Below, one piece after another: positions 1-38,805 of a stretch of DNA of 38,805 nt (within the stretch, counting starts at the first letter, position 1; every line of letters starts with the position of its first letter). Location of the stretch: positions 1 to 38,805 of the forward strand of contig CAYOYH010000001.1 of NCBI GenBank assembly GCA_964408165.1, in the 5' to 3' direction. The notes beneath the pieces were generated by a model. It did not search any database. It saw nothing but the letters and a program-made list of their open reading frames with translations, and was not told where the DNA came from. The DNA is from an uncultured Candidatus Saccharibacteria bacterium (lineage in GTDB: Bacteria > Patescibacteriota > Saccharimonadia > Saccharimonadales > CAYOYH01). A program made the position numbers and the translations under genes.

Positions 1-39
1 CACCCACCGCGTCTGGCGATGATTGTGATTCGGGCGTCA

Positions 40-717
40 TTACTTCTTCTCTTCTTGCTTCTTTCTAAAGGCTTCGGCTTTTTCTTTCTTGGTTGGCTCT
101 TTTGGCTCTTCTTTCAGTTCTTCAGATTTTGGCTCAACTTTTTTCTTCTTGGCTTCAGGTTTTTCAGGCGATTTCTCTTCTTTGGCTTCCACCTTTTCCT
201 CGGCTGATTTTTCGTCGGCTTTTACTTCGTCAATCTTTTCATCGGCAGTGTCTTCTTTGACTGGGGCTTCTTTTTTCTCTTTCTTGGTAACATCGGTAGT
301 CTTGGCCTCTTCGGTCTTGCCAACTTCCTTGTCTAGCATTTCGTCAAGGGTGTTTACCGCATCTTTGTCAAACGCTACACCTGCTAGGCGCGCACCCTTA
401 CCGCTACGCTGACGCATGTAGGTAAGGTACTTGCGTCGGACTTTGGAGCGTTTAACAACTTCAACTTGTACTACGAGCGGTGAGTGCAACAAGAATGATT
501 TCTCTACGCCAACACCACTAGCCATACGCCGAACGGTAATCCGACTAGTAAGTGATTTTTTACGATCAGTGCGAATAACCATGCCCTCGTACACCTGAAC
601 CCGCTCTTTGGAGCCTTCGGTGATTTTTTGATGCACCCGAACAGTGTCGCCCGAACGAACGTCGACGACTTGCTTTTTCCGATAGTTATTTTCCACCTTT
701 TGAATCAGCTGATACAT
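40..717 (-). CDS. rplS: 50S ribosomal protein L19 with a ~110-aa Lys/Glu/Pro-rich C-terminal extension
   Basis: MYQLIQKVENNY...GDTVRVHQKITEGSKERVQVYEGMVI...GVGVEKSFLLHSPLV...VRRKYLTYMRQRSGK is a typical L19 core. I chose the ATG at 717 because the 37 codons upstream in the listed ORF are not L19-like. The tail is KE-rich low complexity. Confidence 0.9.
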   Translation of the reverse strand: MYQLIQKVENNYRKKQVVDVRSGDTVRVHQKITEGSKERVQVYEGMVIRTDRKKSLTSRITVRRMASGVGVEKSFLLHSPLVVQVEVVKRSKVRRKYLTYMRQRSGKGARLAGVAFDKDAVNTLDEMLDKEVGKTEEAKTTDVTKKEKKEAPVKEDTADEKIDEVKADEKSAEEKVEAKEEKSPEKPEAKKKKVEPKSEELKEEPKEPTKKEKAEAFRKKQEEKK

Positions 718-825
718 AACAGGAGGAAATTCTATCACAACAACTGTAGTGGTGCAACCAGAAATGAACCTTTGTGAGTTGCGATGATCGGCAGATTCAG
801 GAGTGCAACCCTTGAAGCCTCGACA

Positions 826-859
826 CATTCAACGGCTCAACGCGTTGAGCCGTTGAATG
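826..859. repeat. perfect 34-bp palindrome (15-bp stem, 4-nt loop)
   Basis: cattcaacggctcaacgcgttgagccgttgaatg equals its own reverse complement. There is no flanking T-tract on either strand. Confidence 0.85.
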
Positions 860-907
860 TTATACAAACTTGCAGAGGGGCGCCTACCTACCGGCAGGCA
901 GGTTCGA

Positions 908-941
908 GAGCATAGCTGGAGCAAGTAGCTTTGCTACTTGG
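908..941 (+). repeat. partial copy of intergenic repeat family A (34 nt identical to 9951..9984)
   Basis: gagcatagctggagcaagtagctttgctacttgg is identical at both loci and contains the hairpin caagtagc/gctacttg. Confidence 0.85.
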
Positions 942-1052
942 CAAATGCTTCGAAACCAGAGGTTCGCATTCATTTTCTGTCGAGGCGAAGGTTTAAGCGC
1001 ACAGCGCACGCTATACTTATTTCAATAACTCCTGCGCCCTTTCGGGCTGACC

Positions 1053-1212
1053 CTCTGGCTTGAGTGCAGTTCGCAAGTTCTTGTCGAGAAGTGAAGGTAG
1101 CTGTATGAATAATACTGCGACCTTTGCCTCGCAGATAAAACTTGTGAAATGCGCTTGAGAGCATAGCTGGTGTAAATGGCTTCGCCATTTAGCAGAGCTA
1201 TGCGACCAGTGG
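1053..1212 (+). repeat. intergenic repeat family A, copy 1 (~160 bp), abutting the pilB stop codon
   Basis: Aligns over its whole length, roughly 80% identity by eye, with 9845..10003. Shares the 20-mer agctgtatgaataatactgc. Confidence 0.85.
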
Positions 1213-1217
1213 GTCAG

Positions 1218-2825
1218 CTAGCCGACGGCGCGGTAGACTTCCTCAATCGTAGTCTCACCCCTAATCGCCATCAACACCCCTGCCTGCAACATGCTAATCA
1301 TTCCTTGGTCGGCAGCAGCTTTTCTTAGCGTTCCTGTAGACAATTCAGAAGTTCCATCACGCAAAACTGCTTGAATGGCAGGGGTAATCTCTAGTTGCTC
1401 CATCAAAACTATTCGGCCTTGGTAGCCAAACGGGTTCTGAGGCGACTGACCTGGTTTACACAGCTTTAATCCTTCTAGGCTTGGTCTCTCGACTCCTTCT
1501 GGAAGCGACGCAATCACTTTAGAAATCTGCTCTTTCATAGAGTCGTCGGGCTGGTATTGTATTTTCAGCGAATCGTCTAAGCGCCTAACCAAGCGCTGAG
1601 CAACAACCAGGCGTATGGCTGATGAGAACAGGGGGTTATCACCGACGCTATCAATCATTCTGCTCAGTGCTGAAGCGGCATCAGCCGCGTGGAATGTCGA
1701 AAGCACCAAGTGCCCCGTCAACGAAGCCTGAAGCGCAGTCTTGGCGGTATCGACATCGCGGATTTCGCCGACCATGATGACATCTGGATCTTGGCGTAGT
1801 ACCGCCCTGAAAACTTTGTTAAAAGATTTCCCCTTGCGAGTATCTACCGGTATTTGACTAATCCCTTCAAAACCATACTCCACCGGATCTTCTAGGGTAA
1901 TTATTTTTCGGCTGGGGTCGTTGAGTCGGTCTAAAATTGAATACATCGTAGTAGTTTTACCAGAACCAGTCGGCCCCACCACTAAAACCATGCCATGAGG
2001 GTGGGAAATGATACCCTCAATACTCTGCCGTTGCCTCTCGCTGAGCCCCAGATGATCCAGATTTATCAGATTACGATCAACATTGAAAAGCCTAATCACC
2101 GCGTCTTGACCATGCAGAGTTGGCGCGGTCTCGATACGCATGTTGATAGTTTTGACCGGCTTAGTGTTCTCGCCCATTATCTTGTGGATCATATGTCCTG
2201 TTTGAGCGTCGGGTGATGTAGTCGAAATATTGGCCTTAATAGCTATCGACGACTGCAGTTGTTTGTATTTGTCCTTAGAAAGCTTGGCAATATTGTGTAG
2301 CGCACCGTCCACCCGAAAACGCATGCGAACATACTCTTCCTCTGTTTCCAAATGAATGTCCGAGGCGTTGAGGGTATCGGCCTGTGTAATCAGATAGTCT
2401 AAAATGTCATCGGCACTTACTGTTTCGAGAGTCTTGGACACCTCAGCCAGAGTATCGCTGGCGCCGTCACTGCTAATGGCAATGTCGTCATAGTGCACCT
2501 CTGGTGGCGGGTCGAACCTGAGCATGAAATCTTTGAACCCAGTGTTTGAAATAATCACAAAAGTAACGTTGTAATCCCTAAATCTGTCGCGTAGTTGCAC
2601 TGCTAGTTGTTGCGGCGTGGCGATAGTTATGGCAAATTTGAGATGACCCTTCGTGTGGACGATGGGTACAACCGTGCTTCTGTACATCTCCTCAATCGTC
2701 AACTTATCTTGCACTAAAGGCTCACCAATAATCACTCTGGCGTCTTGATACTGCACTCCTAAAATGCGCGCTCTGTTCTGAGTCGATAGCTCTTCTTCTT
2801 GACGCGCTTGTAGGTTTCGATCCAT
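1218..2825 (-). CDS. pilB: GspE/PilB-family type II secretion / type IV pilus assembly ATPase
   Basis: Walker A GPTGSGKTTT, ITLEDPVEY, VIMVGEIRD, His-box GHLVLSTFH. N-terminal T2SSE_N-like region. Confidence 0.85.
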   Translation of the reverse strand: MDRNLQARQEEELSTQNRARILGVQYQDARVIIGEPLVQDKLTIEEMYRSTVVPIVHTKGHLKFAITIATPQQLAVQLRDRFRDYNVTFVIISNTGFKDFMLRFDPPPEVHYDDIAISSDGASDTLAEVSKTLETVSADDILDYLITQADTLNASDIHLETEEEYVRMRFRVDGALHNIAKLSKDKYKQLQSSIAIKANISTTSPDAQTGHMIHKIMGENTKPVKTINMRIETAPTLHGQDAVIRLFNVDRNLINLDHLGLSERQRQSIEGIISHPHGMVLVVGPTGSGKTTTMYSILDRLNDPSRKIITLEDPVEYGFEGISQIPVDTRKGKSFNKVFRAVLRQDPDVIMVGEIRDVDTAKTALQASLTGHLVLSTFHAADAASALSRMIDSVGDNPLFSSAIRLVVAQRLVRRLDDSLKIQYQPDDSMKEQISKVIASLPEGVERPSLEGLKLCKPGQSPQNPFGYQGRIVLMEQLEITPAIQAVLRDGTSELSTGTLRKAAADQGMISMLQAGVLMAIRGETTIEEVYRAVG

Positions 2826-2856
2826 CTAGCTCCCTATTCTAAACAAAGCGCTGGCA

Positions 2857-4104
2857 TTATGGAAGGAGCGAACCGATTTCACCAACAAGATAAAACGAAC
2901 CAGTAATTAAGTAATCGTCTGGAACTAGGGTCATTTTCCTGACTAGCGCGCCAGTATCATTCTCTACTCGAAACTCTACTCCAGCATCAATTTTTACCCC
3001 AGTGAAGTCCAGGGCCGTGGTCTGGCTGGAATTGGTAAAAGCACTGTAGCGGGTGAAGACAAATTCCTTGGCAACAGGTTTCAGAAGCGCCACAAAGGCA
3101 CTAGGGTCTTTAGATTTTCCCATGGCTAAAACTACAACGAATTTCTTCGCCGGATAAACTTTAACTAGCCTGCCGACTAAACTTTCTAGCTTCTGCAAAT
3201 TATGCGCTCCGTCTAGTAGCACTAACCGCTTTTTGTAATTTCTAGCCTCGAAACGACCCGGCAACCTGAAATCCTCTAGCGCGGTAACAGCGTTTTTGAA
3301 TTTCCAGTTTCCAGCGTCTCGCCTGGCAATAAGCTGGCAAGCGCGCCGACTAAGCCGGTAGTTATTTTGTTGGTAGTCGGCAGCTGGTTTGACGAAAGTC
3401 AATTTAGCACCGCTATGTTTGGCGATGGCCCTAAAAACAGCGTTTATTTGGAGTGATTGGCTAAGCGCAATTACCGTGGAGTTTGGAGTTATGATGCCGG
3501 CCTCTTGCTGGGCAATACTCACCAGATCGTTGCCTAGCACTTCAGTATGATCCAGCCCCGTAACATTCAAAATAACCACTTTGTCGTTTCTGGTAATCAA
3601 GTTGGTTGAATCATACCGACCGCCAAGCCCCGTTTCTACCACTAAATAATCAAGCTTGTGGCGCTCAAACACGATATAACCCAAAGCCGCCACGCATTGG
3701 AAATAAGTTGGAAATACTCCTTGTGTGCTCAGGCCGTCCACCGCCTGTTTTAACCGACGCAGAGCAACCAAGGTTTCGCTCTGGCTGGGCAGTTTATCGT
3801 TCACGGTGAAGCGTTCTCGCAAATCATAAACATGCGGCGACATTATTGCCCCGACGCGCCTAGAGTTAGATTTCAGCAAGTCTAGCGCAAACTGGGCAGT
3901 GCTACCCTTGCCAGAGGTGCCGGCGATATGAATGGTTCTGTAGTTGTTTTGAGGATTTCCTAGAGCCCCAAAAAGCAAAGAAGCCTGATCCAAGCTCTCC
4001 TGACCTCGGAATATCTCCACCTCGCTAGTTGGCAAATCGTTGAACAACCAGCCAGTAGCTTCCTCGTATGTTTTGAACTCGTCTGTCATAATTGTTTTAG
4101 CCAT
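2857..4104 (-). CDS. folC: Mur-ligase superfamily protein, FolC-like folylpolyglutamate/dihydrofolate synthase
   Basis: P-loop AGTSGKGST, ETGLGGRYDSTN and LDGAHN motifs. Start placed at the MAKTIMTDEF ATG (4104). Confidence 0.7.
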   Translation of the reverse strand: MAKTIMTDEFKTYEEATGWLFNDLPTSEVEIFRGQESLDQASLLFGALGNPQNNYRTIHIAGTSGKGSTAQFALDLLKSNSRRVGAIMSPHVYDLRERFTVNDKLPSQSETLVALRRLKQAVDGLSTQGVFPTYFQCVAALGYIVFERHKLDYLVVETGLGGRYDSTNLITRNDKVVILNVTGLDHTEVLGNDLVSIAQQEAGIITPNSTVIALSQSLQINAVFRAIAKHSGAKLTFVKPAADYQQNNYRLSRRACQLIARRDAGNWKFKNAVTALEDFRLPGRFEARNYKKRLVLLDGAHNLQKLESLVGRLVKVYPAKKFVVVLAMGKSKDPSAFVALLKPVAKEFVFTRYSAFTNSSQTTALDFTGVKIDAGVEFRVENDTGALVRKMTLVPDDYLITGSFYLVGEIGSLLP

Positions 4105-4594
4105 GAAAAAGATTATTCCCATTCTACACAATATCCGCTCACTGCATAATGTCGGGTCTATTTTGCGCACCTGCGATGGGCTGGGTATTGGGGAGTTATG
4201 GGTCAGCGGCTACACTCCCTACCCTAAGATTGAAGATGACGACAGACTGCCACATGTCAGCAGACGGGCCACTAAGCAAATAGCCAAAACAGCACTTGGC
4301 GCGCAAGGTAGCGTCAGGGTAGTGCATTTTAACAATATCGACGAGTTGGCTAAACACGCCAAAACCTTAAATCTTGAACTGGTGGCCATTGAGCAAACAC
4401 CGAGCAGTATTAACCTAAACCAGTTTCACCCCCGCACCAGTGTTGGCCTGGTATTTGGCAACGAAATTGACGGCCTAGATTCCAGTATTTTAAAACTCTG
4501 CCAGCAAATCGTAGAAGTGCCAATGAAGGGGCAAAAAGAATCATTCAATGTCAGTGTTGTAGCTGGGATTGTTTTATACACTGTTGCTGCCTAG
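4103..4594 (+). CDS. SpoU/TrmH-family RNA 2'-O-methyltransferase
   Basis: NVGSILRTCDGLG, VFGNEIDGL, ESFNVSVVAGIVLY motifs. Start at MKKIIPILHN. Confidence 0.8.
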   Translation: MKKIIPILHNIRSLHNVGSILRTCDGLGIGELWVSGYTPYPKIEDDDRLPHVSRRATKQIAKTALGAQGSVRVVHFNNIDELAKHAKTLNLELVAIEQTPSSINLNQFHPRTSVGLVFGNEIDGLDSSILKLCQQIVEVPMKGQKESFNVSVVAGIVLYTVAA

Positions 4595-5240
4595 AAAATA
4601 ATTTGGGTAAGCTTGCTTTAGCAATCTGAGGCCTCCTGTTGCCATAAGAACGGATTCGGTTCTATTCGCCCTTTGTGGCTCGCGTCTCCGTCCTTGCATA
4701 GTCCTCTGAAGCCCGAGAAAGCTGCTCTTTCCTGTAGGACTGAATCGTCATCAAATATTTTCCAGAACTTTAAGTATAATCAGAATGAACCTCCCCGAGC
4801 TTACGCCTGCCTACCGGCAGGCAGGCACGGGGTATCATTTCAATTCAAGCTTCGCTTGTCCGGCATCTTTGTTTAGAAGATGCCGGAAAGACTCTCCTGC
4901 CCGCGGGCTAACGCCCGCGGAAATTCGGCGGAAGATTATATAACTTTCAGTATGCCTTTTTAACCATTTCACCCTTTCAGGGTTCATCAGCATAGCTAAT
5001 TTATCTATGGATGGTTGGGTGCGGCAGTTGCGAGTTTACGATTGCCTGAGCAATCATTACTAAGCGCAAGTACCACACCAAGGGATTTGATTAGGATTCC
5101 CTCATTCCTAGTAGGCGTATCCGACGTTTCTTTTAACAGCACTGCTATCAGCCCTCTAAAGCCAATTTGGCTAAGTATGCCACTGGTGCAGCGACGCAGG
5201 TCAGTGGAATGGTCCACATGAGCCCGCGTCTGGCTTCGCA

Positions 5241-5798
5241 TCAGTCTCGGGGGTGTTTCTGTCCCCACTCTAGGACTGCCTTTGCAAGTCCTCTTAGTTT
5301 TGTGGCGAAGGAGCCTTCGCCGACGTCAAACTCCTTCGAGGCAGTAACGGTACTGCATCCGATGCCTCGCCTACCCAGCTCAGCAATAGCAGTCGGGTCC
5401 TTGTTGAAGTAGACGAGACCTCCCACGTAGTAGCTGGTCAGAGGTTCTGACCAAAGCAACGCTCTCTCGAGGTCTGCGTCGCTCAATGGCCAAACAAGCA
5501 CAGCTCGTACTATGTTGTTGCCGGGCGCTGCTAAACGAACCTTTTTCGTCTTTTGTGTAATCGGTAACAGGTGCCTAGCCGTCTCGGTATACCGGCTGCT
5601 CCCCTCTCGCCCAGTATCGAAAACCACGATTATGAGAACCATGATTTCTTGCAAGGCATCGGTGTCTTTCGCCAACGACGCTAAGAACTCGGGCGCCAGG
5701 CGCCACTCTACTCGAACCTTTCTGATCCTTCCTGGATTCGGGTTGGTGACCAGCGTAAAGCCAGCCTCCGTATTTATAGTTGGGAGTTTAGCGGGCAT
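5241..5798 (-). CDS. hypothetical protein (accessory, no recognisable domain)
   Basis: 185-aa ORF with AGGAGG 5 nt upstream of the ATG. GC looks higher than the neighbouring genes. Confidence 0.55.
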   Translation of the reverse strand: MPAKLPTINTEAGFTLVTNPNPGRIRKVRVEWRLAPEFLASLAKDTDALQEIMVLIIVVFDTGREGSSRYTETARHLLPITQKTKKVRLAAPGNNIVRAVLVWPLSDADLERALLWSEPLTSYYVGGLVYFNKDPTAIAELGRRGIGCSTVTASKEFDVGEGSFATKLRGLAKAVLEWGQKHPRD

Positions 5799-5909
5799 TA
5801 CTACCTCCTAAGAGTAGTCGTAAGAACTATTCGCAAAGAATTTCCCTGCAAATCTGCAATCATTTATACAATAGATTTGACTACAAAGCAAGGCGTATTG
5901 GTAATGTGC

Positions 5910-6946
5910 TATACTAAGCCCCAGTTTATTGAACACTTTAGTTCTAGAATATGGGTATGTGTAAAATGAAGTATTTAACAAAGAGACAAGTACTAGATTA
6001 CCGAGGGAGAGTTTTAAAAGAAGCAGATGGTTTAGGTGTTAGCGCAGCCTCAAGAAGATACGGAGTAAGCAGAGGAACTATCTACAACTGGTCTAGAGAA
6101 ATCATGCCTCAGAAGACTGGCCCAAAGAATGCTGTCTTCTGGCAGACAGACAAGGTGATAGAAGAACTAATCATTCAGGTTAGGTTAGCCACTGACTACG
6201 GCCCGCAACGAATTAAAGATGAGCTGAACGACTTCGGTGTTACTGTCGGTGAGAAAGCCATTCGAGGTGTTATTGAAACAGCTGAGCTTGTTAAAAAGCA
6301 ACGCAAGCCCAAGAAGAGAGCTACCCAGAGATTTCATGTCTCTCATCCTGGCTATCGCGTACAGATAGATACTAAAGCCATTCCAGTACTCGGGGGAAAG
6401 GATAAGCGCAAGAGTAGACGACAGCAGTTCACAGCCATAGATATAGCGAGTAAGATACGCTACCTAGAGGTTATGGATGGACTAAGCAACACTAATTCAC
6501 TACTGTTCACCGAGCGAGCCATACAATTCTATGAAGATATTGGTATTACCGTTGAATGTGTACAGACCGACAATCATAGTACCTTTACTAACCTCTACGC
6601 CGGGGGTAACAAGAAAGCTGATCATGAACTACGAAGAGTTCACCCATTAACCCTCTACCTAACAGGTAGAGGAATTGAACATAAGTTGTCTCGGCCTGGT
6701 ACACCACAGCACAACGGCTTTGTAGAGCGTAGTCATCGAACAGATGAAGAAGAGTTTTACAGAGTCACCACAGCAGCCTCTCTAGGGCTTACAGTACTTC
6801 AGGACAAGATGAAGCAGTGGCAAGATGAGTACAACAATCTAAGGCGACATTCTTCCTGCAAGAACTTACCTCCTATGGACTACTTCAATTTATACTGGAA
6901 GGAATTACTCAATGCCTAGGTGTGTAGACAACTGGGGCTTAGTACA
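5910..6946 (+). mobile_element. IS481-family insertion sequence with 17-bp terminal inverted repeats and a 14-bp target-site duplication
   Basis: IRL tatactaagccccagtt (5910-5926) matches the reverse complement of IRR, tgtactaagccccagtt (6930-6946), at 16/17 positions. The flanking direct repeat tattggtaatgtgc is at 5896-5909 and 6947-6960. Confidence 0.85.
5951..6919 (+). CDS. IS481-family DDE (rve) transposase
   Basis: N-terminal HTH (RRYGVSRGTIYNW). DDE candidates are in VQIDTK, VQTDNHS and NGFVERSH. Confidence 0.85.
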   Translation: MGMCKMKYLTKRQVLDYRGRVLKEADGLGVSAASRRYGVSRGTIYNWSREIMPQKTGPKNAVFWQTDKVIEELIIQVRLATDYGPQRIKDELNDFGVTVGEKAIRGVIETAELVKKQRKPKKRATQRFHVSHPGYRVQIDTKAIPVLGGKDKRKSRRQQFTAIDIASKIRYLEVMDGLSNTNSLLFTERAIQFYEDIGITVECVQTDNHSTFTNLYAGGNKKADHELRRVHPLTLYLTGRGIEHKLSRPGTPQHNGFVERSHRTDEEEFYRVTTAASLGLTVLQDKMKQWQDEYNNLRRHSSCKNLPPMDYFNLYWKELLNA

Positions 6947-7001
6947 TATTGGTAATGTGCACACAAATATGGCGGTTTTCCCTAGAATAGGAGAATGGGA
7001 G

Positions 7002-7994
7002 TTATAGGCAATATCGTGGAGGTTTTGGCTCTTCCGTACGACTATAAAGATACCAATCTACCAGTCTCATTTGGTGCACTACAGGCATGCCTCTATGAGC
7101 CTTTAATTTGAGCCGTATTTGAGAGTTTATACCACCCTCAATGTGGTTAGTAGTACTAGGTAGTTCTGGGTGTGGTCGGTAGCTTGAACGCAGTAAATCG
7201 TCAGTAATTTCATGTAACTGTTTGTAAGCACTTCTTAACCTAGCGTGAGTGTAGTGCCATCGTCTTTGACCAGGCTGAGGATCCTGCCTCATGGTTCTCT
7301 CGTCTATATAGCTGTGGTGCTTTCGGTGCCAATGTTTTAACTTTCTCTTCCAGCTTCTGGCTTGTCGTCTGGTGCGAATATGCAATAAGTTTCGCGTCAG
7401 TTGTAGTAATTCTTGTGCTGGAGCAGACTTAGGGCGTAGAGTTAGTTTTGACTTCACATTGAGCCAGGCGTGGAACCGACAACGCTGAACAGTAGTCTCT
7501 GGCCAACAGATAGCAATTGCTTTTAGCATGCCTCTTTGACCATCACAGACAACATACTTAGGTTGAGGTAACAACCGCAACAACTCAGTCCAGTACTGGC
7601 TACTTTCATAGGGCATCCAGACCCAGGTAATAACATAGTCGGTAGTTCTAGCAATAAGACAAACATTACTGCCAACTCGAATGCCATCAACAACAACGGC
7701 ATGGTGTATTTCACCAGTCAGGGTGTTTGGTGGGGCTACATTCCAGCACCATGATGTTTGATTGCGGAAAGTTCGCGGTGGTTGCTCTAGCTCGTTCTGA
7801 GCCAGCTTACCAAGCAACCAAGACACAAATCTTTCTAGTTCGTAGCCACGACTTAAATCTGGGCGTAAACTAAGTTTGCTTTGCGCACAGCAGTGGCACA
7901 GCCAGCGTTGCTTACCAGTGGCAGTTTTGCCGCGTTTTTGGAGCTTGTTTTTACATGTCTCGCAATGATAATTGCATGTTCTTTTTTCATTCAA
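7002..7994 (-). CDS. Zn-ribbon DDE transposase (IS1-InsA-like finger; IS256/IS1249-group-like core)
   Basis: CETCKNKLQKRGKTATGKQRWLCHCC finger, plus VVCDGQRGMLKAI, QRCRFHAWLN and TTNHIEGGINSQIR. Confidence 0.75.
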   Translation of the reverse strand: MNEKRTCNYHCETCKNKLQKRGKTATGKQRWLCHCCAQSKLSLRPDLSRGYELERFVSWLLGKLAQNELEQPPRTFRNQTSWCWNVAPPNTLTGEIHHAVVVDGIRVGSNVCLIARTTDYVITWVWMPYESSQYWTELLRLLPQPKYVVCDGQRGMLKAIAICWPETTVQRCRFHAWLNVKSKLTLRPKSAPAQELLQLTRNLLHIRTRRQARSWKRKLKHWHRKHHSYIDERTMRQDPQPGQRRWHYTHARLRSAYKQLHEITDDLLRSSYRPHPELPSTTNHIEGGINSQIRLKLKAHRGMPVVHQMRLVDWYLYSRTEEPKPPRYCL

Positions 7995-8071
7995 TTAATG
8001 TCTCACGACATTAATTCAGTGTCAATAACAGAGGGGGAATCGCTTAAAAACCACCACGATATCGCCTATAA
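7002..8071 (-). mobile_element. insertion sequence with 25-bp imperfect terminal inverted repeats
   Basis: ttataggcaatatcgtggaggtttt (7002-7026) matches the reverse complement of 8047-8071 at 23/25 positions. Confidence 0.75.
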
Positions 8072-8164
8072 CCCTATAATTATGTACTTTGTAGCCCTCT
8101 AGTTAGAGTTTCCAGCTTCCAACCCCTCCGCTATCTAGCGGACCTCCACCCCCTAGTTGCTACT

Positions 8165-8333
8165 TCAGGACTTACGCTTCGTAAGTTTGGTGTCAGTTTG
8201 CTCCAGATGGAGTCAAGGATTATTTTCTCTGGCAAAAACTACAGCCAAGCTACGCTTTAGCGCCAGAAAAATAAGTCTGAAGCCGTCTGGTTAAGAACAG
8301 GCGTAAATAGTAAACGCATAAGCCTTAAAGGTC
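8165..8333 (+). repeat. intergenic repeat family D, copy 1 (~170 bp)
   Basis: Aligns along its length with 23518..23688. Starts with the hairpin caggacttacg..cgtaagt. Confidence 0.8.
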
Positions 8334-8392
8334 TTTTACTTCGTGGCTGGCCAAAGGTTGTCAGCTGGTCATACACCGTCGGTTATACATAT

Positions 8393-8428
8393 ATTATACG
8401 TATATGACGGCCGTCAATATAGTATAAT
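8393..8428. promoter_or_regulatory. imperfect copy of the 36-bp palindrome, overlapping a TATAAT box 6 nt upstream of the PaaX-like ATG
   Basis: attatacgtatatgacgg|ccgtcaatatagtataat. TATAAT is at 8423-8428 and the ATG at 8435. Confidence 0.6.
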
Positions 8429-8434
8429 GTTTAC

Positions 8435-8989
8435 ATGAGCGGTGTTTTAGCGTGCCACGATATCACATATAGAATTTTGGGGAATATTCTTAGGCTGGGT
8501 TTGAAGGGCACCGTTTGGACCACTAAAACACTGGTAAAAGAAGTTTATAAGCTTATTGACCCAACAACTAAAAGAGAGCTTTCCAGAGCCGGAAAACAGT
8601 CTGAAACAGAGGTAAAAAGATTACTTTACTATGCCAAGAGGAAAGGATATATCGACCAAGACTATCGGACGACTCAGGCCGGCAAACAAAAACTTGCAAG
8701 CTTGAGCCTTCAGCCGTTGTCGATTCCCAAATCATGGAACAAGAAATGGAGCATGATAATTTTTGATGTTCCGGAAGAAAATCGAAGGTTTCGTTACCAT
8801 GTGCGTAGATTGATCAAGCAGCTCGGGTTCGTTCAGCTGCAGCAAAGCGTATGGATTCACCCCGCAGTCTGTGAAAAAGAATTCAAGTTGATAAGCGACG
8901 CCTACTCAGCCGGTGGATCACTGCTACTACTTTCAGTAAATCATAGAAGTACACTAGATAAACACCTAAAACATTTCAAGACTAAATAA
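8435..8989 (+). CDS. PaaX-like transcriptional regulator (wHTH plus Cas2-like ferredoxin-fold domain)
   Basis: WSMIIFDVPEENRRFRYHVRRLIKQLGFVQLQQSVWIHP matches the PaaX/Cas2-like core pattern. The N-terminal ~90 aa are wHTH-like. Confidence 0.65.
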   Translation: MSGVLACHDITYRILGNILRLGLKGTVWTTKTLVKEVYKLIDPTTKRELSRAGKQSETEVKRLLYYAKRKGYIDQDYRTTQAGKQKLASLSLQPLSIPKSWNKKWSMIIFDVPEENRRFRYHVRRLIKQLGFVQLQQSVWIHPAVCEKEFKLISDAYSAGGSLLLLSVNHRSTLDKHLKHFKTK

Positions 8990-9012
8990 CTATAAGTCCA
9001 AATAAATACATA

Positions 9013-9048
9013 ATTATACGTATATGACGGCCGTCATATACGTATAAT
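9013..9048. promoter_or_regulatory. perfect 36-bp palindrome between convergent genes (operator and/or bidirectional hairpin)
   Basis: attatacgtatatgacggccgtcatatacgtataat is its own reverse complement. Confidence 0.7.
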
Positions 9049-9098
9049 ATATTAATCGTGTTTTTATTGTTGAGGTAGTTTTAGGTAGGGTCGGAGGA

Positions 9099-9707
9099 TC
9101 AGTCTAATGTTGGTTTAGCGATAATGTGAAGCCATTTTTCATCGGTTTTGGCTGATGACCAAGATATAATAAACCCACTCTCCTCTAGTATTTGAATTAG
9201 TGGCTTCTGCTCCCAATACTGAAAGAACCTCGGAGCACCAATTTTTGCTTCCGACCATTCGCTACCGCTTCCTCTTTTCATGGTGAAGGTTAAAATACCT
9301 TCTCTTCTCAAGGCAAGGCGTATTTTTCCTAGAGTAGCATTTAATTCCTCCGGCGTTAGATGCAATAAAACGGCGTTGGCAAAAATCATGTCAAAACTTC
9401 CTTCAATCTCGTCCGTTATCACATTCAGAAGCTCTGTGTTTTTGCCATTTTGATTCATATAACCAACGAATGACTGCGCTGCATCCGTCCTAGCTACCGC
9501 GAAACCCTTACTTTCCATGTAGTCCGCATCTCTACCGAAACCACTTCCAATCTCAAGAATCCTTGCGTTTGATGGTAACTTTGCTAGTGCGGTGTCGATC
9601 CATATTTTCTGACCACCCGAAACTTCATGCGGCGTACCGTCAATATATTCTTGTAAATAATTATTGTATGAATCTAGCGTCTGCTCGTTCGTCTCTGACA
9701 TGTACAA
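9099..9707 (-). CDS. class I SAM-dependent methyltransferase
   Basis: Motif I ILEIGSGFGRDADYM and motif post-II FDMIFANAVLLHL. Confidence 0.75.
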   Translation of the reverse strand: MYMSETNEQTLDSYNNYLQEYIDGTPHEVSGGQKIWIDTALAKLPSNARILEIGSGFGRDADYMESKGFAVARTDAAQSFVGYMNQNGKNTELLNVITDEIEGSFDMIFANAVLLHLTPEELNATLGKIRLALRREGILTFTMKRGSGSEWSEAKIGAPRFFQYWEQKPLIQILEESGFIISWSSAKTDEKWLHIIAKPTLD

Positions 9708-9844
9708 AAGTATACCAGCTCTATTGTTGTCTTACCTCCGAGTTAGGGTGTCTAAGTTTTTGGCTTGAATGAAGCTTGGAAGTTATTCGCGAACAGAGAG
9801 GAACCAGATGCTTTGATATTTAATCTTGCATTTAGGATTTGAGT

Positions 9845-10003
9845 CTCTGGCTTGAGTGTAGTTCGCAAGTTCTTGCCGAGAAGTAAATGATAGCTGTATG
9901 AATAATACTGCTATGTTTGCCTCGCAGGTAAAACTTGTGAAATACGCCAAGAGCATAGCTGGAGCAAGTAGCTTTGCTACTTGGCCCAGCTATGCGGCCA
10001 GTG
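9845..10003 (+). repeat. intergenic repeat family A, copy 2, abutting the atpC stop codon
   Basis: Aligns with 1053..1212. The inner hairpin sequence differs but pairing is preserved. Confidence 0.85.
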
Positions 10004-10005
10004 AC

Positions 10006-10461
10006 TCAAACGTCGAGGAAGACGATGACGGAGTTGTCATGAACATGCATAATCCCCTTATTTATCTTCAACTTCTCTTCATCGCGCGCAGTGCGTACTA
10101 TCACTTCTCCGGGCAAAAGGAGTGACAAGAAATTCTTGTGCCCTGGTAAAACATCGAACGGCCCAGTGCCGTTGACGGCTGAAACGCTGTAGGCTGTGCT
10201 ATCGAAATACGTCTGAAACGGTGAATGCACTTTAACTTGGCGCAGCATAATTACGCCTTTGTCATCTTTAACGTCTTCGATGTGTTTTTTGCCTTTTTCT
10301 TTTTTCTTGGCAATTGCTTTAGGGGGGGTTTTGATGATTTCAGCCTGTTCGTCGGTGGCGTCTTTTTCAAGCGTGACCATTCGTGCCTGAGCAGCCTTCA
10401 TTTTTTTTATGGCTTCTTCCTTGGCTTTGTTGTCGCTTTCTTTCAAAGCTTTAGCTGCCAT
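10006..10461 (-). CDS. atpC: F-type ATPase epsilon subunit: beta-sandwich only, with a ~70-aa Lys/Glu-rich N-terminal extension
   Basis: C-terminal MLRQVKVHSPF...GPFDVLPGHKNFLSLLLPGEVIV...IMHVHDNSVIVFLDV matches the epsilon N-domain. I preferred the ATG at 10461 (GAGGTG 4 nt upstream). An alternative ATG is at 10473. Confidence 0.75.
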   Translation of the reverse strand: MAAKALKESDNKAKEEAIKKMKAAQARMVTLEKDATDEQAEIIKTPPKAIAKKKEKGKKHIEDVKDDKGVIMLRQVKVHSPFQTYFDSTAYSVSAVNGTGPFDVLPGHKNFLSLLLPGEVIVRTARDEEKLKINKGIMHVHDNSVIVFLDV

Positions 10462-10560
10462 GTCGCACCTCATAAAATATAGCCAGACTATGCAGGCCTC
10501 TCTTTTTACTGTTTTTTCGGTAGTAGTGCTGTTTTTGCGGCATATTTACCTTTGCAATTC

Positions 10561-12743
<2,183 letters not shown>

Positions 12744-12744
12744 G

Positions 12745-14175
12745 TTATTTTTTCAACTCGATTAGACTGCTTTCGAGCAGTTGCGCCTTCATGCCGTCAA
12801 ATTCTTCGTCTTTGGTAACTTTCTGGGCGTATTCGTTGGCTAGTTTCTTCATGCCGGCAATATCAATAACTGTCCCCGACTCGCTCTCTAGAATAATCGT
12901 CAGCATCAGTTGCTGCGCCATTAGGCTGAACCTCTCGCCTGGTGCTTGGGTGAATAGCTCTAATACTTTCTTGCCTAGCTCAATGTCTCTCCTGGCTTCA
13001 ACTGCCAGCTCGGAGCCAAAGTGGGAAAATTCCTGCGCAGTATGGTACCTAGCCATCAGTTTGAGCAGCCGAGAAGCAATGTCTTTCTGGCGCTTGTTGT
13101 GCCCAATACCTCCAACGCGTGAAACCGAAAGGCCAGTGCTAATTGGTGGACGAATACCGTCGCGGAACATATCCATATCCATGATTAACTGGCCGTCAGT
13201 AATCGACATGATGTTCGTAGGTAGATAGGCGGTGATATCGCCAGCTGGAACGTGGACAATTGGCAATGAGGTCAGCGTCTTGCCTGTGGATTTTATCCGC
13301 CCCGCTCTTTCTAGGAGCGATGAATGAGCGTAAAACATATCGCCAGGATAGGATTCTCGTCCAGGGCTAACACCGGCCACCAAGGATATTTCTCTGTAGG
13401 CAAAGGCGTGGTTAGTTAGATCGTCGTAGATCACCACAACGTCACGATTTTCTTCCTGCCACAAGTACTCAGCCATGGCACAGGCAACGTAGGGCGCAAG
13501 GTAGGACATAGCTAGCGAATCGAACAAATTAGACACAATAACTATGGTGTTGGTCATGGCGTCATTGCTATGGAGCATATTCAGTAGATCGTCAACATCG
13601 GAGCGACGCTTGGCAATCATGCAGTAAATAACTATGCGATCCGTTCCTTTTTGATTAAGTGTCAATTGAGCCAAAAGCGTACTCTTTCCTGATTTGTTTT
13701 CACCAATGAATGCCAGACGCTGACCCAAAAGCAAGGGAAACAGTGAGTCTATGAGGATGGTGCCTGTTTCCAGCTGGTCCTGCAGTTGCTGGCGTCCAAT
13801 AAGTTTCGGCGCTAAATTAAACACTGGCCAGACCTTATCTGGAGTGACCGGGCCTTTACCGTCCATCGGTTTACCATTTACCGTCACCACTCTGCCGATG
13901 AATTCTTTACCAACCTTAGTTACTAGCTCGGTGTGCTGTAACACGGTAGCAACACCTGTCTTCAGAACTTTATTGCCCAAATGGAGCACTGCCACGAAAT
14001 CTTCCGTTACCTCGCGAACCACGCCTTTGGAACCATCGGCAAACATCACTAAGGCGTTTATATTAATCGGGTGGAGCCCTCTAATTTTAAGTAGGTAGCG
14101 ATCGACGGCTATAACTTCGCCAACTGGATTTCCTTTACCTACTAAATAGTGGAAGTGTTTCTCCGATGAGCTCAC
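12745..14175 (-). CDS. atpA: F-type ATPase alpha subunit (divergent, 476 aa)
   Basis: [10 protein letters not shown]-loop and [23 protein letters not shown]. Confidence 0.9.
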
Positions 14176-14702
14176 GCTGATACCTCGGCAGCAGGTTGAG
14201 ATTGGCTTGTAGCCGAAGCATCCACCACCATTTTGTTCAAATATTTAGTAAAAATTGGTATGCCCTGCAGCAGTTCGTTGCGCAAAGAAAAATCGTAGCG
14301 ATGTGAAGACGTGTGCATTATGCAGCCGGCAGCAACGCTAGGCTGGACACTAGTTCTGATGAGGACTGTTTTGTTCGAATTATCTCTAAGCCATTTGACT
14401 AGTTTAGACACTACTTCGTTGTTTGGATCGCTGGCAAAAGTGAACCTAACTACTGGAGCATTGTGCTTTAAACCTTCGAGCCATTTACCGAGAGCTCGGA
14501 GGTTTTTGGTGTTCACTTTAAGGTTATTGACTTTCACTATCTGTGCCAATGCCGAAGACACATCTGGAATGTCCTGAAAATCCACGCCTTCTTCGCTGCG
14601 GATCGTGTTTTGGATGCCTTTGTCCAGGACATCCTCTAAATTCCTAAGAACATTTACTACCTGGGTTTTGGTCGCAACTGATACTGGAAGCCTATAGTCC
14701 AC
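14172..14702 (-). CDS. atpH: F-type ATPase delta (OSCP)-like subunit
   Basis: Position in the operon. C-terminal [33 protein letters not shown] resembles the delta C-domain. GTG start. Confidence 0.6.
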
Positions 14703-14714
14703 CCTTTTTTACTC

Positions 14715-15335
14715 CTAGCTTCCGCTGACGATATCTTCCAATATCGCCTGTTTGTTATCTTCCAAGTGCTGGTAGATGTACTCCATTTGATCGCTAATGT
14801 CTAGCTCGCCACCAATAGCTTCGAGAATGTAGTGGTTAACTACTTGACCCATGTTTTCTTCGAACTTCTCTAGTAGCATTTTCTTCTCGCTGGCTAGTTC
14901 TTCGTGAAGTTTCTGTGTTAATTCGTTCCTCTGTCGCTCAACAGTCTCTTGAGTTTTCTGCAGAGCCTCAACCGCAAGGTCTTTGGCGTTTTCTATGGAT
15001 TTTTCGTATTTGGAGAATTCTTCTTTCAAAACTCCCTTAATCTCCTCCTGCATATATTCGTTTAGGTCAGACGCCGTCAGCTGTAGGTCTTGCTGTAGGA
15101 ACATGGCGTTGTCGTTGATGATTTTTTCGAAATGCAAACGACCGCGGTTACGAAGCTCCTCGCGGAACTCGTCATTAAAAATACGCTCAACATCATCTTT
15201 AGCAGCTTCGATATGATTGGAATTGCGGGACCCCTTACCTGCTGAGCCACCTCGCAATACATACGCCAGCCAGACAAAAGCACTAGTTGTCGCTAGTAAG
15301 CTGATTATGATAAACGCCAGCCATAAAATATTCAC
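14715..15335 (-). CDS. atpF: F-type ATPase b-like subunit (one N-terminal TM helix plus a long charged coiled coil)
   Basis: Architecture and operon position. GTG start. Confidence 0.6.
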   Translation of the reverse strand: MNILWLAFIIISLLATTSAFVWLAYVLRGGSAGKGSRNSNHIEAAKDDVERIFNDEFREELRNRGRLHFEKIINDNAMFLQQDLQLTASDLNEYMQEEIKGVLKEEFSKYEKSIENAKDLAVEALQKTQETVERQRNELTQKLHEELASEKKMLLEKFEENMGQVVNHYILEAIGGELDISDQMEYIYQHLEDNKQAILEDIVSGS

Positions 15336-15349
15336 TTAAACCCCACCCC

Positions 15350-16180
15350 TTAAACTCTTAATATCAAGTATATAGCAAAGAATCCACTTAAGAAAATCGC
15401 TAGTGAGGTTATCACCACTTGGAGCAATCCGCGCATCGCAGATTTCTTGGCTAACGGGTTTCGACCTATCGCGACAAAAGTGCTTCTGATGCCGGCATAA
15501 AGCATGGTTCCACCAAGGCCGGCAGTCACCAGTAGAACCGCCATTGCGGCATAAACTCTCAGTAGCGACACTGGTTCTCCAGCTATAAGCTCACTAAATC
15601 GAACAATTAATTCTGGCGCAGACTGCGCCAAGCGCGGATTCCTTTTGACATCAAGATCAGTTAGTACTCGCCCAATGGCGACATCATGACTTGTCCCATC
15701 GGCTGCTATAGCGGTAGTGGAACTAAGGACGGCATCTGGATTGGTAGTGTCAAAATCCTGCAGAGCTTTGCCAATAACTAGCTCCTGCGAAGCACTGGCC
15801 CTCATGCCGATACTAGAAATCGACGAGGCAGTTATGTAATCTCCTGATCTTATTTCGCCGCCAACAGTGCTGACCATGACCTGGAAGCGTCCGGTCGTAG
15901 CAACAAAGACACCAGCTGTATCTGTTGTTAATGTGACAGGCGATTCGTCAGACCTAACTACTACACCAAAGAGTCGGCTTAGATTATCAAGACTTGCTGC
16001 ATCCACTAGAGTGTCATCCGTTTCATTTCTGGAGACTAGCGCGCCCCTAATGAGTTGGTCGTTAGTTCCATGACCCTGCGTAAAATCCTGTGCGTTAACT
16101 GCAGTAAAGCCAAAAAATATCGCAACCAGGGCAGCCACTACCCCGAACTTGAATGTGTTTTTGTTTATAATAGAAACCAT
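15350..16180 (-). CDS. secreted/membrane protein: signal peptide, ~190-aa extracytoplasmic domain, C-terminal two-TM hairpin resembling an ATPase c subunit
   Basis: MVSIINKNTFKFGVVAALVAIFFGFTAVNA|QD is a signal peptide. The C-terminus is AGLGGTMLYAGIRSTFVAIGRNPLAKKSAMRGLLQVVITSLAIFLSGFFAIYLIL. Start moved to the ATG at 16180, which removes the overlap with the upstream gene. Confidence 0.6.
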   Translation of the reverse strand: MVSIINKNTFKFGVVAALVAIFFGFTAVNAQDFTQGHGTNDQLIRGALVSRNETDDTLVDAASLDNLSRLFGVVVRSDESPVTLTTDTAGVFVATTGRFQVMVSTVGGEIRSGDYITASSISSIGMRASASQELVIGKALQDFDTTNPDAVLSSTTAIAADGTSHDVAIGRVLTDLDVKRNPRLAQSAPELIVRFSELIAGEPVSLLRVYAAMAVLLVTAGLGGTMLYAGIRSTFVAIGRNPLAKKSAMRGLLQVVITSLAIFLSGFFAIYLILRV

Positions 16181-16224
16181 AAGCGCGTATAACTCTAATG
16201 CAGTATAGCTCCTGCGAGAGCGTA

Positions 16225-16806
16225 TTAAAACAGATTTCTCAAGATTGTAACCCCGACCTTGAGGGTTTCGGACATCGTAATTTGCCAACCACTCGGTTGA
16301 TACCACCAAGTCGTAGCCCAGTCGTCATTTACTACGGGGTAATTAATGATTACAACATCAGGGCCAAGCTTGTCACGAAATTCTATGTAGGCTCGCCTCT
16401 GGTGGTACGGCGAGGTTACCAGAATGATACTTTCGTAATCTTTTTTTTGAGCTATGGCTTCACTTTTAATCGCATTCTGAGCGGTATTTTGAGCTTTTTC
16501 TTCTATCTGAATTACGGCGTCAGGTACTGCAGCACGCTTGGCAATTTCACGCATTACTTGCGCATTGGAAGGGCTGAGCGGATCCAGGGCGGCGCCTGAA
16601 AACACTAGCTGAGTGGCCCAGCCTGCTTCGTATAGCTTGATAGCTTGTTCAGTTCTGGCAGTGGTGTCTCCCCCGCTGATTGCAATAATAGCATCTACTT
16701 TTTGAAGTTCGCCACGCGGTGAAAGGTAGTTAGTTAAAAAATTAACCAAAAACGCTCCAAGAAATATTGCTCCAAGTCCCAATATTGCATATTTAATGAC
16801 AAACAT
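16225..16806 (-). CDS. DUF218 / YdcF-ElyC family protein
   Basis: N-terminal TM helix, AIIAISGGDT, LVFSGAA, ILVTSPYHQRRA. Confidence 0.75.
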   Translation of the reverse strand: MFVIKYAILGLGAIFLGAFLVNFLTNYLSPRGELQKVDAIIAISGGDTTARTEQAIKLYEAGWATQLVFSGAALDPLSPSNAQVMREIAKRAAVPDAVIQIEEKAQNTAQNAIKSEAIAQKKDYESIILVTSPYHQRRAYIEFRDKLGPDVVIINYPVVNDDWATTWWYQPSGWQITMSETLKVGVTILRNLF

Positions 16807-16859
16807 ATTTGTAGCTTAATTCTGCCCTAAGACCGTCGAACGCGTCAACTGTTAGTTTG

Positions 16860-17377
16860 AAGTTGGTAAGTTGGAAGGTAGTGGGTTCGAGGTTGAAGGC
16901 TATGAACCAGAATTTAAATTCTAGAAGTCAGAATGAAAAAGACAAAAGCCAAATGAAAAATGTTAAATGCTAGATGTTGAATGCCATGCTAGTAGGCAGT
17001 AAGCGGCAGGTTGGGGGATGGGAGGTGGAATCCGCCAGTGGCGGAAGGAGTAGAAAATAGGAATTAGAAAGTACTAAACAGGGGGTGAATGGGAGGCAGG
17101 AGACAGCAGGTAGTGGGCGGAGGGAGTTTGCAGCCTGTTCCTTGCCATCGATTAGTCCGATGGGTAAGAAGTGGAGGATTTATTGCCAAAGAGCGCCAGA
17201 CCATGTCTGCCTTGTCGCCCGCCTGACTGAAACCATACTCACGGTTAATGTGTAGCTAGGCGAAAATGTCAGTTCGGGCAGGCCCGCCTGACTGGCACCA
17301 TGCCTGTGTTGACACCCAGGCAGGCGTCGAGTACAGGCATGGGTGGGCGGAGGGAGTTGGGAGCCAAGCTCTAAGCT
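16860..17377 (+). repeat. purine-skewed, gene-free region with internal duplications and hairpins
   Basis: The 16-mer gtgggcggagggagtt occurs at 17113-17128 and 17343-17358, and reversed at 27291-27306. gcccgcctgact occurs twice. A 10-bp stem joins 17297-17306 and 17332-17341. Confidence 0.7.
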
Positions 17378-17755
17378 CTAACCTCCAACCGGCGCGTAAA
17401 TGTGTTTTTGAGTCTGTTTGTAGTAATGAGTCATGGCTGTCACCAGGTTGCGTGACTCCTCAAGTGAAGTGTAGTGGTGCAATTGACCGTCTTGAGCTTT
17501 TAATATGCGCTCTCCCCGTATTTCATAACGAGTAGTCAGAGTAATGGTTTTGCCGGTGCTAGGGTCAATAGTTGATTCATACCAAATCCAGGTGTGTTCA
17601 TCTAGGCAGAAGAATTCTCGTCGGTGGCCTTTTGGTACTGGTCCAAACAAAGTGCCGCCAATTTTAGATTCCATGCGAATAAGGTCTCTTTCGGTGAGGG
17701 TTTTTTGGCTAGGTGCTGGGGTGATTAAACTTATTGCCCTGTGCAAAATAGACAT
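17378..17755 (-). CDS. hypothetical protein
   Basis: 125-aa ORF tightly coupled to the upstream 84-aa ORF. Confidence 0.45.
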   Translation of the reverse strand: MSILHRAISLITPAPSQKTLTERDLIRMESKIGGTLFGPVPKGHRREFFCLDEHTWIWYESTIDPSTGKTITLTTRYEIRGERILKAQDGQLHHYTSLEESRNLVTAMTHYYKQTQKHIYAPVGG

Positions 17756-17757
17756 CT

Positions 17758-18012
17758 TTAGGCTGCCCTGCTTTGATTATTTAGCCATCGGCGTCTTTGT
17801 TCAGAAACTGCAGAAGAGATTATCTGCGCTCGGCGAGCTAGCTCGTCAGTCAGAGCTTCAGGCCTAGTAGTACCGTCTCTCTCGTTAAACACTACACCTA
17901 CTGATACTAAATCGGGATTGACCATCTCAGGAAAACGCAACAACTCACTCTCAGATGGAGGGTGCTCTGGTTTTGGTGTGGGCGGTAATGAAAAATTATG
18001 TACGCTTGGCAC
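17758..18012 (-). CDS. hypothetical protein
   Basis: 84-aa ORF, 2 nt from the next ORF. Confidence 0.4.
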   Translation of the reverse strand: MPSVHNFSLPPTPKPEHPPSESELLRFPEMVNPDLVSVGVVFNERDGTTRPEALTDELARRAQIISSAVSEQRRRWLNNQSRAA

Positions 18013-18036
18013 GGTAGCACCTCCCTCTCAAAGAAA

Positions 18037-18825
18037 TTAAATGTTGAATAATTTTTCGGCGTTTTTAGTGGTCGCCTTGGCTAATTCCTCTAGCGATTCG
18101 TCTCTCAGATCACTCAGGAATTTTGCTATTTGCAGTGTTTGTTTTGGCTCATTTATTTTACCACGATAAGGGGTGGGCGTCAAGAACGGCGCATCTGTTT
18201 CCAGCACCAAAGAACCCAGCGGAACAGCTTTAAACGCTGCTAGTTGTTTCGAGTCTTTAGTGAAGGTCGTGATACCGTTTAGCCCCACGAACAAGCCACG
18301 AGATAATACCTCAGTTAATTCTTTTTGTCCAGCACTGAAACTATGAACCACGCCTTTGACGCCTGAATACTGGTCGAATATCGCCCAGAAATCTTCGTAG
18401 GCTTCACGTACATGGAAAATCATCGGCAAATCATACTCCTTAGCTAACGCCATCTGGAAGTGAAAAGCCTGCGCTTGGTCTTTTTTGTCGGAATGATTGT
18501 AGAAATAGTCTAGTCCGCACTCACCAATCGCTACCACTTTCTGTTGCAAGGGTACGGCCCTTGCAACATTTGATTTGTGGTTTAGCAAACTTTCTAGTTG
18601 ATTGTAAGTTTTTTGCCCTAGCTTGGCATCATGTGGGTGCAGACCGATTGAAGCCCAGACATTTTCTCTCGCGAACGCGAACTCAAGAGCTACTTTGCTG
18701 TCTGTGGCGTCGGTGCCGACAACTATCAGCTTGGTCACACCACGACTAGAGGCAGATTTTATCACTTCATCTGAATCTAACTTGTAGTCCAGTGAGTGAA
18801 TGTGACAGTGAGTGTCAACTAGCAT
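18037..18825 (-). CDS. tatD: TatD-family metal-dependent hydrolase/DNase
   Basis: DTHCHIH, ECGLDY, IFHVREA, VVHSFS, LETDAPFL. Confidence 0.9.
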   Translation of the reverse strand: MLVDTHCHIHSLDYKLDSDEVIKSASSRGVTKLIVVGTDATDSKVALEFAFARENVWASIGLHPHDAKLGQKTYNQLESLLNHKSNVARAVPLQQKVVAIGECGLDYFYNHSDKKDQAQAFHFQMALAKEYDLPMIFHVREAYEDFWAIFDQYSGVKGVVHSFSAGQKELTEVLSRGLFVGLNGITTFTKDSKQLAAFKAVPLGSLVLETDAPFLTPTPYRGKINEPKQTLQIAKFLSDLRDESLEELAKATTKNAEKLFNI

Positions 18826-18851
18826 CGATACAGTCGCTACTTCCTCGCACT

Positions 18852-20285
18852 CTATATGCGCGGGTAAAGTACTCCCTTAAAACTGCGCACCACGCCTTCG
18901 TTGAAGATTTTGTCAATAGCAGCCGATGAGTTTGGTAGAAACGGCGCTAAGAGTTTAGATATTTGTAGCAAATTAGTGACAGCATAGGCCAGTACCGACT
19001 GCAAGTGTCTAGGGTCGGATTCTTTGGCTAATTGCCACGGCTTTTGAATGTCGATGTAGCGGTTTAAGCCGTGAACTTGCTGCCAAACAAATTCCAGGGC
19101 TTTGTCGAAGCGCATTTCTTCCATGGCATCGTGGTATGGACCTTCGTCGTGTTGATCACCAGCGGTTTCTCCTATAACACCTTCCTGATATTTCACAATC
19201 ATGCTAGCCAGTCGTTGCACTAAATTGCCCAAATCATTACCTAGCTCGTTGTTGTAGGCGTTTTCAAATTTGTCCCAGCTGAAATCACCGTCACCGTAGC
19301 TAGGGATATGTCGCAACAAATAATACCGCGTGGCGTCCGAACCGTAGGTGTCGACGAGTTCTGATGGCGCAATAACATTACCGATGGATTTGCTCATTTT
19401 CTGGCCGTCCACGGTGATGAAGCCGTGGACATACAAATTCTTTGGCAAAGGCAGTTCTAGTGCCAATAAAATAGCCGGCCAAATGGCTGCATGAAACCGA
19501 ATAATGTCCTTGCCAACAATCTGAATATCCGCCGGCCAGTACTGTTTCATGTCGGCGCCGTCGGGATAGCCAAGAACAGTGATATAGTTCATCAAAGCCT
19601 CGAACCAAACATACATGACCTGGGTGCTATCGCCAGGCACATCTATCCCCCAGGGGATTTTTTCCTTAGGGCGCGAAATGGAAATATCTTCCAGTCCCGT
19701 CTCCAAAAGAGAAAGGATTTCATTTCTGCGACTAACGGGTACAATTCGAAATTCTTCGCTATTGATGGCTGATTTAATTTGATCAGTAAATTCGCTGAGT
19801 TTAAAAAAGTAGTTTTTCTCTTCAAGTTTGCGCAGAGATTCGAAGCGCTTGGGGTCGGCCTTTTTTATCCTCTTGGCCTCTTCCTCGGTCAAAAAAGTTT
19901 CTTCCTTCTGGTCATACATGCCGATGTAGATGTTTTGATAGATGTAGGGTTCTAGCTTGATCCATATTTGCTGGGCAGCTTTTTTGTGTTTGGCATCGGT
20001 GGTACGAATGAAGTGGTCGTATTTCACATCTAAAATTTGACAGAGATTTTTGAAATTAGCAGACATTTGGTCAGTGAAATCTTTAAGCTCAACGCCTTGT
20101 TCTTTAGCCTTTTCCATAACTTTGCCGCCATGTTCATCGGTGCCGGTTGAAAACAAAACACTCTTGCCTTGCTGGCGGTGATACCGCGCCAAAACATCAG
20201 CCTGAATAAACTCCATGGCGTGACCGATATGCGGCACACCATTTACGTATGGGATTGATGTGGTTGCGTAAAATTTTTCTGCCAA
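18852..20285 (-). CDS. metG: methionine--tRNA ligase (short form, no C-terminal tRNA-binding domain)
   Basis: HIGH motif (PHIGH), KMSKS motif, overall MetRS-like sequence. Confidence 0.9.
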   Translation of the reverse strand: MAEKFYATTSIPYVNGVPHIGHAMEFIQADVLARYHRQQGKSVLFSTGTDEHGGKVMEKAKEQGVELKDFTDQMSANFKNLCQILDVKYDHFIRTTDAKHKKAAQQIWIKLEPYIYQNIYIGMYDQKEETFLTEEEAKRIKKADPKRFESLRKLEEKNYFFKLSEFTDQIKSAINSEEFRIVPVSRRNEILSLLETGLEDISISRPKEKIPWGIDVPGDSTQVMYVWFEALMNYITVLGYPDGADMKQYWPADIQIVGKDIIRFHAAIWPAILLALELPLPKNLYVHGFITVDGQKMSKSIGNVIAPSELVDTYGSDATRYYLLRHIPSYGDGDFSWDKFENAYNNELGNDLGNLVQRLASMIVKYQEGVIGETAGDQHDEGPYHDAMEEMRFDKALEFVWQQVHGLNRYIDIQKPWQLAKESDPRHLQSVLAYAVTNLLQISKLLAPFLPNSSAAIDKIFNEGVVRSFKGVLYPRI

Positions 20286-20327
20286 TTTAAAACTACTCCC
20301 GGAGGTTGCCTTTCTCTTGATGCACGT

Positions 20328-22373
20328 TCACTGAACAATGTGGCGCCTGGGGTTCTTTGCGCTCGGTTTTTGGAAACCGCTACCACTATTGCTGGAAGCA
20401 ATTGTACCACGAGTTATGGGTGGTTCGACTTTGGGCGGCTTGCTGGTTGAGTGTTTGGTTTTTGACGGTTTAGGCGCTGGTTTCGGTTTAGTGACGACAG
20501 GTGGCGGAGATTTCAAGGGTGGCGCCTCGTCTTTCACAGACCTACCACCGACCATGTCCATATTCTCTACATCACCACCTGATTCTTCGTCGTGCATGAT
20601 TAGGGAGTCCTTGCTAGGTTTGTACTTACTGTCAGACCAACGTTTTTTTGCGAAGAAGAGCCAAGCAGCTCCCAGGAACGACAGCAGCGTTCCAACTATT
20701 AAAACTGTGTAATTGGTGGTGGAGTGAACCGTAGCTATTTCTGTTGTCAAGGTTTGTCCGTCGAAGGTGTAGCCATATTTTACTTCTTCGCTGTTGAATG
20801 CCGCTGCTCCGAAGCGCAGCGTTTCGGATTCGATGTTTTGCATCGGCGCTAGTGAGCCAAGCATTTTAATTTGTCCATCAAATTTAAGGAGCGCATTGCC
20901 GTCGGTTATTATGCCTGGGGGCATCTCTATGCGCACATTCATAATGCTAACGCCAGGAAAAATAACTGTTTTGACCGCGCTAAGCACCGGTACCTGCTCA
21001 GGTATCTCGAAGGCGTCCAAACTATACACAACATTCATAGAATCTAAATTCACCGGTGGCAGGCTGTCCGACACACCCCACAGCGCTAAGCCAACATGCA
21101 GCACGCCGCTATTGCCAAAGTGATTTCCGAAAACGCTCAGTGCGGGATCGATGGTCAGCCAGCCAGAACCTGGAATGTAGGCTTCCACCCAAATGTGGTT
21201 TCGACTGTCGCTGAGAATGAATTGACCGTCGCTGATTAATTTACCCAGGATCGCTCTGGCGGGCACACCGGCTTGGCGCAATTCGCCTATCAAAAGATTG
21301 GCATACTTACCACTGCTGTCGATGTTGGTGCTAGCTAAATCTTGATTGTTTTTTAGCACTGTCTGAGTACGGGCAAACGACAAAACGGTATCGTAAATTG
21401 TTTGAATTATTTCAGACACAGGGGACGTCGGGTTTATATTTGTCTCTATTTTATCGCCAGACCATTTGTCGGTTTGAGCAGTGTAGAGATTCACTAACGA
21501 CGGGTTAATGTCGCCAAGTGTCTCCTTGGAGTCAAGAGGGTAGTTCAAATTTTTTACATTGACTATCGCTCTGGCAACAACATCGACAGACCCCCTCGGG
21601 CCCAGACGATACTGCGCCAAGATATTGCCGTCTTGGTCGAGACGCACATTGCTAGGTTTTGGCTCCAAAGAACTTAAGATGACTTGTTGCTGGTTGGTGT
21701 CTGGCGGCAGAGTCAACTCCATTGTCTGCCACCACCAACTGTCATTTTTAAGCTCTGTTGAAATGTCTACTACCACTGTTGCCGCCGAGCCAAAGATGAG
21801 CGTTACTGCGTCAACCACCGGCCCAGTTTTGTTTTCGTAGATAAATATCTGCTCACCAACGGCGATGTCGGTTTTATCTGGTGTCGGCAACGCCACCGCC
21901 AAACCTATGGTCAAATCAGCAGAAATTACAGTTCTCTGACTGGTTATAGCTAGGCCAATATTGTTAAGTGTGGGTATTTGTATAACCTTGGATCTGCCTA
22001 GGTCGCTAACAATCTGAGATTTATAGTCTAGGGTTAATCTCCAGGTCTTGTCTTTACCAGCTAAGCCTGGTGGCAACTCAATATCCACCGTGCTGCCGTC
22101 ATCGCTGACCGTCGCCGAGACACTGCTACCGTTTACTTTAGCAACGACGGAACTAACTTCGCTGCCGGCAAGAGGCACCTTTAACACCCTTGGGGTTGGG
22201 GCGGCTGAGGTGTTTTTTGCATTAATCACATGGCTAACAGTACCCACCCCGTCACTAGTGACTTTGTAGCTACTGTCAATGGAGTAGCTGATATCGGAAA
22301 CGGCCAATGACCGCCCAAAAATAGCTAATCCAAATAAAATAGTCAGTGCGCTCAGCGCCAGTAATCGCTTCAT
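20328..22373 (-). CDS. transglutaminase-like surface protein with signal peptide, C-terminal TM anchor and Pro/Lys-rich tail
   Basis: LRQAGVPARAILG...NHIWVEAYIPGSGWLTIDP is a transglutaminase core pattern. Confidence 0.75.
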   Translation of the reverse strand: MKRLLALSALTILFGLAIFGRSLAVSDISYSIDSSYKVTSDGVGTVSHVINAKNTSAAPTPRVLKVPLAGSEVSSVVAKVNGSSVSATVSDDGSTVDIELPPGLAGKDKTWRLTLDYKSQIVSDLGRSKVIQIPTLNNIGLAITSQRTVISADLTIGLAVALPTPDKTDIAVGEQIFIYENKTGPVVDAVTLIFGSAATVVVDISTELKNDSWWWQTMELTLPPDTNQQQVILSSLEPKPSNVRLDQDGNILAQYRLGPRGSVDVVARAIVNVKNLNYPLDSKETLGDINPSLVNLYTAQTDKWSGDKIETNINPTSPVSEIIQTIYDTVLSFARTQTVLKNNQDLASTNIDSSGKYANLLIGELRQAGVPARAILGKLISDGQFILSDSRNHIWVEAYIPGSGWLTIDPALSVFGNHFGNSGVLHVGLALWGVSDSLPPVNLDSMNVVYSLDAFEIPEQVPVLSAVKTVIFPGVSIMNVRIEMPPGIITDGNALLKFDGQIKMLGSLAPMQNIESETLRFGAAAFNSEEVKYGYTFDGQTLTTEIATVHSTTNYTVLIVGTLLSFLGAAWLFFAKKRWSDSKYKPSKDSLIMHDEESGGDVENMDMVGGRSVKDEAPPLKSPPPVVTKPKPAPKPSKTKHSTSKPPKVEPPITRGTIASSNSGSGFQKPSAKNPRRHIVQ

Positions 22374-22535
22374 CTTCTATGGTGACAATTTTAACACAAC
22401 TCGCTTTAGGTTCTAAGAGGCGTACTTCCTGGCATGGTTGTCAGTGCGAGCAAACTCACATATTTCTCAACTTGGAGTTCGCGGATTTACGGCATGGACA
22501 CATCAATCTGCGCTGTCGATGCTATTCGTGCAAAG

Positions 22536-23471
22536 CTATACGATTAAATTCGACAGTACTGTAATCGTCACCACGCTAACCACGGTCGATGCCAACAGTG
22601 TCATGGCTGCAAACTGAACATCCAGCTTGTACATCTCTGCCATAACAAACACTGTAACCGCCACAGGCATGGCCGCCATAAGTATCGTGATCTCAAAATT
22701 GGGAGAGGGTTGATTGCTAAAGAGCATGACCATCCATGCCACTAACGGAACAACTGCCATCTTAAGCACCAGCACGACGGACAACTGGGGGAGACGAGAT
22801 TTTCGGAACTTATGACCATACATAAAACTCCCCAGCGCCAGCAATGCAATAGGCGACGCAGTAGTAGCAATCATCTTCAGGGGAACTACCAGTACTTGTT
22901 CTGTCCATTCTGGCCAGCCACCCGCCAAAGATATCGCTACCCCGAAAACCGCAGATATAATGAGAGGGTTGTGCATAATCTGCTTAACGATAAATCCGGC
23001 TTTCTTGGTGCCAAAATAATAAAACTCAAACACAACAAGAGCTAGCGTAAGCCCGCCCACTAACTGAACCACCCCGACTGTTGTAATTAGGCTGTTGATG
23101 TCACTATTTATTGACCCTGTAATTGCGCTATCCGTTAAAGGTATCCCTAAATAGACGGTGTTGCCTACGGTTGCTGCCAGCAGAATCACCGCCTTCGTTT
23201 TGCGACTGAACGGGAGAAACGCCAGAATAGCTATCACTATGAATGCAGCCAAAAGCATGAAGAGAAGATTGTAGGCAATGAGCGAGATGATGTCGTTTTC
23301 ACTCCAAGAAACTGTGGTAAAACTGTAGATTATCAACGCCGGCAACGAAACATAGTAAACGAAACTACTGAGCATCCTCGTCCAGGTTTTTTTGATAATA
23401 CCGTGCCTCCTCAACAGATATCCCAGGAGGATTATCATGAAAATAGGGATAGTGGAAAAGAAAGTTATCAT
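22536..23471 (-). CDS. AEC (auxin efflux carrier) family permease
   Basis: 311 aa, about 10 TM helices, N- and C-terminal halves typical of the family. Confidence 0.7.
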   Translation of the reverse strand: MITFFSTIPIFMIILLGYLLRRHGIIKKTWTRMLSSFVYYVSLPALIIYSFTTVSWSENDIISLIAYNLLFMLLAAFIVIAILAFLPFSRKTKAVILLAATVGNTVYLGIPLTDSAITGSINSDINSLITTVGVVQLVGGLTLALVVFEFYYFGTKKAGFIVKQIMHNPLIISAVFGVAISLAGGWPEWTEQVLVVPLKMIATTASPIALLALGSFMYGHKFRKSRLPQLSVVLVLKMAVVPLVAWMVMLFSNQPSPNFEITILMAAMPVAVTVFVMAEMYKLDVQFAAMTLLASTVVSVVTITVLSNLIV

Positions 23472-23517
23472 GCGGGCACGATTATAGACGAACGAAGAAT
23501 AAACACTAGTTTTATAA

Positions 23518-23688
23518 TCAGGACTTACGTGTTCGTAAGTTTGATGCTAGTTTGCTCCAGGTGGAATCCAGAGTTGTTTTCTCTGGTGAAAACATAGCCA
23601 AGCTACGTTTTAGCGCCAGAAAAATAAGCCTGGAACCGTCTGGTGTGAACGGTCACAAACTTACGAGCGCGTAAGCCCTGAAAGTGTC
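23518..23688 (+). repeat. intergenic repeat family D, copy 2
   Basis: Aligns with 8165..8333. Confidence 0.8.
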
Positions 23689-23820
23689 TATTTTGAAGTG
23701 ACGACTACCGAAAATGGTTCTCTTTTTGATACGCAGAGCGCTGTTTGCCCGCCAAGCATACAGCTCACTTAATGTTAATCAGGGGTATTCTTGGTGGAAA
23801 TTTTACGACCACGCACCGTT

Positions 23821-24558
23821 TTAACCTCGAATGTACGCCAGAAATCTACCAGTTTGGCCTTCTTTTCGGGCCGAGAAAAAACGATCGGTGTTTTCGTAGG
23901 TGCAAATACCTACGTCCTCAATTTGGGTTACACCCTCAGTCCGAAGTTGAGCCATGTTGACGCCCCGCAAATCCAGCCCATACTTACCGCCCTCTCGCGA
24001 CTTTGAATACTCGCTGTCAAAACGCTCGGCTACTTCTGGTCCGACCTCATAGCATTTACCGCAAATTCCCGGGCCAATTACCGCCATAATCTGGCTAGGC
24101 TCAGCGCCGAGCCGAGTCATCTGTTTTACAACTTTAGCTGTAATTTTACCGGCACTGCCCTTCCAGCCAGCGTGCGAAATACCAACGACACCGGACTGTT
24201 TATCTGCGAGCAAAATTGGTACACAATCGGCGACAGTTACTGCCAATGCCAAGTTTTTTAGTTTAGTTGCAGCACCGTCAACGCCATAAAGCGTCATTAG
24301 CCCGTCACATTTATCTACCGAAGCTACATTGCTCCCGCCCTCTAAGTACAGTAAGGCGCATTTTTTAATCGGTGGATTGGCTTCATCAAATATACTGGCG
24401 AGATTGGTAGTAACATTCTTAATTTTATCGAGCACAAGAGGCGAGACCTTGGTGTTGAGCGAATCCATCGGCGCTGGGCTAACACCACCACTGCGCTCGG
24501 TGAAACCGTGAGTAATGTTTAAGTTACTTAGTAGTGCCGATTTGACTATTTTCACCAT
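23821..24558 (-). CDS. pgeF: YfiH/PgeF (DUF152) family purine-nucleoside/peptidoglycan-editing enzyme
   Basis: HGFTERSGGVS, VADCVPILLAD, ISHAGWKG. Start at MVKIVKS. An alternative start at 24612 would overlap rsmA. Confidence 0.8.
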   Translation of the reverse strand: MVKIVKSALLSNLNITHGFTERSGGVSPAPMDSLNTKVSPLVLDKIKNVTTNLASIFDEANPPIKKCALLYLEGGSNVASVDKCDGLMTLYGVDGAATKLKNLALAVTVADCVPILLADKQSGVVGISHAGWKGSAGKITAKVVKQMTRLGAEPSQIMAVIGPGICGKCYEVGPEVAERFDSEYSKSREGGKYGLDLRGVNMAQLRTEGVTQIEDVGICTYENTDRFFSARKEGQTGRFLAYIRG

Positions 24559-24595
24559 GTTGTCGTTGGCGAGCGAAAATCTTGAAACTGTGTGA

Positions 24596-25363
24596 TTAGT
24601 GCAGTTTTTCATACAACTGCTTCCACTGCTTCAGGCTGAGCTCTTGAGCTCTTGAGTTTTCACCAAGTCCACCGTCAAGCACTATCGCGCGGACTTGGTC
24701 TTTGGTCATTCCTAACCCGCCCGAGAGCGAATTGATAAGTTTTTTTCGCCTTTCACCGAAGCCAGATTTTACTAGGCGAAAAAACTTAGCCTGGTCTAGC
24801 GCGTATAGCGGTTCATCTCTAGGTTTTAGCTGTATGATTTGTGAATCAACTTTTGGCGCTGGTTCGAAAAACTCTGCCAAAACCACCTCTTTTAAGTCAA
24901 CCTGCGCGTGAAACTGCGCACTAACGCTAAGCACTGACATGCTGCCCGGTTTAGCTGCGATGCGCTGGGCAACTTCTTTTTGCACCAACAAGGCGATTAG
25001 AGACGGTTGGTTGTTGGCTTCTAGAAGTTTTCTTAGGAGTTTTGATGTCAAATAGTATGGAATGTTGGCGACAACCTTGTAATTTGGTTTCATGGATTTC
25101 AAATCAAACTGCAATATATCACCCTCCACTAAGTTGATCTGTTCAGAGCTATAGCGCTTAGTAAGGTCTTCTACTAGCCGTTTGTCATATTCTACAGCCG
25201 CAACATTGGCGCCACGAGCCAGTAGTAAGTCTGTCAAGGCACCGAGACCTGGCCCAACTTCCAGTATTTCGTCTTTTTCTTTGACTTCACCAGCCTCGCA
25301 CATCGCTTCTAGCGAGGCGCTATCTTTGAGCCAGTGCTGTCCCAGACTTTTGTCTGTTTTCAT
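24596..25363 (-). CDS. rsmA: 16S rRNA (adenine1518/1519-N6)-dimethyltransferase
   Basis: LGQHWL, ILEVGPGLGALT, ANIPYYLTS. Confidence 0.9.
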   Translation of the reverse strand: MKTDKSLGQHWLKDSASLEAMCEAGEVKEKDEILEVGPGLGALTDLLLARGANVAAVEYDKRLVEDLTKRYSSEQINLVEGDILQFDLKSMKPNYKVVANIPYYLTSKLLRKLLEANNQPSLIALLVQKEVAQRIAAKPGSMSVLSVSAQFHAQVDLKEVVLAEFFEPAPKVDSQIIQLKPRDEPLYALDQAKFFRLVKSGFGERRKKLINSLSGGLGMTKDQVRAIVLDGGLGENSRAQELSLKQWKQLYEKLH

Positions 25364-25794
25364 TCTTGTACGTCTAAAACCTTAAGACCAACAGCTTCGT
25401 TGTGGGTTCGAGTTAGTGGTTTAGAGAAAGTTCGAATATATATTTCGCAGGTAGCCGCGGTAGCCGCTTCTTTAAGGTGGCCGCCGTAAACATGATAATT
25501 GCTATCGGCCATGGTCGCGTGCAAATGAAGGGCTGGTTTGTCGCCAATTAACGCAACTGTACCGCTGATGTTCGTAATCTCCAGTAGCTCATCATGGCGC
25601 TCGTACTCATAAGCGCGTTGCGCAAGATCATAAAACGCCAGCTCAGCCCAAAGGGCGCCACCAACTCCACTGACCACACCCGATTGAATATCTTTGTCTA
25701 TGCAAAATTGCGTCAGCGTACTAATAATCAGTTCGCCTTTCTCCAGGCGCACCATGTAGCCATCATCTACTTTTGCAAAAACCATTACAGGCAA
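25360..25794 (-). CDS. PPC (DUF296) domain protein
   Basis: LEITNISGTVAL...PALHLHATMADSNYHVYGGHL pattern. Confidence 0.65.
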   Translation of the reverse strand: MPVMVFAKVDDGYMVRLEKGELIISTLTQFCIDKDIQSGVVSGVGGALWAELAFYDLAQRAYEYERHDELLEITNISGTVALIGDKPALHLHATMADSNYHVYGGHLKEAATAATCEIYIRTFSKPLTRTHNEAVGLKVLDVQE

Positions 25795-25820
25795 GTATAG
25801 AGGAATTGGCGATTGGAATC

Positions 25821-25869
25821 TAGAAGTTAGAAGTTAGAATTTAGAAGCTAGAAGTTAGAAAATGGAAAA
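25821..25869 (+). repeat. imperfect heptanucleotide tandem repeat, 7 units
   Basis: tagaagt tagaagt tagaatt tagaagc tagaagt tagaaaa tggaaaa. Confidence 0.85.
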
Positions 25870-25959
25870 TGCCACAGGGTGGACGATAGAAAAAGCAGGA
25901 AGTAATGTTAGGTGAGAGGTCTGAGACTCCCAACTCCTGCGACCAAAGGTCGCTTACCT

Positions 25960-27228
25960 CTACCACCAATAGTTATCTTGCCAAAAAGCAAATGCTTGAG
26001 ACCAGGAGCCGTATCGAGCCTGAGCGTATTTATCGCACCAGCGAAGTTGCGTAATCGGGTTAGTCATGTAGTCGTCACCCGCACTAGCCATTTTGTAAGC
26101 AGGTAGAGATTGGCAGAGTCCATACGCACCAGAGCCAAGAGTATTCCAAACCAGATGCCTCCACTGGCTTTCTCTGGTAATAATAAAGTCAACATACGGC
26201 CAGTCAGACTGGGCAATTCCCGCTGCATTCATCCAGTACAGTTTATCTCCGGAAATGTCAATTTCTTTGGCTCCAATAATCACCACTTCGTCCTCTGGCT
26301 CGAGCAGTGTCACCTTCTGAAGTTTAATTCTCTCGTTTTCTAAGCCACCGCTAAGAATCACCTTGTACACAACTAGAGCCCTACCGGCTTCACCCGGAAT
26401 CTTCACTCGTTCACTACCAATGGGTGCGTTGGGATCGTTGATAACCTCACGCCCGTAAGCTACCACCTCCTCTTGAGCGACAACCTTCGTTCCTTCTCTG
26501 GTCACCGCTACACGCATACCATTAGTTATTGACGAGTCTAGTCCGGGTTCGACCACATCTGACTCCGCTAAAACAACCCCTTTGCCATCCAGGAAATCGC
26601 CGACTGTTGTGGCTTGGGTGCGAGCTTTTACTACAGTATCGTAGAGGATGAGCTCTATCTGTTCAGCACGATCAACTGCCAACTCCATGCCGACCACTCC
26701 ATTCAAGAAATCGTTTACTCTGGTCGTCTCGAATTCATCTTCCGGATGAACCGTAAGACCGGCTACTTGGGCGATTCTTTGGGGGCTTTGGTAGGCTGTA
26801 GCAACAATACTTCGAGTGTTGCCATCAACTATCGTAACTAGCCGTGCTCTGTAGATATTAATGCTAAATGTGCCACCAGCAACTACCTCATTGAGCCCCG
26901 GCTCAACTAGATCGTTTGAACCAATTACAAAATCGGCTCGACTAAGTACCTCCGATACCGTGCCTGCTTCAGTGACAAAACTTCTCTCGATTTGAGCGTC
27001 ATGGATTGTAACAATCGTTTTATCCTGGGCGCCTGTAGGGGTAGTCATAAAAATTACGATTACCGCAGTTGAAACCACGGCTACGAATATAAACAGACCG
27101 TCCTTCAGTGATTCATGAAATGTAAGTGATTTCAAAACTACGAACTCTCTTATCTTTAGCGCACCTAGGTAATGTCTGTCGAACTTTGAACTGTAGTTTT
27201 GTTTTGTCTTCGACTGAAAACTATACAA
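25960..27228 (-). CDS. RpfB-like cell-wall protein: TM anchor, DUF348 repeats, G5 domain, C-terminal transglycosylase/Apf-like domain
   Basis: Repeated xVxDxLxxxxxxLxxxDxVxPxL modules, a G5-like segment, and GSGAYGLCQSLP...RYGSWSQAFAFW. Confidence 0.75.
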   Translation of the reverse strand: MYSFQSKTKQNYSSKFDRHYLGALKIREFVVLKSLTFHESLKDGLFIFVAVVSTAVIVIFMTTPTGAQDKTIVTIHDAQIERSFVTEAGTVSEVLSRADFVIGSNDLVEPGLNEVVAGGTFSINIYRARLVTIVDGNTRSIVATAYQSPQRIAQVAGLTVHPEDEFETTRVNDFLNGVVGMELAVDRAEQIELILYDTVVKARTQATTVGDFLDGKGVVLAESDVVEPGLDSSITNGMRVAVTREGTKVVAQEEVVAYGREVINDPNAPIGSERVKIPGEAGRALVVYKVILSGGLENERIKLQKVTLLEPEDEVVIIGAKEIDISGDKLYWMNAAGIAQSDWPYVDFIITRESQWRHLVWNTLGSGAYGLCQSLPAYKMASAGDDYMTNPITQLRWCDKYAQARYGSWSQAFAFWQDNYWW

Positions 27229-27319
27229 AACGCAGTGGTAAATAGCAACTTTGATTGGATTTAGGATCTAGAAATTAGCCCCCAACTTCCAACTCCCTCC
27301 GCCCACCGGCGGATACTGT

Positions 27320-27763
27320 CTATCGTCTAAACCCCAGCGCTTCTTTGACTAGTGGGTGAAGGTTTTCGGGAAGCTGACTAATGTCAAACCAGCCCGCTTC
27401 GATTATCTCAGGACGGCGCACTACAAAAACCTCTTTTTGAGGCAACGAAACCTCAAAAACAACTACTGGAAAAACGACGGTGTCTTCGTGCTGTCTAGTT
27501 CTTAGGATTTCTCTGAGCAATCCAGGATCTACACTCACATCTAACTCTTCGGCTATTTCTCTGCTCAAACCCTGATTCGGCGTCTCCCCACGGTGAAGAC
27601 CGCCACCCGGCAGAACCCATTTCTGTAGTCCAATCCAGTTACGAAGCAGTAGTACTTCGTTTTTGTAAATTATTAATCCGCGAGTGCGCAACTTTCTGGA
27701 TATAAACAAACGGACAAAAGGCTTGGCGACAAAAAAGATAAATCGTCCAATTCTTTCGCTCAC
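27320..27763 (-). CDS. NUDIX hydrolase
   Basis: Nudix box GGGLHRGETPNQGLSREIAEELD. GTG start overlaps the pcrA stop by 1 nt. Confidence 0.85.
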   Translation of the reverse strand: MSERIGRFIFFVAKPFVRLFISRKLRTRGLIIYKNEVLLLRNWIGLQKWVLPGGGLHRGETPNQGLSREIAEELDVSVDPGLLREILRTRQHEDTVVFPVVVFEVSLPQKEVFVVRRPEIIEAGWFDISQLPENLHPLVKEALGFRR

Positions 27764-30700
27764 TAAGCTTTTTCCAGTGGCGCAAAAGCAACGTTAAGCT
27801 TCTTGGTGCCGCGAGCACCGAACTTTATTTCCGCAGTTTGTCCGTCTACACCCTTAACGATCCCAACACCAAACACTGGGTGTCTAACTCGGTCACCACA
27901 GTGAAGATTTATCGGCGCTTCCTGAGCGTCGTACTCGACAGTCGGCTCGCTACCAGCCATTTCAAGGTCGCCTGCCGCTGAGACTTCCGAATCTATCTCG
28001 CTCAAAAACCGCGACGGAGCATTGTGTTGCACTGCACCATAAAGCAGTCGATTGCCGGCGTGAACCAAGTGCAACTCTTCTTTAGCTCGGGTCATGCCAA
28101 CGTAGCAGAGCCTTCGCTCCTCCTCCATTTGCGCCTGTTCCCAGAAAGCTCTGGAATGAGGAAATATACCCTCCTCCATACCAGCCATAAACACCACTGG
28201 AAATTCGAGCCCTTTTGCCGCATGCAGTGTCATCAAAGTAACGGCATCGGCTTTGGTATCGTAGCTATCGATGTCGCTAAGCAAAGCTACTTCCTCTAAA
28301 AACCCGTCTATGCCGAGTTCGACATATTCATGCGCCACCGACAGCAGTTCCCGCACATTCTCAATTCTTGATTCGCCCTGCAGGGTTTTATCGTCCAGAT
28401 AGTCAAAATAGTTGATCTGGCGAATCAACATATCTAGCACATTTTGAAGCGACGCGTCCTGCGAATATTCACGCAATTTTTCTAGTAACTGCGCTAACTC
28501 AACTAAGCCTTTTAGAGCTCGCTTGGTGAGTTTCGGGTGGGTTGCTACTTGGTTCATAGCCTCTGGCAAACTAAGCCCCGAAGCCTCCTGCCAGGAAAAA
28601 AAGCTCTCCAACGATTTGGCGCCAACACCCCGAGCAGGAACATTGACGATACGCAGGAAACTAACCCTGTCACTAGGCTGATACATCAAGCGCAGGTAGG
28701 CCACGATATCCTTAATCTCTTTACGGTCATAAAAACGCACCCCGCCGACAATGCGATATGGCACTCCGTATTGAACAAAGGCTTCCTCCAGCGCCCTGGA
28801 CTGAGCGTTGGTGCGGTACAAAACAGCGAAATCGCTATATTTTCTTTTGCCCCTGCTCACTGCTGAGCGAACTGCCCGTATGACATGCTCGCCTTCTTCT
28901 CGTTCGCCGCGGACACTCTCCACCTGCACCGGCAAACCAGCCTGGGCGTCGGTCCAAAGCTCTTTTTTTGAGCGACTTTGGTTTTTGGTAATTATCTGGT
29001 GGGCAGCGTCCAGTATCGACTGCGTAGAGCGATAATTTTGTTCGAGCTTGATGAGCGTAGTGTCAGGATAGTCTTTCTCGAAATTCAAAATATTGCGATA
29101 ATCCGCCCCGCGCCAAGAATAGATTGAATTATGCACAACCACATTTGCGGCTACGTAGTTATGCACCTGGTCGATGTCTAGGTCATACACTTCGCCACTG
29201 AAGCTGTCTTTACTGACTTCGACCACTTTGTCGTTGATAATTTTACCTTTTTTCATCACTGGCAACTCCATGCCGGCGTGAACTTGCCCAGCGGGCATGA
29301 ATGAGTATTTTTTATCAGAAATATTGGCAAATTTATTCACCTGCATTATTTCCTTATTCGCCGCTACCCTGTCGAGCAATTGTTCGATCTTTCCAAAATC
29401 TTTACTAAACACTTCTACGCGATAGGTTCCTTGTTTGCCTTGTCTCACATTTAGGCCCAGTTTTTCGAAAACTTTTAGGTCTTTTTTACTGGTGGTATTG
29501 ACCGATAATCTACTTGCAGACCAAGGGCTGGTAGTAGATATGCGTCTATCTCCAAAAAGTACAACATTTAGATTGACTCGCTTTAACCCATTGCGCACGG
29601 TCGCCTGAGGCTGGAAATGTGGATATTGAAAATTAATTGTTAAATCGCTCATTAGTTTTTGGGCTCTGTCTTTTGTATCTATTTCGGAAAAAATCGAGTC
29701 AATATATTTTTGGTCAAACTTCATTTGCCTGTTGGAATAAGCATGGAAAAGGAGCATTGGAATTCCGTATTTATACGAATACAAAGACTCCCAATAAAGA
29801 GCTTCTTGTCGGTTGGCACAAATTTTCAACACCCACATTCGATCAGCTCTTTCTTGATTGGCACGAACGCGTAGTCCGCTGTCGTACCCTCTTCCATCGC
29901 TGCGCGAACCTTTAGTGATTCCGATCCTGTAACCCTTGCCGCGCGAATACATTAAATACACAAAGTAGCCCTCTATTTTACCCCCCCTAGCGAACAGAAG
30001 ATGGTTTGGCGTAACGCGCAACTTCTGGTTTGAAGCTGTTTTAATAACCACCACGGCACCTTGGTATTTAAACTTGCGCAACTTCGTAACCTCAAAAAAC
30101 CCTGTTTTGCCGTAGCCACTCGCTGAGTGCACCATGTCGCCTTTTTTTACGATTTCAATATTCATCTCGCCGTTAGCAGTTTTAACTTTTGTGCCAGGAA
30201 GGAGGCATTGCCAGTCGTCGCCCACAACACAGATATTTTGATGTTTCTTGGCTAAAATTTTCACCAGCTGATACTGCGCAGCGTTAGTGTCTTGGTATTC
30301 GTCTATCAAGATATGTGAAAAATGCTTCTGCCATTTGGCGCGAACCTTCGTAGAACTTTCCAGCATCTGAACCGTTTTTTGCAACAAATCGTCAAAATCC
30401 AGCGCATTGGCTTCTTTGAGTAGTTTCTGGTAGACAACAAACACATCAGCGACTACCTTTTGGTTTGGTGTAGAGGCAGTAGCGGTGTAGTCTGACGGGC
30501 TCAGCATTTCGTTTTTAGCGCTGGAAATTAGACTAGCCACAGTTCTGGGCGCGTATTGCTTGGGATCAATACTAAGGCGTTTCATAGATTCTTTAATTGC
30601 CGCCGTCTGGTCTAGCGTGTCGAAAATGACGAAATTAGCTGGAATCGATATGTGTTCGCCATCTAGGCGTAAGAGGCGTACGCAGATAGAGTGGAAAGTC

Positions 30701-30975
30701 CCCATGAACGGCATCCAGCCACGGTTTGGGGCGGACTGTGAAGAACCGGTCATGAGTTCGTAAACTCGATTGCGCATTTCACCAGCCGCTTTATTGGTAA
30801 AAGTGACCGCCAATATATTCTCTGGAGCAATGTTTTTTTCACTCACCAAATAAGCGATGCGGTGCGTCAGAGTTTTGGTTTTACCACTGCCGGCACCAGC
30901 TAAAATCAAAAGCGGTCCATCGGTTTGTTGGACAGCCTTTTTTTGCTGATCGTTTAACCCCTCGAAAATATTCAC
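27763..30975 (-). CDS. pcrA: PcrA/UvrD-family ATP-dependent DNA helicase interrupted by an intein
   Basis: AGAGSGKT, ILIDEYQDTN, VVGDDWQ / SIYSWRGAD split, YRSTQ, VMTLHAAKGLEF, YVGMTRAKE, C-terminal HPVFGVGIV Tudor-like tail. GTG start. Confidence 0.9.
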   Translation of the reverse strand: MNIFEGLNDQQKKAVQQTDGPLLILAGAGSGKTKTLTHRIAYLVSEKNIAPENILAVTFTNKAAGEMRNRVYELMTGSSQSAPNRGWMPFMGTFHSICVRLLRLDGEHISIPANFVIFDTLDQTAAIKESMKRLSIDPKQYAPRTVASLISSAKNEMLSPSDYTATASTPNQKVVADVFVVYQKLLKEANALDFDDLLQKTVQMLESSTKVRAKWQKHFSHILIDEYQDTNAAQYQLVKILAKKHQNICVVGDDWQCLLPGTKVKTANGEMNIEIVKKGDMVHSASGYGKTGFFEVTKLRKFKYQGAVVVIKTASNQKLRVTPNHLLFARGGKIEGYFVYLMYSRGKGYRIGITKGSRSDGRGYDSGLRVRANQERADRMWVLKICANRQEALYWESLYSYKYGIPMLLFHAYSNRQMKFDQKYIDSIFSEIDTKDRAQKLMSDLTINFQYPHFQPQATVRNGLKRVNLNVVLFGDRRISTTSPWSASRLSVNTTSKKDLKVFEKLGLNVRQGKQGTYRVEVFSKDFGKIEQLLDRVAANKEIMQVNKFANISDKKYSFMPAGQVHAGMELPVMKKGKIINDKVVEVSKDSFSGEVYDLDIDQVHNYVAANVVVHNSIYSWRGADYRNILNFEKDYPDTTLIKLEQNYRSTQSILDAAHQIITKNQSRSKKELWTDAQAGLPVQVESVRGEREEGEHVIRAVRSAVSRGKRKYSDFAVLYRTNAQSRALEEAFVQYGVPYRIVGGVRFYDRKEIKDIVAYLRLMYQPSDRVSFLRIVNVPARGVGAKSLESFFSWQEASGLSLPEAMNQVATHPKLTKRALKGLVELAQLLEKLREYSQDASLQNVLDMLIRQINYFDYLDDKTLQGESRIENVRELLSVAHEYVELGIDGFLEEVALLSDIDSYDTKADAVTLMTLHAAKGLEFPVVFMAGMEEGIFPHSRAFWEQAQMEEERRLCYVGMTRAKEELHLVHAGNRLLYGAVQHNAPSRFLSEIDSEVSAAGDLEMAGSEPTVEYDAQEAPINLHCGDRVRHPVFGVGIVKGVDGQTAEIKFGARGTKKLNVAFAPLEKA
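29128..30207 (-). mobile_element. 360-aa intein in helicase motif III (residues 257-616)
   Basis: Starts CLLPGTKV, has block B VTPNHLLF, and ends VYDLDIDQVHNYVAANVVVHN followed by Ser+1. Excision restores DDWQSIYSWRGA. Confidence 0.85.
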
Positions 30976-31414
30976 TACACAAATAGTCTATAGCAATCCT
31001 CCAGGTACAAAAGCCCTAAATTCCTGGTGATGAATTACTGGGGGGTCAAAAACTACTTCTTCGATTGAGGCATACCTGGCGGTTCTCAAACAAACAGGTT
31101 TCAAGGGTGGCACCCTTGAAAACCCTTCGGAAAAATACTTTTCGTAAAGGAGGCCCCTGGGTTCACAAGGGGCTACCCCTTGCGACCTTGTAGTATTCGT
31201 AACCAGCCTAGGATTTTTGGTTACTGAGGCACGGCTAGGAAGATGTCAGTTTTGTTCCTGCGGGATTGCTATCGGCCGGAGAGTTTCATCTTGATGTAAC
31301 CAAAGAATGCCAACTGGCACTCGATATTTCATGAAAAGCGGATTTAACTCGAATTCTCATTATAAAGATTTTGAATGCGAAGTGTTGAGGCCTAGCAGTA
31401 GATGGAGGTTTTTA

Positions 31415-32245
31415 TTAGCTTAATGCAACCAAAGAAGCTAAATCGATTATCTCTAGTTCACTCAACACATAGGCCGTGGCTAAAATGACTACCAAAACAG
31501 CGATGAACACCTTGATAGATCCGCTTTGGCGGTGATGGTGACTGATTTTTATAGGTACATGATACTGCTTGGTGTCGAAGGTTTTGAGCGCCTCACCTCC
31601 TGAGGCACCAATGGTTCCTTCTGTTGATTTTGCATTAGGTATCTGAGCCTCTAGTTCGTCGGTATTGCCTGGGCTCTGCTCGGCAAGAACAGGATTTGAC
31701 GGTAGGGTCTTGATGACAGGTTTTTCTGGCTCTAGTTTTTTCTTTGGCGCTGCCTCAGCTTCTTCTTTGGCCGGCTCCCTCTGCTTTAGTTGCAACTCCT
31801 CAGTCATCGGCTGGTCTTGAATTTTTTTGGACTCTTTTGTCTTTAGTGGTGGTCTCACAACCACATCCACAATAGACCTTGCCGTAGGCTTAGGCATTAC
31901 TTTGACCGTATCATTGGCCGACTCACCGATTGGCTTAAGTTTAGTGTTGGAAACAAGCATAGTCTGACTCTCCCCTTTTCCGGGAGATGCGATACTAGTT
32001 TTTTCATCTTTTTTTACGTAGGCATTTCTTGTGACAATCTTAATGTCACCGGCAACTTCTTTGGACTGTTCTTGCTTCTTGATTGTGGAAGCTGGCTCAT
32101 TTTCAACAATAGTCTTCGAGGCTGGTTTTTCCATCAGCTTTGGTCTAGTGGCTATCTCGTCCATATGAGCGTCAATAGCCGCTGACAGCTCGTCGATAGA
32201 CATGTCTTCGTCATTGTTATCTTGGGGTGTGTCCTTGGCTGTCAT
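31415..32245 (-). CDS. hypothetical tail-anchored, Lys/Glu/Pro-rich low-complexity protein
   Basis: 276 aa with a single C-terminal TM helix (IKVFIAVLVVILATAYVL). Starts 3 nt downstream of the tpiA stop codon. Confidence 0.55.
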   Translation of the reverse strand: MTAKDTPQDNNDEDMSIDELSAAIDAHMDEIATRPKLMEKPASKTIVENEPASTIKKQEQSKEVAGDIKIVTRNAYVKKDEKTSIASPGKGESQTMLVSNTKLKPIGESANDTVKVMPKPTARSIVDVVVRPPLKTKESKKIQDQPMTEELQLKQREPAKEEAEAAPKKKLEPEKPVIKTLPSNPVLAEQSPGNTDELEAQIPNAKSTEGTIGASGGEALKTFDTKQYHVPIKISHHHRQSGSIKVFIAVLVVILATAYVLSELEIIDLASLVALS

Positions 32246-32248
32246 TTG

Positions 32249-33016
32249 CTAACTCCCGGCTAAATGGTGCGCCGAGCTAACAATCTCGGCAAATTGCTTG
32301 TAATTGAGGCTGGCACCGCCAACTAAGAGACCGTCTACGCCCTCGATGTTCATATAGCTTTTGGCGTTGTCTGGCTTTACGCTTCCACCGTAGAGCACCC
32401 TTAGTCCTTGTTCGGCTTTCGGACCATAAAGTTCGCGTACATTATGTCGGATAAAGTCTGTTGCTTCTTTGACTTGGTCTGGCTTGGCATAGTCACCGGT
32501 GCCTATGGCCCAAACCGGTTCATAAGCAATTGCTAAATCTTGAATTTCTTTGGCGGTTAGATTGCGCAAATCGGCCATTAATTGATCGTGTAGCACTTGC
32601 TTGGTTTCACCGCTAACGCGATCGACTGATGCTTCGCCGACACACAAGATTGGCTTTATTTTGTTTCGCACTAGGGCTGAGAGTTTTTTGCCGATGATGT
32701 CGTCGGTCTCGCCGAAAACATGCCGTCTTTCGGAATGGCCAACCAGACAGTAATCCACCAACCCATGAAGCATAGCTGCCGATACTTCGCCGGTGTAGGC
32801 GCCTTCATCTTTGTAGAATGCGTCCTGAGCGCCCAGTTTCATTTTGTGTTTGTTGGTCTGTAGATTGAGTGGCTGAATAGACATGATGCTAGGGAAAATA
32901 ACTACCTCTACATCTCGGTGCGCTTCGATATTTTTCTCAAGTCTATGCAGTAAAACACTGGCCTGATGGGTGTTTAGATTCATTTTCCAGTTACCGGCGA
33001 TTAGTTTTTTACGCAT
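32249..33016 (-). CDS. tpiA: triose-phosphate isomerase
   Basis: AGNWKMN, VGHSERR, AYEPVWAIGTG, LYGGSV. Confidence 0.95.
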   Translation of the reverse strand: MRKKLIAGNWKMNLNTHQASVLLHRLEKNIEAHRDVEVVIFPSIMSIQPLNLQTNKHKMKLGAQDAFYKDEGAYTGEVSAAMLHGLVDYCLVGHSERRHVFGETDDIIGKKLSALVRNKIKPILCVGEASVDRVSGETKQVLHDQLMADLRNLTAKEIQDLAIAYEPVWAIGTGDYAKPDQVKEATDFIRHNVRELYGPKAEQGLRVLYGGSVKPDNAKSYMNIEGVDGLLVGGASLNYKQFAEIVSSAHHLAGS

Positions 33017-33231
33017 AAGTTTTTCTATAGCCCACCTTCGTTCTTATGGTTACTATCATAAGTTACCGAGGCGAAACTGGCAACACGAACTCGAGTCCTG
33101 TCGTAGTATCTTTAAAAACTTTCCCGCTGACTAGAGTGGCTGACTGGCGGTGAATTCGGATATGCGCAGGTACTTAAATAAAAGTCAGCACCTGGCTCTA
33201 GCAAGCCTGTTTGACTACCCAAGAAATCGGA

Positions 33232-34419
33232 TTATTTATCCAGGAGCGCTTCAACGCCTGGTAAATCTCTGCCAGCCATCAGCTCTAGGCTAGCTCCACC
33301 ACCAGTGGAAACATGAGTAAATTTGTCCACTAAGCCAAGCTTATGTATAAACCCAGCGCTGTCGCCACCGCCAATAATACAGTTTAAGTTTTGGCTGGCG
33401 ATAAACTTGGCCACTTCTTCGGTGCCTTTTTTGAACTTTTCAAACTCAACTACACCTAAGGGGCCGTTCCAGATAATCGTGCCGGCGGTTTTTAGGGTTT
33501 TTTTAATATTCTCGATAGTGCGGGGACCAAAATCCATTATTATGTCGGCACTGGCGACATCTTCGGTGGCAACATCATGCCTTTCGGAGCTTTGGTCAAA
33601 GCTAGTCCCCACTGCTACATCAAAAGTCGGTAGTATTAGTTTGGTTTGGCTCAGTTCGCAGTGTTCTATTACCTCTTTGGCGGTGTCTGTTTCGTGGGGG
33701 TCGTATTTGCTAGAGCCGACATCGTAGCCCATGGCCACTAAAAAAGTATTGGCCATCGCTCCGCCAACAATCATGCTGTCTGAAGCTTCTAAAAAGCGCT
33801 CCAACAGATCAATCTTGTCCGCTATTTTGGCGCCACCGACCATCGTTACTAGCGGTTTTTGGGGGTCGTTAATCGCTTTGTTTATGGCTAAAACCTCGCC
33901 CTCTAGCAGTAGTCCGGCAACGGCTGGTAAGAACTGAGTGATGGCGTCAGTACTGGCGTGCGAGCGGTGCACTACCCCGAAGCCATCTTGGACGAAATAA
34001 TCGGCTAGTTTGGCTAGTTGTTTGGCGAACTCAGCGTCATTGCTTTCTTCCTCTTTGTGAAAACGCAAGTTTTCTAATAACAACACCTCGGCAGGCTTTA
34101 ATTTTTTCGTAGCTTGCCAGGCGCCGTCGCCAACAGTTGTTGGTGAAAAAGCAACTTCTTGGCCTAGAAGTTCACTCAGCCTCTGGGCTACAGGTTCTAG
34201 GCTTAAATCTTTGCTTACCCCTGGGCCAGGTCGCCCTAGGTGGGAAATGATGATGACTTTGGCGTTTTGATTTAGTAAATACTGGATTGTTGGTATGTTT
34301 TTGCGGATGCGGTAATCGTCGGTGATTTTGCTGTCGCTCATTGGCACATTGTAATCAGCACGCACCAAAACGGCTTTATCTGTAAAATCTATATCTCGAA
34401 CGGTTTTTTTATTGAACAT
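33232..34419 (-). CDS. pgk: phosphoglycerate kinase
   Basis: VRADYNVP, ISHLGRP, GGAKIADKI, IIGGGDS, STGGGASLE. Start at MFNKKTV. Confidence 0.95.
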   Translation of the reverse strand: MFNKKTVRDIDFTDKAVLVRADYNVPMSDSKITDDYRIRKNIPTIQYLLNQNAKVIIISHLGRPGPGVSKDLSLEPVAQRLSELLGQEVAFSPTTVGDGAWQATKKLKPAEVLLLENLRFHKEEESNDAEFAKQLAKLADYFVQDGFGVVHRSHASTDAITQFLPAVAGLLLEGEVLAINKAINDPQKPLVTMVGGAKIADKIDLLERFLEASDSMIVGGAMANTFLVAMGYDVGSSKYDPHETDTAKEVIEHCELSQTKLILPTFDVAVGTSFDQSSERHDVATEDVASADIIMDFGPRTIENIKKTLKTAGTIIWNGPLGVVEFEKFKKGTEEVAKFIASQNLNCIIGGGDSAGFIHKLGLVDKFTHVSTGGGASLELMAGRDLPGVEALLDK

Positions 34420-34544
34420 CTTGAGTCTTAGTGTACCAAAACACTTATGGTTTTTTCGAATAAACCTCAAAGAAACAGCAACACTTCAACACGTGCTCTT
34501 GGTTTGCGAACCGAGGTTCGACCTTCTCCGGAGAGAAGTACCAA

Positions 34545-34569
34545 TCAAAAACGCCACCGCAAGGGTGGC
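34545..34569 (-). terminator. intrinsic terminator after tRNA-Glu
   Basis: On the minus strand, gccacc-cttgc-ggtggc is followed by GTTTTTG. Confidence 0.7.
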
Positions 34570-34578
34570 ATGTTTGAT

Positions 34579-34653
34579 TGGTGATCCCAACGGGAGTCGA
34601 ACCCGTATTTCCAGGATGAAAACCTGGTGTCCTAACCATTAGACGATGGGACC
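34579..34653 (-). tRNA. tRNA-Glu (anticodon UUC), CCA encoded
   Basis: GGTCCCATCGTCTAATGGTTAGGACACCAGGTTTTCATCCTGGAAATACGGGTTCGACTCCCGTTGGGATCACCA folds as a cloverleaf with a 7-nt anticodon loop UUUUCAU. Confidence 0.9.
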
Positions 34654-34654
34654 G

Positions 34655-34929
34655 TGTTTTTATTGTAACAATATTTTGAATTTAACGATGTTGATCTACT
34701 TGTAGTTCCCGATGAATCGGGAGGTGTCCTACTCACCGATATTTGTCTGGTGACAAATTCGTCGAGCCCACCTCGGCGCCGCCCATGCCTCCGGCCTTGC
34801 GAAATGCCACTAGCAGTTCTACCACGGTCTTACTCGCTACAAAGTAGCGAATCAGCCGTCGCCACACCTCGCATCGGGCGTTAACACGCGCCGGTGCTCC
34901 GGTCTTGCGGAATGCTCCCAGCATTCCTC
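34655..34929 (-). ncRNA. candidate structured RNA or insertion, bracketed by an 18-bp direct repeat of the tRNA-Glu 5' end
   Basis: The direct repeat cattagacgatgggaccg is at 34637-34654 and 34930-34947. The interior is GC-rich with many hairpins. A TATAAT on the minus strand lies at 34968-34963. Confidence 0.3.
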
Positions 34930-35044
34930 ACATTAGACGATGGGACCGCTAAAGACGAACGATATTATAGCTTATATCTCGCGCTGACAGAAGTGTTGGT
35001 GACATTTTTTGACATAGAAGCGATTGGGTGTTTTTATTAGATGC

Positions 35045-35401
35045 ATGAACCCTGAGAAATCGACACCTCATGGCGTGTTTAACGATTTTGAATTTACACC
35101 TGTGGGCTGGTGGTTAGACACCTTAGCGGAGGAAATTGCAAAAGAATTAGGGAAGGCTCCTAGAATTGGGCGAGGCTCTGTGGTATTGGAACAAAACGAG
35201 AACGAAACTATTGTTTCGTTCCGCCAAAATGGTTCAGAATCAATAGTCAGTATCCTCGAGATAGATGGTCGAATCGTTCTGAAAGTGCACCCTGAAGCAG
35301 AAATCCTAACCCCTGACCACGCTGACGACATCGCTCATGAATTAGTACACCAGCTCGGCTACGCCGAACATCATCCTGGCCCCAGTAAAAGTTGTTGCTA
35401 G
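35045..35401 (+). CDS. hypothetical small protein with a C-terminal HExxH motif
   Basis: ORF with an ATG at 35045 and the motif AHELVHQLGY. A TTGACA lies at 35009-35014. Confidence 0.45.
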   Translation: MNPEKSTPHGVFNDFEFTPVGWWLDTLAEEIAKELGKAPRIGRGSVVLEQNENETIVSFRQNGSESIVSILEIDGRIVLKVHPEAEILTPDHADDIAHELVHQLGYAEHHPGPSKSCC

Positions 35402-35474
35402 GCATCGGTTTCTAGGAGTCGTGAATAACTACTTAAAACCGCACCGCAATCCTGACATTTCAAATTCAATTATT

Positions 35475-35500
35475 CAGGACTTACGCGCTCGTAAGTCCTG
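35475..35500 (+). terminator. 11-bp-stem hairpin related to the family D repeat head; likely terminator
   Basis: caggacttacg-cgct-cgtaagtcctg is followed by ttattat. Confidence 0.5.
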
Positions 35501-35678
35501 TTATTATAACTTTCTGAGGGCCGGAGTATTTATTATAATTTCATCTGTAAATTTAGTAAGTTAGCAGAGTGCAGTCTTTGCCAGCTCTTGCGAGTCAACT
35601 GACAGAGGTGTCCCTGCTGGCAAGTACTGTAAATATCGCCCCTTGAGTAAACAACTACCTCGCCGTTTCATTCTCACT

Positions 35679-35714
35679 ATTATACATATATGACGGCCGT
35701 CATATATGTATAAT
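35679..35714. promoter_or_regulatory. third copy of the 36-bp palindrome (perfect)
   Basis: attatacatatatgacggccgtcatatatgtataat. It differs from the 9013 copy only by a symmetric G>A / C>T pair. Confidence 0.7.
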
Positions 35715-36016
35715 TTGGGTCGCGACCTCAAGTTCGATTATTATACAAAAGGTTACGATCGTGAGTTTTGGTATAATAATTATTCCCCGGCAACAGATAA
35801 GAACTGTACCAAAATCTGTGGTCGTGTCTCTCGAAAAAACAACGAGAAACAAGTCGAAGCTATCTTGCACAGGCTTAAAACTTCACTGGCAGTGGCGGTG
35901 GTGTTTTAAAAATACTTGCCTCGGCAGTAAACCATCCTGTGGTTTTTTATAAAACTCGGATGAAACGCTCGCTCGACATTCCCCCTTGTGCTTTTTGAGA
36001 TTATATTATAAAAGCA

Positions 36017-36045
36017 TTGACATAATCATTTTTATATTGTAGGAT
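36017..36045 (+). promoter_or_regulatory. candidate sigma70-type promoter (TTGACA, 17-nt spacer, TAGGAT)
   Basis: TTGACA at 36017-36022 and TAGGAT at 36040-36045. Confidence 0.35.
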
Positions 36046-36689
36046 GTAGCCATCATCGTTTTGCGGCATGTGAGGTGGAGACTCACGAACAAGCGGGATG
36101 ACCGTTTGGACGCCCCGGGAAGATTGGGAAGTTTCACATCAGAATACAGGACTATTCGATAGGTCCGACGTTTCAGTCGGACTGTCTAGATTAGTTTTTT
36201 GTTTTCTGGAGACTCTCGCATATAGGCAACGCATTAAACCGCGAGAAATCTGTATGAGAGTGGAGTTCGAGGAAGAGCCGAGCACTAGAGTGAGCTGTAT
36301 GAATAATACTGCAAACGAAGCGCGCCAGGTTCTGACGACGAAATACGCCTCATGCAGGTTTCTGAGCCAAGTAGGACGAGTGGGCACATTAATAAGTCAA
36401 ATCGTTACAGTTTATTATTTTTCGAATTCTGACACAGCAGATCAGTTCATGAAGTGAATTCATGAATTCGCTGCTGTTATTGGCGACTACATCGTTGCTG
36501 AACTCCAGTAACTTTTTAGCGGTACCATCTTGTACAGCTAAAAAGCTGCTTCGTTCGCGCCTTGTGTTCGTCTAATCAGAATACGAAAAAATAACTTTGC
36601 TTCGTTTACTGAGAGCAGCTATATGTGCGCGGGGGTTTTATAAATGCATGCCGCAATTATTCACCCTGCGCATATTTCTCTGCTTTCAG

Positions 36690-36905
36690 TGCGTAATGGA
36701 TTCGTCTATTACAGATGAGGCAGTAGGTCTATGGCTTCGGCTATAGACTCTGTAACACTACTCAATAAAACCTGTTTTTAGAACATTTGATACTTCTTCT
36801 TTGATTTCGGGCAGTGTATTGCGGGCGATAATTCGCCTGTAGCACACTGCCCAAACGGGACAGTAGTAGCTTCGGCTATTTAAGCTATCCCGCAAGGGAA
36901 GGAGT
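36690..36905 (+). ncRNA. candidate structured leader/ncRNA with three UUCG-capped hairpins and one GCAA-capped hairpin
   Basis: Hairpins at 36693-36712, 36726-36749 and 36865-36880 (UUCG loops). A nested stem joins 36809-36817 and 36844-36852. ccc-gcaa-ggg at 36889-36898 abuts the SD. Confidence 0.4.
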
Positions 36906-36911
36906 TTGATA

Positions 36912-37529
36912 ATGTCCATGGAAAACGTTGACGGGGTTGATGAGGGTCGTCAGATCCTTACCGCCCTTGGCGTTGCTGTCCGACAGCGCGCCACCGAAGC
37001 GGCCAAAGAGGCAGCCGCGCTCCTTGCTCAGCTCCAAGAGTTAAGCAAGGAAAGCTCAGTCGCCGAAATTGGCGCCCGAGCCGTTCAACAGCACATTGCT
37101 GATGAAATCGGCGAAGTCGCCGAGGAGACCGCCACGGCAGGCGAGGAAGCTGGGCAACTCGAAGCTGTTATCACGGGCACCACGCCCGTGTCCTCGCCGC
37201 CAGATGGCGACGAGGAGGAGACAGACGACGAAGAAGTCGTCCCGCCTCTAGCAGCACCCGAGCCGACGACTGCCCCCACGGCAATCGTCCGCCACCCCCG
37301 TAACTGGGGTTGGCTGGCTTGGGCAACGGCGATCATCGCGGGGTTTCTAACCCTAAGATTCGTCGTCATGCCTGCCTCCGGTCCGATATCCGAGTTTTTA
37401 CTCGGTCCCGCCGGATGGAGCTGGCTGGTAACAACCAGTCAGTGGGCGCTCGGTGCTACAACCACCCTCACGGGGTTCTACCTCGGTGGATGGTTGGGTT
37501 CCTGGCTAGACGAGGAGGTACTCTCCTAA
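36912..37529 (+). CDS. hypothetical membrane protein (acidic helical N-terminus, Pro-rich linker, Trp/Gly-rich C-terminal TM helices)
   Basis: GGAG lies 7 nt upstream of the ATG at 36912. GC-rich codon usage differs from the rest of the window. Confidence 0.6.
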   Translation: MSMENVDGVDEGRQILTALGVAVRQRATEAAKEAAALLAQLQELSKESSVAEIGARAVQQHIADEIGEVAEETATAGEEAGQLEAVITGTTPVSSPPDGDEEETDDEEVVPPLAAPEPTTAPTAIVRHPRNWGWLAWATAIIAGFLTLRFVVMPASGPISEFLLGPAGWSWLVTTSQWALGATTTLTGFYLGGWLGSWLDEEVLS

Positions 37530-37700
37530 TCTAGTCAGCTACGAGTTAGCAACTCATAAAAATTGCTCGGATGTGGCTAGAATTGCCCTGGTGCAAGCTA
37601 GATGAGATGCAAATTCTCATACATCCGCTAAGTCCCATAATCCTCTGGGGACTCAAAGAAATTAGAGGCCGTCGCTCTATACCCTTAGGAGGTATTTAAG

Positions 37701-38805
37701 ATGGAGCGTCAAAAAACCTGGCGTGACGGAGCGAAGGCCTTCTTCGCTTTAACAACGCTGATCATCGCCATGATGGCGATGATTTGGCTTCTCGTTGGTG
37801 CATTTAGCACTGACGAAGAAGGATCAGGCGACGCAACAGCGCCGTCTGAGGAAACGACCACGGTGCCTGCCACGACCACGACGACCATCGTAACCATCGC
37901 CGACGAAGAGTCGGGAAACCTAATGGTTGCGGAAGTCGCCGAGTGGTCTCCAGTGTTTAACGCTGGAGACTTAGTGCAGGATAGCACCATGTGTAGCTTC
38001 TTCTCTTCGGAAACAGAAGCATATGCATGGATCAGTGCGGTTCAGATTGCTACAGAGGAGTCCGAACAGGATTTCCTCGACATCTTCAATGAGCGCTATC
38101 AAGTGCTCCGCAAAGATTACTGGCAACAATTGCCTACGGCTGCCCTCAACATGATGAAGTTCATGGAAAAGGGAAAACCTTGGTTACCTGAGCTGGTAGA
38201 AGCTCTGAACGGGGCTGGTTCCTGGGATGAGGAAAACCCATCGAAGACGATGGTCCTCGTCGAGGAACTAACCTGGACGTCTGTAGTCAAGACTCCAACC
38301 AGTTTCCGCACCACAGGGTGTCGGAACCACGGCGAGTCAGACGATTCGGGGTTCCGAACCGTCTTCAAGGCTCAGAATGTGACTGTGTCACCTGATGACC
38401 CCGACTGGGTTCCGACCCTTGTCGATGTCATCTTGCCATCCGTTATCAACATGCGCCTGCAGACTGAAGGTTCCGACCTTCGAGTGCATATGGTGCAGTT
38501 GGATGATGGCATTGCGTTTGACATTGTGAACCTTTCCACCCAGCGTGGAAAGAGGATCGAAATCGATCGCAAGGCGAGCGTGCCAGTTATCGTTGTCGAT
38601 GAGAAAAGCAACTTCGTGTATACGGAGATGTTGTTCTCGACCGTTTGCGGCAATCCACCCTTGCCGGAGTTCGCTCCGCCACGCAAGGTTGAAGCCACGA
38701 CGACCACGACTGTGCCGCCGACAACAACGACGACCACTCTGCCGCCGACGCCGACCACCACAACGCTGCCGCCGACGCAGCCCCCCAACACGCAGCCGCC
38801 GGAGG
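37701..38805 (+). CDS. hypothetical signal-anchored surface protein with Thr/Pro-rich linkers (partial, runs off the window; not in the supplied ORF track)
   Basis: AGGAGG at 37687-37692, 8 nt before the ATG. My manual translation gives 368 codons without a stop: MERQKTWRDGAKAFFALTTLIIAMMAMIWLLVGAF...TTTTTVPPTTTTTTLPPTPTTTTLPPTQPPNTQPPE. Confidence 0.75.
   Translation, partial: MERQKTWRDGAKAFFALTTLIIAMMAMIWLLVGAFSTDEEGSGDATAPSEETTTVPATTTTTIVTIADEESGNLMVAEVAEWSPVFNAGDLVQDSTMCSFFSSETEAYAWISAVQIATEESEQDFLDIFNERYQVLRKDYWQQLPTAALNMMKFMEKGKPWLPELVEALNGAGSWDEENPSKTMVLVEELTWTSVVKTPTSFRTTGCRNHGESDDSGFRTVFKAQNVTVSPDDPDWVPTLVDVILPSVINMRLQTEGSDLRVHMVQLDDGIAFDIVNLSTQRGKRIEIDRKASVPVIVVDEKSNFVYTEMLFSTVCGNPPLPEFAPPRKVEATTTTTVPPTTTTTTLPPTPTTTTLPPTQPPNTQPPE

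Follow-up and report, generated by a model that had tools for sequence, protein, structure and literature searches.

The locus described here raises the question of why a small gene for a PaaX-like protein should stand between two copies of one 36-bp palindrome, and whether the arrangement is that of a regulator with its operators, of a mobile cassette or of something else. The gene lies in a stretch of 38,805 nucleotides, referred to below as the window, which comprises positions 1-38,805 of the forward strand of contig CAYOYH010000001.1 (assembly GCA_964408165.1) of a Candidatus Saccharibacteria bacterium (CAYOYH01) whose 744-kb genome is 94.7% complete. Among the Patescibacteria (CPR) genomes are tiny, recognisable regulators are few and experimental genetics hardly exists. 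The relevant features of the window are as follows.

6999-8074, minus strand: Mutator-like insertion sequence (IS) adjoining the cassette, given for context (Pfam)
8354-8381, plus strand: 28-nt segment adjoining the upstream palindrome on its left (alignment)
8393-8428, no strand: upstream imperfect A-type palindrome, putative operator 1, arms ATTATACGTATATGACGG and CCGTCAATATAGTATAAT
8423-8428, plus strand: TATAAT -10 hexamer, putative leaderless promoter, 6 nt 5' of the ATG
8435-8989, plus strand: short PaaX-like gene, 184 aa (ORF translation, Pfam, AlphaFold2, Foldseek)
9013-9048, no strand: downstream perfect 36-bp A-type palindrome, putative operator 2, arms ATTATACGTATATGACGG and CCGTCATATACGTATAAT, hairpin-capable
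9099-9707, minus strand: class I SAM methyltransferase, convergent with the cassette, a candidate functional link at most (Pfam)
35503-35539, no strand: orphan E-type site ATTATAACTTTCTGAGGGCCGGAGTATTTATTATAAT, resembling the site cognate to homologue P0005 (L085)
35679-35714, no strand: solo perfect A-type palindrome, the third copy in the window (arm search)
35740-35777, no strand: orphan C-type palindrome, arms ATTATACAAAAGGTTACGA and TCGTGAGTTTTGGTATAAT, resembling the cognate site of a sister-species homologue (L006)

The anatomy of the locus agrees with the preliminary description, which had placed a perfect palindrome just behind the gene and an imperfect copy just before it. The downstream copy forms 18/18 arm pairs, begins 23 nt past the final base of the stop codon (8989) and sits between the convergent PaaX-like and methyltransferase genes. 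The upstream copy has the same left arm and a shifted right arm, CCGTCAATATAGTATAAT, which leaves 13/18 pairs when read position by position. Within this right arm lies the -10 box, and the spacing of 6 nt to the start codon was likewise as described, with TATAAT followed by GTTTAC and then by the ATG at 8435; no Shine-Dalgarno motif occurs between hexamer and start codon. The outward-reading TATAAT reported for both arms of the perfect copy is present at each end, and is most simply a by-product, because the right end of a symmetric site must serve as the -10 box. In alignments, the 28-nt segment accompanies the palindrome, recurring beside a solo copy on contig C32 and in the relative L080, and on contigs C32 and C18 further copies of the Mutator-like IS terminate close to short PaaX-like palindromes, at distances of 2 nt and 12 nt.

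The 184-aa protein is composed of an N-terminal helix, a winged helix (residues ~29-80) and a Cas2-like ferredoxin domain (~101-184), and its initial assignment as a PaaX-like fusion of winged helix and Cas2 fold was confirmed. It matches the Pfam model PaaX_M (PF20803) at 5.4e-19, with 68.5 bits against a cut-off of 24, and residues 77-159 are 27% identical to a three-domain PaaX relative. The AlphaFold2 model (pLDDT 86) displays first a winged helix, with three helices and a hairpin, and then a domain of beta-alpha-beta-beta-alpha-beta topology. Foldseek matched the C-terminal half of this model to the Cas2 structures 5zyf, 5xvn and 8ia4 (probability 1.0; TMt 0.5-0.7 to several Cas2 proteins) and its full length to PaaX 8a39 (probability 0.96, 186 aligned columns, TMq 0.46), with further matches to the RNase toxin VapD (6zi1, probability 0.99) and to GhoS. 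The motifs FD(V/I)PE and GF.QLQ.SVW resemble strand 1 and strands 2-3 of Cas2, respectively. Weak matches in Pfam were to Cas2 and wHTH-PRTase_assc, the latter being the sole N-terminal match and scoring 23.7 bits, under its cut-off of 27; the model of the PaaX N-terminal winged helix (PF07848) gave no match at E<=0.01. Both Cas2 models scored the window protein below cut-off (PF09827, 20.4 bits against 23.8; TIGR01573, 23.1 against 24.5), and paralog B alone exceeds the NCBIfam Cas2 cut-off, at 30.8 bits. A sequence search of the PDB with the family profile returned non-significant winged-helix and Cas2 matches only and did not retrieve PaaX, and one with the C-terminal half alone returned nothing useful.

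The closest known counterpart is PaaX of E. coli and Pseudomonas, a phenylacetyl-CoA-responsive repressor built of the Pfam domains PaaX, PaaX_M and PaaX_C (PDB 8a39, 3l09), which occupies operators at its own promoter and at those of its targets until phenylacetyl-CoA releases it. Although the order of an N-terminal winged helix and a Cas2-like middle domain is shared with it, the protein described here stops after the Cas2-like domain; the ligand domain PaaX_C (PF08223) is absent from the protein and from the whole genome, and the NCBIfam PaaX equivalog model TIGR02277 is not reached (28.7 bits against a cut-off of 264.55). A second difference concerns two acidic residues, D111 and E114, which are invariant. 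D111, found in 32/32 aligned family members, is the last residue of the strand 104-111 and occupies the position of the catalytic Asp in Cas2, whereas the one true three-domain PaaX relative compared carries Q there. Its invariance hints at an activity beyond dimerisation, against a pure repressor reading. From Cas2 itself the protein shares the ferredoxin-like fold and the motifs named above, a likeness extending to VapD, but differs in its fusion to a winged helix and in its sub-threshold scores; Cas1 (PF01867) had no match in the 94.7%-complete genome, and the 36-bp repeats bracket the gene itself and not spacers as in CRISPR. Scans with Pfam, NCBIfam, PADLOC and PHROGs revealed no transposase, recombinase or HUH/Y1 domain in the protein.

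Chance is excluded as the source of the palindromes: at <=3 mismatches 0.03 matches to the 18-nt arm would be expected in the window, and 5 are present. The preliminary description had considered that the palindrome might be abundant throughout the genome and unlinked to this gene family, but a scan of the 744 kb found 7 copies of the A-type palindrome, which is not a generic repeat, together with 3 copies of a B-type site; the broader pattern ATTATA-N20-30-TATAAT, with an expectation of 0.35, was counted 17 times. Solo copies are identical over 36-40 nt and have unrelated flanks. The one at 35679-35714 bears a symmetric double substitution (position 8 G>A, position 29 C>T) that preserves pairing. 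The solo A sites are intergenic, two of them between divergent genes (contigs C13 and C16) and another upstream of glmS on C7, and lie 150-700 nt from the nearest start codons. The orphan sites belong to families C, D and E and correspond to the sites cognate to homologues in other species, and this assembly holds no cognate gene for the C-type palindrome at 35740-35777. The sole paralog in the genome (contig C18) is 44% identical and has the same layout with a different palindrome, its core reading GTCCGG-CCGGAC against GACGG-CCGTC in the A type. Rfam and ARAGORN found a single tRNA in the window and no known RNA family overlapping the palindromes.

Comparison with relatives extends this pairing of gene and site well beyond one genome. 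The short PaaX-like family is comprised of ~4,400 clusters at 50% identity, and among 24 homologous loci of diverse Patescibacteria the upstream/downstream match exceeds the 95th percentile of shifted-window controls in 22 and every shifted control in 16, with the caveat that related loci are not mutually independent (related Nomurabacteria loci share one motif). Judged from these flanks, bracketing by cognate sites is shown to be family-wide. The downstream site is identical at 36/36 positions in four relatives (L080, L093, L091 and L095) where the A protein is 86-92% identical and neighbouring proteins are only 67-78% identical, and L080, with a protein 92% identical, keeps the same imperfect right arm upstream. 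In the mnmA-linked homologues, at 51-53% identity, the site core differs. The A-type core was found in 0/60 relatives of the order, the same-genus genome included, none of which has a close (A-type) homologue, the best being 46% identical. Three other genomes have the site solely at its own gene, in 1-2 copies and with no solo copies. Protein and site are thus shown by comparison to co-vary and to co-occur; across eight site types from related lineages, only regional variability in the protein is described. A search of the published literature on PaaX, Cas2-like and Patescibacteria winged-helix proteins found no description of a palindrome-bracketed module.

The preliminary description had also raised the possibility of a small mobile or recombination cassette, and this proposal stands in part. 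Related genomes do differ in presence and absence, the comparison that had been suggested: the sister species lacks both the cassette and the methyltransferase at the syntenic position, and L080 and L093 have the two together. The paralog locus beside mnmA occurs in both orientations and with different protein and site types among relatives, the inversion being seen between species only, and solo copies lie at non-orthologous places in close relatives. Homologues are patchily distributed, in 12/60 relatives with 0-4 matches per genome. The unit is in this comparative sense shown to be gained, lost, replaced and inverted as a cassette. What did not stand is a recognisable agent or event of transposition, there being no recombinase or transposase domain in the protein and neither a target-site duplication nor a clean filled/empty pair among the solo sites and relatives compared. 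The dnaA-rnpA spacer of L095 contains a solo palindrome that is absent in G000, but the spacer is otherwise unalignable and offers no clean insertion boundary, and the same-genus genome G001, ~77% identical in DNA, is too diverged for intergenic comparison. The A cassette itself occupies the same place in relatives at 86-92% identity, with a protein more conserved than its neighbours, which looks like vertical inheritance under purifying selection. Phage records held no homologue matches, and plasmid matches were true PaaX genes of Actinomycetota only.

The position of the upstream palindrome relative to the start codon points to its likely role. A -10 hexamer stands 6-7 nt before the ATG in ~19/33 family loci, and -10-like hexamers peak 6-11 nt before the ATG genome-wide (74/502 long ORFs), so that a leaderless-type promoter class is apparently seen throughout this genome. 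A sigma-70 promoter scan does not call a promoter at 8423-8428, because the -35 hexamer is absent: none lies in the palindrome at usable spacing. True PaaX shuts down its own promoter, Px, by sterically occluding RNA polymerase, and its site, TGATTC-N27-GAATCA, is symmetric over 39 bp, a span similar to that of the 36-bp palindrome (PMC9493321). Repression of the own promoter through a long symmetric site would thus be features shared with PaaX (PMC9493321), with the difference that the site here is a continuous perfect palindrome, found on both sides of the gene and private to each homologue. Autoregulation through a leaderless promoter embedded in the palindrome, as originally suggested, is in our judgement the best-supported reading, favoured by the spacing of the -10 box, the genome-wide promoter class, the co-variation of protein and site and the PaaX precedent, all of them arguments at the level of sequence.

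On balance we consider it probable that the protein acts as a dimeric, sequence-specific repressor, which covers the leaderless promoter of its own gene and has a further binding site behind that gene. The 184-aa protein would be a short PaaX-type DNA-binding protein in which a winged helix is joined to a Cas2-like dimerisation domain without the ligand-binding PaaX_C, and its dimer would recognise its own 36-bp palindrome as double-stranded DNA. The weakened upstream copy would overlap the -10 box together with the point where a leaderless transcript begins; binding there would block RNA polymerase and bring about negative autoregulation. The perfect downstream copy may represent a second, stronger site that probably cooperates with the first by looping or as a roadblock, and could double as a terminator hairpin for the convergent genes that it separates. 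The protein changes in step with its site, and the unit as a whole is gained, lost, replaced and flipped as a cassette. We infer DNA binding, repression, the leaderless start and looping from these comparisons, and several observations count against the repressor. In most genomes, to judge from three others, the sites stand only around their own gene, leaving no obvious output; perfect palindromes of 36-46 bp are unusual as operators and would fit hairpin or cruciform recognition equally; the only N-terminal domain match is the sub-threshold one to wHTH-PRTase_assc, the PaaX N-terminal winged-helix model giving none. No regulon is evident, because no start codon follows the downstream and solo copies at 6-7 nt, and the places of these copies vary between relatives.

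The latter observations bear directly on the possibility of an ordinary regulator whose solo palindromes serve as operators of other genes, at the divergent regions on C13 and C16 and at glmS on C7. The intergenic location of the solo A sites and the -10-like hexamer at each site end would suit such a regulon, but the distances to start codons would not; as regulon promoters the solo palindromes were rejected, no start codon lying 6-7 nt after their TATAAT. Moreover, a separate -10 box lies proximal to glmS, no site is present there in the sister species, and with solo positions that differ between close relatives and no solo sites at all in three other genomes, a regulon appears very unlikely. 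Marginally less improbable is an element acting at the level of RNA, in which transcript hairpins would terminate or stabilise the RNA or offer a stem to a protein, binding or cleavage of that RNA falls to the Cas2/VapD-like domain, as the matches to VapD and GhoS may suggest, and the symmetry of the DNA is a mere consequence. The palindrome at 9013-9048 does fold into a 16-bp stem (-22.9 kcal/mol, z = -3.2) and is flagged as terminator-like, on the minus strand only, for the convergent methyltransferase; downstream copies begin 0-37 nt past the stop codon in many family loci, and the double substitution at 35679-35714 keeps pairing. However, the plus strand has no T-run directly after the stem, the nearest beginning ~13 nt beyond it, and solo copies are not in transcript-end contexts. 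Many sites are poor hairpins whose downstream copies still keep the sequence of the upstream copy, mismatches within the palindromes show no G-U bias (10 sense G.T, 7 A.C and 17 other), and all 36 bases stay the same in relatives that could have drifted in a compensatory manner. The upstream copy, ending in a -10 box 6 nt before the ATG, overlaps the promoter and lies upstream of the likely transcript start; it would therefore stay untranscribed and must act as DNA. As for a palindrome that is a generic repeat or terminator of intergenic DNA and flanks the gene by accident, other short intergenic repeats are abundant in the genome and the palindrome does occur away from the gene, yet comparative data contradict the idea: paralogs have specific palindromes, bracketing is family-wide, the core was found in none of 60 relatives, all of them devoid of a close A-type homologue, and sites are private to the gene in three other genomes. 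Such a coincidence is scarcely credible.

A more serious competitor, although still an unlikely one, is a selfish or domesticated cassette in the manner of REP/RAYT systems, whose protein acts enzymatically or structurally on extruded hairpins or cruciforms with autoregulation as a secondary matter; Cas2-type acidic residues may then nick, copy, invert or excise DNA, seeding solo copies and moving or flipping the cassette. As in REP/RAYT systems, a single-copy gene is flanked by cognate palindromic repeats, paralogs have different repeat families, solo copies are intergenic, and inheritance is largely vertical with a patchy distribution (Nunvar et al. 2010, PMC2817692; Bertels and Rainey 2011, PMC3116915). 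A REP/RAYT-like or nuclease role keeps its share of probability because of the absence of the cassette at the syntenic site of the sister species, the two orientations of the mnmA-linked unit, the solo and orphan palindromes and the IS ends 2 and 12 nt from palindromes. The invariant D111/E114, the Cas2 score of paralog B, the symmetric double substitution, and solo copies that are identical in unrelated flanks and shift between close relatives may be read the same way, as may orphan families matching cognate sites elsewhere and occurrence in 12/60 relatives. Unlike RAYT proteins, this one is not an HUH/Y1 (IS200/IS605-like) transposase, sites number 1-7 instead of tens to hundreds, most genomes checked lack solo copies, and transposition is a candidate only. 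The missing transposase, recombinase and Cas1 domains, target-site duplication and filled/empty pair weigh against this cassette, as do the stable position of the A unit, the phage and plasmid results and the fact that inversion or loss can come from ordinary recombination between inverted repeats. Rather more doubtful is the specific proposal that these proteins form a large and hitherto undescribed class of Cas2-derived, sequence-specific DNA-processing factors which recognise private palindromes, possibly as hairpin or cruciform, and use D111/E114 to nick or resolve them, leading to copying, inversion, excision or replacement of their own cassette.

Two further systems are instructive by comparison with the preferred repressor. 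In invertible segments of the Hin/Gin type, imperfectly palindromic hix sites enclose the gene of the recombinase. The locus resembles them as a ~0.6-kb one-gene segment between palindromic sites, with the mnmA-linked unit in both orientations, but the protein has no serine or tyrosine recombinase domain, and inversion here is between species and not within a population. Type II antitoxins and the C proteins of restriction-modification systems are likewise small HTH proteins with a palindrome overlapping their own promoter and with co-varying protein and operator, a likeness that presupposes the putative binding here. They differ in that the gene here is single, without an operon for a partner toxin, nuclease or methylase, that a second site lies behind it, and that a Cas2-like domain replaces the usual dimerisation folds.

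On the conservative reading, leaderless, operator-embedded candidate promoters are documented in Saccharibacteria, and a Cas2-type fold is placed in a sequence-specific DNA context outside CRISPR. With ~4,400 clusters whose sites can be read from the gene flanks, the family offers a code of protein-DNA recognition that is open to testing, and an extensive natural collection of candidate orthogonal repressor/operator pairs. If it is true that the protein drives replacement, inversion and the appearance of orphan sites, the unit would represent a small genomic replicator of a new kind; were the DNA-processing reading to hold, the reduced genomes of the CPR would contain a REP/RAYT-like replicator based on the Cas2 fold, which may even be a surviving relative of Cas2 in its pre-CRISPR state.

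On re-reading of the sequence, the perfect palindrome, its imperfect copy and the TATAAT ahead of the ATG all stand as in the preliminary description, which had reported a PaaX-like gene bracketed by 36-bp palindromes. They are listed here with other features of the window (a slash marks the centre of a site).

Features of the window at and around the palindrome-bracketed gene
6999-8074: Mutator-like insertion sequence (IS), terminal repeat CCACGATATYGCCTATARCCC
8393-8428: upstream imperfect copy; left arm identical to that of the perfect copy, right arm CCGTCAATATAGTATAAT
8423-8428: TATAAT, the final six bases of the upstream copy, with GTTTAC separating it from the ATG
8435-8989: open reading frame of 184 aa
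9013-9048: perfect 36-bp palindrome, ATTATACGTATATGACGG/CCGTCATATACGTATAAT, starting 23 nt past the stop codon
9099-9707, minus strand: class I SAM methyltransferase (Methyltransf_23/11/12, TehB-like)
35503: type E orphan site
35679-35714: third copy of the palindrome of the window gene (A-type), perfect
35740: type C orphan site

Allowing up to three mismatches, the window has five occurrences of the 18-nt arm (0.03 expected), among them the copy at 35679-35714. There, position 8 has changed from G to A and its partner, position 29, from C to T; the symmetry is thus retained by a double change that is compatible either with dimer binding or with pairing.

The bracketed gene encodes a two-domain, short PaaX-like protein, named mini-PaaX here, with a PaaX_M/Cas2-like fold, a winged-helix-like part and no PaaX_C. 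Pfam returns PaaX_M, the Cas2-like middle domain of PaaX (5.4e-19), with sub-threshold matches to wHTH-PRTase_assc and Cas2. An AlphaFold2 model built with 32 homologues as input (mean pLDDT 86) displays an N-terminal helix, three helices and a hairpin (residues 30-80), and a beta-alpha-beta-beta-alpha-beta domain. In Foldseek, PaaX (8a39; 186 columns, prob 0.96) and Rv0674 align with the protein over its full length, and many Cas2 structures (prob 1.0) and VapD align with its C-terminal half; this fits the original call of a winged helix joined to a Cas2 fold. The protein nevertheless falls outside PaaX proper, as PaaX_C is absent from it and from the host genome, G000, and it scores 28.7 bits against the equivalog cut-off of 264.6; it falls outside Cas2 proper too, and the module outside REP/RAYT. 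Cas1 has no match in the 94.7% complete genome. In an alignment of 32 diverse members, D111, E114, R120 and the motif GF.QLQ.SVW show no or almost no variation. D111 ends strand 1, where Cas2 has its catalytic Asp, and is replaced by Q in the sole true three-domain PaaX relative aligned (IYQVPE versus IFDVPE in mini-PaaX). Searched with a profile, 1.84 billion representatives yielded 4,383 clusters at E<=1e-10, the majority of 180-200 aa and matching over their full length, and a literature search found no published description of a palindrome-bracketed mini-PaaX module.

The palindrome is not a genome-wide abundant element unlinked to the gene family, the outcome that would have counted against the preliminary description, because paralogs carry specific sites of their own, the bracket is family-wide, and site and gene co-occur. 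G000 (744 kb, 69 contigs, the window being C1) holds seven A-type copies (C1:8393, C1:9013, C1:35679, C7:21583, C13:15631, C16:5622 and C32:41) and exactly one paralog (C18:14818-15363; 44% identical). The latter displays the same palindrome-gene-palindrome anatomy but with a palindrome of another sequence, its upstream site being ATTATACTTTTGTGTCCGG/CCGGACCAGATAGTATAAT, with a TATAAT 7 nt ahead of the ATG, and its downstream site the perfect palindrome ATTATACCAAACTGTCCGG/CCGGACAGTTTGGTATAAT. Sixty relatives of the order, a 98%-complete same-genus genome included, yield no A-type core, and none of these has a close (A-type) homologue, the best match being 46% identical. In three other genomes the site is confined to its own gene, in 1-2 copies. 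Across 26 loci of other Patescibacteria (Nomurabacteria, Paceibacterota, Kaiserbacteria, Zambryskibacteria and others), a locus-specific site centred on CGGCCG, CGATCG, CGGTCG or similar flanks nearly every homologue on either side; in 22 of 24 loci the best upstream/downstream match scores above the 95th percentile of the shifted-window controls, and in 16 of 24 above all of them, relatives among these loci not being independent.

A distant homologue from a groundwater metagenome (L090:534-980) is followed by ACTAAAGTTATATGACGG/CCGTCATATAACTTTAGT, whose 20-nt core equals the A-type core, with very different outer arms and protein; one should therefore be wary of ascribing specificity to the core alone. 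The same 20-nt core lies in unrelated contigs of other metagenomes (L088:7200-7420 and L092:2750-2960), embedded in an inverted repeat of much greater length (aataattctatcgtgtccgttgac...), and tblastn finds no mini-PaaX gene on these contigs (10.5 kb and 3.4 kb).

Protein and site vary together. Metagenome contigs L080 and L093 (proteins 92% and 86% identical) carry the A cassette, the gene with both palindromes, in the same position as G000, between the orthologue of the C32 gene and the methyltransferase-atpC genes. In both, the downstream palindrome is identical at 36/36 positions, whereas neighbouring proteins are just 67-78% identical, and L080 retains the imperfect right arm of the upstream copy. 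The homologue of locus L083 (65% identical) keeps the core ATGACGG/CCGTCAT with different outer positions. The mnmA-alaS-linked paralog has positional counterparts in six related genomes; these proteins are 49-61% identical, each with its own site core (GTCCGG/CCGGAC in G000 paralog B, CACGAT/CGTACG in L006, GCGACGG/CCGTCTC in L084, GACGG/CCGGAG in L085, CACGG/CCGTG in L086 and TGCGAT/AGCAAC in L087), while all their sites keep ATTATA(A/C) ... TATAAT-like ends. Descriptively, among eight site types the most variable protein parts are helices 1-2 of the winged helix (residues 29-52), the wing and the C-terminal helix, and the most conserved are Cas2-like strands 2-3.

The suggested mobile or recombination cassette finds support in part. 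The unit behaves as a cassette, being present in L080 and L093 and missing at the syntenic site of the sister species G001, where 56 nt separate the C32-gene orthologue from atpC and the methyltransferase is likewise lacking. The mnmA-linked cassette is co-oriented with mnmA in G000, L006, L084 and L087 and inverted in L085 and L086, an outcome expected of recombination between flanking palindromes. Homologues occur in just 12 of 60 relatives, at 0-4 matches per genome. G000 also has orphan sites whose cognate genes are absent from the assembly and present in relatives: type E (window 35503 and C13:15692, of which the latter shares 35/37 positions with the L085 site), type C (at window 35740, C14:8614 and C34:410; resembling the L006 site) and type D (C16:5704; 40 nt at 95% identity with the upstream site of a third cassette in L095). 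These genes may be merely unassembled, given an assembly that is 94.7% complete and whose contigs are interrupted at repeats of this kind. Solo A copies are units of 36-40 nt with unrelated flanks and often adjoin an orphan site of another type (window 35679 and 35740; C13:15631 and 15692). Close relatives have solo copies elsewhere (the dnaA-rnpA spacer of L095, and L091) that orthologous G000 places lack, at spacers too diverged to define clean insertion boundaries. On C32, a solo perfect copy occupies the place of a whole cassette in relatives and shares its 28-nt left flank.

Such dynamics, together with sites private to the gene in most genomes and the retained Cas2-type Asp, keep alive a REP/RAYT-like or nuclease role for mini-PaaX, a possible though unlikely reading. 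Autonomous mobility is opposed by the lack of any transposase or recombinase domain in protein scans, of phage matches (plasmid matches being true PaaX genes only) and of detectable target duplications, and by the stable position of the A cassette and its strongly conserved protein. An RNA-level role of the palindromes is improbable: the downstream copy is a strong predicted fold as RNA (-22.9 kcal/mol, z = -3.2), terminator-like only on the strand of the convergent methyltransferase, but many family sites are poor hairpins whose upstream sequence is yet repeated downstream, downstream mismatches lack a sense-strand G-U excess (10 G.T, 7 A.C, 17 other), and all 36/36 positions are unchanged across relatives. 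Recognition of duplex DNA is thus more likely, judging from these sequence patterns, than recognition of a hairpin or cruciform. Control of a conventional regulon is more improbable again, and both this and the RNA-level role are less likely than autoregulation or a REP/RAYT-like or nuclease role.

Several neighbouring elements were observed in passing. Two of the 11 ends found of the Mutator-like IS lie within 12 nt of mini-PaaX palindromes (C32:18-38, 2 nt from the solo copy, and C18:15421-15441, 12 nt away), and the sequence flanking the window IS at 8075-8090 (TATAATTATGTAC) likewise looks like a palindrome arm; the IS may prefer AT-rich, -10-like palindrome ends as target. An intergenic repeat family of ~170 nt (window 8165-8333 and 23518-23688, C14:5287-5439, C6:20381-20535 and C32:105-165) has one copy between IS and cassette (8165-8333), one directly preceded by an ATTATA...TATAAT element (23481-23518) and a partial, oppositely oriented one adjoining the solo palindrome of C32. 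The methyltransferase, which two relatives have along with the A cassette and the sister species lacks along with it, weakly matches mad2 in PADLOC (3.9e-8) over its generic methyltransferase domain. Window 35400-36900, 1.5 kb without a convincing ORF, holds three palindrome types (E 35503, A 35679, C 35740) and an 11-bp-stem hairpin at 35475-35500, and may represent remnants of lost cassettes or a set of clustered promoters for non-coding RNAs. The solo-palindrome intergenic regions C16:5418-6376 and C7:21326-21843 are mosaics of short tandem motifs (ggagctgggag, ctccatctccatctcc and cgtatttcgtatttcgta) with a 29-nt block in common (gttcccgacgctacggtcgggacagg).

The proposal of a leaderless transcript is plausible, because the spacing between -10 box and ATG recurs in family loci and across the genome. 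In about 19 of 33 family loci the hexamer ends 6-7 nt before the ATG, with no Shine-Dalgarno motif between; across the genome, -10-like hexamers show a sharp peak 6-11 nt ahead of the first ATG (74 of 502 long ORFs), an arrangement shared by glmS (C7:21826-21845, ahead of the gene) and mnmA, and strict Shine-Dalgarno 5-mers precede 92 of the 502. A leaderless start would leave the upstream site untranscribed, so that it would have to act as DNA, and protein bound there would mask the -10 box. An outward-facing TATAAT on each arm would follow from a symmetric site whose right end must be a -10 box. PaaX represses its own Px promoter through steric hindrance at a symmetric 39-bp site, TGATTC-N27-GAATCA (PMC9493321), and the proposed likeness lies in such action at the own promoter. 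Autoregulation through a palindrome-embedded promoter, as first suggested, is a prediction from the overlap of site and -10 box and the likeness to PaaX, and is the most likely mechanism: mini-PaaX is somewhat more probably than otherwise a dimeric, sequence-specific DNA-binding protein that would use the upstream site to repress its own leaderless promoter and would also occupy the perfect downstream site, in a Saccharibacteria genome that seems, from its start-site spacing, to hold a sizeable class of leaderless genes beside its Shine-Dalgarno class.

Follow-up and report, generated by a model that had tools for sequence, protein, structure and literature searches.

The minus strand (16180-10006) of a 38,805-nucleotide stretch of Saccharibacteria DNA, hereafter the window, carries an operon of F1-like genes and raises a simple question: what does an F1 head drive when its operon contains neither an a nor a c gene? 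An earlier note on this DNA had read the operon as b-like, delta-like, alpha, gamma, beta and epsilon, with a 276-aa protein at the usual atpB/atpE position. The ORFs follow exactly this order, and the 276-aa membrane protein, X, is encoded by the first gene of the operon (15350-16180, stop codon 15350-15352; assigned from the ORF, its homologues and an AlphaFold2 model), directly upstream of the b-like gene. The b-like peripheral-stalk candidate (14715-15335; identified by position, one predicted TM helix and conserved synteny) is followed by a delta/OSCP-like subunit (14172-14702), an F1 alpha-like subunit of 476 aa (12745-14175), an F1 gamma-like subunit of 294 aa (11859-12743), an F1 beta-like catalytic subunit of 433 aa with a short C-terminus (10561-11862) and an epsilon-like subunit that lacks the C-terminal helical domain (10006-10473), all on the minus strand. 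The spacing is tight, with 12-14 nt between genes or 4-nt overlaps, and a ribosome-binding site (AAGGGGTGGGG) lies between the X stop codon and the GTG start of the b-like gene. The ATG at 16180 is the X start both in the public record (276 aa, 100% identical) and in homologues. A longer alternative from a TTG at 16309 was rejected: it overlaps a DUF218 gene and the homologues give it no support. A conserved small protein encoded upstream (17378-17755) was likewise rejected as a part of Fo, since it is soluble and most genomes place an aminotransferase gene between it and the operon.

We searched for the missing Fo genes around the operon. Six-frame searches detected no a- or c-like ORF in the 38.8-kb window, and no other multi-TM ORF in it fits. 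No a-like ORF was found in 169 related loci (2.0 Mb, within 10 kb of the operon) from two CPR classes, and the sole c-profile match at E<=1e-3 in these loci was an X hairpin. The lack of a and c genes claimed for the cluster thus holds in the window and in its relatives, and both genes may be absent from X-bearing genomes altogether, as two literature reports treated below (Chiriac 2022; Kantor 2013) indirectly suggest. A contig search seeded with beta returned X-type operons alone, with no canonical Saccharibacteria a or c among them.

An ordinary ion-coupled F1Fo with its a and c genes elsewhere in the genome would also produce this picture. X would then assist the enzyme or its assembly, or take a minor, carboxylate-free place in a mixed c ring and add a surface domain to it. 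The c1 subunit of Acetobacterium woodii sets a precedent, and PDB 4bem (c1/c2) shows that non-binding hairpins occur in hybrid rings. Canonical a and c do exist in other Saccharibacteria, and soil Saccharibacteria with a cytochrome bo3 oxidase, which are aerobic, are reported to carry an "F-type ATPase"; these organisms make more sense with a gradient-driven synthase, which counts against X as the partner of F1. However, the Saccharibacteria that have a and c, for example Southlakia, keep them in a fully canonical operon, adjoining b and together with a 511-aa alpha. Moreover, one Saccharimonadia clade was reported to have "encoded only the F1 subunit" (Chiriac 2022), and three of our related loci come from UBA10212, the Saccharimonadia family of that study, in MAGs generated there. 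Two further sets of observations bear on this explanation, which we consider unlikely: the state of the F1 subunits and the distribution of X.

The head is recognisably F-type but divergent. Alpha matches PF00006 at E 2e-64 and scores 380 bits with TIGR00962 (cut-off 484); beta matches PF00006 at E 1e-64 and scores 445 bits with TIGR01039 (cut-off 463); gamma matches PF00231 at E 4e-28 and scores 81 bits with TIGR01146 (cut-off 194). The delta-like protein is weakly recognised by PF00213 (E 2.4e-4, 21.6 bits, cut-off 22.3) and by the NCBIfam delta models (E 7e-5, 23 bits, cut-off 57.5), and its orthologues are labelled "OSCP (weak)". Epsilon matches PF02823 at residues 79-153 and an NCBIfam model at 43 bits (cut-off 67). 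Each recognised F1 subunit (atpA, atpD, atpG, atpH and atpC models) therefore falls below its NCBIfam equivalog cut-off. Epsilon consists of the beta-sandwich alone (aa 79-155) behind a clade-specific, Lys/Glu-rich N-terminal extension of ~75 aa, which is kept in the nearest relative (L006) and variable elsewhere; orthologues measure 87-104 aa. The b-like protein starts with a predicted TM helix at residue 1, continues as a long helical protein and contains a nearly invariant 45-aa block (VEHIFNDEFREELRNRGRLHFEKII...). Profile searches detected no sequence relative of it in Pfam, NCBIfam or the PDB.

The catalytic motifs are intact. Walker A (GGAGVGKT), GERxxEG and Walker B are present in 85/85 beta orthologues (85 species sampled), the P-loop in 72/72 alpha orthologues, and the Arg finger SV(S/T)R(V/A/I)G in 67 of these 72. 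The alpha and beta subunits are thus short and divergent with their motifs retained, as the earlier note had described them. The sub-cut-off scores and the loss of the regulatory helices of epsilon fit an altered role. They argue against an ordinary enzyme with a split operon, as does a b-like protein without detectable b homology; on the other side, b- and delta-like stalk genes are retained, as expected of a coupled enzyme.

We wondered what kind of protein X is. Pfam and NCBIfam searches of the window proteins left it unrecognised. Public sequences include at least 276 homologues; after clustering at 50% identity, 623 clusters match at E<=1e-30. The AlphaFold2 model (pLDDT 83) places a helix at the N-terminus (7-24), followed by a beta-rich domain (34-180) and a helical hairpin (206-240 / 242-275), the same three-part plan of signal peptide, extracytoplasmic domain and C-terminal hairpin that had been read from the sequence. 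The predicted signal peptide (aa 1-30, minus strand, 16091-16180) comprises the hydrophobic helix 7-24 and a putative cleavage site between ...TAVNA and QD; homologues share an AxA-Q motif, and their predicted mature proteins begin with the conserved Q-x-(V/F)-T-Q-G-Y.

The extracytoplasmic region (aa 31-200, minus strand, 15581-16090) comprises a beta-rich domain and short linker helices. PF23982 (XM1_gp53 minor capsid) matches 32/87 family members, weakly (best E 2.9e-5), and Phage_cement_2 (PF09956) matches five of the 87; window X itself scores 14.9 bits with the phage cement/minor capsid profile, below the curated cut-off of 27. In Foldseek searches, the modelled domain matched the outer shell of Borrelia phage BB1 (PDB 8pkh, E 4.5e-4) and, in BFVD, preneck appendage, tail-fibre N-terminal and capsid-fibre proteins (E down to 6e-9). 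Judged from the model, the ectodomain has a phage cement/appendage-like fold, and the similarity is clear at the fold level.

The C-terminal hairpin (aa 203-276, minus strand, 15353-15574; defined by the AlphaFold2 helices, superposition and the sister subfamily) resembles an F-type c subunit. In Foldseek, the predicted hairpin superposes on solved F-type c subunits with TM 0.8-0.9 and rmsd 1.1-1.7 A, among them 9itt_I (TM 0.90, rmsd 1.1 A, 21% identity) and bovine 6j54_K (24% identity). The window subfamily by itself gives little sequence signal. PF00137 (ATP-synt_C) matched none of 87 full-length members or four hairpins, the full-length profile found chance matches alone among PDB sequences, and a profile-profile comparison (hhalign) with seven c subunits gave E 0.023 and a probability of 2%. 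One member, P0104 (42% identical to window X), matches NCBIfam NF005521 subunit C at E 0.004, and the IMG annotation of several family members reads "membrane subunit c".

A sister subfamily in Microgenomates supplied the link. PF00137 matches 17/41 of its hairpins (best E 4.2e-6; the next family matches three), and these matches are sub-threshold to marginal, with scores shown of 14-18 bits against a cut-off of 24. NF005521 ("F0F1 ATP synthase subunit C") matches 22/41 (best E 1.3e-6). When the sister-subfamily profile was run against the PDB, c subunits accounted for 13 of the 14 matches (best E 1.9e-4). In hhalign, the sister subfamily aligns with c subunits at 84% (E 7e-6) and with the window subfamily at 98.5% (E 4e-15), and the two X subfamilies combined, which share 24-26% identity, align with c subunits at 75% (E 2.5e-5). 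The homology became significant only with the Microgenomates subfamily, which bridges the window subfamily to the c subunits. The X hairpin is thus, by this transitive sequence evidence, a real c-subunit relative.

We then compared the functional sites of the c subunit with X. The codons of G239-R240-N241-P242 (minus strand, 15455-15466) encode a predicted cytoplasmic loop that matches, by alignment and by its invariance, the c-subunit R(Q/N)P loop, which contacts gamma/epsilon. GRNPL is the sole run of consecutive invariant residues in X among 87 homologues (38-82% identity), and it is also invariant in 41 sister-subfamily hairpins. The Chloroflexus c subunit reads AIGRNPE at the aligned place and mitochondrial c subunits likewise read RNP, bearing out the likeness between IGRNP and the c-subunit loop that had been pointed out before. 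Such invariance is expected of a docking loop and is suggestive of a gamma/epsilon contact.

The carboxylate, which c subunits conserve as an Asp/Glu midway along helix 2 or, rarely, in helix 1, is missing. In hhalign and HMMER alignments, a hydrophobic X residue stands opposite the c-subunit D/E: the position aligned with the ion-binding carboxylate, E. coli c Asp61, is Leu260 (codon CTA, minus strand, 15401-15403). Neither hairpin helix contains Asp or Glu in window X, in 118/120 close homologues or in 74/74 sister-subfamily hairpins; the absence noticed in a single protein thus extends to 192 of 194 homologous hairpins. The first helix had also been described as Gly-rich. This is true of the window clade, which has AGLGG, but the consensus across the family reads IAGSxLYAG. 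That helix has no classical GxGxGxG motif for ring packing, and we count this against X as the partner of F1.

Is X tied to the F1 genes? Among the 67 beta-anchored Saccharibacteria loci that reach far enough upstream, X lies directly upstream of b-delta-alpha-gamma-beta-epsilon in 55, and the same gene order is found in 6/6 loci anchored on X; the arrangement of X beside the b-like gene is therefore shared by relatives. In the Microgenomates subfamily, alpha/beta lie <=5 kb downstream of X in 25/28 X-anchored loci; three X genes are not followed by F1 genes, and some operons also lack b and delta. Linkage in both subfamilies shows that the association survives at 24-26% identity between them. 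The X/F1 operon is widespread in Saccharimonadia and Microgenomates, in hundreds of related ultra-small bacteria, and WWE3 probably has such a system as well.

The exceptions deserve attention. Twelve of the 67 operons, scattered over the beta tree, have intact F1 genes, b and delta but no X beside the b-like gene, so X is either relocated or dispensable there. F1 can thus persist without a neighbouring X, as a split operon would predict. These gaps are also compatible with a decaying remnant, in which the Fo genes were lost after the loss of respiration, the rest is on its way out and X is an unrelated neighbour. The ATP synthase is dispensable in a cultivated Saccharibacterium, and G6 oral Saccharibacteria have none at all. 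However, the operon is intact, with the catalytic residues conserved in every species sampled; X has an invariant loop across its 623 clusters; the linkage is maintained across two CPR classes; and the b-like protein keeps its nearly invariant block. These are signs of long purifying selection, and we regard decay as very improbable.

Taken together, these results suggest a CPR-wide, membrane-bound F1-like ATPase whose membrane partner is X, a c-derived, non-ion-binding protein with a surface domain. We put the probability of this reading at about 45%. X would derive from an F-type c subunit that kept the hairpin and the R-N-P docking loop, lost the carboxylate (Leu260) and acquired at its N-terminus a secreted domain of ~170 aa, phage cement/appendage-like in fold. 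Because c subunits have their N-terminus on the outer side, every X protomer would expose this additional domain at the cell surface. An operon without an a gene and a hairpin free of protonatable residues leave the enzyme no classical way of coupling to an ion gradient; it should consequently act as an ATP-hydrolysing motor. The alpha3beta3 head would hydrolyse ATP and turn gamma/epsilon, the b/delta-like stalk would fix the head to the membrane, and torque or torsion would pass to an X oligomer and from there to the ectodomains. Instead of pumping ions, the machine would perform work at the cell surface, either mechanical or conformational. That the machine burns ATP for something other than ion pumping is probable; the binding of X to F1, the formation of an X ring, rotation and the nature of the surface output are what we infer from the parts. 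The observation of the earlier note is thus confirmed and its interpretation, an F1 with a non-canonical membrane partner, partly supported.

Two features sit awkwardly with this reading. Phage-like ectodomain folds are typical of trimers, not of an 8-15-mer ring, and the lack of an a subunit leaves the TM helix of the b-like protein without an obvious brace, which makes the use of torque hard to see. A bolder version of the reading, in which Saccharimonadia and Microgenomates (and probably WWE3) turned an ATP synthase into an ion-uncoupled rotary motor, with a carboxylate-free c ring carrying a phage-derived crown that is spun or twisted by F1, seems to us rather doubtful. If true, such a motor would be a new class of surface mechano-enzyme, and it might be linked evolutionarily or mechanistically to the F1-like X0 machines of mycoplasmas.

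The same parts list can also be assembled without rotation. The X oligomer could form a gated pore or an export/import platform, energised or gated by the F1-like head with the b/delta-like stalk and serving transport between epibiont and host. FliI/FliJ/FliH, homologous to beta, gamma and b-delta, serve the type III export gate in this manner. CPR bacteria depend on host-derived lipids and nucleotides, according to general statements in the literature, and uncharged hairpins arranged in a ring under a crown of ectodomains have the geometry of a capped channel. In NCBIfam comparisons, alpha and beta lie at a measurable distance from FliI/SctN ATPases, but they are clearly nearest to the F-type and not to FliI, and gamma and epsilon are F-type too. 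Moreover, c-ring lumens are normally plugged with lipid, and no substrate-related gene is conserved in the operon. We consider transport improbable.

An F1-like ATPase with X as its membrane partner would change how these genomes are read. Metabolic reconstructions of CPR/Patescibacteria routinely score the operon as "F-type ATPase, partly complete" and then depict it either as an ATP synthase driven by protons or as a proton pump keeping up the membrane potential. If X is a c-derived partner that cannot bind ions and an a subunit is lacking, neither reading holds for hundreds of species, and the membrane energisation of X-bearing CPR bacteria is reopened as a question. It would be the second independent redeployment of F1 to a surface task in a host-dependent minimal bacterium, after the F1-like X0 of mycoplasmas, and the first whose membrane partner is traceable to the c subunit itself. 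An old question, what a c ring is able to do besides carrying ions, would become directly testable, and the fusion in X ties virion structural folds to a cellular motor.

How does the operon compare with known systems? Relative to the bacterial F1Fo (atpIBEFHAGDC), profiles assign alpha, beta, gamma, epsilon and, weakly, delta to the F-type, and from b onward the genes follow the standard order. By contrast, the operon has neither an a gene (PF00119) nor a free-standing c gene, alpha and beta fall 30-40 residues short, epsilon is missing the helical domain and no homology of the b-like protein to b could be detected. X shares with the c subunit (PF00137/COG0636) the hairpin, its length, its topology and the R-N-P loop, but in X this hairpin makes up the last quarter of a secreted 276-aa protein, with Leu where c subunits have the carboxylate. 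The N-ATPase (alternate F1F0) was rejected, the alt_F1F0 alpha, beta, gamma and epsilon models giving scores far below their cut-offs (321/750, 395/752, 49/282 and 22/100 bits); alt_F1F0_F0_C touches 1/41 sister-subfamily hairpins. With the phage cement/appendage domains (PF23982, PF09956; 8pkh, 5wk1, 8saj), the X ectodomain shares the fold and a weak but recurrent sequence similarity, whereas the X domain, encoded in a cellular operon, is joined to a membrane hairpin and does not belong to a virion.

Similar operons have been glimpsed before. For the ATPase operon of a complete WWE3 genome, Kantor 2013 reported a, b and c genes that lack homology and a putative c that was a TM protein common to OP11/WWE3 ATPase operons. 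Those operons combine alpha, beta, gamma and epsilon with adjoining non-homologous membrane/stalk genes, and the Microgenomates subfamily fits this description. Kantor 2013 and Chiriac 2022 each devote one or two sentences to non-canonical ATPase operons, which are probably the same system as the X operon, and several CPR papers state merely that an F-type ATPase is present. In the literature on Saccharibacteria/CPR ATPases, we found no explicit description of a c-subunit variant, a c-ring or an F1-like system, and no account of the missing carboxylate, the phage-like fusion, the absent a or the spread over Saccharimonadia and Microgenomates.

A further parallel lies in the F1-like X0 ATPases of Mollicutes, an analogy that had been offered as speculative and that proves apt. 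Both systems combine F1-like alpha, beta, gamma and epsilon with non-Fo membrane proteins in a host-dependent, genome-reduced bacterium. In mycoplasmas, which keep a genuine F1Fo alongside, these ATPases serve a cell-surface function and not energy conservation: Type 2 is the gliding motor of Mycoplasma mobile and Type 3 is associated with MIB-MIP (PMC3369863, Beven 2012; PMC12994834, Berlureau 2026). The mycoplasma "Protein 5" (MSC_0620/MMCAP2_0577) combines a signal peptide and a large ecto region with two C-terminal TM helices that carry no charge (PMC3369863, PMC12994834), a topology also predicted for X, although X has 276 aa and Protein 5 measures 87 kDa. NCBIfam scans detected no sequence similarity between X and the mycoplasma F1-like-associated families. 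The Mollicutes cluster is defined by seven genes, which include those for a 12-TM protein and for a small cytoplasmic one but none for b or delta (PMC3369863). The window operon, by contrast, lacks the 12-TM "Protein 1" and "Protein 2" and has b- and delta-like genes, whereas some Microgenomates operons, like the Mollicutes clusters, have neither b nor delta. Membership in the Mollicutes MSC_0619/MSC_0618 or MMOB1660/MMOB1670 families was rejected (256/520, 375/570, 312/600 and 347/850 bits), the canonical atpA and atpD models scoring higher. On our best reading, the X operon is a counterpart of the mycoplasma F1-like X0 ATPases and no member of that group.

Seven genes run on the minus strand of the window from 16180 down to 10006. 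The first (15350-16180) encodes X, a 276-aa protein. It is followed by genes for a b-like protein (14715-15335, 206 aa), a delta-like protein with a borderline Pfam match to OSCP (14172-14702, 176 aa), alpha (12745-14175, 476 aa; ATP-synt_ab), gamma (11859-12743, 294 aa; ATP-synt), beta (10561-11862, 433 aa; ATP-synt_ab), and epsilon (10006-10473, 155 aa; ATP-synt_DE_N). Neighboring genes lie 12-14 nt apart or share 4 nt, the one exception being an 87-nt gap between beta and epsilon. Pfam matched neither the b-like protein nor X. A six-frame phmmer search, Pfam scans of the other genes, and a hydrophobicity survey found no a- or c-like ORF elsewhere in the window. Because the operon layout, the Pfam results, and this search all agree, the gene order and the lack of a and c genes described in the earlier note are correct in every material point. 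The relatives of X that bear names belong to Candidatus Saccharimonadales.

The window also carries a UvrD/PcrA-type helicase of 1070 aa (27763-30975, -) split by an intein, with Intein_splicing and Hint matches between its N- and C-terminal domains. Two adjoining transposase genes, an IS3-like rve integrase with HTH domains (5951-6919, +) and a Mutator-family member (7002-7994, -), lie beside a gene for a PaaX/Cas2-like domain protein (8435-8989). Triosephosphate isomerase and phosphoglycerate kinase genes (32249-34470, -), ~16 kb from the ATPase operon, adjoin a tRNA-Glu(TTC) (34579-34653, -).

We compared the soluble subunits with NCBIfam models. Canonical F-type models were the nearest for every subunit, yet all scores remained below the equivalog cut-offs: 380 bits for alpha with the atpA model (cut-off 484), 445 for beta with atpD (463), 81 for gamma (194), 23 for the delta-like protein (57.5), and 43 for epsilon (67). 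Measured against the mycoplasma F1-like and N-ATPase models, the subunits fell much further short of the cut-offs. All 85 related betas had Walker A, GERxxEG, and Walker B, while the alphas of related operons kept the P-loop (72/72) and mostly the Arg finger (67/72). Alpha and beta are thus divergent but keep their catalytic motifs, as had been claimed, and the F1 part is predicted to be catalytically competent. The operon could also be a decaying remnant, which we regard as highly improbable.

The window epsilon consists of the beta-sandwich alone, preceded by a clade-specific Lys/Glu-rich N-terminal extension of 78 residues (10240-10473, -). This extension is probably disordered and is kept at the protein level in the nearest relative (L006); in other clades epsilon carries a different acidic extension or lacks one. 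The b-like protein has a single N-terminal transmembrane helix and then a nearly invariant 45-residue block (residues ~48-95, VE(R/H)IFNDEFREELRNRGRLHFEKII..NAMFLQQDL.LT.S.LNEYM). The block is near-constant across Saccharibacteria, in which the other stalk residues vary freely, and has the look of a dedicated binding surface. No relative of the b-like protein was detected in Pfam, NCBIfam, or the PDB, and 'b' is a candidate name based on position and shape only.

AlphaFold2 modeled X (87-sequence alignment, pLDDT 83) as a signal-peptide helix, a beta-rich domain (residues 34-180), two short helices, and a hairpin of two ~35-residue helices (206-240 and 242-275), in agreement with the signal peptide, extracytoplasmic domain, and C-terminal hairpin noticed earlier. 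The sole run of invariant residues in the family alignment, G239-R240-N241-P242-L243, forms the hairpin turn. PF23982 (XM1 gp53 minor capsid protein) matched 32 of the 87 family members (best E 2.9e-5) and Phage_cement_2 matched 5. For the ectodomain, Foldseek retrieved the Borrelia phage BB1 outer-shell protein 8pkh (E 4.5e-4) and other capsid-stabilizing proteins from the PDB, and preneck-appendage, tail-fiber N-terminal, and capsid-fiber proteins from BFVD (E down to 6e-9). These matches relate the X ectodomain to surface proteins of phages. The N-terminus of c subunits lies at the outer face of the membrane, so that a domain fused there after a signal peptide would end up outside the cell; the modeled topology of X fits such an extracellular placement. 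A profile search across 1.84 billion representatives showed how large the family is, with 623 clusters at E<=1e-30 and 7078 at E<=1e-3.

Judged from the window subfamily by itself, the sequence case for kinship between the hairpin and c subunits is weak: PF00137 gave no match, a profile search of PDB sequences found nothing, and hhalign against c subunits gave E 0.023. The modeled hairpin superposed on the Chloroflexus c subunit 9itt_I with a TM-score of 0.90 (rmsd 1.1 A over 67 residues, 21% identity), and Foldseek aligned it to the bovine c subunit 6j54_K at 24% identity, but any long hairpin might give as much.

The decisive step was a sister subfamily, reached with a profile built from the most divergent X representatives and sampled as 80 loci from a metagenome scan. 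Its members are 24-26% identical to X (E 2.5e-21 to 1.5e-12) and have an identical architecture; those with names are Microgenomates, Woesebacteria, and Levybacteria, and IMG labels several 'F0F1-type ATP synthase membrane subunit c'. Their hairpin loop, GVEAIGRNPLAG, compares with AVEGIARQPEA in typical c subunits and AIGRNPE in Chloroflexus. PF00137 matched 17 of 41 sister hairpins (best E 4.2e-6), against 3 for the next family; NCBIfam NF005521 'F0F1 ATP synthase subunit C' matched 22 of 41 (best E 1.3e-6), and further NCBIfam subunit-C models matched as well. Of the 14 PDB sequences retrieved with the sister hairpin profile, 13 were c subunits (best E 1.9e-4). In hhalign, the sister subfamily matched c subunits at 84% (E 7e-6), the window subfamily matched the sister subfamily at 98.5% (E 4e-15), and both combined matched c subunits at 75% (E 2.5e-5). 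A close homologue, P0104 (42% identical to window X), matched NF005521 directly (E 0.004). Because the sister subfamily bridges to the c models, we conclude that the X hairpin is a diverged c subunit. The resemblance proposed in the earlier note was thus borne out, through the sister subfamily and not through the window subfamily alone.

Every alignment placed a hydrophobic residue, Leu260 in window X, opposite the ion-binding Asp/Glu of c subunits. Helices without Asp or Glu were found in 118 of 120 close homologues and in all 74 sister hairpins, confirming that the carboxylate is missing. The c-derived hairpin would therefore be expected not to bind ions.

We wondered how tightly X is linked to F1. 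A beta-subunit scan with one genome per GTDB species gave more than 576 relatives, of which we took the best 80 Saccharibacteria loci (64-92% identity). X lay directly upstream of the b-like gene in 55 of the 67 beta-anchored loci that reached far enough upstream. X-bearing loci share a neighborhood of MetRS, TatD, a small conserved protein, and often a class-V aminotransferase. In the window, a 125-aa soluble protein (17378-17755, -; motif GG.LFGPVPKGHRREFFCLD..TW.W.E) has no Pfam match; together with MetRS and TatD it holds its upstream position in most of the 80 Saccharibacteria loci. X-anchored loci contained the full operon in 6 of 6 distinct cases, one a MAG named Ca. Saccharimonas aalborgensis. 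The remaining 12 of the 67 loci had an intact b-delta-alpha-gamma-beta-epsilon operon without X (L016, L020, L038, L046, L063, L064, L068, L070, L077, L078, L080, and L015): a class-V aminotransferase gene was followed after ~120 nt by the b-like gene, in one case on a complete 840-kb chromosome. The synteny of X with the b-like gene therefore holds widely and not throughout. Since X-less loci are scattered over the beta tree, X was lost or moved several times, and this F1 can persist where no X adjoins it.

In the Microgenomates subfamily, alpha/beta lay within 5 kb downstream of X in 25 of the 28 loci that extend far enough on that side. In 9 of 25 operons of this type, X and the b-like gene were separated by a cofactor-independent phosphoglycerate mutase gene (L086, 4328-6052; L093, L094, L096, L097, L098, L103, L105, and L143), which puts a glycolytic enzyme within an F1-like operon. 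This recalls the phosphoglycerate kinase described as associated with the F1-like gliding motor of Mycoplasma mobile. In at least two operons, X led straight into the alpha, gamma, beta, and epsilon genes, without b-like or delta-like genes (L101, 3357-7960; L160, 9944-14750; L115); mycoplasma F1-like clusters are likewise stalk-less. A second X-like gene in opposite orientation lay a few kb from the operon copy in L093 (minus strand, near 5075) and L108 (near 6885).

Canonical a and c genes might lie elsewhere, X being an accessory or hybrid-ring member of a split canonical operon. Within 10 kb around the operon proteins in 169 related loci (2.0 Mb), we found no a-like ORF, and no c-profile match at E<=1e-3 except one X hairpin. 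Chiriac 2022 reported a Saccharimonadia group with only the F1 subunit; L057, L063, and L077 are MAGs from that study (family UBA10212), and in its summary table the column that we take to be UBA10212 shows the F-type ATPase module as incomplete. Kantor 2013 reported a complete WWE3 genome in which the ATPase operon's a, b, and c genes are without homology; the putative c is a transmembrane protein common to OP11 and WWE3 operons. The Southlakia epibionticum genome lists a single set of ATP synthase genes, with a and c in a standard AtpI-a-c-b-delta-alpha operon (alpha 511 aa), which we also count for absence in X-bearing genomes. Against absence stand rhodopsin-bearing Saccharibacteria with complete clusters and H+-type c subunits, bo3-oxidase-bearing soil Saccharibacteria, which are drawn as having an F-type ATPase, and the X-less operons. 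We see a chance of roughly two in three that a canonical a subunit is missing from X-bearing genomes, and consider the split operon possible but somewhat unlikely.

The mechanism that we favor builds on a putatively competent F1, a stalk-like b-like/delta-like pair, an apparently ion-blind c-derived hairpin, and an operon without a. X, predicted to display its phage-like domain on the cell surface and probably oligomeric, would dock gamma/epsilon by its invariant GRNPL loop, as the c ring does. The enzyme would hydrolyze ATP, and rotation or torsion would be passed to the X ectodomains instead of an ion path. Conceivable outputs are attachment to or movement on a host, work on the cell wall or surface layer, or pore gating; that the system is as a whole a gated pore energized by F1 seems to us distinctly unlikely. 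The favored mechanism has three weak points, one of them the nature of this surface output. Without an a subunit, it must say what the b/delta stator braces against. Moreover, the phage-like fold is usually trimeric, an awkward crown for a ring.

Taken together, these results describe an F1-like ATPase whose membrane sector is of a kind other than Fo; it occurs widely across at least two CPR classes. The earlier interpretation, that a and c lie elsewhere or that F1 works with a non-canonical membrane partner, was largely right, though incomplete. The system is most probably what Kantor 2013 and Chiriac 2022 touched on briefly; our literature search found no description of its anatomy. What appears to be new is a membrane subunit that can be traced back to subunit c and carries a fused phage-like surface domain. 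The soluble part works like an F-type ATPase, but the system lacks three features that define canonical F1Fo: an a subunit in the operon, the c carboxylate, and equivalog-level scores. The Mollicutes analogy holds for the logic and, in topology, for 'Protein 5', whose signal peptide, large ecto region, and two uncharged C-terminal transmembrane helices resemble the predicted plan of X (PMC3369863); antibody cleavage by MIB-MIP, a surface function, depends on the mycoplasma Type 3 enzyme. It does not extend to membership in the mycoplasma F1-like X0 families, which we rejected because the subunits score below the cut-offs of those family models, the operon has no gene for a 12-TM protein, and it includes b- and delta-like genes.

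Follow-up and report, generated by a model that had tools for sequence, protein, structure and literature searches.

A PcrA/UvrD motif III intein from Saccharibacteria carries a widespread central domain with a putative GIY-YIG-like module

Can an intein in a bacterial helicase gene carry a homing nuclease of a class that inteins are held not to use? GIY-YIG enzymes are described as 'not in inteins' (PMC1564403) and 'not known to be present in inteins' (PMC2677866). The question is raised by a PcrA/UvrD gene from a Saccharimonadales bacterium of the candidate phylum Saccharibacteria, which lies in an analyzed stretch of 38,805 nucleotides (the window). An earlier note on this DNA had placed an intein in motif III of the encoded helicase and had read its center as a GIY-YIG or T5orf172-type nuclease.

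The intein and its insertion site

The precursor, its exteins and the parts of the intein are arranged as follows.

27763..30975, minus strand: complete gene for an SF1 helicase precursor of PcrA/UvrD type, 1070 aa with the intein (ORF listing; PF00580, PF13361, PF21196, TIGR01073)
30208..30975, minus strand: N-extein, helicase aa 1–256, with the first half of motif III, VVGDDWQ, at its end (junction identical in the intein-free ortholog L084)
29128..30207, minus strand: class-1 intein, 360 aa, from Cys1 to His-Asn, then Ser+1 (junction residues, intein profiles, AlphaFold)
29980..30207, minus strand: N-terminal splicing (Hint) region, intein aa 1–76, with block A Cys1 and block B T66-P-N-H69 (TIGR01445 over aa 1–72; pLDDT 90–97)
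29743..29979, minus strand: N-module of the central domain, intein aa 77–155, with a GIY-YIG-like beta-beta-alpha-beta-alpha core (AlphaFold, conservation, sub-threshold PF01541, BFVD Foldseek)
29608..29742, minus strand: helical linker, intein aa 156–200, two helices (166–175 and 178–188, AlphaFold) followed by a conserved YPHF.PQ
29317..29607, minus strand: C-module, intein aa 201–297, beta-beta-alpha-beta-beta-alpha(-beta), putatively DNA-binding (secondary structure, weak Foldseek matches, sub-threshold LAGLIDADG_3)
29128..29316, minus strand: C-terminal splicing (Hint) region, intein aa 298–360, blocks F and G, VYDLDID..VHNY....VVVHN (PF14890 over aa 264–360; PDB mini-intein matches)
27763..29127, minus strand: C-extein, helicase aa 617–1070 and stop, beginning with SIYSWRGAD, the second half of motif III (ORF and profile matches)

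The insert comprises precursor residues 257–616, exactly nucleotides 29128..30207; it starts with CLLPGTKV, ends with VVVHN and is followed by SIYSWRGAD. The insertion point lies between Gln and Ser of motif III (GDDWQ/SIYSWRGA). Removal of the 360 residues from the 1070-aa precursor, which is a 100% match to the database protein P0165, yields a 710-aa helicase with a contiguous motif III that reads ...VVGDDWQSIYSWRGAD... In the precursor, the Pfam UvrD-helicase N-domain ends at residue 257 and UvrD_C restarts at residue 642, and the TIGR01073 PcrA match (839.5 bits) is split into two stretches.

Intein models matched above their cut-offs: on the insert, PF14890 (Intein_splicing) reached 56.3 bits against a cut-off of 35.8 (E 4e-15) and TIGR01445 (intein_Nterm) 31.2 bits against 24.5, and on the full protein TIGR01443 (intein_Cterm) reached 16.0 bits against 15.6. 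The splicing residues C1, T66 and H69 (the last two in block B, TPNH), H359 and N360, and also D342, H349 and N350 of the C-terminal splicing region, are invariant among 79 Saccharibacteria-type inteins. The AlphaFold model of the whole intein (pLDDT 85.4) has PI-SceI and VMA inteins as its best PDB matches (E 5e-7), and mini-inteins in the PDB, including Npu DnaB and Pho RadA, match it with a target-normalised TM of up to 0.84. The insert is thus a class-1 intein with a Hint fold and intact splicing residues, and coordinates, junctions and profiles all agree with its earlier placement.

Intein-free alleles are found in close relatives. The closest ortholog, L084, is 86% identical and reads GDDWQ/SIYSWRGA without interruption. 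It has the gene order PGK-TIM-x-PcrA-NUDIX-G5 in common with the window locus, and in the flanking amino acids it differs from the window only by one K/E exchange, 14 residues before the junction. The same synteny together with the exact empty site shows that the insertion is not a chance feature. All 119 of the 119 next-best PcrA homologs (86–60% identity) are 687–748 aa long and are therefore also without the intein. The GC content is 42.6% in the intein versus 48.8% in the exteins. The ORF listing gave no evidence of an endonuclease gene nested in the intein; one antisense ORF of 92 aa is present there on the plus strand (29637..29915).

The two modules of the central domain

The central region of 227 aa (intein aa 74–300) gave no Pfam, NCBIfam or PHROG match at E<=10, the LAGLIDADG, HNH, GIY-YIG and T5orf172 models included, and a regular-expression search of it found neither a LAGLIDADG-type nor a GDG motif. 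The earlier note, which had seen no LAGLIDADG or HNH motif here, was right on this point, and the strings on which it had based its GIY-YIG reading, GYFVYLMYSRGKGYRIGITKG, LRVRANQE and RQEALYWESLYSYKYG, are located at intein aa 80–148. It had not recognised that this region, put there at roughly 250 aa, has two parts. The AlphaFold model of the central domain alone (pLDDT 91) predicts a bipartite insert, in which a GIY-YIG-like N-module is joined by a two-helix linker to an alpha/beta C-module; this second module, the best PDB matches of which are LAGLIDADG meganucleases, had been overlooked. Linker residues T178, P196, H197, F198 and P200 are invariant among the 79 Saccharibacteria-type inteins.

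GIY-YIG nucleases have a core sheet of three strands with helices on its flanks; their GIY motif has a conserved Tyr in strand 1, and the YIG motif is expected in strand 2, 8–11 residues past GIY. A conserved Arg in the central helix and a Glu in the C-terminal helix are further features of these enzymes (PMC1564403). The confidently modeled N-module has the order beta(81–88)-beta(92–99)-alpha(111–119)-beta(123–130)-alpha(133–147) and carries Y84 (FVY), Y93-R94-I-G96, R115, E119, D122, W125, E140 and Y147-G-x-P150. Its GIY-type tyrosine lies within strand 81–88 (F/Y-x-Y84-L-M), the YIG-type motif reads G-[Y/F/W]93-R94-[I/V]-G96, with Y93 replaced by Phe or Trp in 55/169 copies, R115 sits in helix 111–119, and E140 in helix 133–147. 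Among the residues aligned from 174 divergent copies, Y84 (165/165), G96 (169/169), R94 and R115 (each 167/169), E119 (166/169) and E140 (165/167) are invariant or nearly so. The N-module is the most highly conserved part of the intein, with a mean pairwise identity of 71%, versus 54% for the C-module and 51–52% for the two splicing halves.

Profile and structure searches point in the same direction at low significance. PF01541 (GIY-YIG) matched 17 of 157 family members (7/58 and 10/99; best E 2.8e-4, all below the gathering score) and was the only clearly recurrent Pfam family, most others matching one member each and none more than three. A minor recurrent match, YwpF, was found in 5/157 members of the two sets together, which shows that matches recurring in homologous queries cannot be counted as independent evidence. 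The family consensus is colinear with positions 1–68 of the 78 of the PF01541 profile (E 0.026–0.047; 14–15 bits, under the gathering score of 22.6). When these members were compared with PHROG and NCBIfam, scattered noise was all that appeared. A Foldseek search of BFVD returned three true homologs first and then weak matches in which GIY-YIG-annotated proteins are enriched, with six proteins annotated as GIY-YIG or homing endonucleases at E 7e-3 to 0.1. Profile comparison by hhalign gave probabilities of <=3% against seven single GIY-YIG proteins and against profiles of the I-TevI clade (27 sequences) and the YhbQ clade (60 sequences), a test that is insensitive because two bona fide GIY-YIG clades reach just 44.7% against each other. 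In the best local hhalign alignment, itself non-significant, E140 stands opposite Glu75 of I-TevI. The Foldseek search of the PDB with the central-domain model gave nothing at E<=1e-3, and its top 50 matches contained LAGLIDADG meganucleases and eIF1 instead of a GIY-YIG structure.

The earlier GIY-YIG reading is therefore partly supported for the N-terminal part: topology, the near-invariant Tyr/Arg-Ile-Gly/Arg/Glu residues, the recurrent PF01541 matches and the BFVD search converge on it, each line being weak individually, with every match sub-threshold and hhalign non-significant. We consider membership of the N-module in GIY-YIG plausible and likely, if statistically unsecured. The module departs from the canon: Arg stands where YIG has its tyrosine, the residue at Arg+4 is Glu in place of His or Tyr, and the C-terminal Asn is missing. 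These departures, the non-significant profile–profile tests and PDB matches that are all weaker than E<=1e-3 would also suit a true nuclease with a fold of its own, from a new family, whose likeness to the GIY-YIG pattern is convergent. Convergence would have to account for strands, helices and residues that are colinear with the Pfam GIY-YIG profile in order and spacing, for clearly recurrent sequence matches that are confined to the GIY-YIG clan, and for GIY-YIG proteins that recur among the structural matches, and we give it little credence.

The T5orf172/MUG113 branch carries a KIGxT motif, which the YRIGIT of the PcrA intein ('x-[KR]-I-G-x-T') resembles. The T5orf172 assignment of the earlier note was nevertheless not borne out: PF10544 matched 0/58 and 2/99 members, below threshold (E >= 0.046), and the copy in the window matches neither PF10544 nor PF01541. 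An HNH endonuclease was likewise rejected, with no match in Pfam, NCBIfam or PHROG and a lone weak BFVD match at E 0.07.

In LAGLIDADG enzymes, a catalytic Asp/Glu closes each of one or two helices, and a beta-beta-alpha-beta-beta-alpha lobe comes after every such helix. The C-module bears a weak resemblance to such a half-domain, or to the SUI1 fold, and lacks the LAGLIDADG motifs. In the PDB, the central-domain model matched best with I-OnuI, I-LtrI, I-SmaMI, I-PanMI and I-CpaMI (E 6e-3 to 0.09), with local alignments of 82–97 columns at an rmsd of 4.6–5.0 A and a probability of 0.82–0.93; in Foldseek, where all these matches are weak, SUI1/eIF1 fits the C-module about as well. The C-module consensus matched PF14528 (LAGLIDADG_3) at a sub-threshold E of 0.026. 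The putative role of the C-module is most likely sequence-specific DNA binding.

The monomeric meganucleases at the top of the PDB matches and the PF14528 match could also mean that the entire central region is a degenerate two-lobed LAGLIDADG enzyme, dead or with a derived mechanism, which has lost both helices and in which the GIY-YIG motifs are coincidental; LAGLIDADG enzymes are by far the commonest intein endonuclease type (10.1101/2025.01.02.630785). This explanation is improbable on several grounds. In addition to the missing LAGLIDADG and GDG motifs, no helix precedes the first hairpin, and the Pfam models LAGLIDADG_1, _2 and _3 match 0/58 members. Over their full length, meganucleases align badly with the model (query-normalised TM ~0.22, rmsd ~17 A), which leaves a fit of one lobe at most, and similarity between the N- and C-modules is undetectable (hhalign probability 1.6%). 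The N-module helix is followed by a single strand, whereas a LAGLIDADG lobe has two. Invariant Tyr/Arg/Arg/Glu/Glu residues and conservation above that of the splicing domain misfit a decaying domain, and in some family members the N-module has no C-module beside it, the latter being missing or different in members at other insertion sites.

Spread of the family and the case for homing

The earlier note took the central domain to be unusual for an intein. It is no one-off; rather, it belongs to a very large unannotated family, for which an exhaustive profile search found 1772 clusters (50% identity) at E<=1e-3 and 1091 at E<=1e-10. With few exceptions, the members sit in SF1 helicase inteins of bacteria and phages, and nearly all of the best 150 matches listed lie between GDxxQ/C and HN/[SC]IY.[FW]RG of UvrD-like helicases. 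A scan of species-representative genomes found at least 174 loci; the best 80 are almost all from Saccharimonadales, and 78 of these 80 contain a complete in-frame intein. In one protein, as many as three different helicase motifs can hold an intein with this module, and the family includes one copy with the nuclease module deleted.

Pairwise identities of inteins and exteins are weakly correlated (Spearman 0.28). In a genome of candidate division Kazan, the intein is 61–69% identical to Saccharibacteria inteins, while the exteins are merely 44–51% identical; judged by these identities, the intein appears to have moved between phyla. Cys1, the block B His and the terminal His-Asn are gone from two free-standing relatives, P0087 and P0108, which have kept Tyr/Arg/Arg/Glu/Glu; on two or more independent contigs, the P0108 gene immediately adjoins one for a UvrD-like helicase. 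These observations suggest a mobile central domain whose function does not depend on splicing. Patchiness in close relatives, inter-phylum transfer and free-standing copies argue for an active homing nuclease.

The same distribution bears on a further explanation, in which the central domain is a conserved non-nuclease module, with a DNA- or nucleotide-binding function, a regulatory one in conditional PcrA splicing or that of a scaffold, and spreads by ordinary recombination. It is consistent with the lack of any above-threshold match to nuclease families, with a degree of conservation above the splicing domain's, which is not usual in selfish endonucleases, and with the argument that the clustering of inteins in ATPase motifs of repair and replication proteins is regulatory (PMC4760082). 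We judge it very unlikely, since absence from all 119 nearest PcrA homologs, inter-phylum transfer, occupation of up to three helicase motifs in one protein and free-standing copies without splicing residues beside helicase genes are each a classic homing-endonuclease signature, and since invariance falls on polar or charged side chains (Tyr, Arg, Arg, Glu, Asp, Glu) of the kind that active sites contain.

The explanation that we favor, and consider fairly probable, is that of a mobile class-1 intein in PcrA/UvrD motif III that acts as a homing endonuclease through a GIY-YIG-like catalytic module and a DNA-binding C-module. From sequence and models, we infer splicing and nuclease activity, the roles of the catalytic residues and the cleavage geometry. 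Once the precursor has been translated, the Hint domain (Cys1, Thr66/His69, His359-Asn360, Ser+1) would excise itself and rejoin the 710-aa helicase. The excised intein would bind the uninterrupted motif III coding sequence in intein-less pcrA alleles, and the N-module of ~80 aa, with Tyr84, Arg94, Arg115, Glu119 and Glu140 as its candidate active site, would make a metal-dependent cut as GIY-YIG homing endonucleases do. Repair templated by the intein-containing allele would then copy the intein into the cut allele.

Comparison with known homing systems

LAGLIDADG inteins such as PI-SceI/VMA1, PI-PfuI and Mtu RecA resemble the PcrA intein in having a Hint domain split after block B by an insert of ~230 aa, in Cys1, TxxH, the terminal His-Asn and a +1 nucleophile, and in their sporadic occurrence, with empty-site alleles, in conserved ATPase motifs of DNA-metabolism proteins. 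In contrast to them, the PcrA intein lacks LAGLIDADG motifs and helices, and its bipartite insert has a beta-beta-alpha-beta-alpha order with Tyr/Arg/Arg/Glu/Glu and is more conserved than the splicing domain.

I-TevI, I-TevII, I-BmoI and the T4 Seg proteins share with the PcrA insert an N-terminal catalytic module of ~80–100 aa, in which strand 1 carries Tyr, strand 2 x-[IV]-G, helix 1 Arg and the helix past strand 3 Glu, as well as a linker with a separate, exchangeable DNA-binding region, and a life as mobile elements in DNA-metabolism genes. Unlike theirs, the PcrA module is embedded in frame within an intein, has ~10 extra residues between strand 2 and helix 1, lacks the second helix of I-TevI, has Arg at the YIG Tyr and no conserved Asn, and is similar below threshold; the intein also lacks NUMOD, zinc-finger and helix-turn-helix DNA-binding modules.

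In 'fractured genes', a free-standing gene for a GIY-YIG/Vsr-like endonuclease lies between the halves of a split intein (Dassa et al. 2009, PMC2677866). There, too, an intein and a GIY-YIG-type nuclease meet at one replication/repair locus, helicases included, but the nuclease is a separate ORF, whereas the PcrA locus encodes one polypeptide within a cis-splicing intein. The two fragmented relatives examined, L209 and L210, are frameshifted genes rather than such arrangements. Non-canonical intein endonucleases include in-frame HNH, antisense LAGLIDADG/Vsr-like and out-of-frame EndoVII-like enzymes (Gosselin et al. 2025 preprint, 10.1101/2025.01.02.630785). These inteins likewise recruit nuclease classes beyond LAGLIDADG and reside in phage and helicase-type hosts, but none of the classes matches the central region of the PcrA intein.

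Should the N-module prove to be an active nuclease of GIY-YIG type, inteins would be using a class that they lack according to the literature searched, and, with more than 1000 sequence clusters in the family, this would be no rarity. No Pfam, NCBIfam or PHROG model covers the domain, and thousands of PcrA/UvrD genes are therefore annotated merely as helicases of seemingly aberrant size, which a profile model would mend. Since in-frame copies at several motifs, C-module-less, nuclease-deleted and free-standing copies are all present, the acquisition of endonucleases by inteins becomes testable in one family. A nuclease module that is better conserved than the splicing module is unusual under the homing-cycle model. 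The domain is a candidate scaffold for genome engineering, being a putative nuclease that is compact, monomeric and modular and whose target, helicase motif III, is long and conserved.

More tentatively, the insert may be a natural chimeric homing endonuclease, consisting of a GIY-YIG module, a helical linker and a catalytically dead, LAGLIDADG-derived DNA-binding lobe, and may represent a very large unrecognised class. It would then be the natural counterpart of engineered I-TevI/meganuclease fusions, the class would home into at least three SF1 helicase motifs in bacteria (notably Saccharibacteria) and phages, and free-standing homing endonucleases beside helicase genes would descend from it. 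Yeast HO is a free-standing, intein-derived homing-type nuclease with a LAGLIDADG domain and a zinc finger. P0087 and P0108 are similar to HO in that they keep a degenerate Hint scaffold and the central domain after loss of the splicing residues; unlike HO, they carry the GIY-YIG-like module and have a helicase-gene (UvrD-like) neighborhood.

An intein in motif III of PcrA and its empty site

The window encodes a PcrA/UvrD helicase whose gene is interrupted in frame:

27763–30975, reverse strand: helicase precursor ORF, 1070 aa (ORF listing)
29128–30207, reverse strand: intein, 360 aa, precursor residues 257–616 (exact codon mapping)

The insert starts with CLLPGTKV and ends with VVVHN, followed by SIYSWRGAD. 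Its removal leaves a 710-aa helicase that reads ...ICVVGDDWQSIYSWRGADY... across the junction, as the earlier note had stated. In SF1A helicases, GDxxQSIYxFRGA is motif III. The Pfam UvrD-helicase N-domain ends at residue 257 and UvrD_C restarts at 642, while the PcrA equivalog model TIGR01073 matches the precursor in two stretches (839.5 bits). Intein models score above their cut-offs both on the insert (PF14890 Intein_splicing, 56.3 bits, cut-off 35.8; TIGR01445, 31.2 bits, cut-off 24.5) and on the full protein (TIGR01443, 16.0 bits, cut-off 15.6), and among PDB sequences the insert matches mini-inteins, such as Pho RadA and Npu DnaB, in their C-terminal splicing blocks. The whole insert gives a confident AlphaFold model (pLDDT 85.4, pTM 0.84), which has PI-SceI and VMA inteins as its top PDB matches (Foldseek, E 5e-7) and also matches mini-inteins and Hedgehog Hint domains (target-normalized TM up to 0.84); this search is dominated by the splicing domain and is uninformative for the central insert. 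Taken together, the junction residues, the intein models and the Hint-like model confirm the intein nature of the insert, which we regard as virtually certain, and uphold its proposed coordinates and junctions. The GC content of the intein is 42.6%, compared with 48.8% in the exteins.

A 92-aa antisense ORF with a TTG start lies within the intein coding region (29637–29915, forward strand). Antisense endonuclease genes occur in some phage inteins; the ORF in the window is short.

The insertion site is empty in close relatives. The 119 next-best PcrA homologs of P0165, the database entry of the window's helicase, share 86% to ~60% identity with it, come from sources named Saccharimonadales and are all 687–748 aa long, and therefore lack the intein. 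The closest homolog, P0166, has the same gene order (PGK, TIM, small unannotated ORF, PcrA, NUDIX, G5/DUF348 protein), and the DNA of its locus runs uninterrupted across the insertion point. The flanks of the two sites are identical over 30 aa save one K/E change, and 78% identical over 90 nt. Intein-free pcrA alleles, a check named in the earlier note, were thus found in P0166 and the rest of the 119 homologs.

Between TIM and PcrA, the window contains a 276-aa ORF (31415–32245, reverse strand), the coding strand of which is strongly AT-skewed, down to −0.45. Its product is Lys/Glu/Pro-rich and of low complexity, with a hydrophobic C-terminus. In L084, the syntenic locus of the intein-free ortholog, a 300-aa counterpart without a Pfam match occupies the same place.

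Distribution of the central domain

The central 227 aa of the window's intein (residues 74–300; intein numbering here and below) have no match in Pfam, NCBIfam or PHROGs or among PDB sequences, and the domain has no Pfam, NCBIfam or PHROG model. It is not an orphan: with 14 relatives as the profile, an exhaustive search of 1.84 billion cluster representatives retrieved 1772 proteins at E ≤ 1e-3, of which 1091 pass E ≤ 1e-10 and 210 pass E ≤ 1e-30. Among the best 150 of the 1772, the domain nearly always lies between a GDxxQ followed by the intein's first Cys and a terminal HN followed by [S/C]IY.[F/W]RG, and the usual hosts are UvrD/PcrA-like helicases of ~1000–1100 aa. Three types of protein depart from this context: giant SF1 helicases (1800–2500 aa), which bear two or three family inteins at different motifs (DE(A/C).. 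before Cys; GDDKQ before Cys, with HN before SIY at the far end; TxH before C/S); phage members in the structure database BFVD, namely one DNA helicase and one methyltransferase-annotated protein (E 2e-13 to 4e-8); and free-standing proteins. The giant helicases with several family inteins include P0051, P0066, P0073, P0080, P0099 and P0137. Their copies outside motif III retain just the N-terminal module, alone or with some of the remainder, and some of these helicases additionally contain a LAGLIDADG-type intein in the P-loop.

A locus scan of one genome per species, using two narrow patterns and the 14-sequence alignment as query, returned at least 174 loci. The best 80 are almost all from Saccharimonadales, plus one genome of candidate division Kazan, and 78 of them encode a complete in-frame intein of 354–363 aa.

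Some family members are irregular. The truncated proteins P0017 and P0007 could be read as "fractured genes" or split inteins, a reading that we rejected: the helicase genes are in three ORFs, and some breaks lie outside the intein. Two such intein-containing genes are L209 3501–6737 (294 kb contig) and L210 2593–5874 (112 kb contig). Since their breaks fall outside as well as inside the intein, they are frameshifted rather than fractured genes, and either the assembly introduced the frameshifts or the genes are pseudogenes of a helicase that is normally essential. In the predicted protein P0053 (332 aa), a class-I aminoacyl-tRNA synthetase C-terminus (KMSKS...) runs directly, with "LFAR" at the junction, into the GIY-YIG-like module. 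This protein has no N-terminal Hint region and ends in frameshift-like sequence, and is probably a misassembly or rearrangement.

Modules of the central region

Structure prediction, named earlier as a check, yielded a confident model of the central region alone (58-sequence alignment; pLDDT 91.1, pTM 0.83), with two modules joined by a helical linker.

Segments of the central region (intein residues; from the predicted structure, for the linker also from conservation)
~77–155: N-module
81–88: N-module strand, YFVYLMYS
92–99: N-module strand, GYRIGITK, with a short variable hairpin after it
111–119: N-module helix, LRVRANQER
123–130: N-module strand, RMWVLKIC
133–147: N-module helix, RQEALYWESLYSYKY
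166–188: linker, two helices within this stretch, then conserved YPHF.PQ
~201–297: C-module, beta-beta-alpha-beta-beta-alpha-beta

The GIY-YIG fold has been described as three strands surrounded by helices, with GIY and YIG motifs, then a central Arg, then a Glu toward the C-terminus (PMC1564403). The predicted beta-beta-alpha-beta-alpha order of the N-module fits this description. Its conserved residues are polar or charged and are placed as the Tyr of GIY, the YIG motif, the Arg of helix 1 and the C-terminal Glu.

Conservation of N-module residues (174 copies from clusters at ≤ 50% identity)
Y84: 165/165 copies
M86: 169/169 copies
R94: 167/169 copies
G96: 169/169 copies
R115: 167/169 copies
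E119: 166/169 copies
D122: 154/169 copies; Glu in 12 more
W125: 167/168 copies
E140: 165/167 copies
P150: 165/167 copies

Mean pairwise identity among 79 Saccharibacteria-type inteins is 71% in the N-module core, 54% in the C-module, 53% in the linker, and 51% and 52% in the N- and C-terminal splicing regions. The N-module is thus the best-conserved part of the element, which would not be expected of an insert that is decaying or merely structural.

Pfam and BFVD comparisons point in the same direction at low significance. PF01541 (GIY-YIG) was matched by 7 of 58 members scanned singly against Pfam (best E 0.0025), by 10 of 99 N-modules from a separate set of cluster representatives (best E 2.8e-4) and by the family consensus (profile positions 1–68 of 78, E 0.026–0.047); no score reached the gathering cut-off, and the copy in the window did not match. 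Apart from T5orf172 of the same clan, the only other recurrent Pfam family, YwpF-like (PF14183; 2 of 58 and 3 of 99 members, E 0.02–0.08), probably reflects shared chance similarity, and the remaining families were matched by one member each. Against PHROGs and NCBIfam, the same 58 members gave scattered noise only. With Foldseek, BFVD yielded, below three true homologs, weak matches (E 7e-3 to 0.1), among them six GIY-YIG or homing endonuclease entries:

Pithovirus intron GIY-YIG endonuclease
GIY-YIG protein of phage vB_EcoM_F1
SegE-like protein
GIY-YIG protein of mycobacteriophage Yoshi
Harvfovirus GIY-YIG-like endonuclease
T-even "homing endonuclease" of phage JEP6

Against the PDB, no match of the central-domain model reached E ≤ 1e-3, and none of its top 50 was a GIY-YIG structure. 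Alignment of the N-module profile with hhalign to verified GIY-YIG sequences, T4 I-TevI, I-TevII, SegA/F/G and EndoII and to E. coli UvrC and YhbQ gave probabilities of at most 3%, and the single-protein comparisons (six T4 proteins and UvrC) were not discriminated from 70 decoy T4 ORFs; the best alignment to UvrC fell outside its GIY-YIG domain. Clade profiles were not significant either (I-TevI clade, 27 sequences from viral contigs, 0.9%; YhbQ clade, 60 metagenomic sequences, 1.5%), and their best local alignments were in the expected register, with E140 on Glu75 of I-TevI and FVYLMY..YRIGIT on FLYLIR..LYTGIT. The positive control, the I-TevI clade against the YhbQ clade, reached just 44.7%, so these profiles are insensitive and the hhalign negatives weigh little. 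Semi-global hhalign runs with shuffled columns aligned the ends and gave no information, a MAFFT alignment of seven divergent GIY-YIG domains was too poor to serve as a profile, and a protein search with the I-TevI catalytic domain found 9 near-identical fragments only.

The N-module also deviates from canonical GIY-YIG domains. Where these have the Tyr of YIG, it has Arg, and a third of the copies replace the adjacent Tyr93 by Phe or Trp; four residues past the helix Arg, it has Glu instead of His/Tyr; and it lacks the C-terminal Asn. The earlier note had called the domain GIY-YIG/T5orf172-like. The first half of this assignment is backed by the conserved residues, the fold order and the recurrence of PF01541, though by no significant profile match; T5orf172, a family of the same clan (PF10544), was matched by only 2 of the 99 N-modules and is not supported. 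On balance, the N-module is likely to belong to the GIY-YIG superfamily.

As to the C-module, the central-domain model comes closest in the PDB to monomeric LAGLIDADG meganucleases (I-OnuI, I-LtrI, I-SmaMI, I-PanMI, I-CpaMI), with eIF1/SUI1 folds interspersed; all these matches are weak (E ≥ 6e-3; full-length query-normalized TM ~0.22, rmsd ~17 Å); local alignments of 82–97 columns have an rmsd of 4.6–5 Å and a probability of up to 0.93. The C-module consensus matches PF14528 (LAGLIDADG_3) below threshold (E 0.026), no individual member matches it in the Pfam scan, and the central region contains no LAGLIDADG motif. An internal duplication was rejected, as the two modules show no detectable mutual similarity (hhalign probability 1.6%). 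Family members inserted at other sites lack the C-module or have one without recognizable similarity; in the third intein of P0051, the linker leads straight into the C-terminal splicing region. GIY-YIG homing endonucleases combine a conserved catalytic module with a target-specific, exchangeable one (PMC2677866). By this analogy, we read the C-module as the putative DNA-recognition part, with a predicted fold like a LAGLIDADG lobe or SUI1; it may derive from an ancestral LAGLIDADG domain.

A proposed homing model and evidence for mobility

A 2015 survey listed 16 UvrD inteins, from Acidobacteria, Actinobacteria, Deinococcus-Thermus, Firmicutes and Proteobacteria (PMC4760082), and the intein as such is therefore ordinary. 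GIY-YIG enzymes were described in 2006 from group I introns and free-standing genes, "not ... in inteins" (PMC1564403), and a 2009 paper likewise states that they are not known from inteins (PMC2677866). Non-canonical intein endonucleases were surveyed in 2025: HNH, antisense LAGLIDADG or Vsr-like, and EndoVII-like enzymes are reported, and GIY-YIG is named only in a list that cites older work (10.1101/2025.01.02.630785). Our literature search on UvrD/PcrA inteins, Saccharibacteria inteins and GIY-YIG with Hint, with most subscription journals outside its scope, found nothing specific; such inteins may have been described elsewhere. The element is of a known type, a bifunctional intein, but its endonuclease-type insert is of another kind, lacks annotation and is very widespread.

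The splicing residues of the intein are intact, and its architecture, conservation, spread and empty target site are observed. We propose that the precursor splices and that the free intein would bind the intein-less motif III coding sequence via its C-module, perhaps with assistance from the Hint domain. Cleavage of the target DNA would then fall to the N-module, with Tyr84 as general base, Arg94 and Arg115 stabilizing the transition state, and Glu119 and Glu140 binding metal. Recombinational repair would afterwards copy the intein into the cut allele. Enzymes of the GIY-YIG class usually produce 2-nt 3' overhangs, and their cut may lie away from the insertion site. We consider this overall explanation, a PcrA intein with a GIY-YIG-type homing nuclease, moderately probable, and the GIY-YIG-type nuclease within it likely.

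The intein is common in Saccharimonadales, yet absent from all the next-best homologs of the window's PcrA, a patchy distribution. Inteins and exteins have incongruent histories, as their pairwise identities are only weakly correlated (Spearman 0.28). Between the Kazan locus L018 (METE01000011.1) and the Saccharimonadales loci L004–L083, inteins are 61–69% and exteins 44–51% identical, a difference that points to horizontal transfer of the intein between candidate phyla. At the same PcrA site, P0013 has cleanly lost the N-module and linker in frame (alignment A1 columns 355–480; ...LLFARWDKT joined to PHFLPQATTRNG...) and kept the C-module, a state resembling the step of the homing cycle at which the endonuclease is lost.

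Two free-standing, intein-derived proteins, P0087 (362 aa) and P0108 (367 aa), argue for a role of the module apart from splicing. They retain a degenerate Hint scaffold with sub-threshold PF14890 remnants only. Cys1, the block-B His and the terminal His-Asn are gone, and the N-module Tyr, Arg-x-Gly, Arg, Glu and Glu are kept.

L125 577–1665: P0087 gene
L126 927–2030 and 2031–3560: P0108 gene and 509-aa UvrD-like helicase gene
L127 1154–2257 and 2258–3787: P0108 gene and 509-aa UvrD-like helicase gene

The P0108 stop codon directly adjoins the start of the helicase gene on two or more independent contigs. In motif III of this helicase, FDEKQGIFAFRGA, Gly occupies the position at which inteins require a nucleophile. 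The T4 Seg proteins, free-standing homing endonucleases, neighbor their likely target gene (PMC1564403). P0108 resembles them in its position next to a likely target and, by this analogy, could be a homing endonuclease of the free-standing type whose neighbor is a resistant target.

Follow-up and report, generated by a model that had tools for sequence, protein, structure and literature searches.

The GC-rich segment bracketed by two copies of the tRNA-Glu(UUC) 5′ end, on the minus strand of the window (the whole 38,805-nt stretch of DNA that was analysed, from an uncultured Candidatus Saccharibacteria bacterium), is composed of two tandem units, A and B, of one element family, and does not represent a single RNA. 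The family has hundreds of members and is apparently both widespread and undescribed. The segment is best read as a tRNA-loop module, in which D-loop bases of a partial tRNA copy have been replaced by A and B, the units being small, non-autonomous, mobile or recombining structured repeats; the probability of this reading is estimated at about 60%. The features of the locus are the following.

34964-34969, minus strand: TATAAT, a -10-like hexamer read from the sequence, 16 nt upstream of the first base of the partial copy.
34931-34948, minus strand: 5′ partial copy of tRNA-Glu(UUC), position -1 and positions 1-17, an exact 18-mer repeat.
34821-34930, minus strand: unit A, 110 nt, long type-1 variant, intact (model R1, 46.3 bits, E 1.6e-7).
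34732-34820, minus strand: unit B, 89 nt, short type-1 variant (model R1, 86.2 bits, E 2e-16, over 34732-34824).
34707-34731, minus strand: remnant of the interrupted tRNA copy, recognised by comparison with the intact tRNA.
34662-34670, minus strand: TGTTACAAT, an extended -10-like element read from the sequence, 8 nt before the intact tRNA.
34579-34653, minus strand: intact tRNA-Glu(UUC) with encoded CCA (ARAGORN; Rfam RF00005, 66.8 bits).
34551-34571, minus strand: intrinsic terminator-like hairpin with T run, after the tRNA (terminator scan, 8 pairs of which 5 are G-C).

The 18-mer CGGTCCCATCGTCTAATG was present exactly twice in the window, at 34637-34654 and 34931-34948, in both cases on the minus strand, with no occurrences expected on the basis of 100 shuffles. 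The duplication reported in the original prediction was accordingly found, with the upstream copy placed one base off (34947-34930). This copy contains the acceptor 5′ strand, the D-stem 5′ strand and the start of the D-loop, and in a BLAST search of tRNA-Glu(UUC) against its own genome (744 kb in 69 contigs), tRNA positions 1-17 matched 34931-34947. On the other side of the insert, TAGGACACC (34723-34731) corresponds to tRNA positions 20-28, and a 6-bp hairpin TCCCGA-TTCA-TCGGGA (34707-34722) is located where the anticodon arm of the partial copy is expected. The upstream copy is thereby limited to positions 1-17 and 20-28, and is devoid of the T arm and the acceptor 3′ strand. When the interrupted copy, TCTAATG / A+B / TAGGACACC, is compared to the intact TCTAATG-GT-TAGGACACC, two D-loop nucleotides are seen to be replaced. 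No complete cloverleaf was obtained for the upstream copy, and both ARAGORN and Rfam (RF00005) identified the downstream tRNA-Glu(UUC) alone, in line with the earlier statement that the upstream copy does not continue into a foldable tRNA.

An insert that occupies a defined loop position and is flanked by tRNA sequence on either side could also indicate a present or recent second tRNA-Glu gene, from whose RNA an intron-like D-loop insert is removed; introns at D- and T-loop positions occur in archaeal tRNAs and offer a precedent for this. However, besides the absent T arm and acceptor 3′ strand, the anticodon arm is replaced by a hairpin with a 4-nt loop, removal of the units would leave the loop 2 nt short, all the partial copies examined in relatives are incomplete too, and no group I intron, group II intron or ribozyme match was returned by Rfam. 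A tRNA intron is largely refuted by the missing 3′ half, the exons not adding up to a complete tRNA, and we regard it as highly improbable.

The insert of the partial copy spans 199 nt (34930-34732), 79 nt upstream of the intact gene, and its GC content is 0.59, the window as a whole having 0.47 and the flanks 0.34-0.42. Its predicted fold was better than that of 200 out of 200 shuffled sequences (z = -3.3), which bears out its initial description as GC-rich and hairpin-dense. The Rfam search that had been proposed for the segment gave no family except tRNA: in Rfam 15, the region 34400-35150 matched tRNA alone even at E ≤ 10, and the same outcome was obtained at gathering score for 11 related loci. 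Group I and II introns, self-cleaving ribozymes, tmRNA, RNase P, Y RNA-like and GOLLD/ROOL families were covered by this search without a match. A 63-codon ORF (34733-34924) extends over both units and is rich in Arg and Gly, but a coding reading was rejected, as the ORF lacks a conserved partner and the A unit of the congeneric genome contains a 1-nt indel.

Both the TATAAT upstream of the whole arrangement and the terminator after the tRNA had been predicted and were located as listed above, while the second -10-like element, TGTTACAAT, had been missed. This element is contained in an AT-rich spacer (GC 0.34) and is similar to TGTTACACTAACAAC, the sequence preceding tRNA-Glu(UUC) in the genome of the same genus. 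Between TATAAT and the tRNA terminator, no other terminator was found by inspection or by the terminator scan, and because none lies between, co-transcription of the segment with the tRNA from the upstream TATAAT, followed by RNase P release, is plausible. On the other hand, the consensus promoter scan found neither a -35 element matching the TATAAT at 34964-34969 nor any full promoter, and the intact tRNA has an extended -10 element of its own.

Units of the family start with (U)GAG, an 8-bp hairpin and GCAAGG, and end with GUG(G/A)N. Both A and B have the three-hairpin organisation of about 86-110 nt, with the start UGAG-P1-GCAAGG and the end GUGR-N, except that the first two bases (UG) are missing from B. 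The scores of A and B (46.3 and 86.2 bits) were obtained with a covariance model built on units of relatives. In unit A, the hairpins P1 (34906-34930), P2 (34864-34905) and P3 (34821-34862) are also the minimum-energy fold of the unit alone (-53.6 kcal/mol). Unit B consists of P1 (34801-34819), GCAAGG (34795-34800), P2 (34770-34795) and P3 (34732-34766), and shares 73-79% identity with units that adjoin tRNAs for Glu and Gln in other families of the order. It looks the older of the two, because its P1 includes one C-U mismatch and its P2 is weak.

The four hairpins named in the original prediction all exist, and three of them take part in the conserved fold: in unit A, GGAATGCT/AGCATTCC forms P1 and CGCTAC-TTT-GTAGCG forms P3, and in unit B, TTTGTC-ACCA-GACAAA forms P3, while CCGG-AGCA-CCGG is outside the conserved fold. 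The internal duplication of GCATTYCGCAAGRCCGGAG is likewise real, and comprises the conserved P1 3′ strand together with the junction motif, that is, the start of each of the two tandem units.

RNAalifold analysis of six units resulted in three consecutive hairpins, P1, P2 and P3, without a closing stem. A covariance model was built from the six-unit consensus, and 32 type-1 units from 30 genomes were aligned to it. The covariation analysis on relatives, which had been suggested as a check, gave a clear outcome: 96.9% of the cells pair and 26 of the 31 pairs have changed on both sides in a compensatory manner, whereas sliding of the 3′ partners by 1-3 columns reduced pairing to 33-44%. The pairing figures are flattered by the alignment having been fitted to the model, the signal being far beyond that bias. 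The unit starts at the first paired base of P1 (U1-A, G2-C), and its final base covaries with the one that opens P3; therefore, the putatively mobile entity corresponds to exactly three hairpins. One G-U pair is near-invariant (28 of 32 units), and the purine-rich junctions GCAAGG and GGG are conserved among units. Over the 32 type-1 units, G-U combinations outnumber A-C combinations 60 to 8, and it is therefore the tRNA-sense strand that folds, either as RNA or as single-stranded DNA.

These family-level data bear on the simplest account of the locus, a decaying tandem tRNA duplicate that became filled with chance GC-rich sequence. The upstream copy is indeed not a functional tRNA, but hundreds of family members, strong covariation and near-identical copies in the same genome refute a chance filling, and this account is hardly credible.

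Twenty-four of the 32 best units have a same-strand tRNA 36-293 nt away, and in at least 19 the flanks align to the neighbouring tRNA, i.e. the unit is within a partial copy of its neighbour. Insertion places in the partial copies include the D-loop, the D/anticodon junction, the anticodon loop, the variable region and the T-loop. At a typical unit site 2 nt are missing, and the 5′ flank mostly ends in GG or GGG. The window agrees with this habitat, as its units are inside a partial copy of the adjoining tRNA, in the same orientation, with about two loop nucleotides replaced. The own genome as a whole follows the same arrangement: the model gave 16 matches at about 10 loci, all oriented as the adjacent tRNA, and some units are nested within the P3 foot of another unit. 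No partial tRNA copy lacking an insert was seen.

Seven further type-1 units (L032, L037, L041, L042, L043, L048 and L051) are located in the loop of another dispersed hairpin repeat, which is often tandem and whose loop reads ...AGAGGG/GG/TGGGCAC... or AGGG/GG/UGGGCACC. Type-1 units thus occur in a non-tRNA hairpin loop, and the targets are therefore hairpin loops generally and not tRNA loops alone. A nested unit pair in a non-tRNA context was also observed in the own genome (C36:7031-7303), for whose flanking sequence neither a second copy in the assembly nor an Rfam match was found. In addition, unrelated small hairpin-rich inserts are present in partial copies of Phe, Val, Leu(GAG), Arg(CCU), Met and Asn tRNAs of the same genome (C16:1680-2260, C16:4330-4900, C19:11270-11420, C36:4990-5420 and C61:1-340), such as CTCCGATGCTGCCAATCGGAG and a 57-nt insert following GGGTTCGAA, which indicates that several insert families use one habitat.

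On the side towards the intact tRNA, the modules carry a reverse-complemented copy, either of the T-arm and variable region in uninterrupted form or of the D-loop. Such an inverted target copy is specific to its tRNA, forms a hairpin and adjoins the unit, and the inverted copies must have been made locally. The window module has no clear inverted D-loop copy, and has the TCCCGA-TTCA-TCGGGA hairpin instead. Terminators after tRNA genes (C15:78-260; L046; L058) were observed to be long palindromes that pair with the CCA end of the tRNA itself, as in CTCCAATCTAA...TTAGATTGGAG, and within a module, one terminator looks like a duplicate of the other that has since diverged.

Within the order, 79 of 151 genomes gave a match to the model; outside it, matches were obtained in 7 genomes from other orders of the same class and in 4 whose labels place them in other classes of the phylum. 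Three of these four (G271, G227 and G205, one locus each read) have a two-hairpin form without P1, closed by a helix in which the T-loop and the 3′ strand of the T-stem, as reverse complement, are combined with a direct T-loop remainder; the loci (L095, L096 and L097) are downstream of tRNA-Ser, tRNA-Arg and tRNA-Glu. These two-hairpin relatives in other classes show that the family extends beyond Saccharibacteria. Eleven metagenome contigs contain a 21-mer belonging to the A subtype, next to tRNAs for Gly, Asp, Ala, Arg and Leu, with P1 and P3 that differ by compensatory changes, and no occurrence of unit B's own sequence was found in metagenomes. No description of this element family was found in the searchable literature.

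Within the own genome, segment positions 20-156 recur at 93-97% identity beside tRNA-Leu(UAG) and tRNA-Trp. Unit A itself is present in three copies, at tRNA-Glu, tRNA-Leu(UAG) and tRNA-Trp, which are 97-98% identical over 110 nt and have unrelated left flanks, namely the Glu D-loop and the Leu and Trp T-loops. Of the three, the copy at tRNA-Trp is divided between the ends of contigs C37 and C53, which overlap by 13 nt; breakage of the assembly at tRNA loci by the repeat family may explain why only 29 tRNAs were found. All three A copies are directly 5′ of another unit that lacks its UG. The loss of UG fits the two-nucleotide rule, because GGG/UG/AGAAAU resembles the T-loop site GGG/UU/CGAAU. 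As all three copies abut another unit, ordinary recombination could have spread A; on metagenome contigs, units of the A type also occur singly, inside copies of tRNAs for Gly, Asp, Ala and Arg. Specific to the window locus are the D-loop site, an intact young A beside a decaying old B, and a compensatory change in A, from A-U to G-C in P1.

In the genome of the same genus, the 17-mer is single-copy and there is no module at tRNA-Glu(UUC). This tRNA (L066, G001:C7:1-200) is located at a contig end and is inverted relative to pgk as compared to window positions 34400-34700, which indicates local rearrangement at tRNA-Glu(UUC); the two genomes do not form a clean filled/empty pair, with the tRNA inverted and at a contig end. 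Among 29 tRNA-Glu loci of other families, a unit of any kind is present at only about 4-6 and a strong type-1 unit at none, and this sporadic presence means that the window module is lineage-specific. Of the three options put forward in the original prediction, a decayed tRNA copy carrying an insertion is thus retained in combination with the footprint of an element, and a single, locus-specific ncRNA of about 275 nt is not, the same-genus relative and most other families having no module at tRNA-Glu(UUC).

A different picture was obtained at the orthologous tRNA-Leu locus, where A is 86% identical between two species with pgk genes of 69% identity, and the differences in A are compensatory. 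Better conservation of A than of pgk could mean in-place selection for a cell function. At tRNA-Gly(GCC), the architecture of the slot is kept across contigs and the unit types differ by lineage. Such data suggest an alternative according to which the units are domains of a functional cellular RNA, either a stable structured RNA or a protein-binding platform, provided with tRNA promoters and a tRNA-fragment handle, the apparent mobility being mere duplication and recombination among tRNA loci. The strong conservation of structure, including the near-invariant G-U pair and the purine-rich junctions, the persistence in very small genomes across the order and beyond, and the -10 box retained by the partial copy are all in keeping with such a function. 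However, the units are sporadic at any given tRNA, the content differs between two species of one genus, the units stack, nest and decay (B with its mismatches and missing 5′ end), and about half of the genomes of the order are without a model match. A functional RNA is accordingly a tentative alternative, possible though clearly on the less probable side.

An intact tRNA and a directly repeated partial copy of it, both provided with a promoter of their own, are also the classic signature of integration, and the locus could be the scar of an integrase-driven element that entered tRNA-Glu, supplied a 5′ part and a promoter, and lost its cargo, leaving the units as attachment-site arms. In this case the crossover should be abutted by the unit, but tRNA sequence is present on both sides of it. 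Neither cargo nor integrase was found at the 24 tRNA-linked loci, whose gaps of 36-293 nt are gene-free, and the own genome has one Xer-like tyrosine recombinase and neither a serine recombinase nor TnpB was found in it. Furthermore, the units nest in each other and in another dispersed hairpin, compensatory hairpin evolution is unexpected for protein-binding attP arms, and phage records and viral contigs gave no match to the units. Neither an integrase or cargo between the tRNA repeats nor an element arm at a crossover inside the identity block was observed, and an origin of this kind is quite improbable.

No convincing candidate for an enzyme moving the units was identified in the own genome or in the survey of 151 genomes. 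Two RAYT-like HUH (Y1_Tnp) genes were identified in the own genome, at C11:17786-18418 and at C55:1056-1913. Each has REP-type palindromes in inverted orientation on its two sides, TTGCAAGG(G)-N5-(C)CCTTGCAA, and the genome contains about 25 such palindromes at dispersed positions, with window copies near 18546 and 31101. These genes and palindromes constitute a classical REP-RAYT system in a 744-kb genome. RAYT-like Y1 genes were detected in 45 of the 151 genomes, of which 31 have a unit match, compared to 48 of the 106 genomes without such a gene, a weak association in a hand count uncorrected for genome relatedness. With flanking palindromes of its own that differ from the units, and this weak association, RAYT was rejected as the mover. 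Reverse transcriptases were present in 30 of the 151 genomes. In the own genome, a 381-aa reverse transcriptase with a YADD motif (C14:10764-11906) comes after about 400 nt of GC-rich, hairpin-rich non-coding sequence and may belong to a retron-type system.

Neither terminal inverted repeats nor target-site duplications were found: UGAG... at one end of the unit and ...GUGRN at the other are not inverted repeats, and the target loses 2 nt. A MITE or another IS-derived miniature element was rejected on these two grounds. We know of no transposition chemistry that fits a loss of 2 nt together with locally made inverted target copies. It is conceivable, if rather unlikely, that the units are tRNA-loop-homing elements in which the fold does part of the work, or that tRNA fragment and scaffold together make up a guide-like RNA. 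In the homing case, single-stranded DNA or RNA would recognise hairpin loops after a G-rich stem end, insertion would proceed by way of an intermediate with a hairpin or fold-back, accounting for the loss of 2 nt as well as for the inverted target copies, and the enzyme, host-encoded or other, would be unlike known transposases.

According to the preferred reading, a tRNA-loop module of mobile or recombining repeats, the units would survive only in spare tRNA-derived hairpin loops, mostly after a G-rich 5′ flank, by replacing about 2 nt. At tRNA-Glu(UUC), B would be the older resident, with P1 and P2 mismatched and the first UG lost, and A a later arrival at the 5′ edge of B, either by insertion or by recombination through the shared P1-GCAAGG block. 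Transcription from the upstream -10 element would cover A, B and the spacer before reaching tRNA-Glu, from which RNase P would cut off the module during maturation as a leader of about 300 nt. Family membership, architecture, fold, strandedness, habitat, distribution and turnover are established by the observations above, while mobility and co-transcription on the tRNA-sense strand are inferred.

The genomes of Saccharibacteria and other Patescibacteria are among the smallest bacterial ones, yet most tRNA genes here carry these add-ons. The family would represent either a new survival route of selfish DNA beside essential genes or an unrecognised class of tRNA-linked RNA, and as a structured, strand-specific family in tRNA-derived loops it has no entry in RNA catalogues. 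In practice, the units break assemblies at tRNA loci (both C37 and C53 end inside unit A) and can mislead the annotation of tRNAs and pseudogenes. Since some Saccharibacteria are cultivable and genetically tractable, the question is directly testable.

In comparison to known systems, the modules are similar to the attachment-site duplications (attL/attR) that phages, ICEs and genomic islands leave at tRNA genes after integrase-mediated integration: in both cases an intact, functional tRNA is accompanied by a directly repeated partial copy, the identity ends where the mature tRNA ends, and several modules may accumulate at one tRNA. The modules differ in having neither integrase nor cargo, in the position of the element, which is inside the tRNA copy with two loop nucleotides replaced and not beside the crossover, in the use of D-, anticodon-, variable- and T-loop sites, and in the covarying three-hairpin fold and nesting. 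REP/REPIN sequences, which RAYT (Y1 HUH) transposases mobilise, and miniature elements derived from IS200/IS605 are likewise short, GC-rich, hairpin-forming, non-coding, dispersed and multicopy, with compensatory changes, one strand that matters, and no target duplications. However, REP/REPIN have no tie to tRNA loops, no 2-nt deletion and no inverted target copies; the RAYT genes here are flanked by palindromes unrelated to the units, and units occur in genomes without Y1_Tnp.

Rickettsia palindromic elements are structured repeats that have proliferated in very small, host-dependent genomes, in genes for proteins as well as stable RNAs, and we know of no transposase for them. They and similar selfish hairpin repeats of reduced genomes resemble the units in being small and structured; the Rickettsia elements are tolerated inside functional genes, whereas the units are restricted to partial tRNA copies without function, beside the intact gene, or to other hairpin loops, and always have the tRNA-sense orientation. 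The multi-position tRNA introns of Thermoproteales, in turn, have a bulge-helix-bulge structure, have been transposed among tRNA loops, and are spliced by the EndA endonuclease. These are alike in being related short inserts at D-, anticodon- and T-loop positions of many tRNAs, but they reside in complete, essential tRNA genes, whereas the units occupy half-missing copies with the intact gene alongside, in a bacterial host.

Follow-up and report, generated by a model that had tools for sequence, protein, structure and literature searches.

A long, heavily folded RNA leader most likely precedes a surface-protein operon in an uncultured Saccharibacteria bacterium

The locus

The window analysed in this study, a stretch of 38,805 nt from an uncultured Saccharibacteria (TM7) bacterium, ends in two genes which encode putative surface or membrane proteins (Table 1). 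For the product of the first gene, no homologues were found among 5.8e9 proteins, and the genes at the same position in three related loci (L123, L124 and L126) show no detectable similarity to it. Since it has no homologue, the first gene could not be used to find related loci. The second gene has only four homologues (36-56% identity) and its family comprises 5 members among the 5.8e9 proteins; a profile search with it recovered no further loci. The AlphaFold model of its product is of low confidence (pLDDT 57.6), and a Foldseek search of the PDB retrieved nothing. A tRNA gene lies a few kb from the region described below.

Upstream of the two genes lies a stretch of about 950 bases (35953-36905), in which an earlier note, made from the sequence alone, had seen no convincing coding potential. 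We agree with this assessment. No gene is called in the stretch on the identical Logan contig, and the similarity between the window and its homologous loci is exclusively non-coding, the tblastx similarity being confined to the promoter block. That the stretch encodes a protein, e.g. by the ATG-initiated ORF of 119 codons at 36098-36457, deserves practically no credence. This ORF has no Pfam match, no Shine-Dalgarno (SD) sequence and no counterpart in the homologous leaders, and it runs through an inserted repeat copy (A3, see below). Homologues, which the earlier note had named as evidence for a real gene, were not found among 1.84e9 representative proteins.

The earlier note had also suggested a comparison with known large non-coding RNA classes and riboswitches by Infernal/Rfam, and here no known family matched. 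Rfam 15 covers riboswitches, T-box elements, leaders, OLE/GOLLD/ROOL/HEARO/raiA, group I/II introns and sRNAs. At gathering threshold the window yielded only tRNA-Glu, and at E values up to 10 positions 34400-38805 gave only chance matches of miRNA type far below threshold. Nothing was found in the leaders of L123-L126 or at ten loci with an A-family element, the repeat to which A3 belongs. Phage and plasmid collections contained no blastn match to 34654-38805, and literature searches turned up no account of the leader RNA or of an A-family repeat RNA.

Table 1. Features of the leader region and the adjoining genes (window coordinates)
Feature	Position	Strand	Basis or remark
Conserved upstream box CTTGTGCTTTTT	35985-35996	+	About 20 nt upstream of the -35; YTTGTGYTTTTY at the same site in L123, L124 and L125
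Sigma-70-type promoter TTGACA-17-TAGGAT	36017-36045	+	Promoter scan, 10/12 matches
Conserved transcript start CATCATCGTTTTGCGGC, then hairpin GUGAG (36070-36074)/CUCAC (36082-36086)	36051-36086	+	Alignment; start identical in 4 loci
Last hairpin of the 5' domain, then U-run TTTTTTGTTTTC (36195-36206)	36141-36206	+	Inner stem 36158-36169/36176-36186
A3, A-family copy; long irregular hairpin, apex = conserved 20-mer AGCTGTATGAATAATACTGC	36244-36363	+	cmsearch
Conserved leader block AAGTCAAATCGTTACAG	36394-36410	+	Between A3 and A4; similar blocks in L123, L124 and L125
A4, inverted diverged 173-nt A-family unit	36418-36590	-	cmsearch
Long hairpin H5	36607-36691	+	Apical CATGCCGCAA (36647-36656) complementary to transcript start
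Hairpins H6 and H7, short, stable, UUCG-type loops	36693-36750	+	MFE structures
CU-rich tract ACTTCTTCTTT, candidate anti-Shine-Dalgarno	36792-36802	+	Best duplex partner of SD region (-16.7), paired in MFE
Hairpin H8	36809-36852	+	Homologous hairpins in L123 and L125
Hairpin H9 with UUCG apex (36857-36891), competing CCC-GCAA-GGG (36889-36898), SD AAGGAG (36899-36904)	36857-36904	+	Sequence, MFE
First gene, 205 aa, predicted membrane protein	36912-37529	+	ATG at 36912
Second gene; N-terminal membrane anchor, Thr-rich linkers, conserved domain	37701-38805 (runs off window)	+	Connects homologous loci

Promoter and homologous leaders

Three metagenome contigs (L123, L124 and L125) carry a homologue of the leader in front of the same rare gene, and in all four loci the leader directly adjoins the downstream ORF on the same strand. 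L126, the fifth locus of the gene family, has a different leader. In the closest genome (L002) the contig ends at tRNA-Glu, and the homologous upstream region is absent from the contig. L123 carries glmS, dinB and an S24 peptidase gene between PGK and the leader, all of which are missing in the window; a search for pseudogene remnants by tblastx of 34654-36911 against L123 found none of the three.

The promoter proposed by the earlier note was recovered, and we count it as real because it is kept at the orthologous position in the three other loci, as TTGACA-17-TAGATT in L123, TTGACA-17-TACTAT in L125 and TTGACT-17-TAATAT in L124. Blastn aligned 36012-36086 with L123 (83%) and 35985-36075 with L124 (76%). 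Transcription would begin near 36051-36053, which predicts an RNA of about 860 nt up to the ribosome-binding site at 36899-36904. The first 30 nt are the most conserved sequence of the region. Among 126 loci the 17-mer at the start occurs only in the window (L001), L123, L124 and L125, and its 7 matches in viral contigs are all chance matches without flanking similarity. Positions 36061-36070 (TTGCGGCATG) make up the 5' strand of a proposed long-range helix.

The leaders are 540-860 nt long and can hardly be aligned except over the first ~90 nt, at hairpin H8 and in a few short blocks. A global MAFFT alignment was unreliable past the first ~100 nt and no useful result came from RNAalifold on the 5' domains; with only four, barely alignable leaders, most predicted hairpins therefore do not lend themselves to a covariation test. 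What the leaders have in common is the promoter, the start, a hairpin with U-run (not in L124), the GCCGCAA loop, H8 (window, L123 and L125) and a CU-rich tract. Blocks similar to AAGTCAAATCGTTACAG read AGGTCAAATCATGATAG in L123, AAGCCAAATCATTACAG in L124 and AAGCCATATCTATGTGAG in L125.

Two inserted repeats

The stretch is composite and not a single RNA domain. An ancestral leader of about 570 nt (36051-36243, 36364-36417 and 36591-36911) has received two repeat copies, A3 and A4, whose inserted DNA of about 290 nt makes up about a third of the stretch. The A family is absent from the leaders of L123-L126. Using cmsearch with the model R1, A3 was matched at 36232-36370 (+) with 99.9 bits (E 9e-22); it folds with -50 kcal/mol in sense as compared to -32 in antisense. 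A4 was matched at 36461-36598 (-) with 27.4 bits (E 3e-4). It consists of a closing stem (36418-36432/36576-36590), a long hairpin and a second hairpin (36435-36476), and this three-part architecture as well as its length match the other window units A1 and A2 and the units of L083, L106 and L002.

Three features which the earlier note had listed among the structures of the stretch are present and belong to these insertions instead of the ancestral leader. The 20-mer of repeat family A, exact at about 36292-36311, is part of A3. The 9-bp stem, a palindrome at about 36512-36545, forms the apex of the long hairpin of A4 (~36513-36546), and the TTCATGAA palindromes within the CAGCAG/CTGCTG stem at 36435-36476 likewise fall into A4. 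Of the proposed 'large structured RNA or complex leader', the complex leader fits the data, with structure and several modules conserved in the homologous loci; one uniform large RNA is not supported, given two insertions, one of them on the opposite strand. A single call of this kind from sequence can conceal a mosaic of host leader and inserted elements. Further repeat palindromes were observed upstream, at 35402-36016.

Folding of the leader

The minimum free energy of 36046-36911 is -345.8 kcal/mol as compared to -245 for shuffled sequences (z about -15 in sense, -7 in antisense), and the median z of 200-nt background windows is about -0.4; without the insertions the leader reaches -7.9 in sense versus -5.3 in antisense. 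However, the adjoining coding region (36912-37529) is strongly negative too, with z of -8/-9 equal on both strands, so that the z-score alone is not diagnostic and overstates how special the leader is. The argument rests therefore on the bias towards the sense strand and on comparative evidence. In the four leaders the sense z-scores are -16, -8, -15 and -10 and the antisense scores -5 to -7. Folding of the sense strand is favoured by 27-83 kcal/mol, and each leader contains 27-42 G-U pairs.

The earlier note had made its reading depend on structure being conserved in homologous loci. Leader structure is conserved there, as seen in the sense-biased folding of four leaders, covariation in H8, the complementarity of 5' end and distal loop and the anti-SD tract. 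These observations also bear on the view that only the promoter is functional and that the rest is intergenic DNA in which palindromic or mobile hairpin elements and the decayed remains of lost genes have accumulated. The two demonstrable repeat insertions, the additional palindromes upstream, the L123 genes missing in the window and the high sequence turnover between loci would all fit such a history. Neutral decay of palindromes, however, should be strand-neutral, whereas the four leaders are much more stable in sense; the pairing of H8 is kept through 6 double changes, conservation extends to the CU tract, the GCCGCAA box and module order, and no remnants of the L123 genes are detectable in 34654-36911. 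We consider this view very unlikely.

Hairpins and long-range pairings

All features listed in the earlier note were found in place or within a few bases of it. In the 5' domain its mutually exclusive hairpins were confirmed, GGAC..GGTCC overlapping with GTCCGAC (36163-36169)/GTCGGAC (36176-36182). The hairpin and U-run that end this domain look like a terminator or attenuator. In L123 and L125, too, a hairpin followed by a U-run stands about 125-155 nt past the start; the sequence of the upper stem is different there. In the window an 8-nt spacer separates the stem from the U-run.

Another reading would treat the first ~155 nt (36051-36206) as a small RNA in its own right, or as a sensor of riboswitch type that brings its own terminator; the remainder would be made only by regulated read-through or from another promoter, and the conserved 5' sequence could target the GCCGCAA loop of the long leader in trans. 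This is unlikely in our judgement, although the common distance of hairpin and U-run in the window, L123 and L125, the overlap of the competing hairpins with the 5' strand of the terminator-like hairpin, the peak of conservation in the first 30 nt and a weak promoter-like site at 36389-36418 are in its favour. Against these stand the lack of any Rfam riboswitch or leader match even at E values up to 10, predicted folds that pair the U-run with an A-rich strand upstream of it, a simple terminator scan which did not call the site, and the absence of a U-run in L124. Moreover, the promoter-like site is situated on the border of the A4 insertion, and nothing equivalent to it exists elsewhere. Under the leader reading, transcription would read through the U-run and continue into the first gene.

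Each of the four leaders has a GCCGCAA(A) box, located in loops of the MFE structure; in the window it lies at the apex of H5. Among the duplex partners of the 5' 22 nt the box ranks first in the window (-19.8), L123 (-21.2) and L124 (-22.0), and second in L125 (-18.6). The distance between the 5' end and its proposed partner loop is 270-600 nt. About 10 bp of the helix are kept, and its extension switches ends between loci. Because the 8-nt core is invariant on both strands, the helix is supported by conservation and register shifts and not by true covariation.

The three UUCG-type hairpins of the earlier note lie at about 36693-36712, 36726-36749 and 36865-36880. No homologue of H6 and H7 was identified in the other leaders. 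The nested long-range stem of the earlier note, between GGGCAGTGT (36809-36817) and ACACTGCCC (36844-36852) corresponds to H8, in which 19 pairs are formed in 96.5% of cells, versus 35-53% with slid partners, and 6 pairs have changed on both sides.

A CU-rich tract just 5' of H8 exists in the other leaders as well. As a partner of the SD region it ranks first in L125, second in L124 and third in L123, being paired in the MFE structure in the latter two, where other partners of the SD region are stronger. The tract lies about 90-230 nt upstream of the SD and encloses whole hairpins. The GCAA-capped hairpin which the earlier note had placed against the SD indeed abuts it, and hairpins adjoining or enclosing the SD also occur in L123, L125 and L126. 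A simple terminator scan found no terminator-like site on the + strand between 36513 and 36912.

Interpretation of the leader

Most likely, the geneless stretch represents a long and heavily folded leader RNA preceding a surface-protein operon, and its most likely function is that of a cis-acting 5' leader controlling translation and/or stability of the operon mRNA. An upstream promoter, the location on the gene's own strand and the absence of a terminator before the SD are all as expected for a leader in cis. On this evidence, we consider it probable that the stretch is the 5' leader (5' UTR) of the two-gene operon.

A large non-coding RNA like OLE, GOLLD or ROOL, with its own function and independent of the operon that it merely happens to precede, would likewise account for 540-860 nt of very high predicted structure with sense-strand bias in four loci, for a predicted long-range loop interaction and for a tRNA gene within a few kb. 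Such RNAs share with the leader several hundred nt of dense, sense-specific predicted structure and a long-range contact of tertiary type, as do raiA and HEARO. Unlike them, the leader matches no covariance model, is fixed 5' of one operon in its four examples, and has very low primary sequence conservation. It always has the orientation of the downstream gene, which it adjoins with no terminator ahead of the SD; its 3' end is organised around this site, and it tolerates two insertions of 120-173 nt. We therefore regard a free-standing RNA as quite unlikely.

Long structured 5' UTRs are known to stabilise mRNAs of abundant envelope and surface proteins, including the E. coli ompA leader, the Lactobacillus S-layer slpA leader and the B. 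subtilis aprE 5' stem-loop. Like these, the present leader combines a strong near-consensus promoter with an untranslated region before the gene of a surface protein, predicted base-pairing of the 5' end and stable hairpins near the SD. Unlike these, it is 4-8 times longer, has about ten hairpins and bears no sequence relationship to them; its 5' end would pair with a loop 270-600 nt away instead of a local stem, and stabilisation is in this case only proposed. With SD-sequestering RNA thermometers (ROSE, fourU) and riboswitch platforms it shares a pyrimidine-rich tract able to pair with the SD, in four leaders, and a competing hairpin at the SD (CCC-GCAA-GGG versus H9). In contrast to those, its anti-SD lies at a distance with whole hairpins in between, and no aptamer or thermometer family matches.

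We propose base-pairing between the invariant 5' end (UUGCGGCAUG) and the distal hairpin loop (CAUGCCGCAA), by which the leader would be closed into a compact domain. With its 5' end tied down, the mRNA would be shielded from 5'-end-dependent decay. The early hairpin and U-run may act as an attenuator which stops some transcripts after about 155 nt. The CU-rich tract just upstream of H8 would clamp the SD region by pairing, and translation of the first gene would then hinge on opening of this clamp. The inserted repeats would contribute self-contained hairpins which are tolerated by the leader.

To our knowledge, hardly any regulatory RNA has been described for Saccharibacteria and other bacteria of the candidate phyla radiation (CPR), whose genomes are tiny. 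A conserved and richly structured leader of 0.5-0.9 kb before rapidly evolving surface-protein genes would be among the first cis-regulatory RNAs proposed for the CPR, and would open the control of envelope proteins in an obligate epibiont to study. A wider reading goes further, which we regard as less likely than not. The leader could stand for a so far undescribed class, specific to a Saccharibacteria lineage, of large ornate RNAs that regulate in cis, and in which a pseudoknot of 5' end and distal loop and a long-range anti-SD clamp gate fast-evolving surface proteins of an episymbiont. Separately, the A-family unit could be an undescribed, widespread CPR-type RNA, a small RNA transcribed on its own or else a mobile element acting at the RNA level, with its invariant apical hairpin (GCUGUAU-GAAUA-AUACUGC) as a putative site for a conserved factor.

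The A-family repeat

Units of the A family are about 140-175 nt long. Further copies in the window lie at 1046-1218 and 9838-10010; R1 matches 1036-1177 and 9828-9969 there, in addition to A3 (+) and A4 (-). Copies of the 20-mer with one mismatch lie at 1098 and 9891, zero being expected by chance. Among metagenome contigs, 41 from groundwater and other sites carry the 20-mer, which had no match in viral contigs. The family is present in two Saccharibacteria genomes (the window and L002) and is apparently common in CPR-type metagenome contigs. Covariation is strong, with double changes in 25 of 29 pairs (38 sequences): the 20-nt apex is exact across contigs with completely different stems, and compensatory change is heavy.

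Like REP/BIME, ERIC/IRU, the Neisseria Correia elements and pneumococcal BOX/RUP, the A family is multi-copy, strictly intergenic and hairpin-forming, occurs in either orientation and in tandem or inverted pairs, and varies in presence between related genomes. It differs from REP, ERIC, Correia and BOX in its exact apex amid wholly different, heavily compensated stems and in its G-U-based, strand-biased stability, and in that neither a terminal inverted repeat nor a target duplication was definable and no associated transposase was found. The closing stem could act as inverted repeats, yet it covaries instead of being conserved, and target-site duplications are not readable because the flanks are not alignable. 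Candidate identities as a retron, SRP or 6S RNA or an integron attC were set aside on copy number, strand bias and missing motifs, within the scope of the Rfam scans, and so was a gene for a type I toxin or another small peptide, since indels between members break the frame and the peptide in the AUG frame is hydrophilic.

With ~140 nt, an invariant apex, extensive compensatory evolution and absence from Rfam, the repeat may be of wider interest. It is ready for RNA family libraries and marks a hitherto unannotated class of intergenic sequence in the genomes concerned. Its behaviour is that of an interspersed repeat, with dispersed intergenic copies in both orientations and presence or absence at orthologous sites. 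In L002 a unit lies between the homologues of the window genes 24596-25794 and 25960-27228, a site at which the window has none. Several metagenome contigs carry 2-3 copies, in mixed orientation to neighbouring genes. These neighbours are housekeeping genes; an rve transposase is nearby on one contig only.

Mosaic structure of the stretch

Comparison of four loci supports a mosaic, in which a conserved structured leader of ~570 nt carries two insertions of repeat family A. Of the proposed 'large structured RNA or complex leader', the complex leader is upheld by comparative evidence, and the single RNA gives way to the mosaic. The hairpins, stems, promoter and 20-mer listed in the earlier note were all found in place on inspection of the sequence, the promoter TTGACA-17-TAGGAT matching at 10/12 positions. 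The stretch in question lies between a terminator-like hairpin at ~35920-35950 and the ribosome-binding site of the 36912 gene.

Positions and shared elements at the locus
Feature	Position	Strand	Detail
TIM	32249-33016	-	
PGK	33232-34419	-	
tRNA-Glu	34579-34653		beyond PGK
A-family copy	1036-1177	+	R1, 87.4 bits
A-family copy	9828-9969	+	R1, 96.5 bits
A-family copy	36232-36370	+	R1, 99.9 bits; A3
A-family copy	36461-36598	-	R1, 27.4 bits, E 3e-4; A4
Block AAGTCAAATCGTTACAG	36394-36410		between A3 and A4
CU-rich tract	36792-36802		directly 5' of H8
Hairpin H8	36809-36852		
Upstream box YTTGTGYTTTTY			window, L123, L124, L125
-35 hexamer within AAGCATTGACA			shared (ATATATTGACA in L125); 17-nt spacer, then -10 hexamer
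Invariant predicted transcript start CATCATCGTTTTGCGGC			window, L123, L124, L125
GUGAG/CUCAC hairpin after invariant start			window, L123, L124, L125

Genomic setting

The window derives from the chromosome of an uncultured Saccharibacteria (TM7) bacterium. Within the species collection, the nearest genome is that of a Saccharibacteria MAG, L002 (PGK 76% identical); L002 is syntenic with 19585-34670, and its contig ends at the tRNA. From 36900 onward G+C rises from ~45% to 54-57%. An origin of the region from phage or plasmid DNA was rejected, as 34654-38805 gave no blastn match in either the phage or the plasmid collections. At L123, a locus with a homologous leader, the interval between tRNA and leader (5427-8965) holds glmS and genes for a DinB-type polymerase and an S24 peptidase; window positions 34654-36016 lack them and hold only a 125-aa ORF (35024-35401, no relatives), repeats and a 67-aa ORF. 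That the stretch consists of remnants of these three genes was rejected, since tblastx against L123 revealed none.

tRNA-Glu has its first 17-19 nt duplicated 275 nt away (34929-34947). This tRNA is co-directional with PGK in the window and divergent from it in L002, as is a tRNA at the equivalent position in L123. Moreover, 34725-34804 shares 79% identity with a module inserted within an A-family element of contig L109. Together, duplication, orientation switch and module suggest a rearrangement or an old integration site.

Folding and coding potential

The RNA 36046-36911 folds at -345.8 kcal/mol versus -245 kcal/mol for dinucleotide shuffles (z -15), its antisense at -257.6 kcal/mol (z -7); for comparison, the median z is ~-0.4 in 200-nt background windows, and PGK scores ~-1. 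Because the neighbouring coding region 36912-37529 also reaches z -8/-9, equal on both strands, the z-score alone is no proof of a functional RNA. That coding region has no obvious inverted repeats. The absence of convincing coding potential was confirmed: no gene is called between 35909 and 36912 on an identical 3-kb Logan contig, and ORF 36098-36457, which crosses an inserted A-family repeat, matches neither Pfam nor any of 1.84 billion representative proteins. The Rfam search proposed earlier, covering large ncRNA and riboswitch classes, matched no family, either for the window stretch (gathering and permissive scans) or for the homologous leaders. Another intergenic stretch, 17201-17400, folds strongly with plus-strand bias (z -8.4 versus -2.0) and has no Rfam match; a repeat, GTGGGCGGAGGGAGTT, lies at 17113-17135 and 17343-17365 and, inverted, at 27286-27306.

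Homologous leaders

A search of 5.8 billion proteins gave no homologue of the first gene (205 aa) in the operon downstream. For the second gene, which runs from 37701 to the window end, there are four homologues, on contigs L123, L124, L125 and L126; of these contigs, L123 is syntenic with the window (TIM, PGK and a tRNA nearby). The non-coding stretches upstream in L123, L124 and L125 start as in the window, sharing the elements tabulated. These leaders measure 539, 721 and 668 nt, respectively, versus 861 nt in the window, and their sense strands fold much more stably than shuffled sequences (z -8.4, -15 and -10; window -16). On the antisense strand the four score less strongly (-5 to -7), and the sense strand is 27-83 kcal/mol more stable. 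R1, a covariance model of the A-family repeat, finds no match in the L123-L126 leaders; the A3 and A4 insertions are window-specific. Without them the leader measures ~570 nt, near the length of the others, and keeps its structure (z -7.9 sense, -5.3 antisense). Block AAGTCAAATCGTTACAG recurs in the other leaders, and its place between A3 and A4 fits two independent insertions, one on each side.

Repeat family A

The 20-mer (36292-36311) recurs at 1098 and 9891, within 173-nt units 1046-1218 and 9838-10010, which fold at -92 and -91 kcal/mol on the plus strand and -73 and -77 kcal/mol on the minus strand. In each fold a closing stem is accompanied by a long irregular hairpin, which the 20-mer caps, and by a second hairpin; the same long hairpin, with a different stem sequence, also surrounds 36292. 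R1 detects four copies in the window. A4, the minus-strand copy (36418-36590), equals the units at 1046-1218 and 9838-10010 (A1 and A2) in length, 173 nt, and in three-part architecture. The 9-bp stem and the cagcag/TTCATGAA feature described earlier are present, as apex and second hairpin of A4, respectively; both thereby belong to the insertion and not to the ancestral leader. An interspersed structured element is taken to have inserted here twice, as A3 and A4. Units 1046-1218 and 9838-10010 share ~90% identity, their closing stems differing by compensatory changes, and a partial tandem module precedes each of them (907-965, 9753-9800). Both are antisense to flanking minus-strand genes and would, if transcribed, therefore need their own promoter.

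The exact 20-mer occurs in 41 metagenome contigs (chance expectation ~2, by our own estimate), and its flanks there fold into the same hairpin with wholly different stems; the 19-nt core of the 20-mer is absent from the viral contigs scanned. RNAalifold predicts 29 pairs, 21 with compensatory changes. Among 38 sequences, 88% of cells pair versus 34-44% with slid partners, and double-side changes affect 25/29 pairs, counts biased towards structure since the alignment was fitted to the model. No Rfam family matches. Copies are strictly intergenic, in mixed orientation to adjacent housekeeping genes, and some contigs hold two or three, on either strand, as tandem or inverted pairs. At one syntenic site L002 carries a copy that the window lacks, and the family is absent from 1.25 Mb of 79 other Saccharibacteria and Chloroflexota loci. 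The A-family repeat is a widespread, undescribed structured repeat. Elements also occur inside core translation operons (L089 6280-6778; L117 7417-7560 and 9174-9352; L095; L102, L115): between infC and rplT, beside rpsD/rpoA, and 10-14 nt 5' of rpsM, rpsS and rplT start codons. Two contigs have an element within ~15 nt of a tRNA gene.

Predicted leader function

A GCCGCAA(A) box lies in predicted loops of all four leaders, 270-600 nt downstream. Among possible duplexes with the initial 22 nt, the one that this box forms ranks best in three leaders and second in the fourth (-18.6 to -22.0 kcal/mol), a crossing interaction that MFE predictions cannot show. About 10 bp of this helix are kept, extended on the CAUG side (window, L123) or the AAAAC side (L124, L125); it would tie down the 5' end. 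A hairpin with U-run 125-155 nt from the start in the window, L123 and L125, changed in upper-stem sequence, may be an attenuator and is not a clean terminator. H8 is homologous in L123 and L125 (19 pairs, 96.5% paired, double changes in 6). Among partners of the SD region, the CU-rich tract ranks first in the window and L125, second in L124 and third in L123, and it pairs in this way in the MFE structures of the last two; it could form an SD-sequestering clamp around H8 and the following hairpin, H9, with which a CCC-GCAA-GGG hairpin competes. From this predicted anatomy we infer that the leader would stabilise the mRNA of a surface-protein operon and/or gate its translation.

Operon proteins and other repeats

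Homologues of the second protein carry a lipobox or membrane anchor and Thr-rich linkers, which points to a probable cell-surface role; its structural model is poor, without fold match. Both operon genes (36912-38805; 54-57% G+C versus ~45% for the genome) have almost no relatives anywhere, and unrelated membrane-protein genes take the first gene's place in the other loci.

A 36-nt near-perfect palindrome, ATTATACGTATATGACGGCCGTCATATACGTATAAT, occurs at 8393-8428 and 9013-9048, flanking ORF 8435-8989, and at 35679-35714. Logan contig L001 begins within this last copy, which suggests that assemblies break there. A hairpin CAGGACTTACG..CGTAAGTCCTG at 35475-35500 recurs as inverted arms (23518-23543, 23656-23681) around a 115-nt repeated unit (23532-23644; 82-88% identity to 8178-8291). 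The stem of this hairpin type, GGACTTACG, is the commonest closing-stem sequence among metagenomic A-family members.
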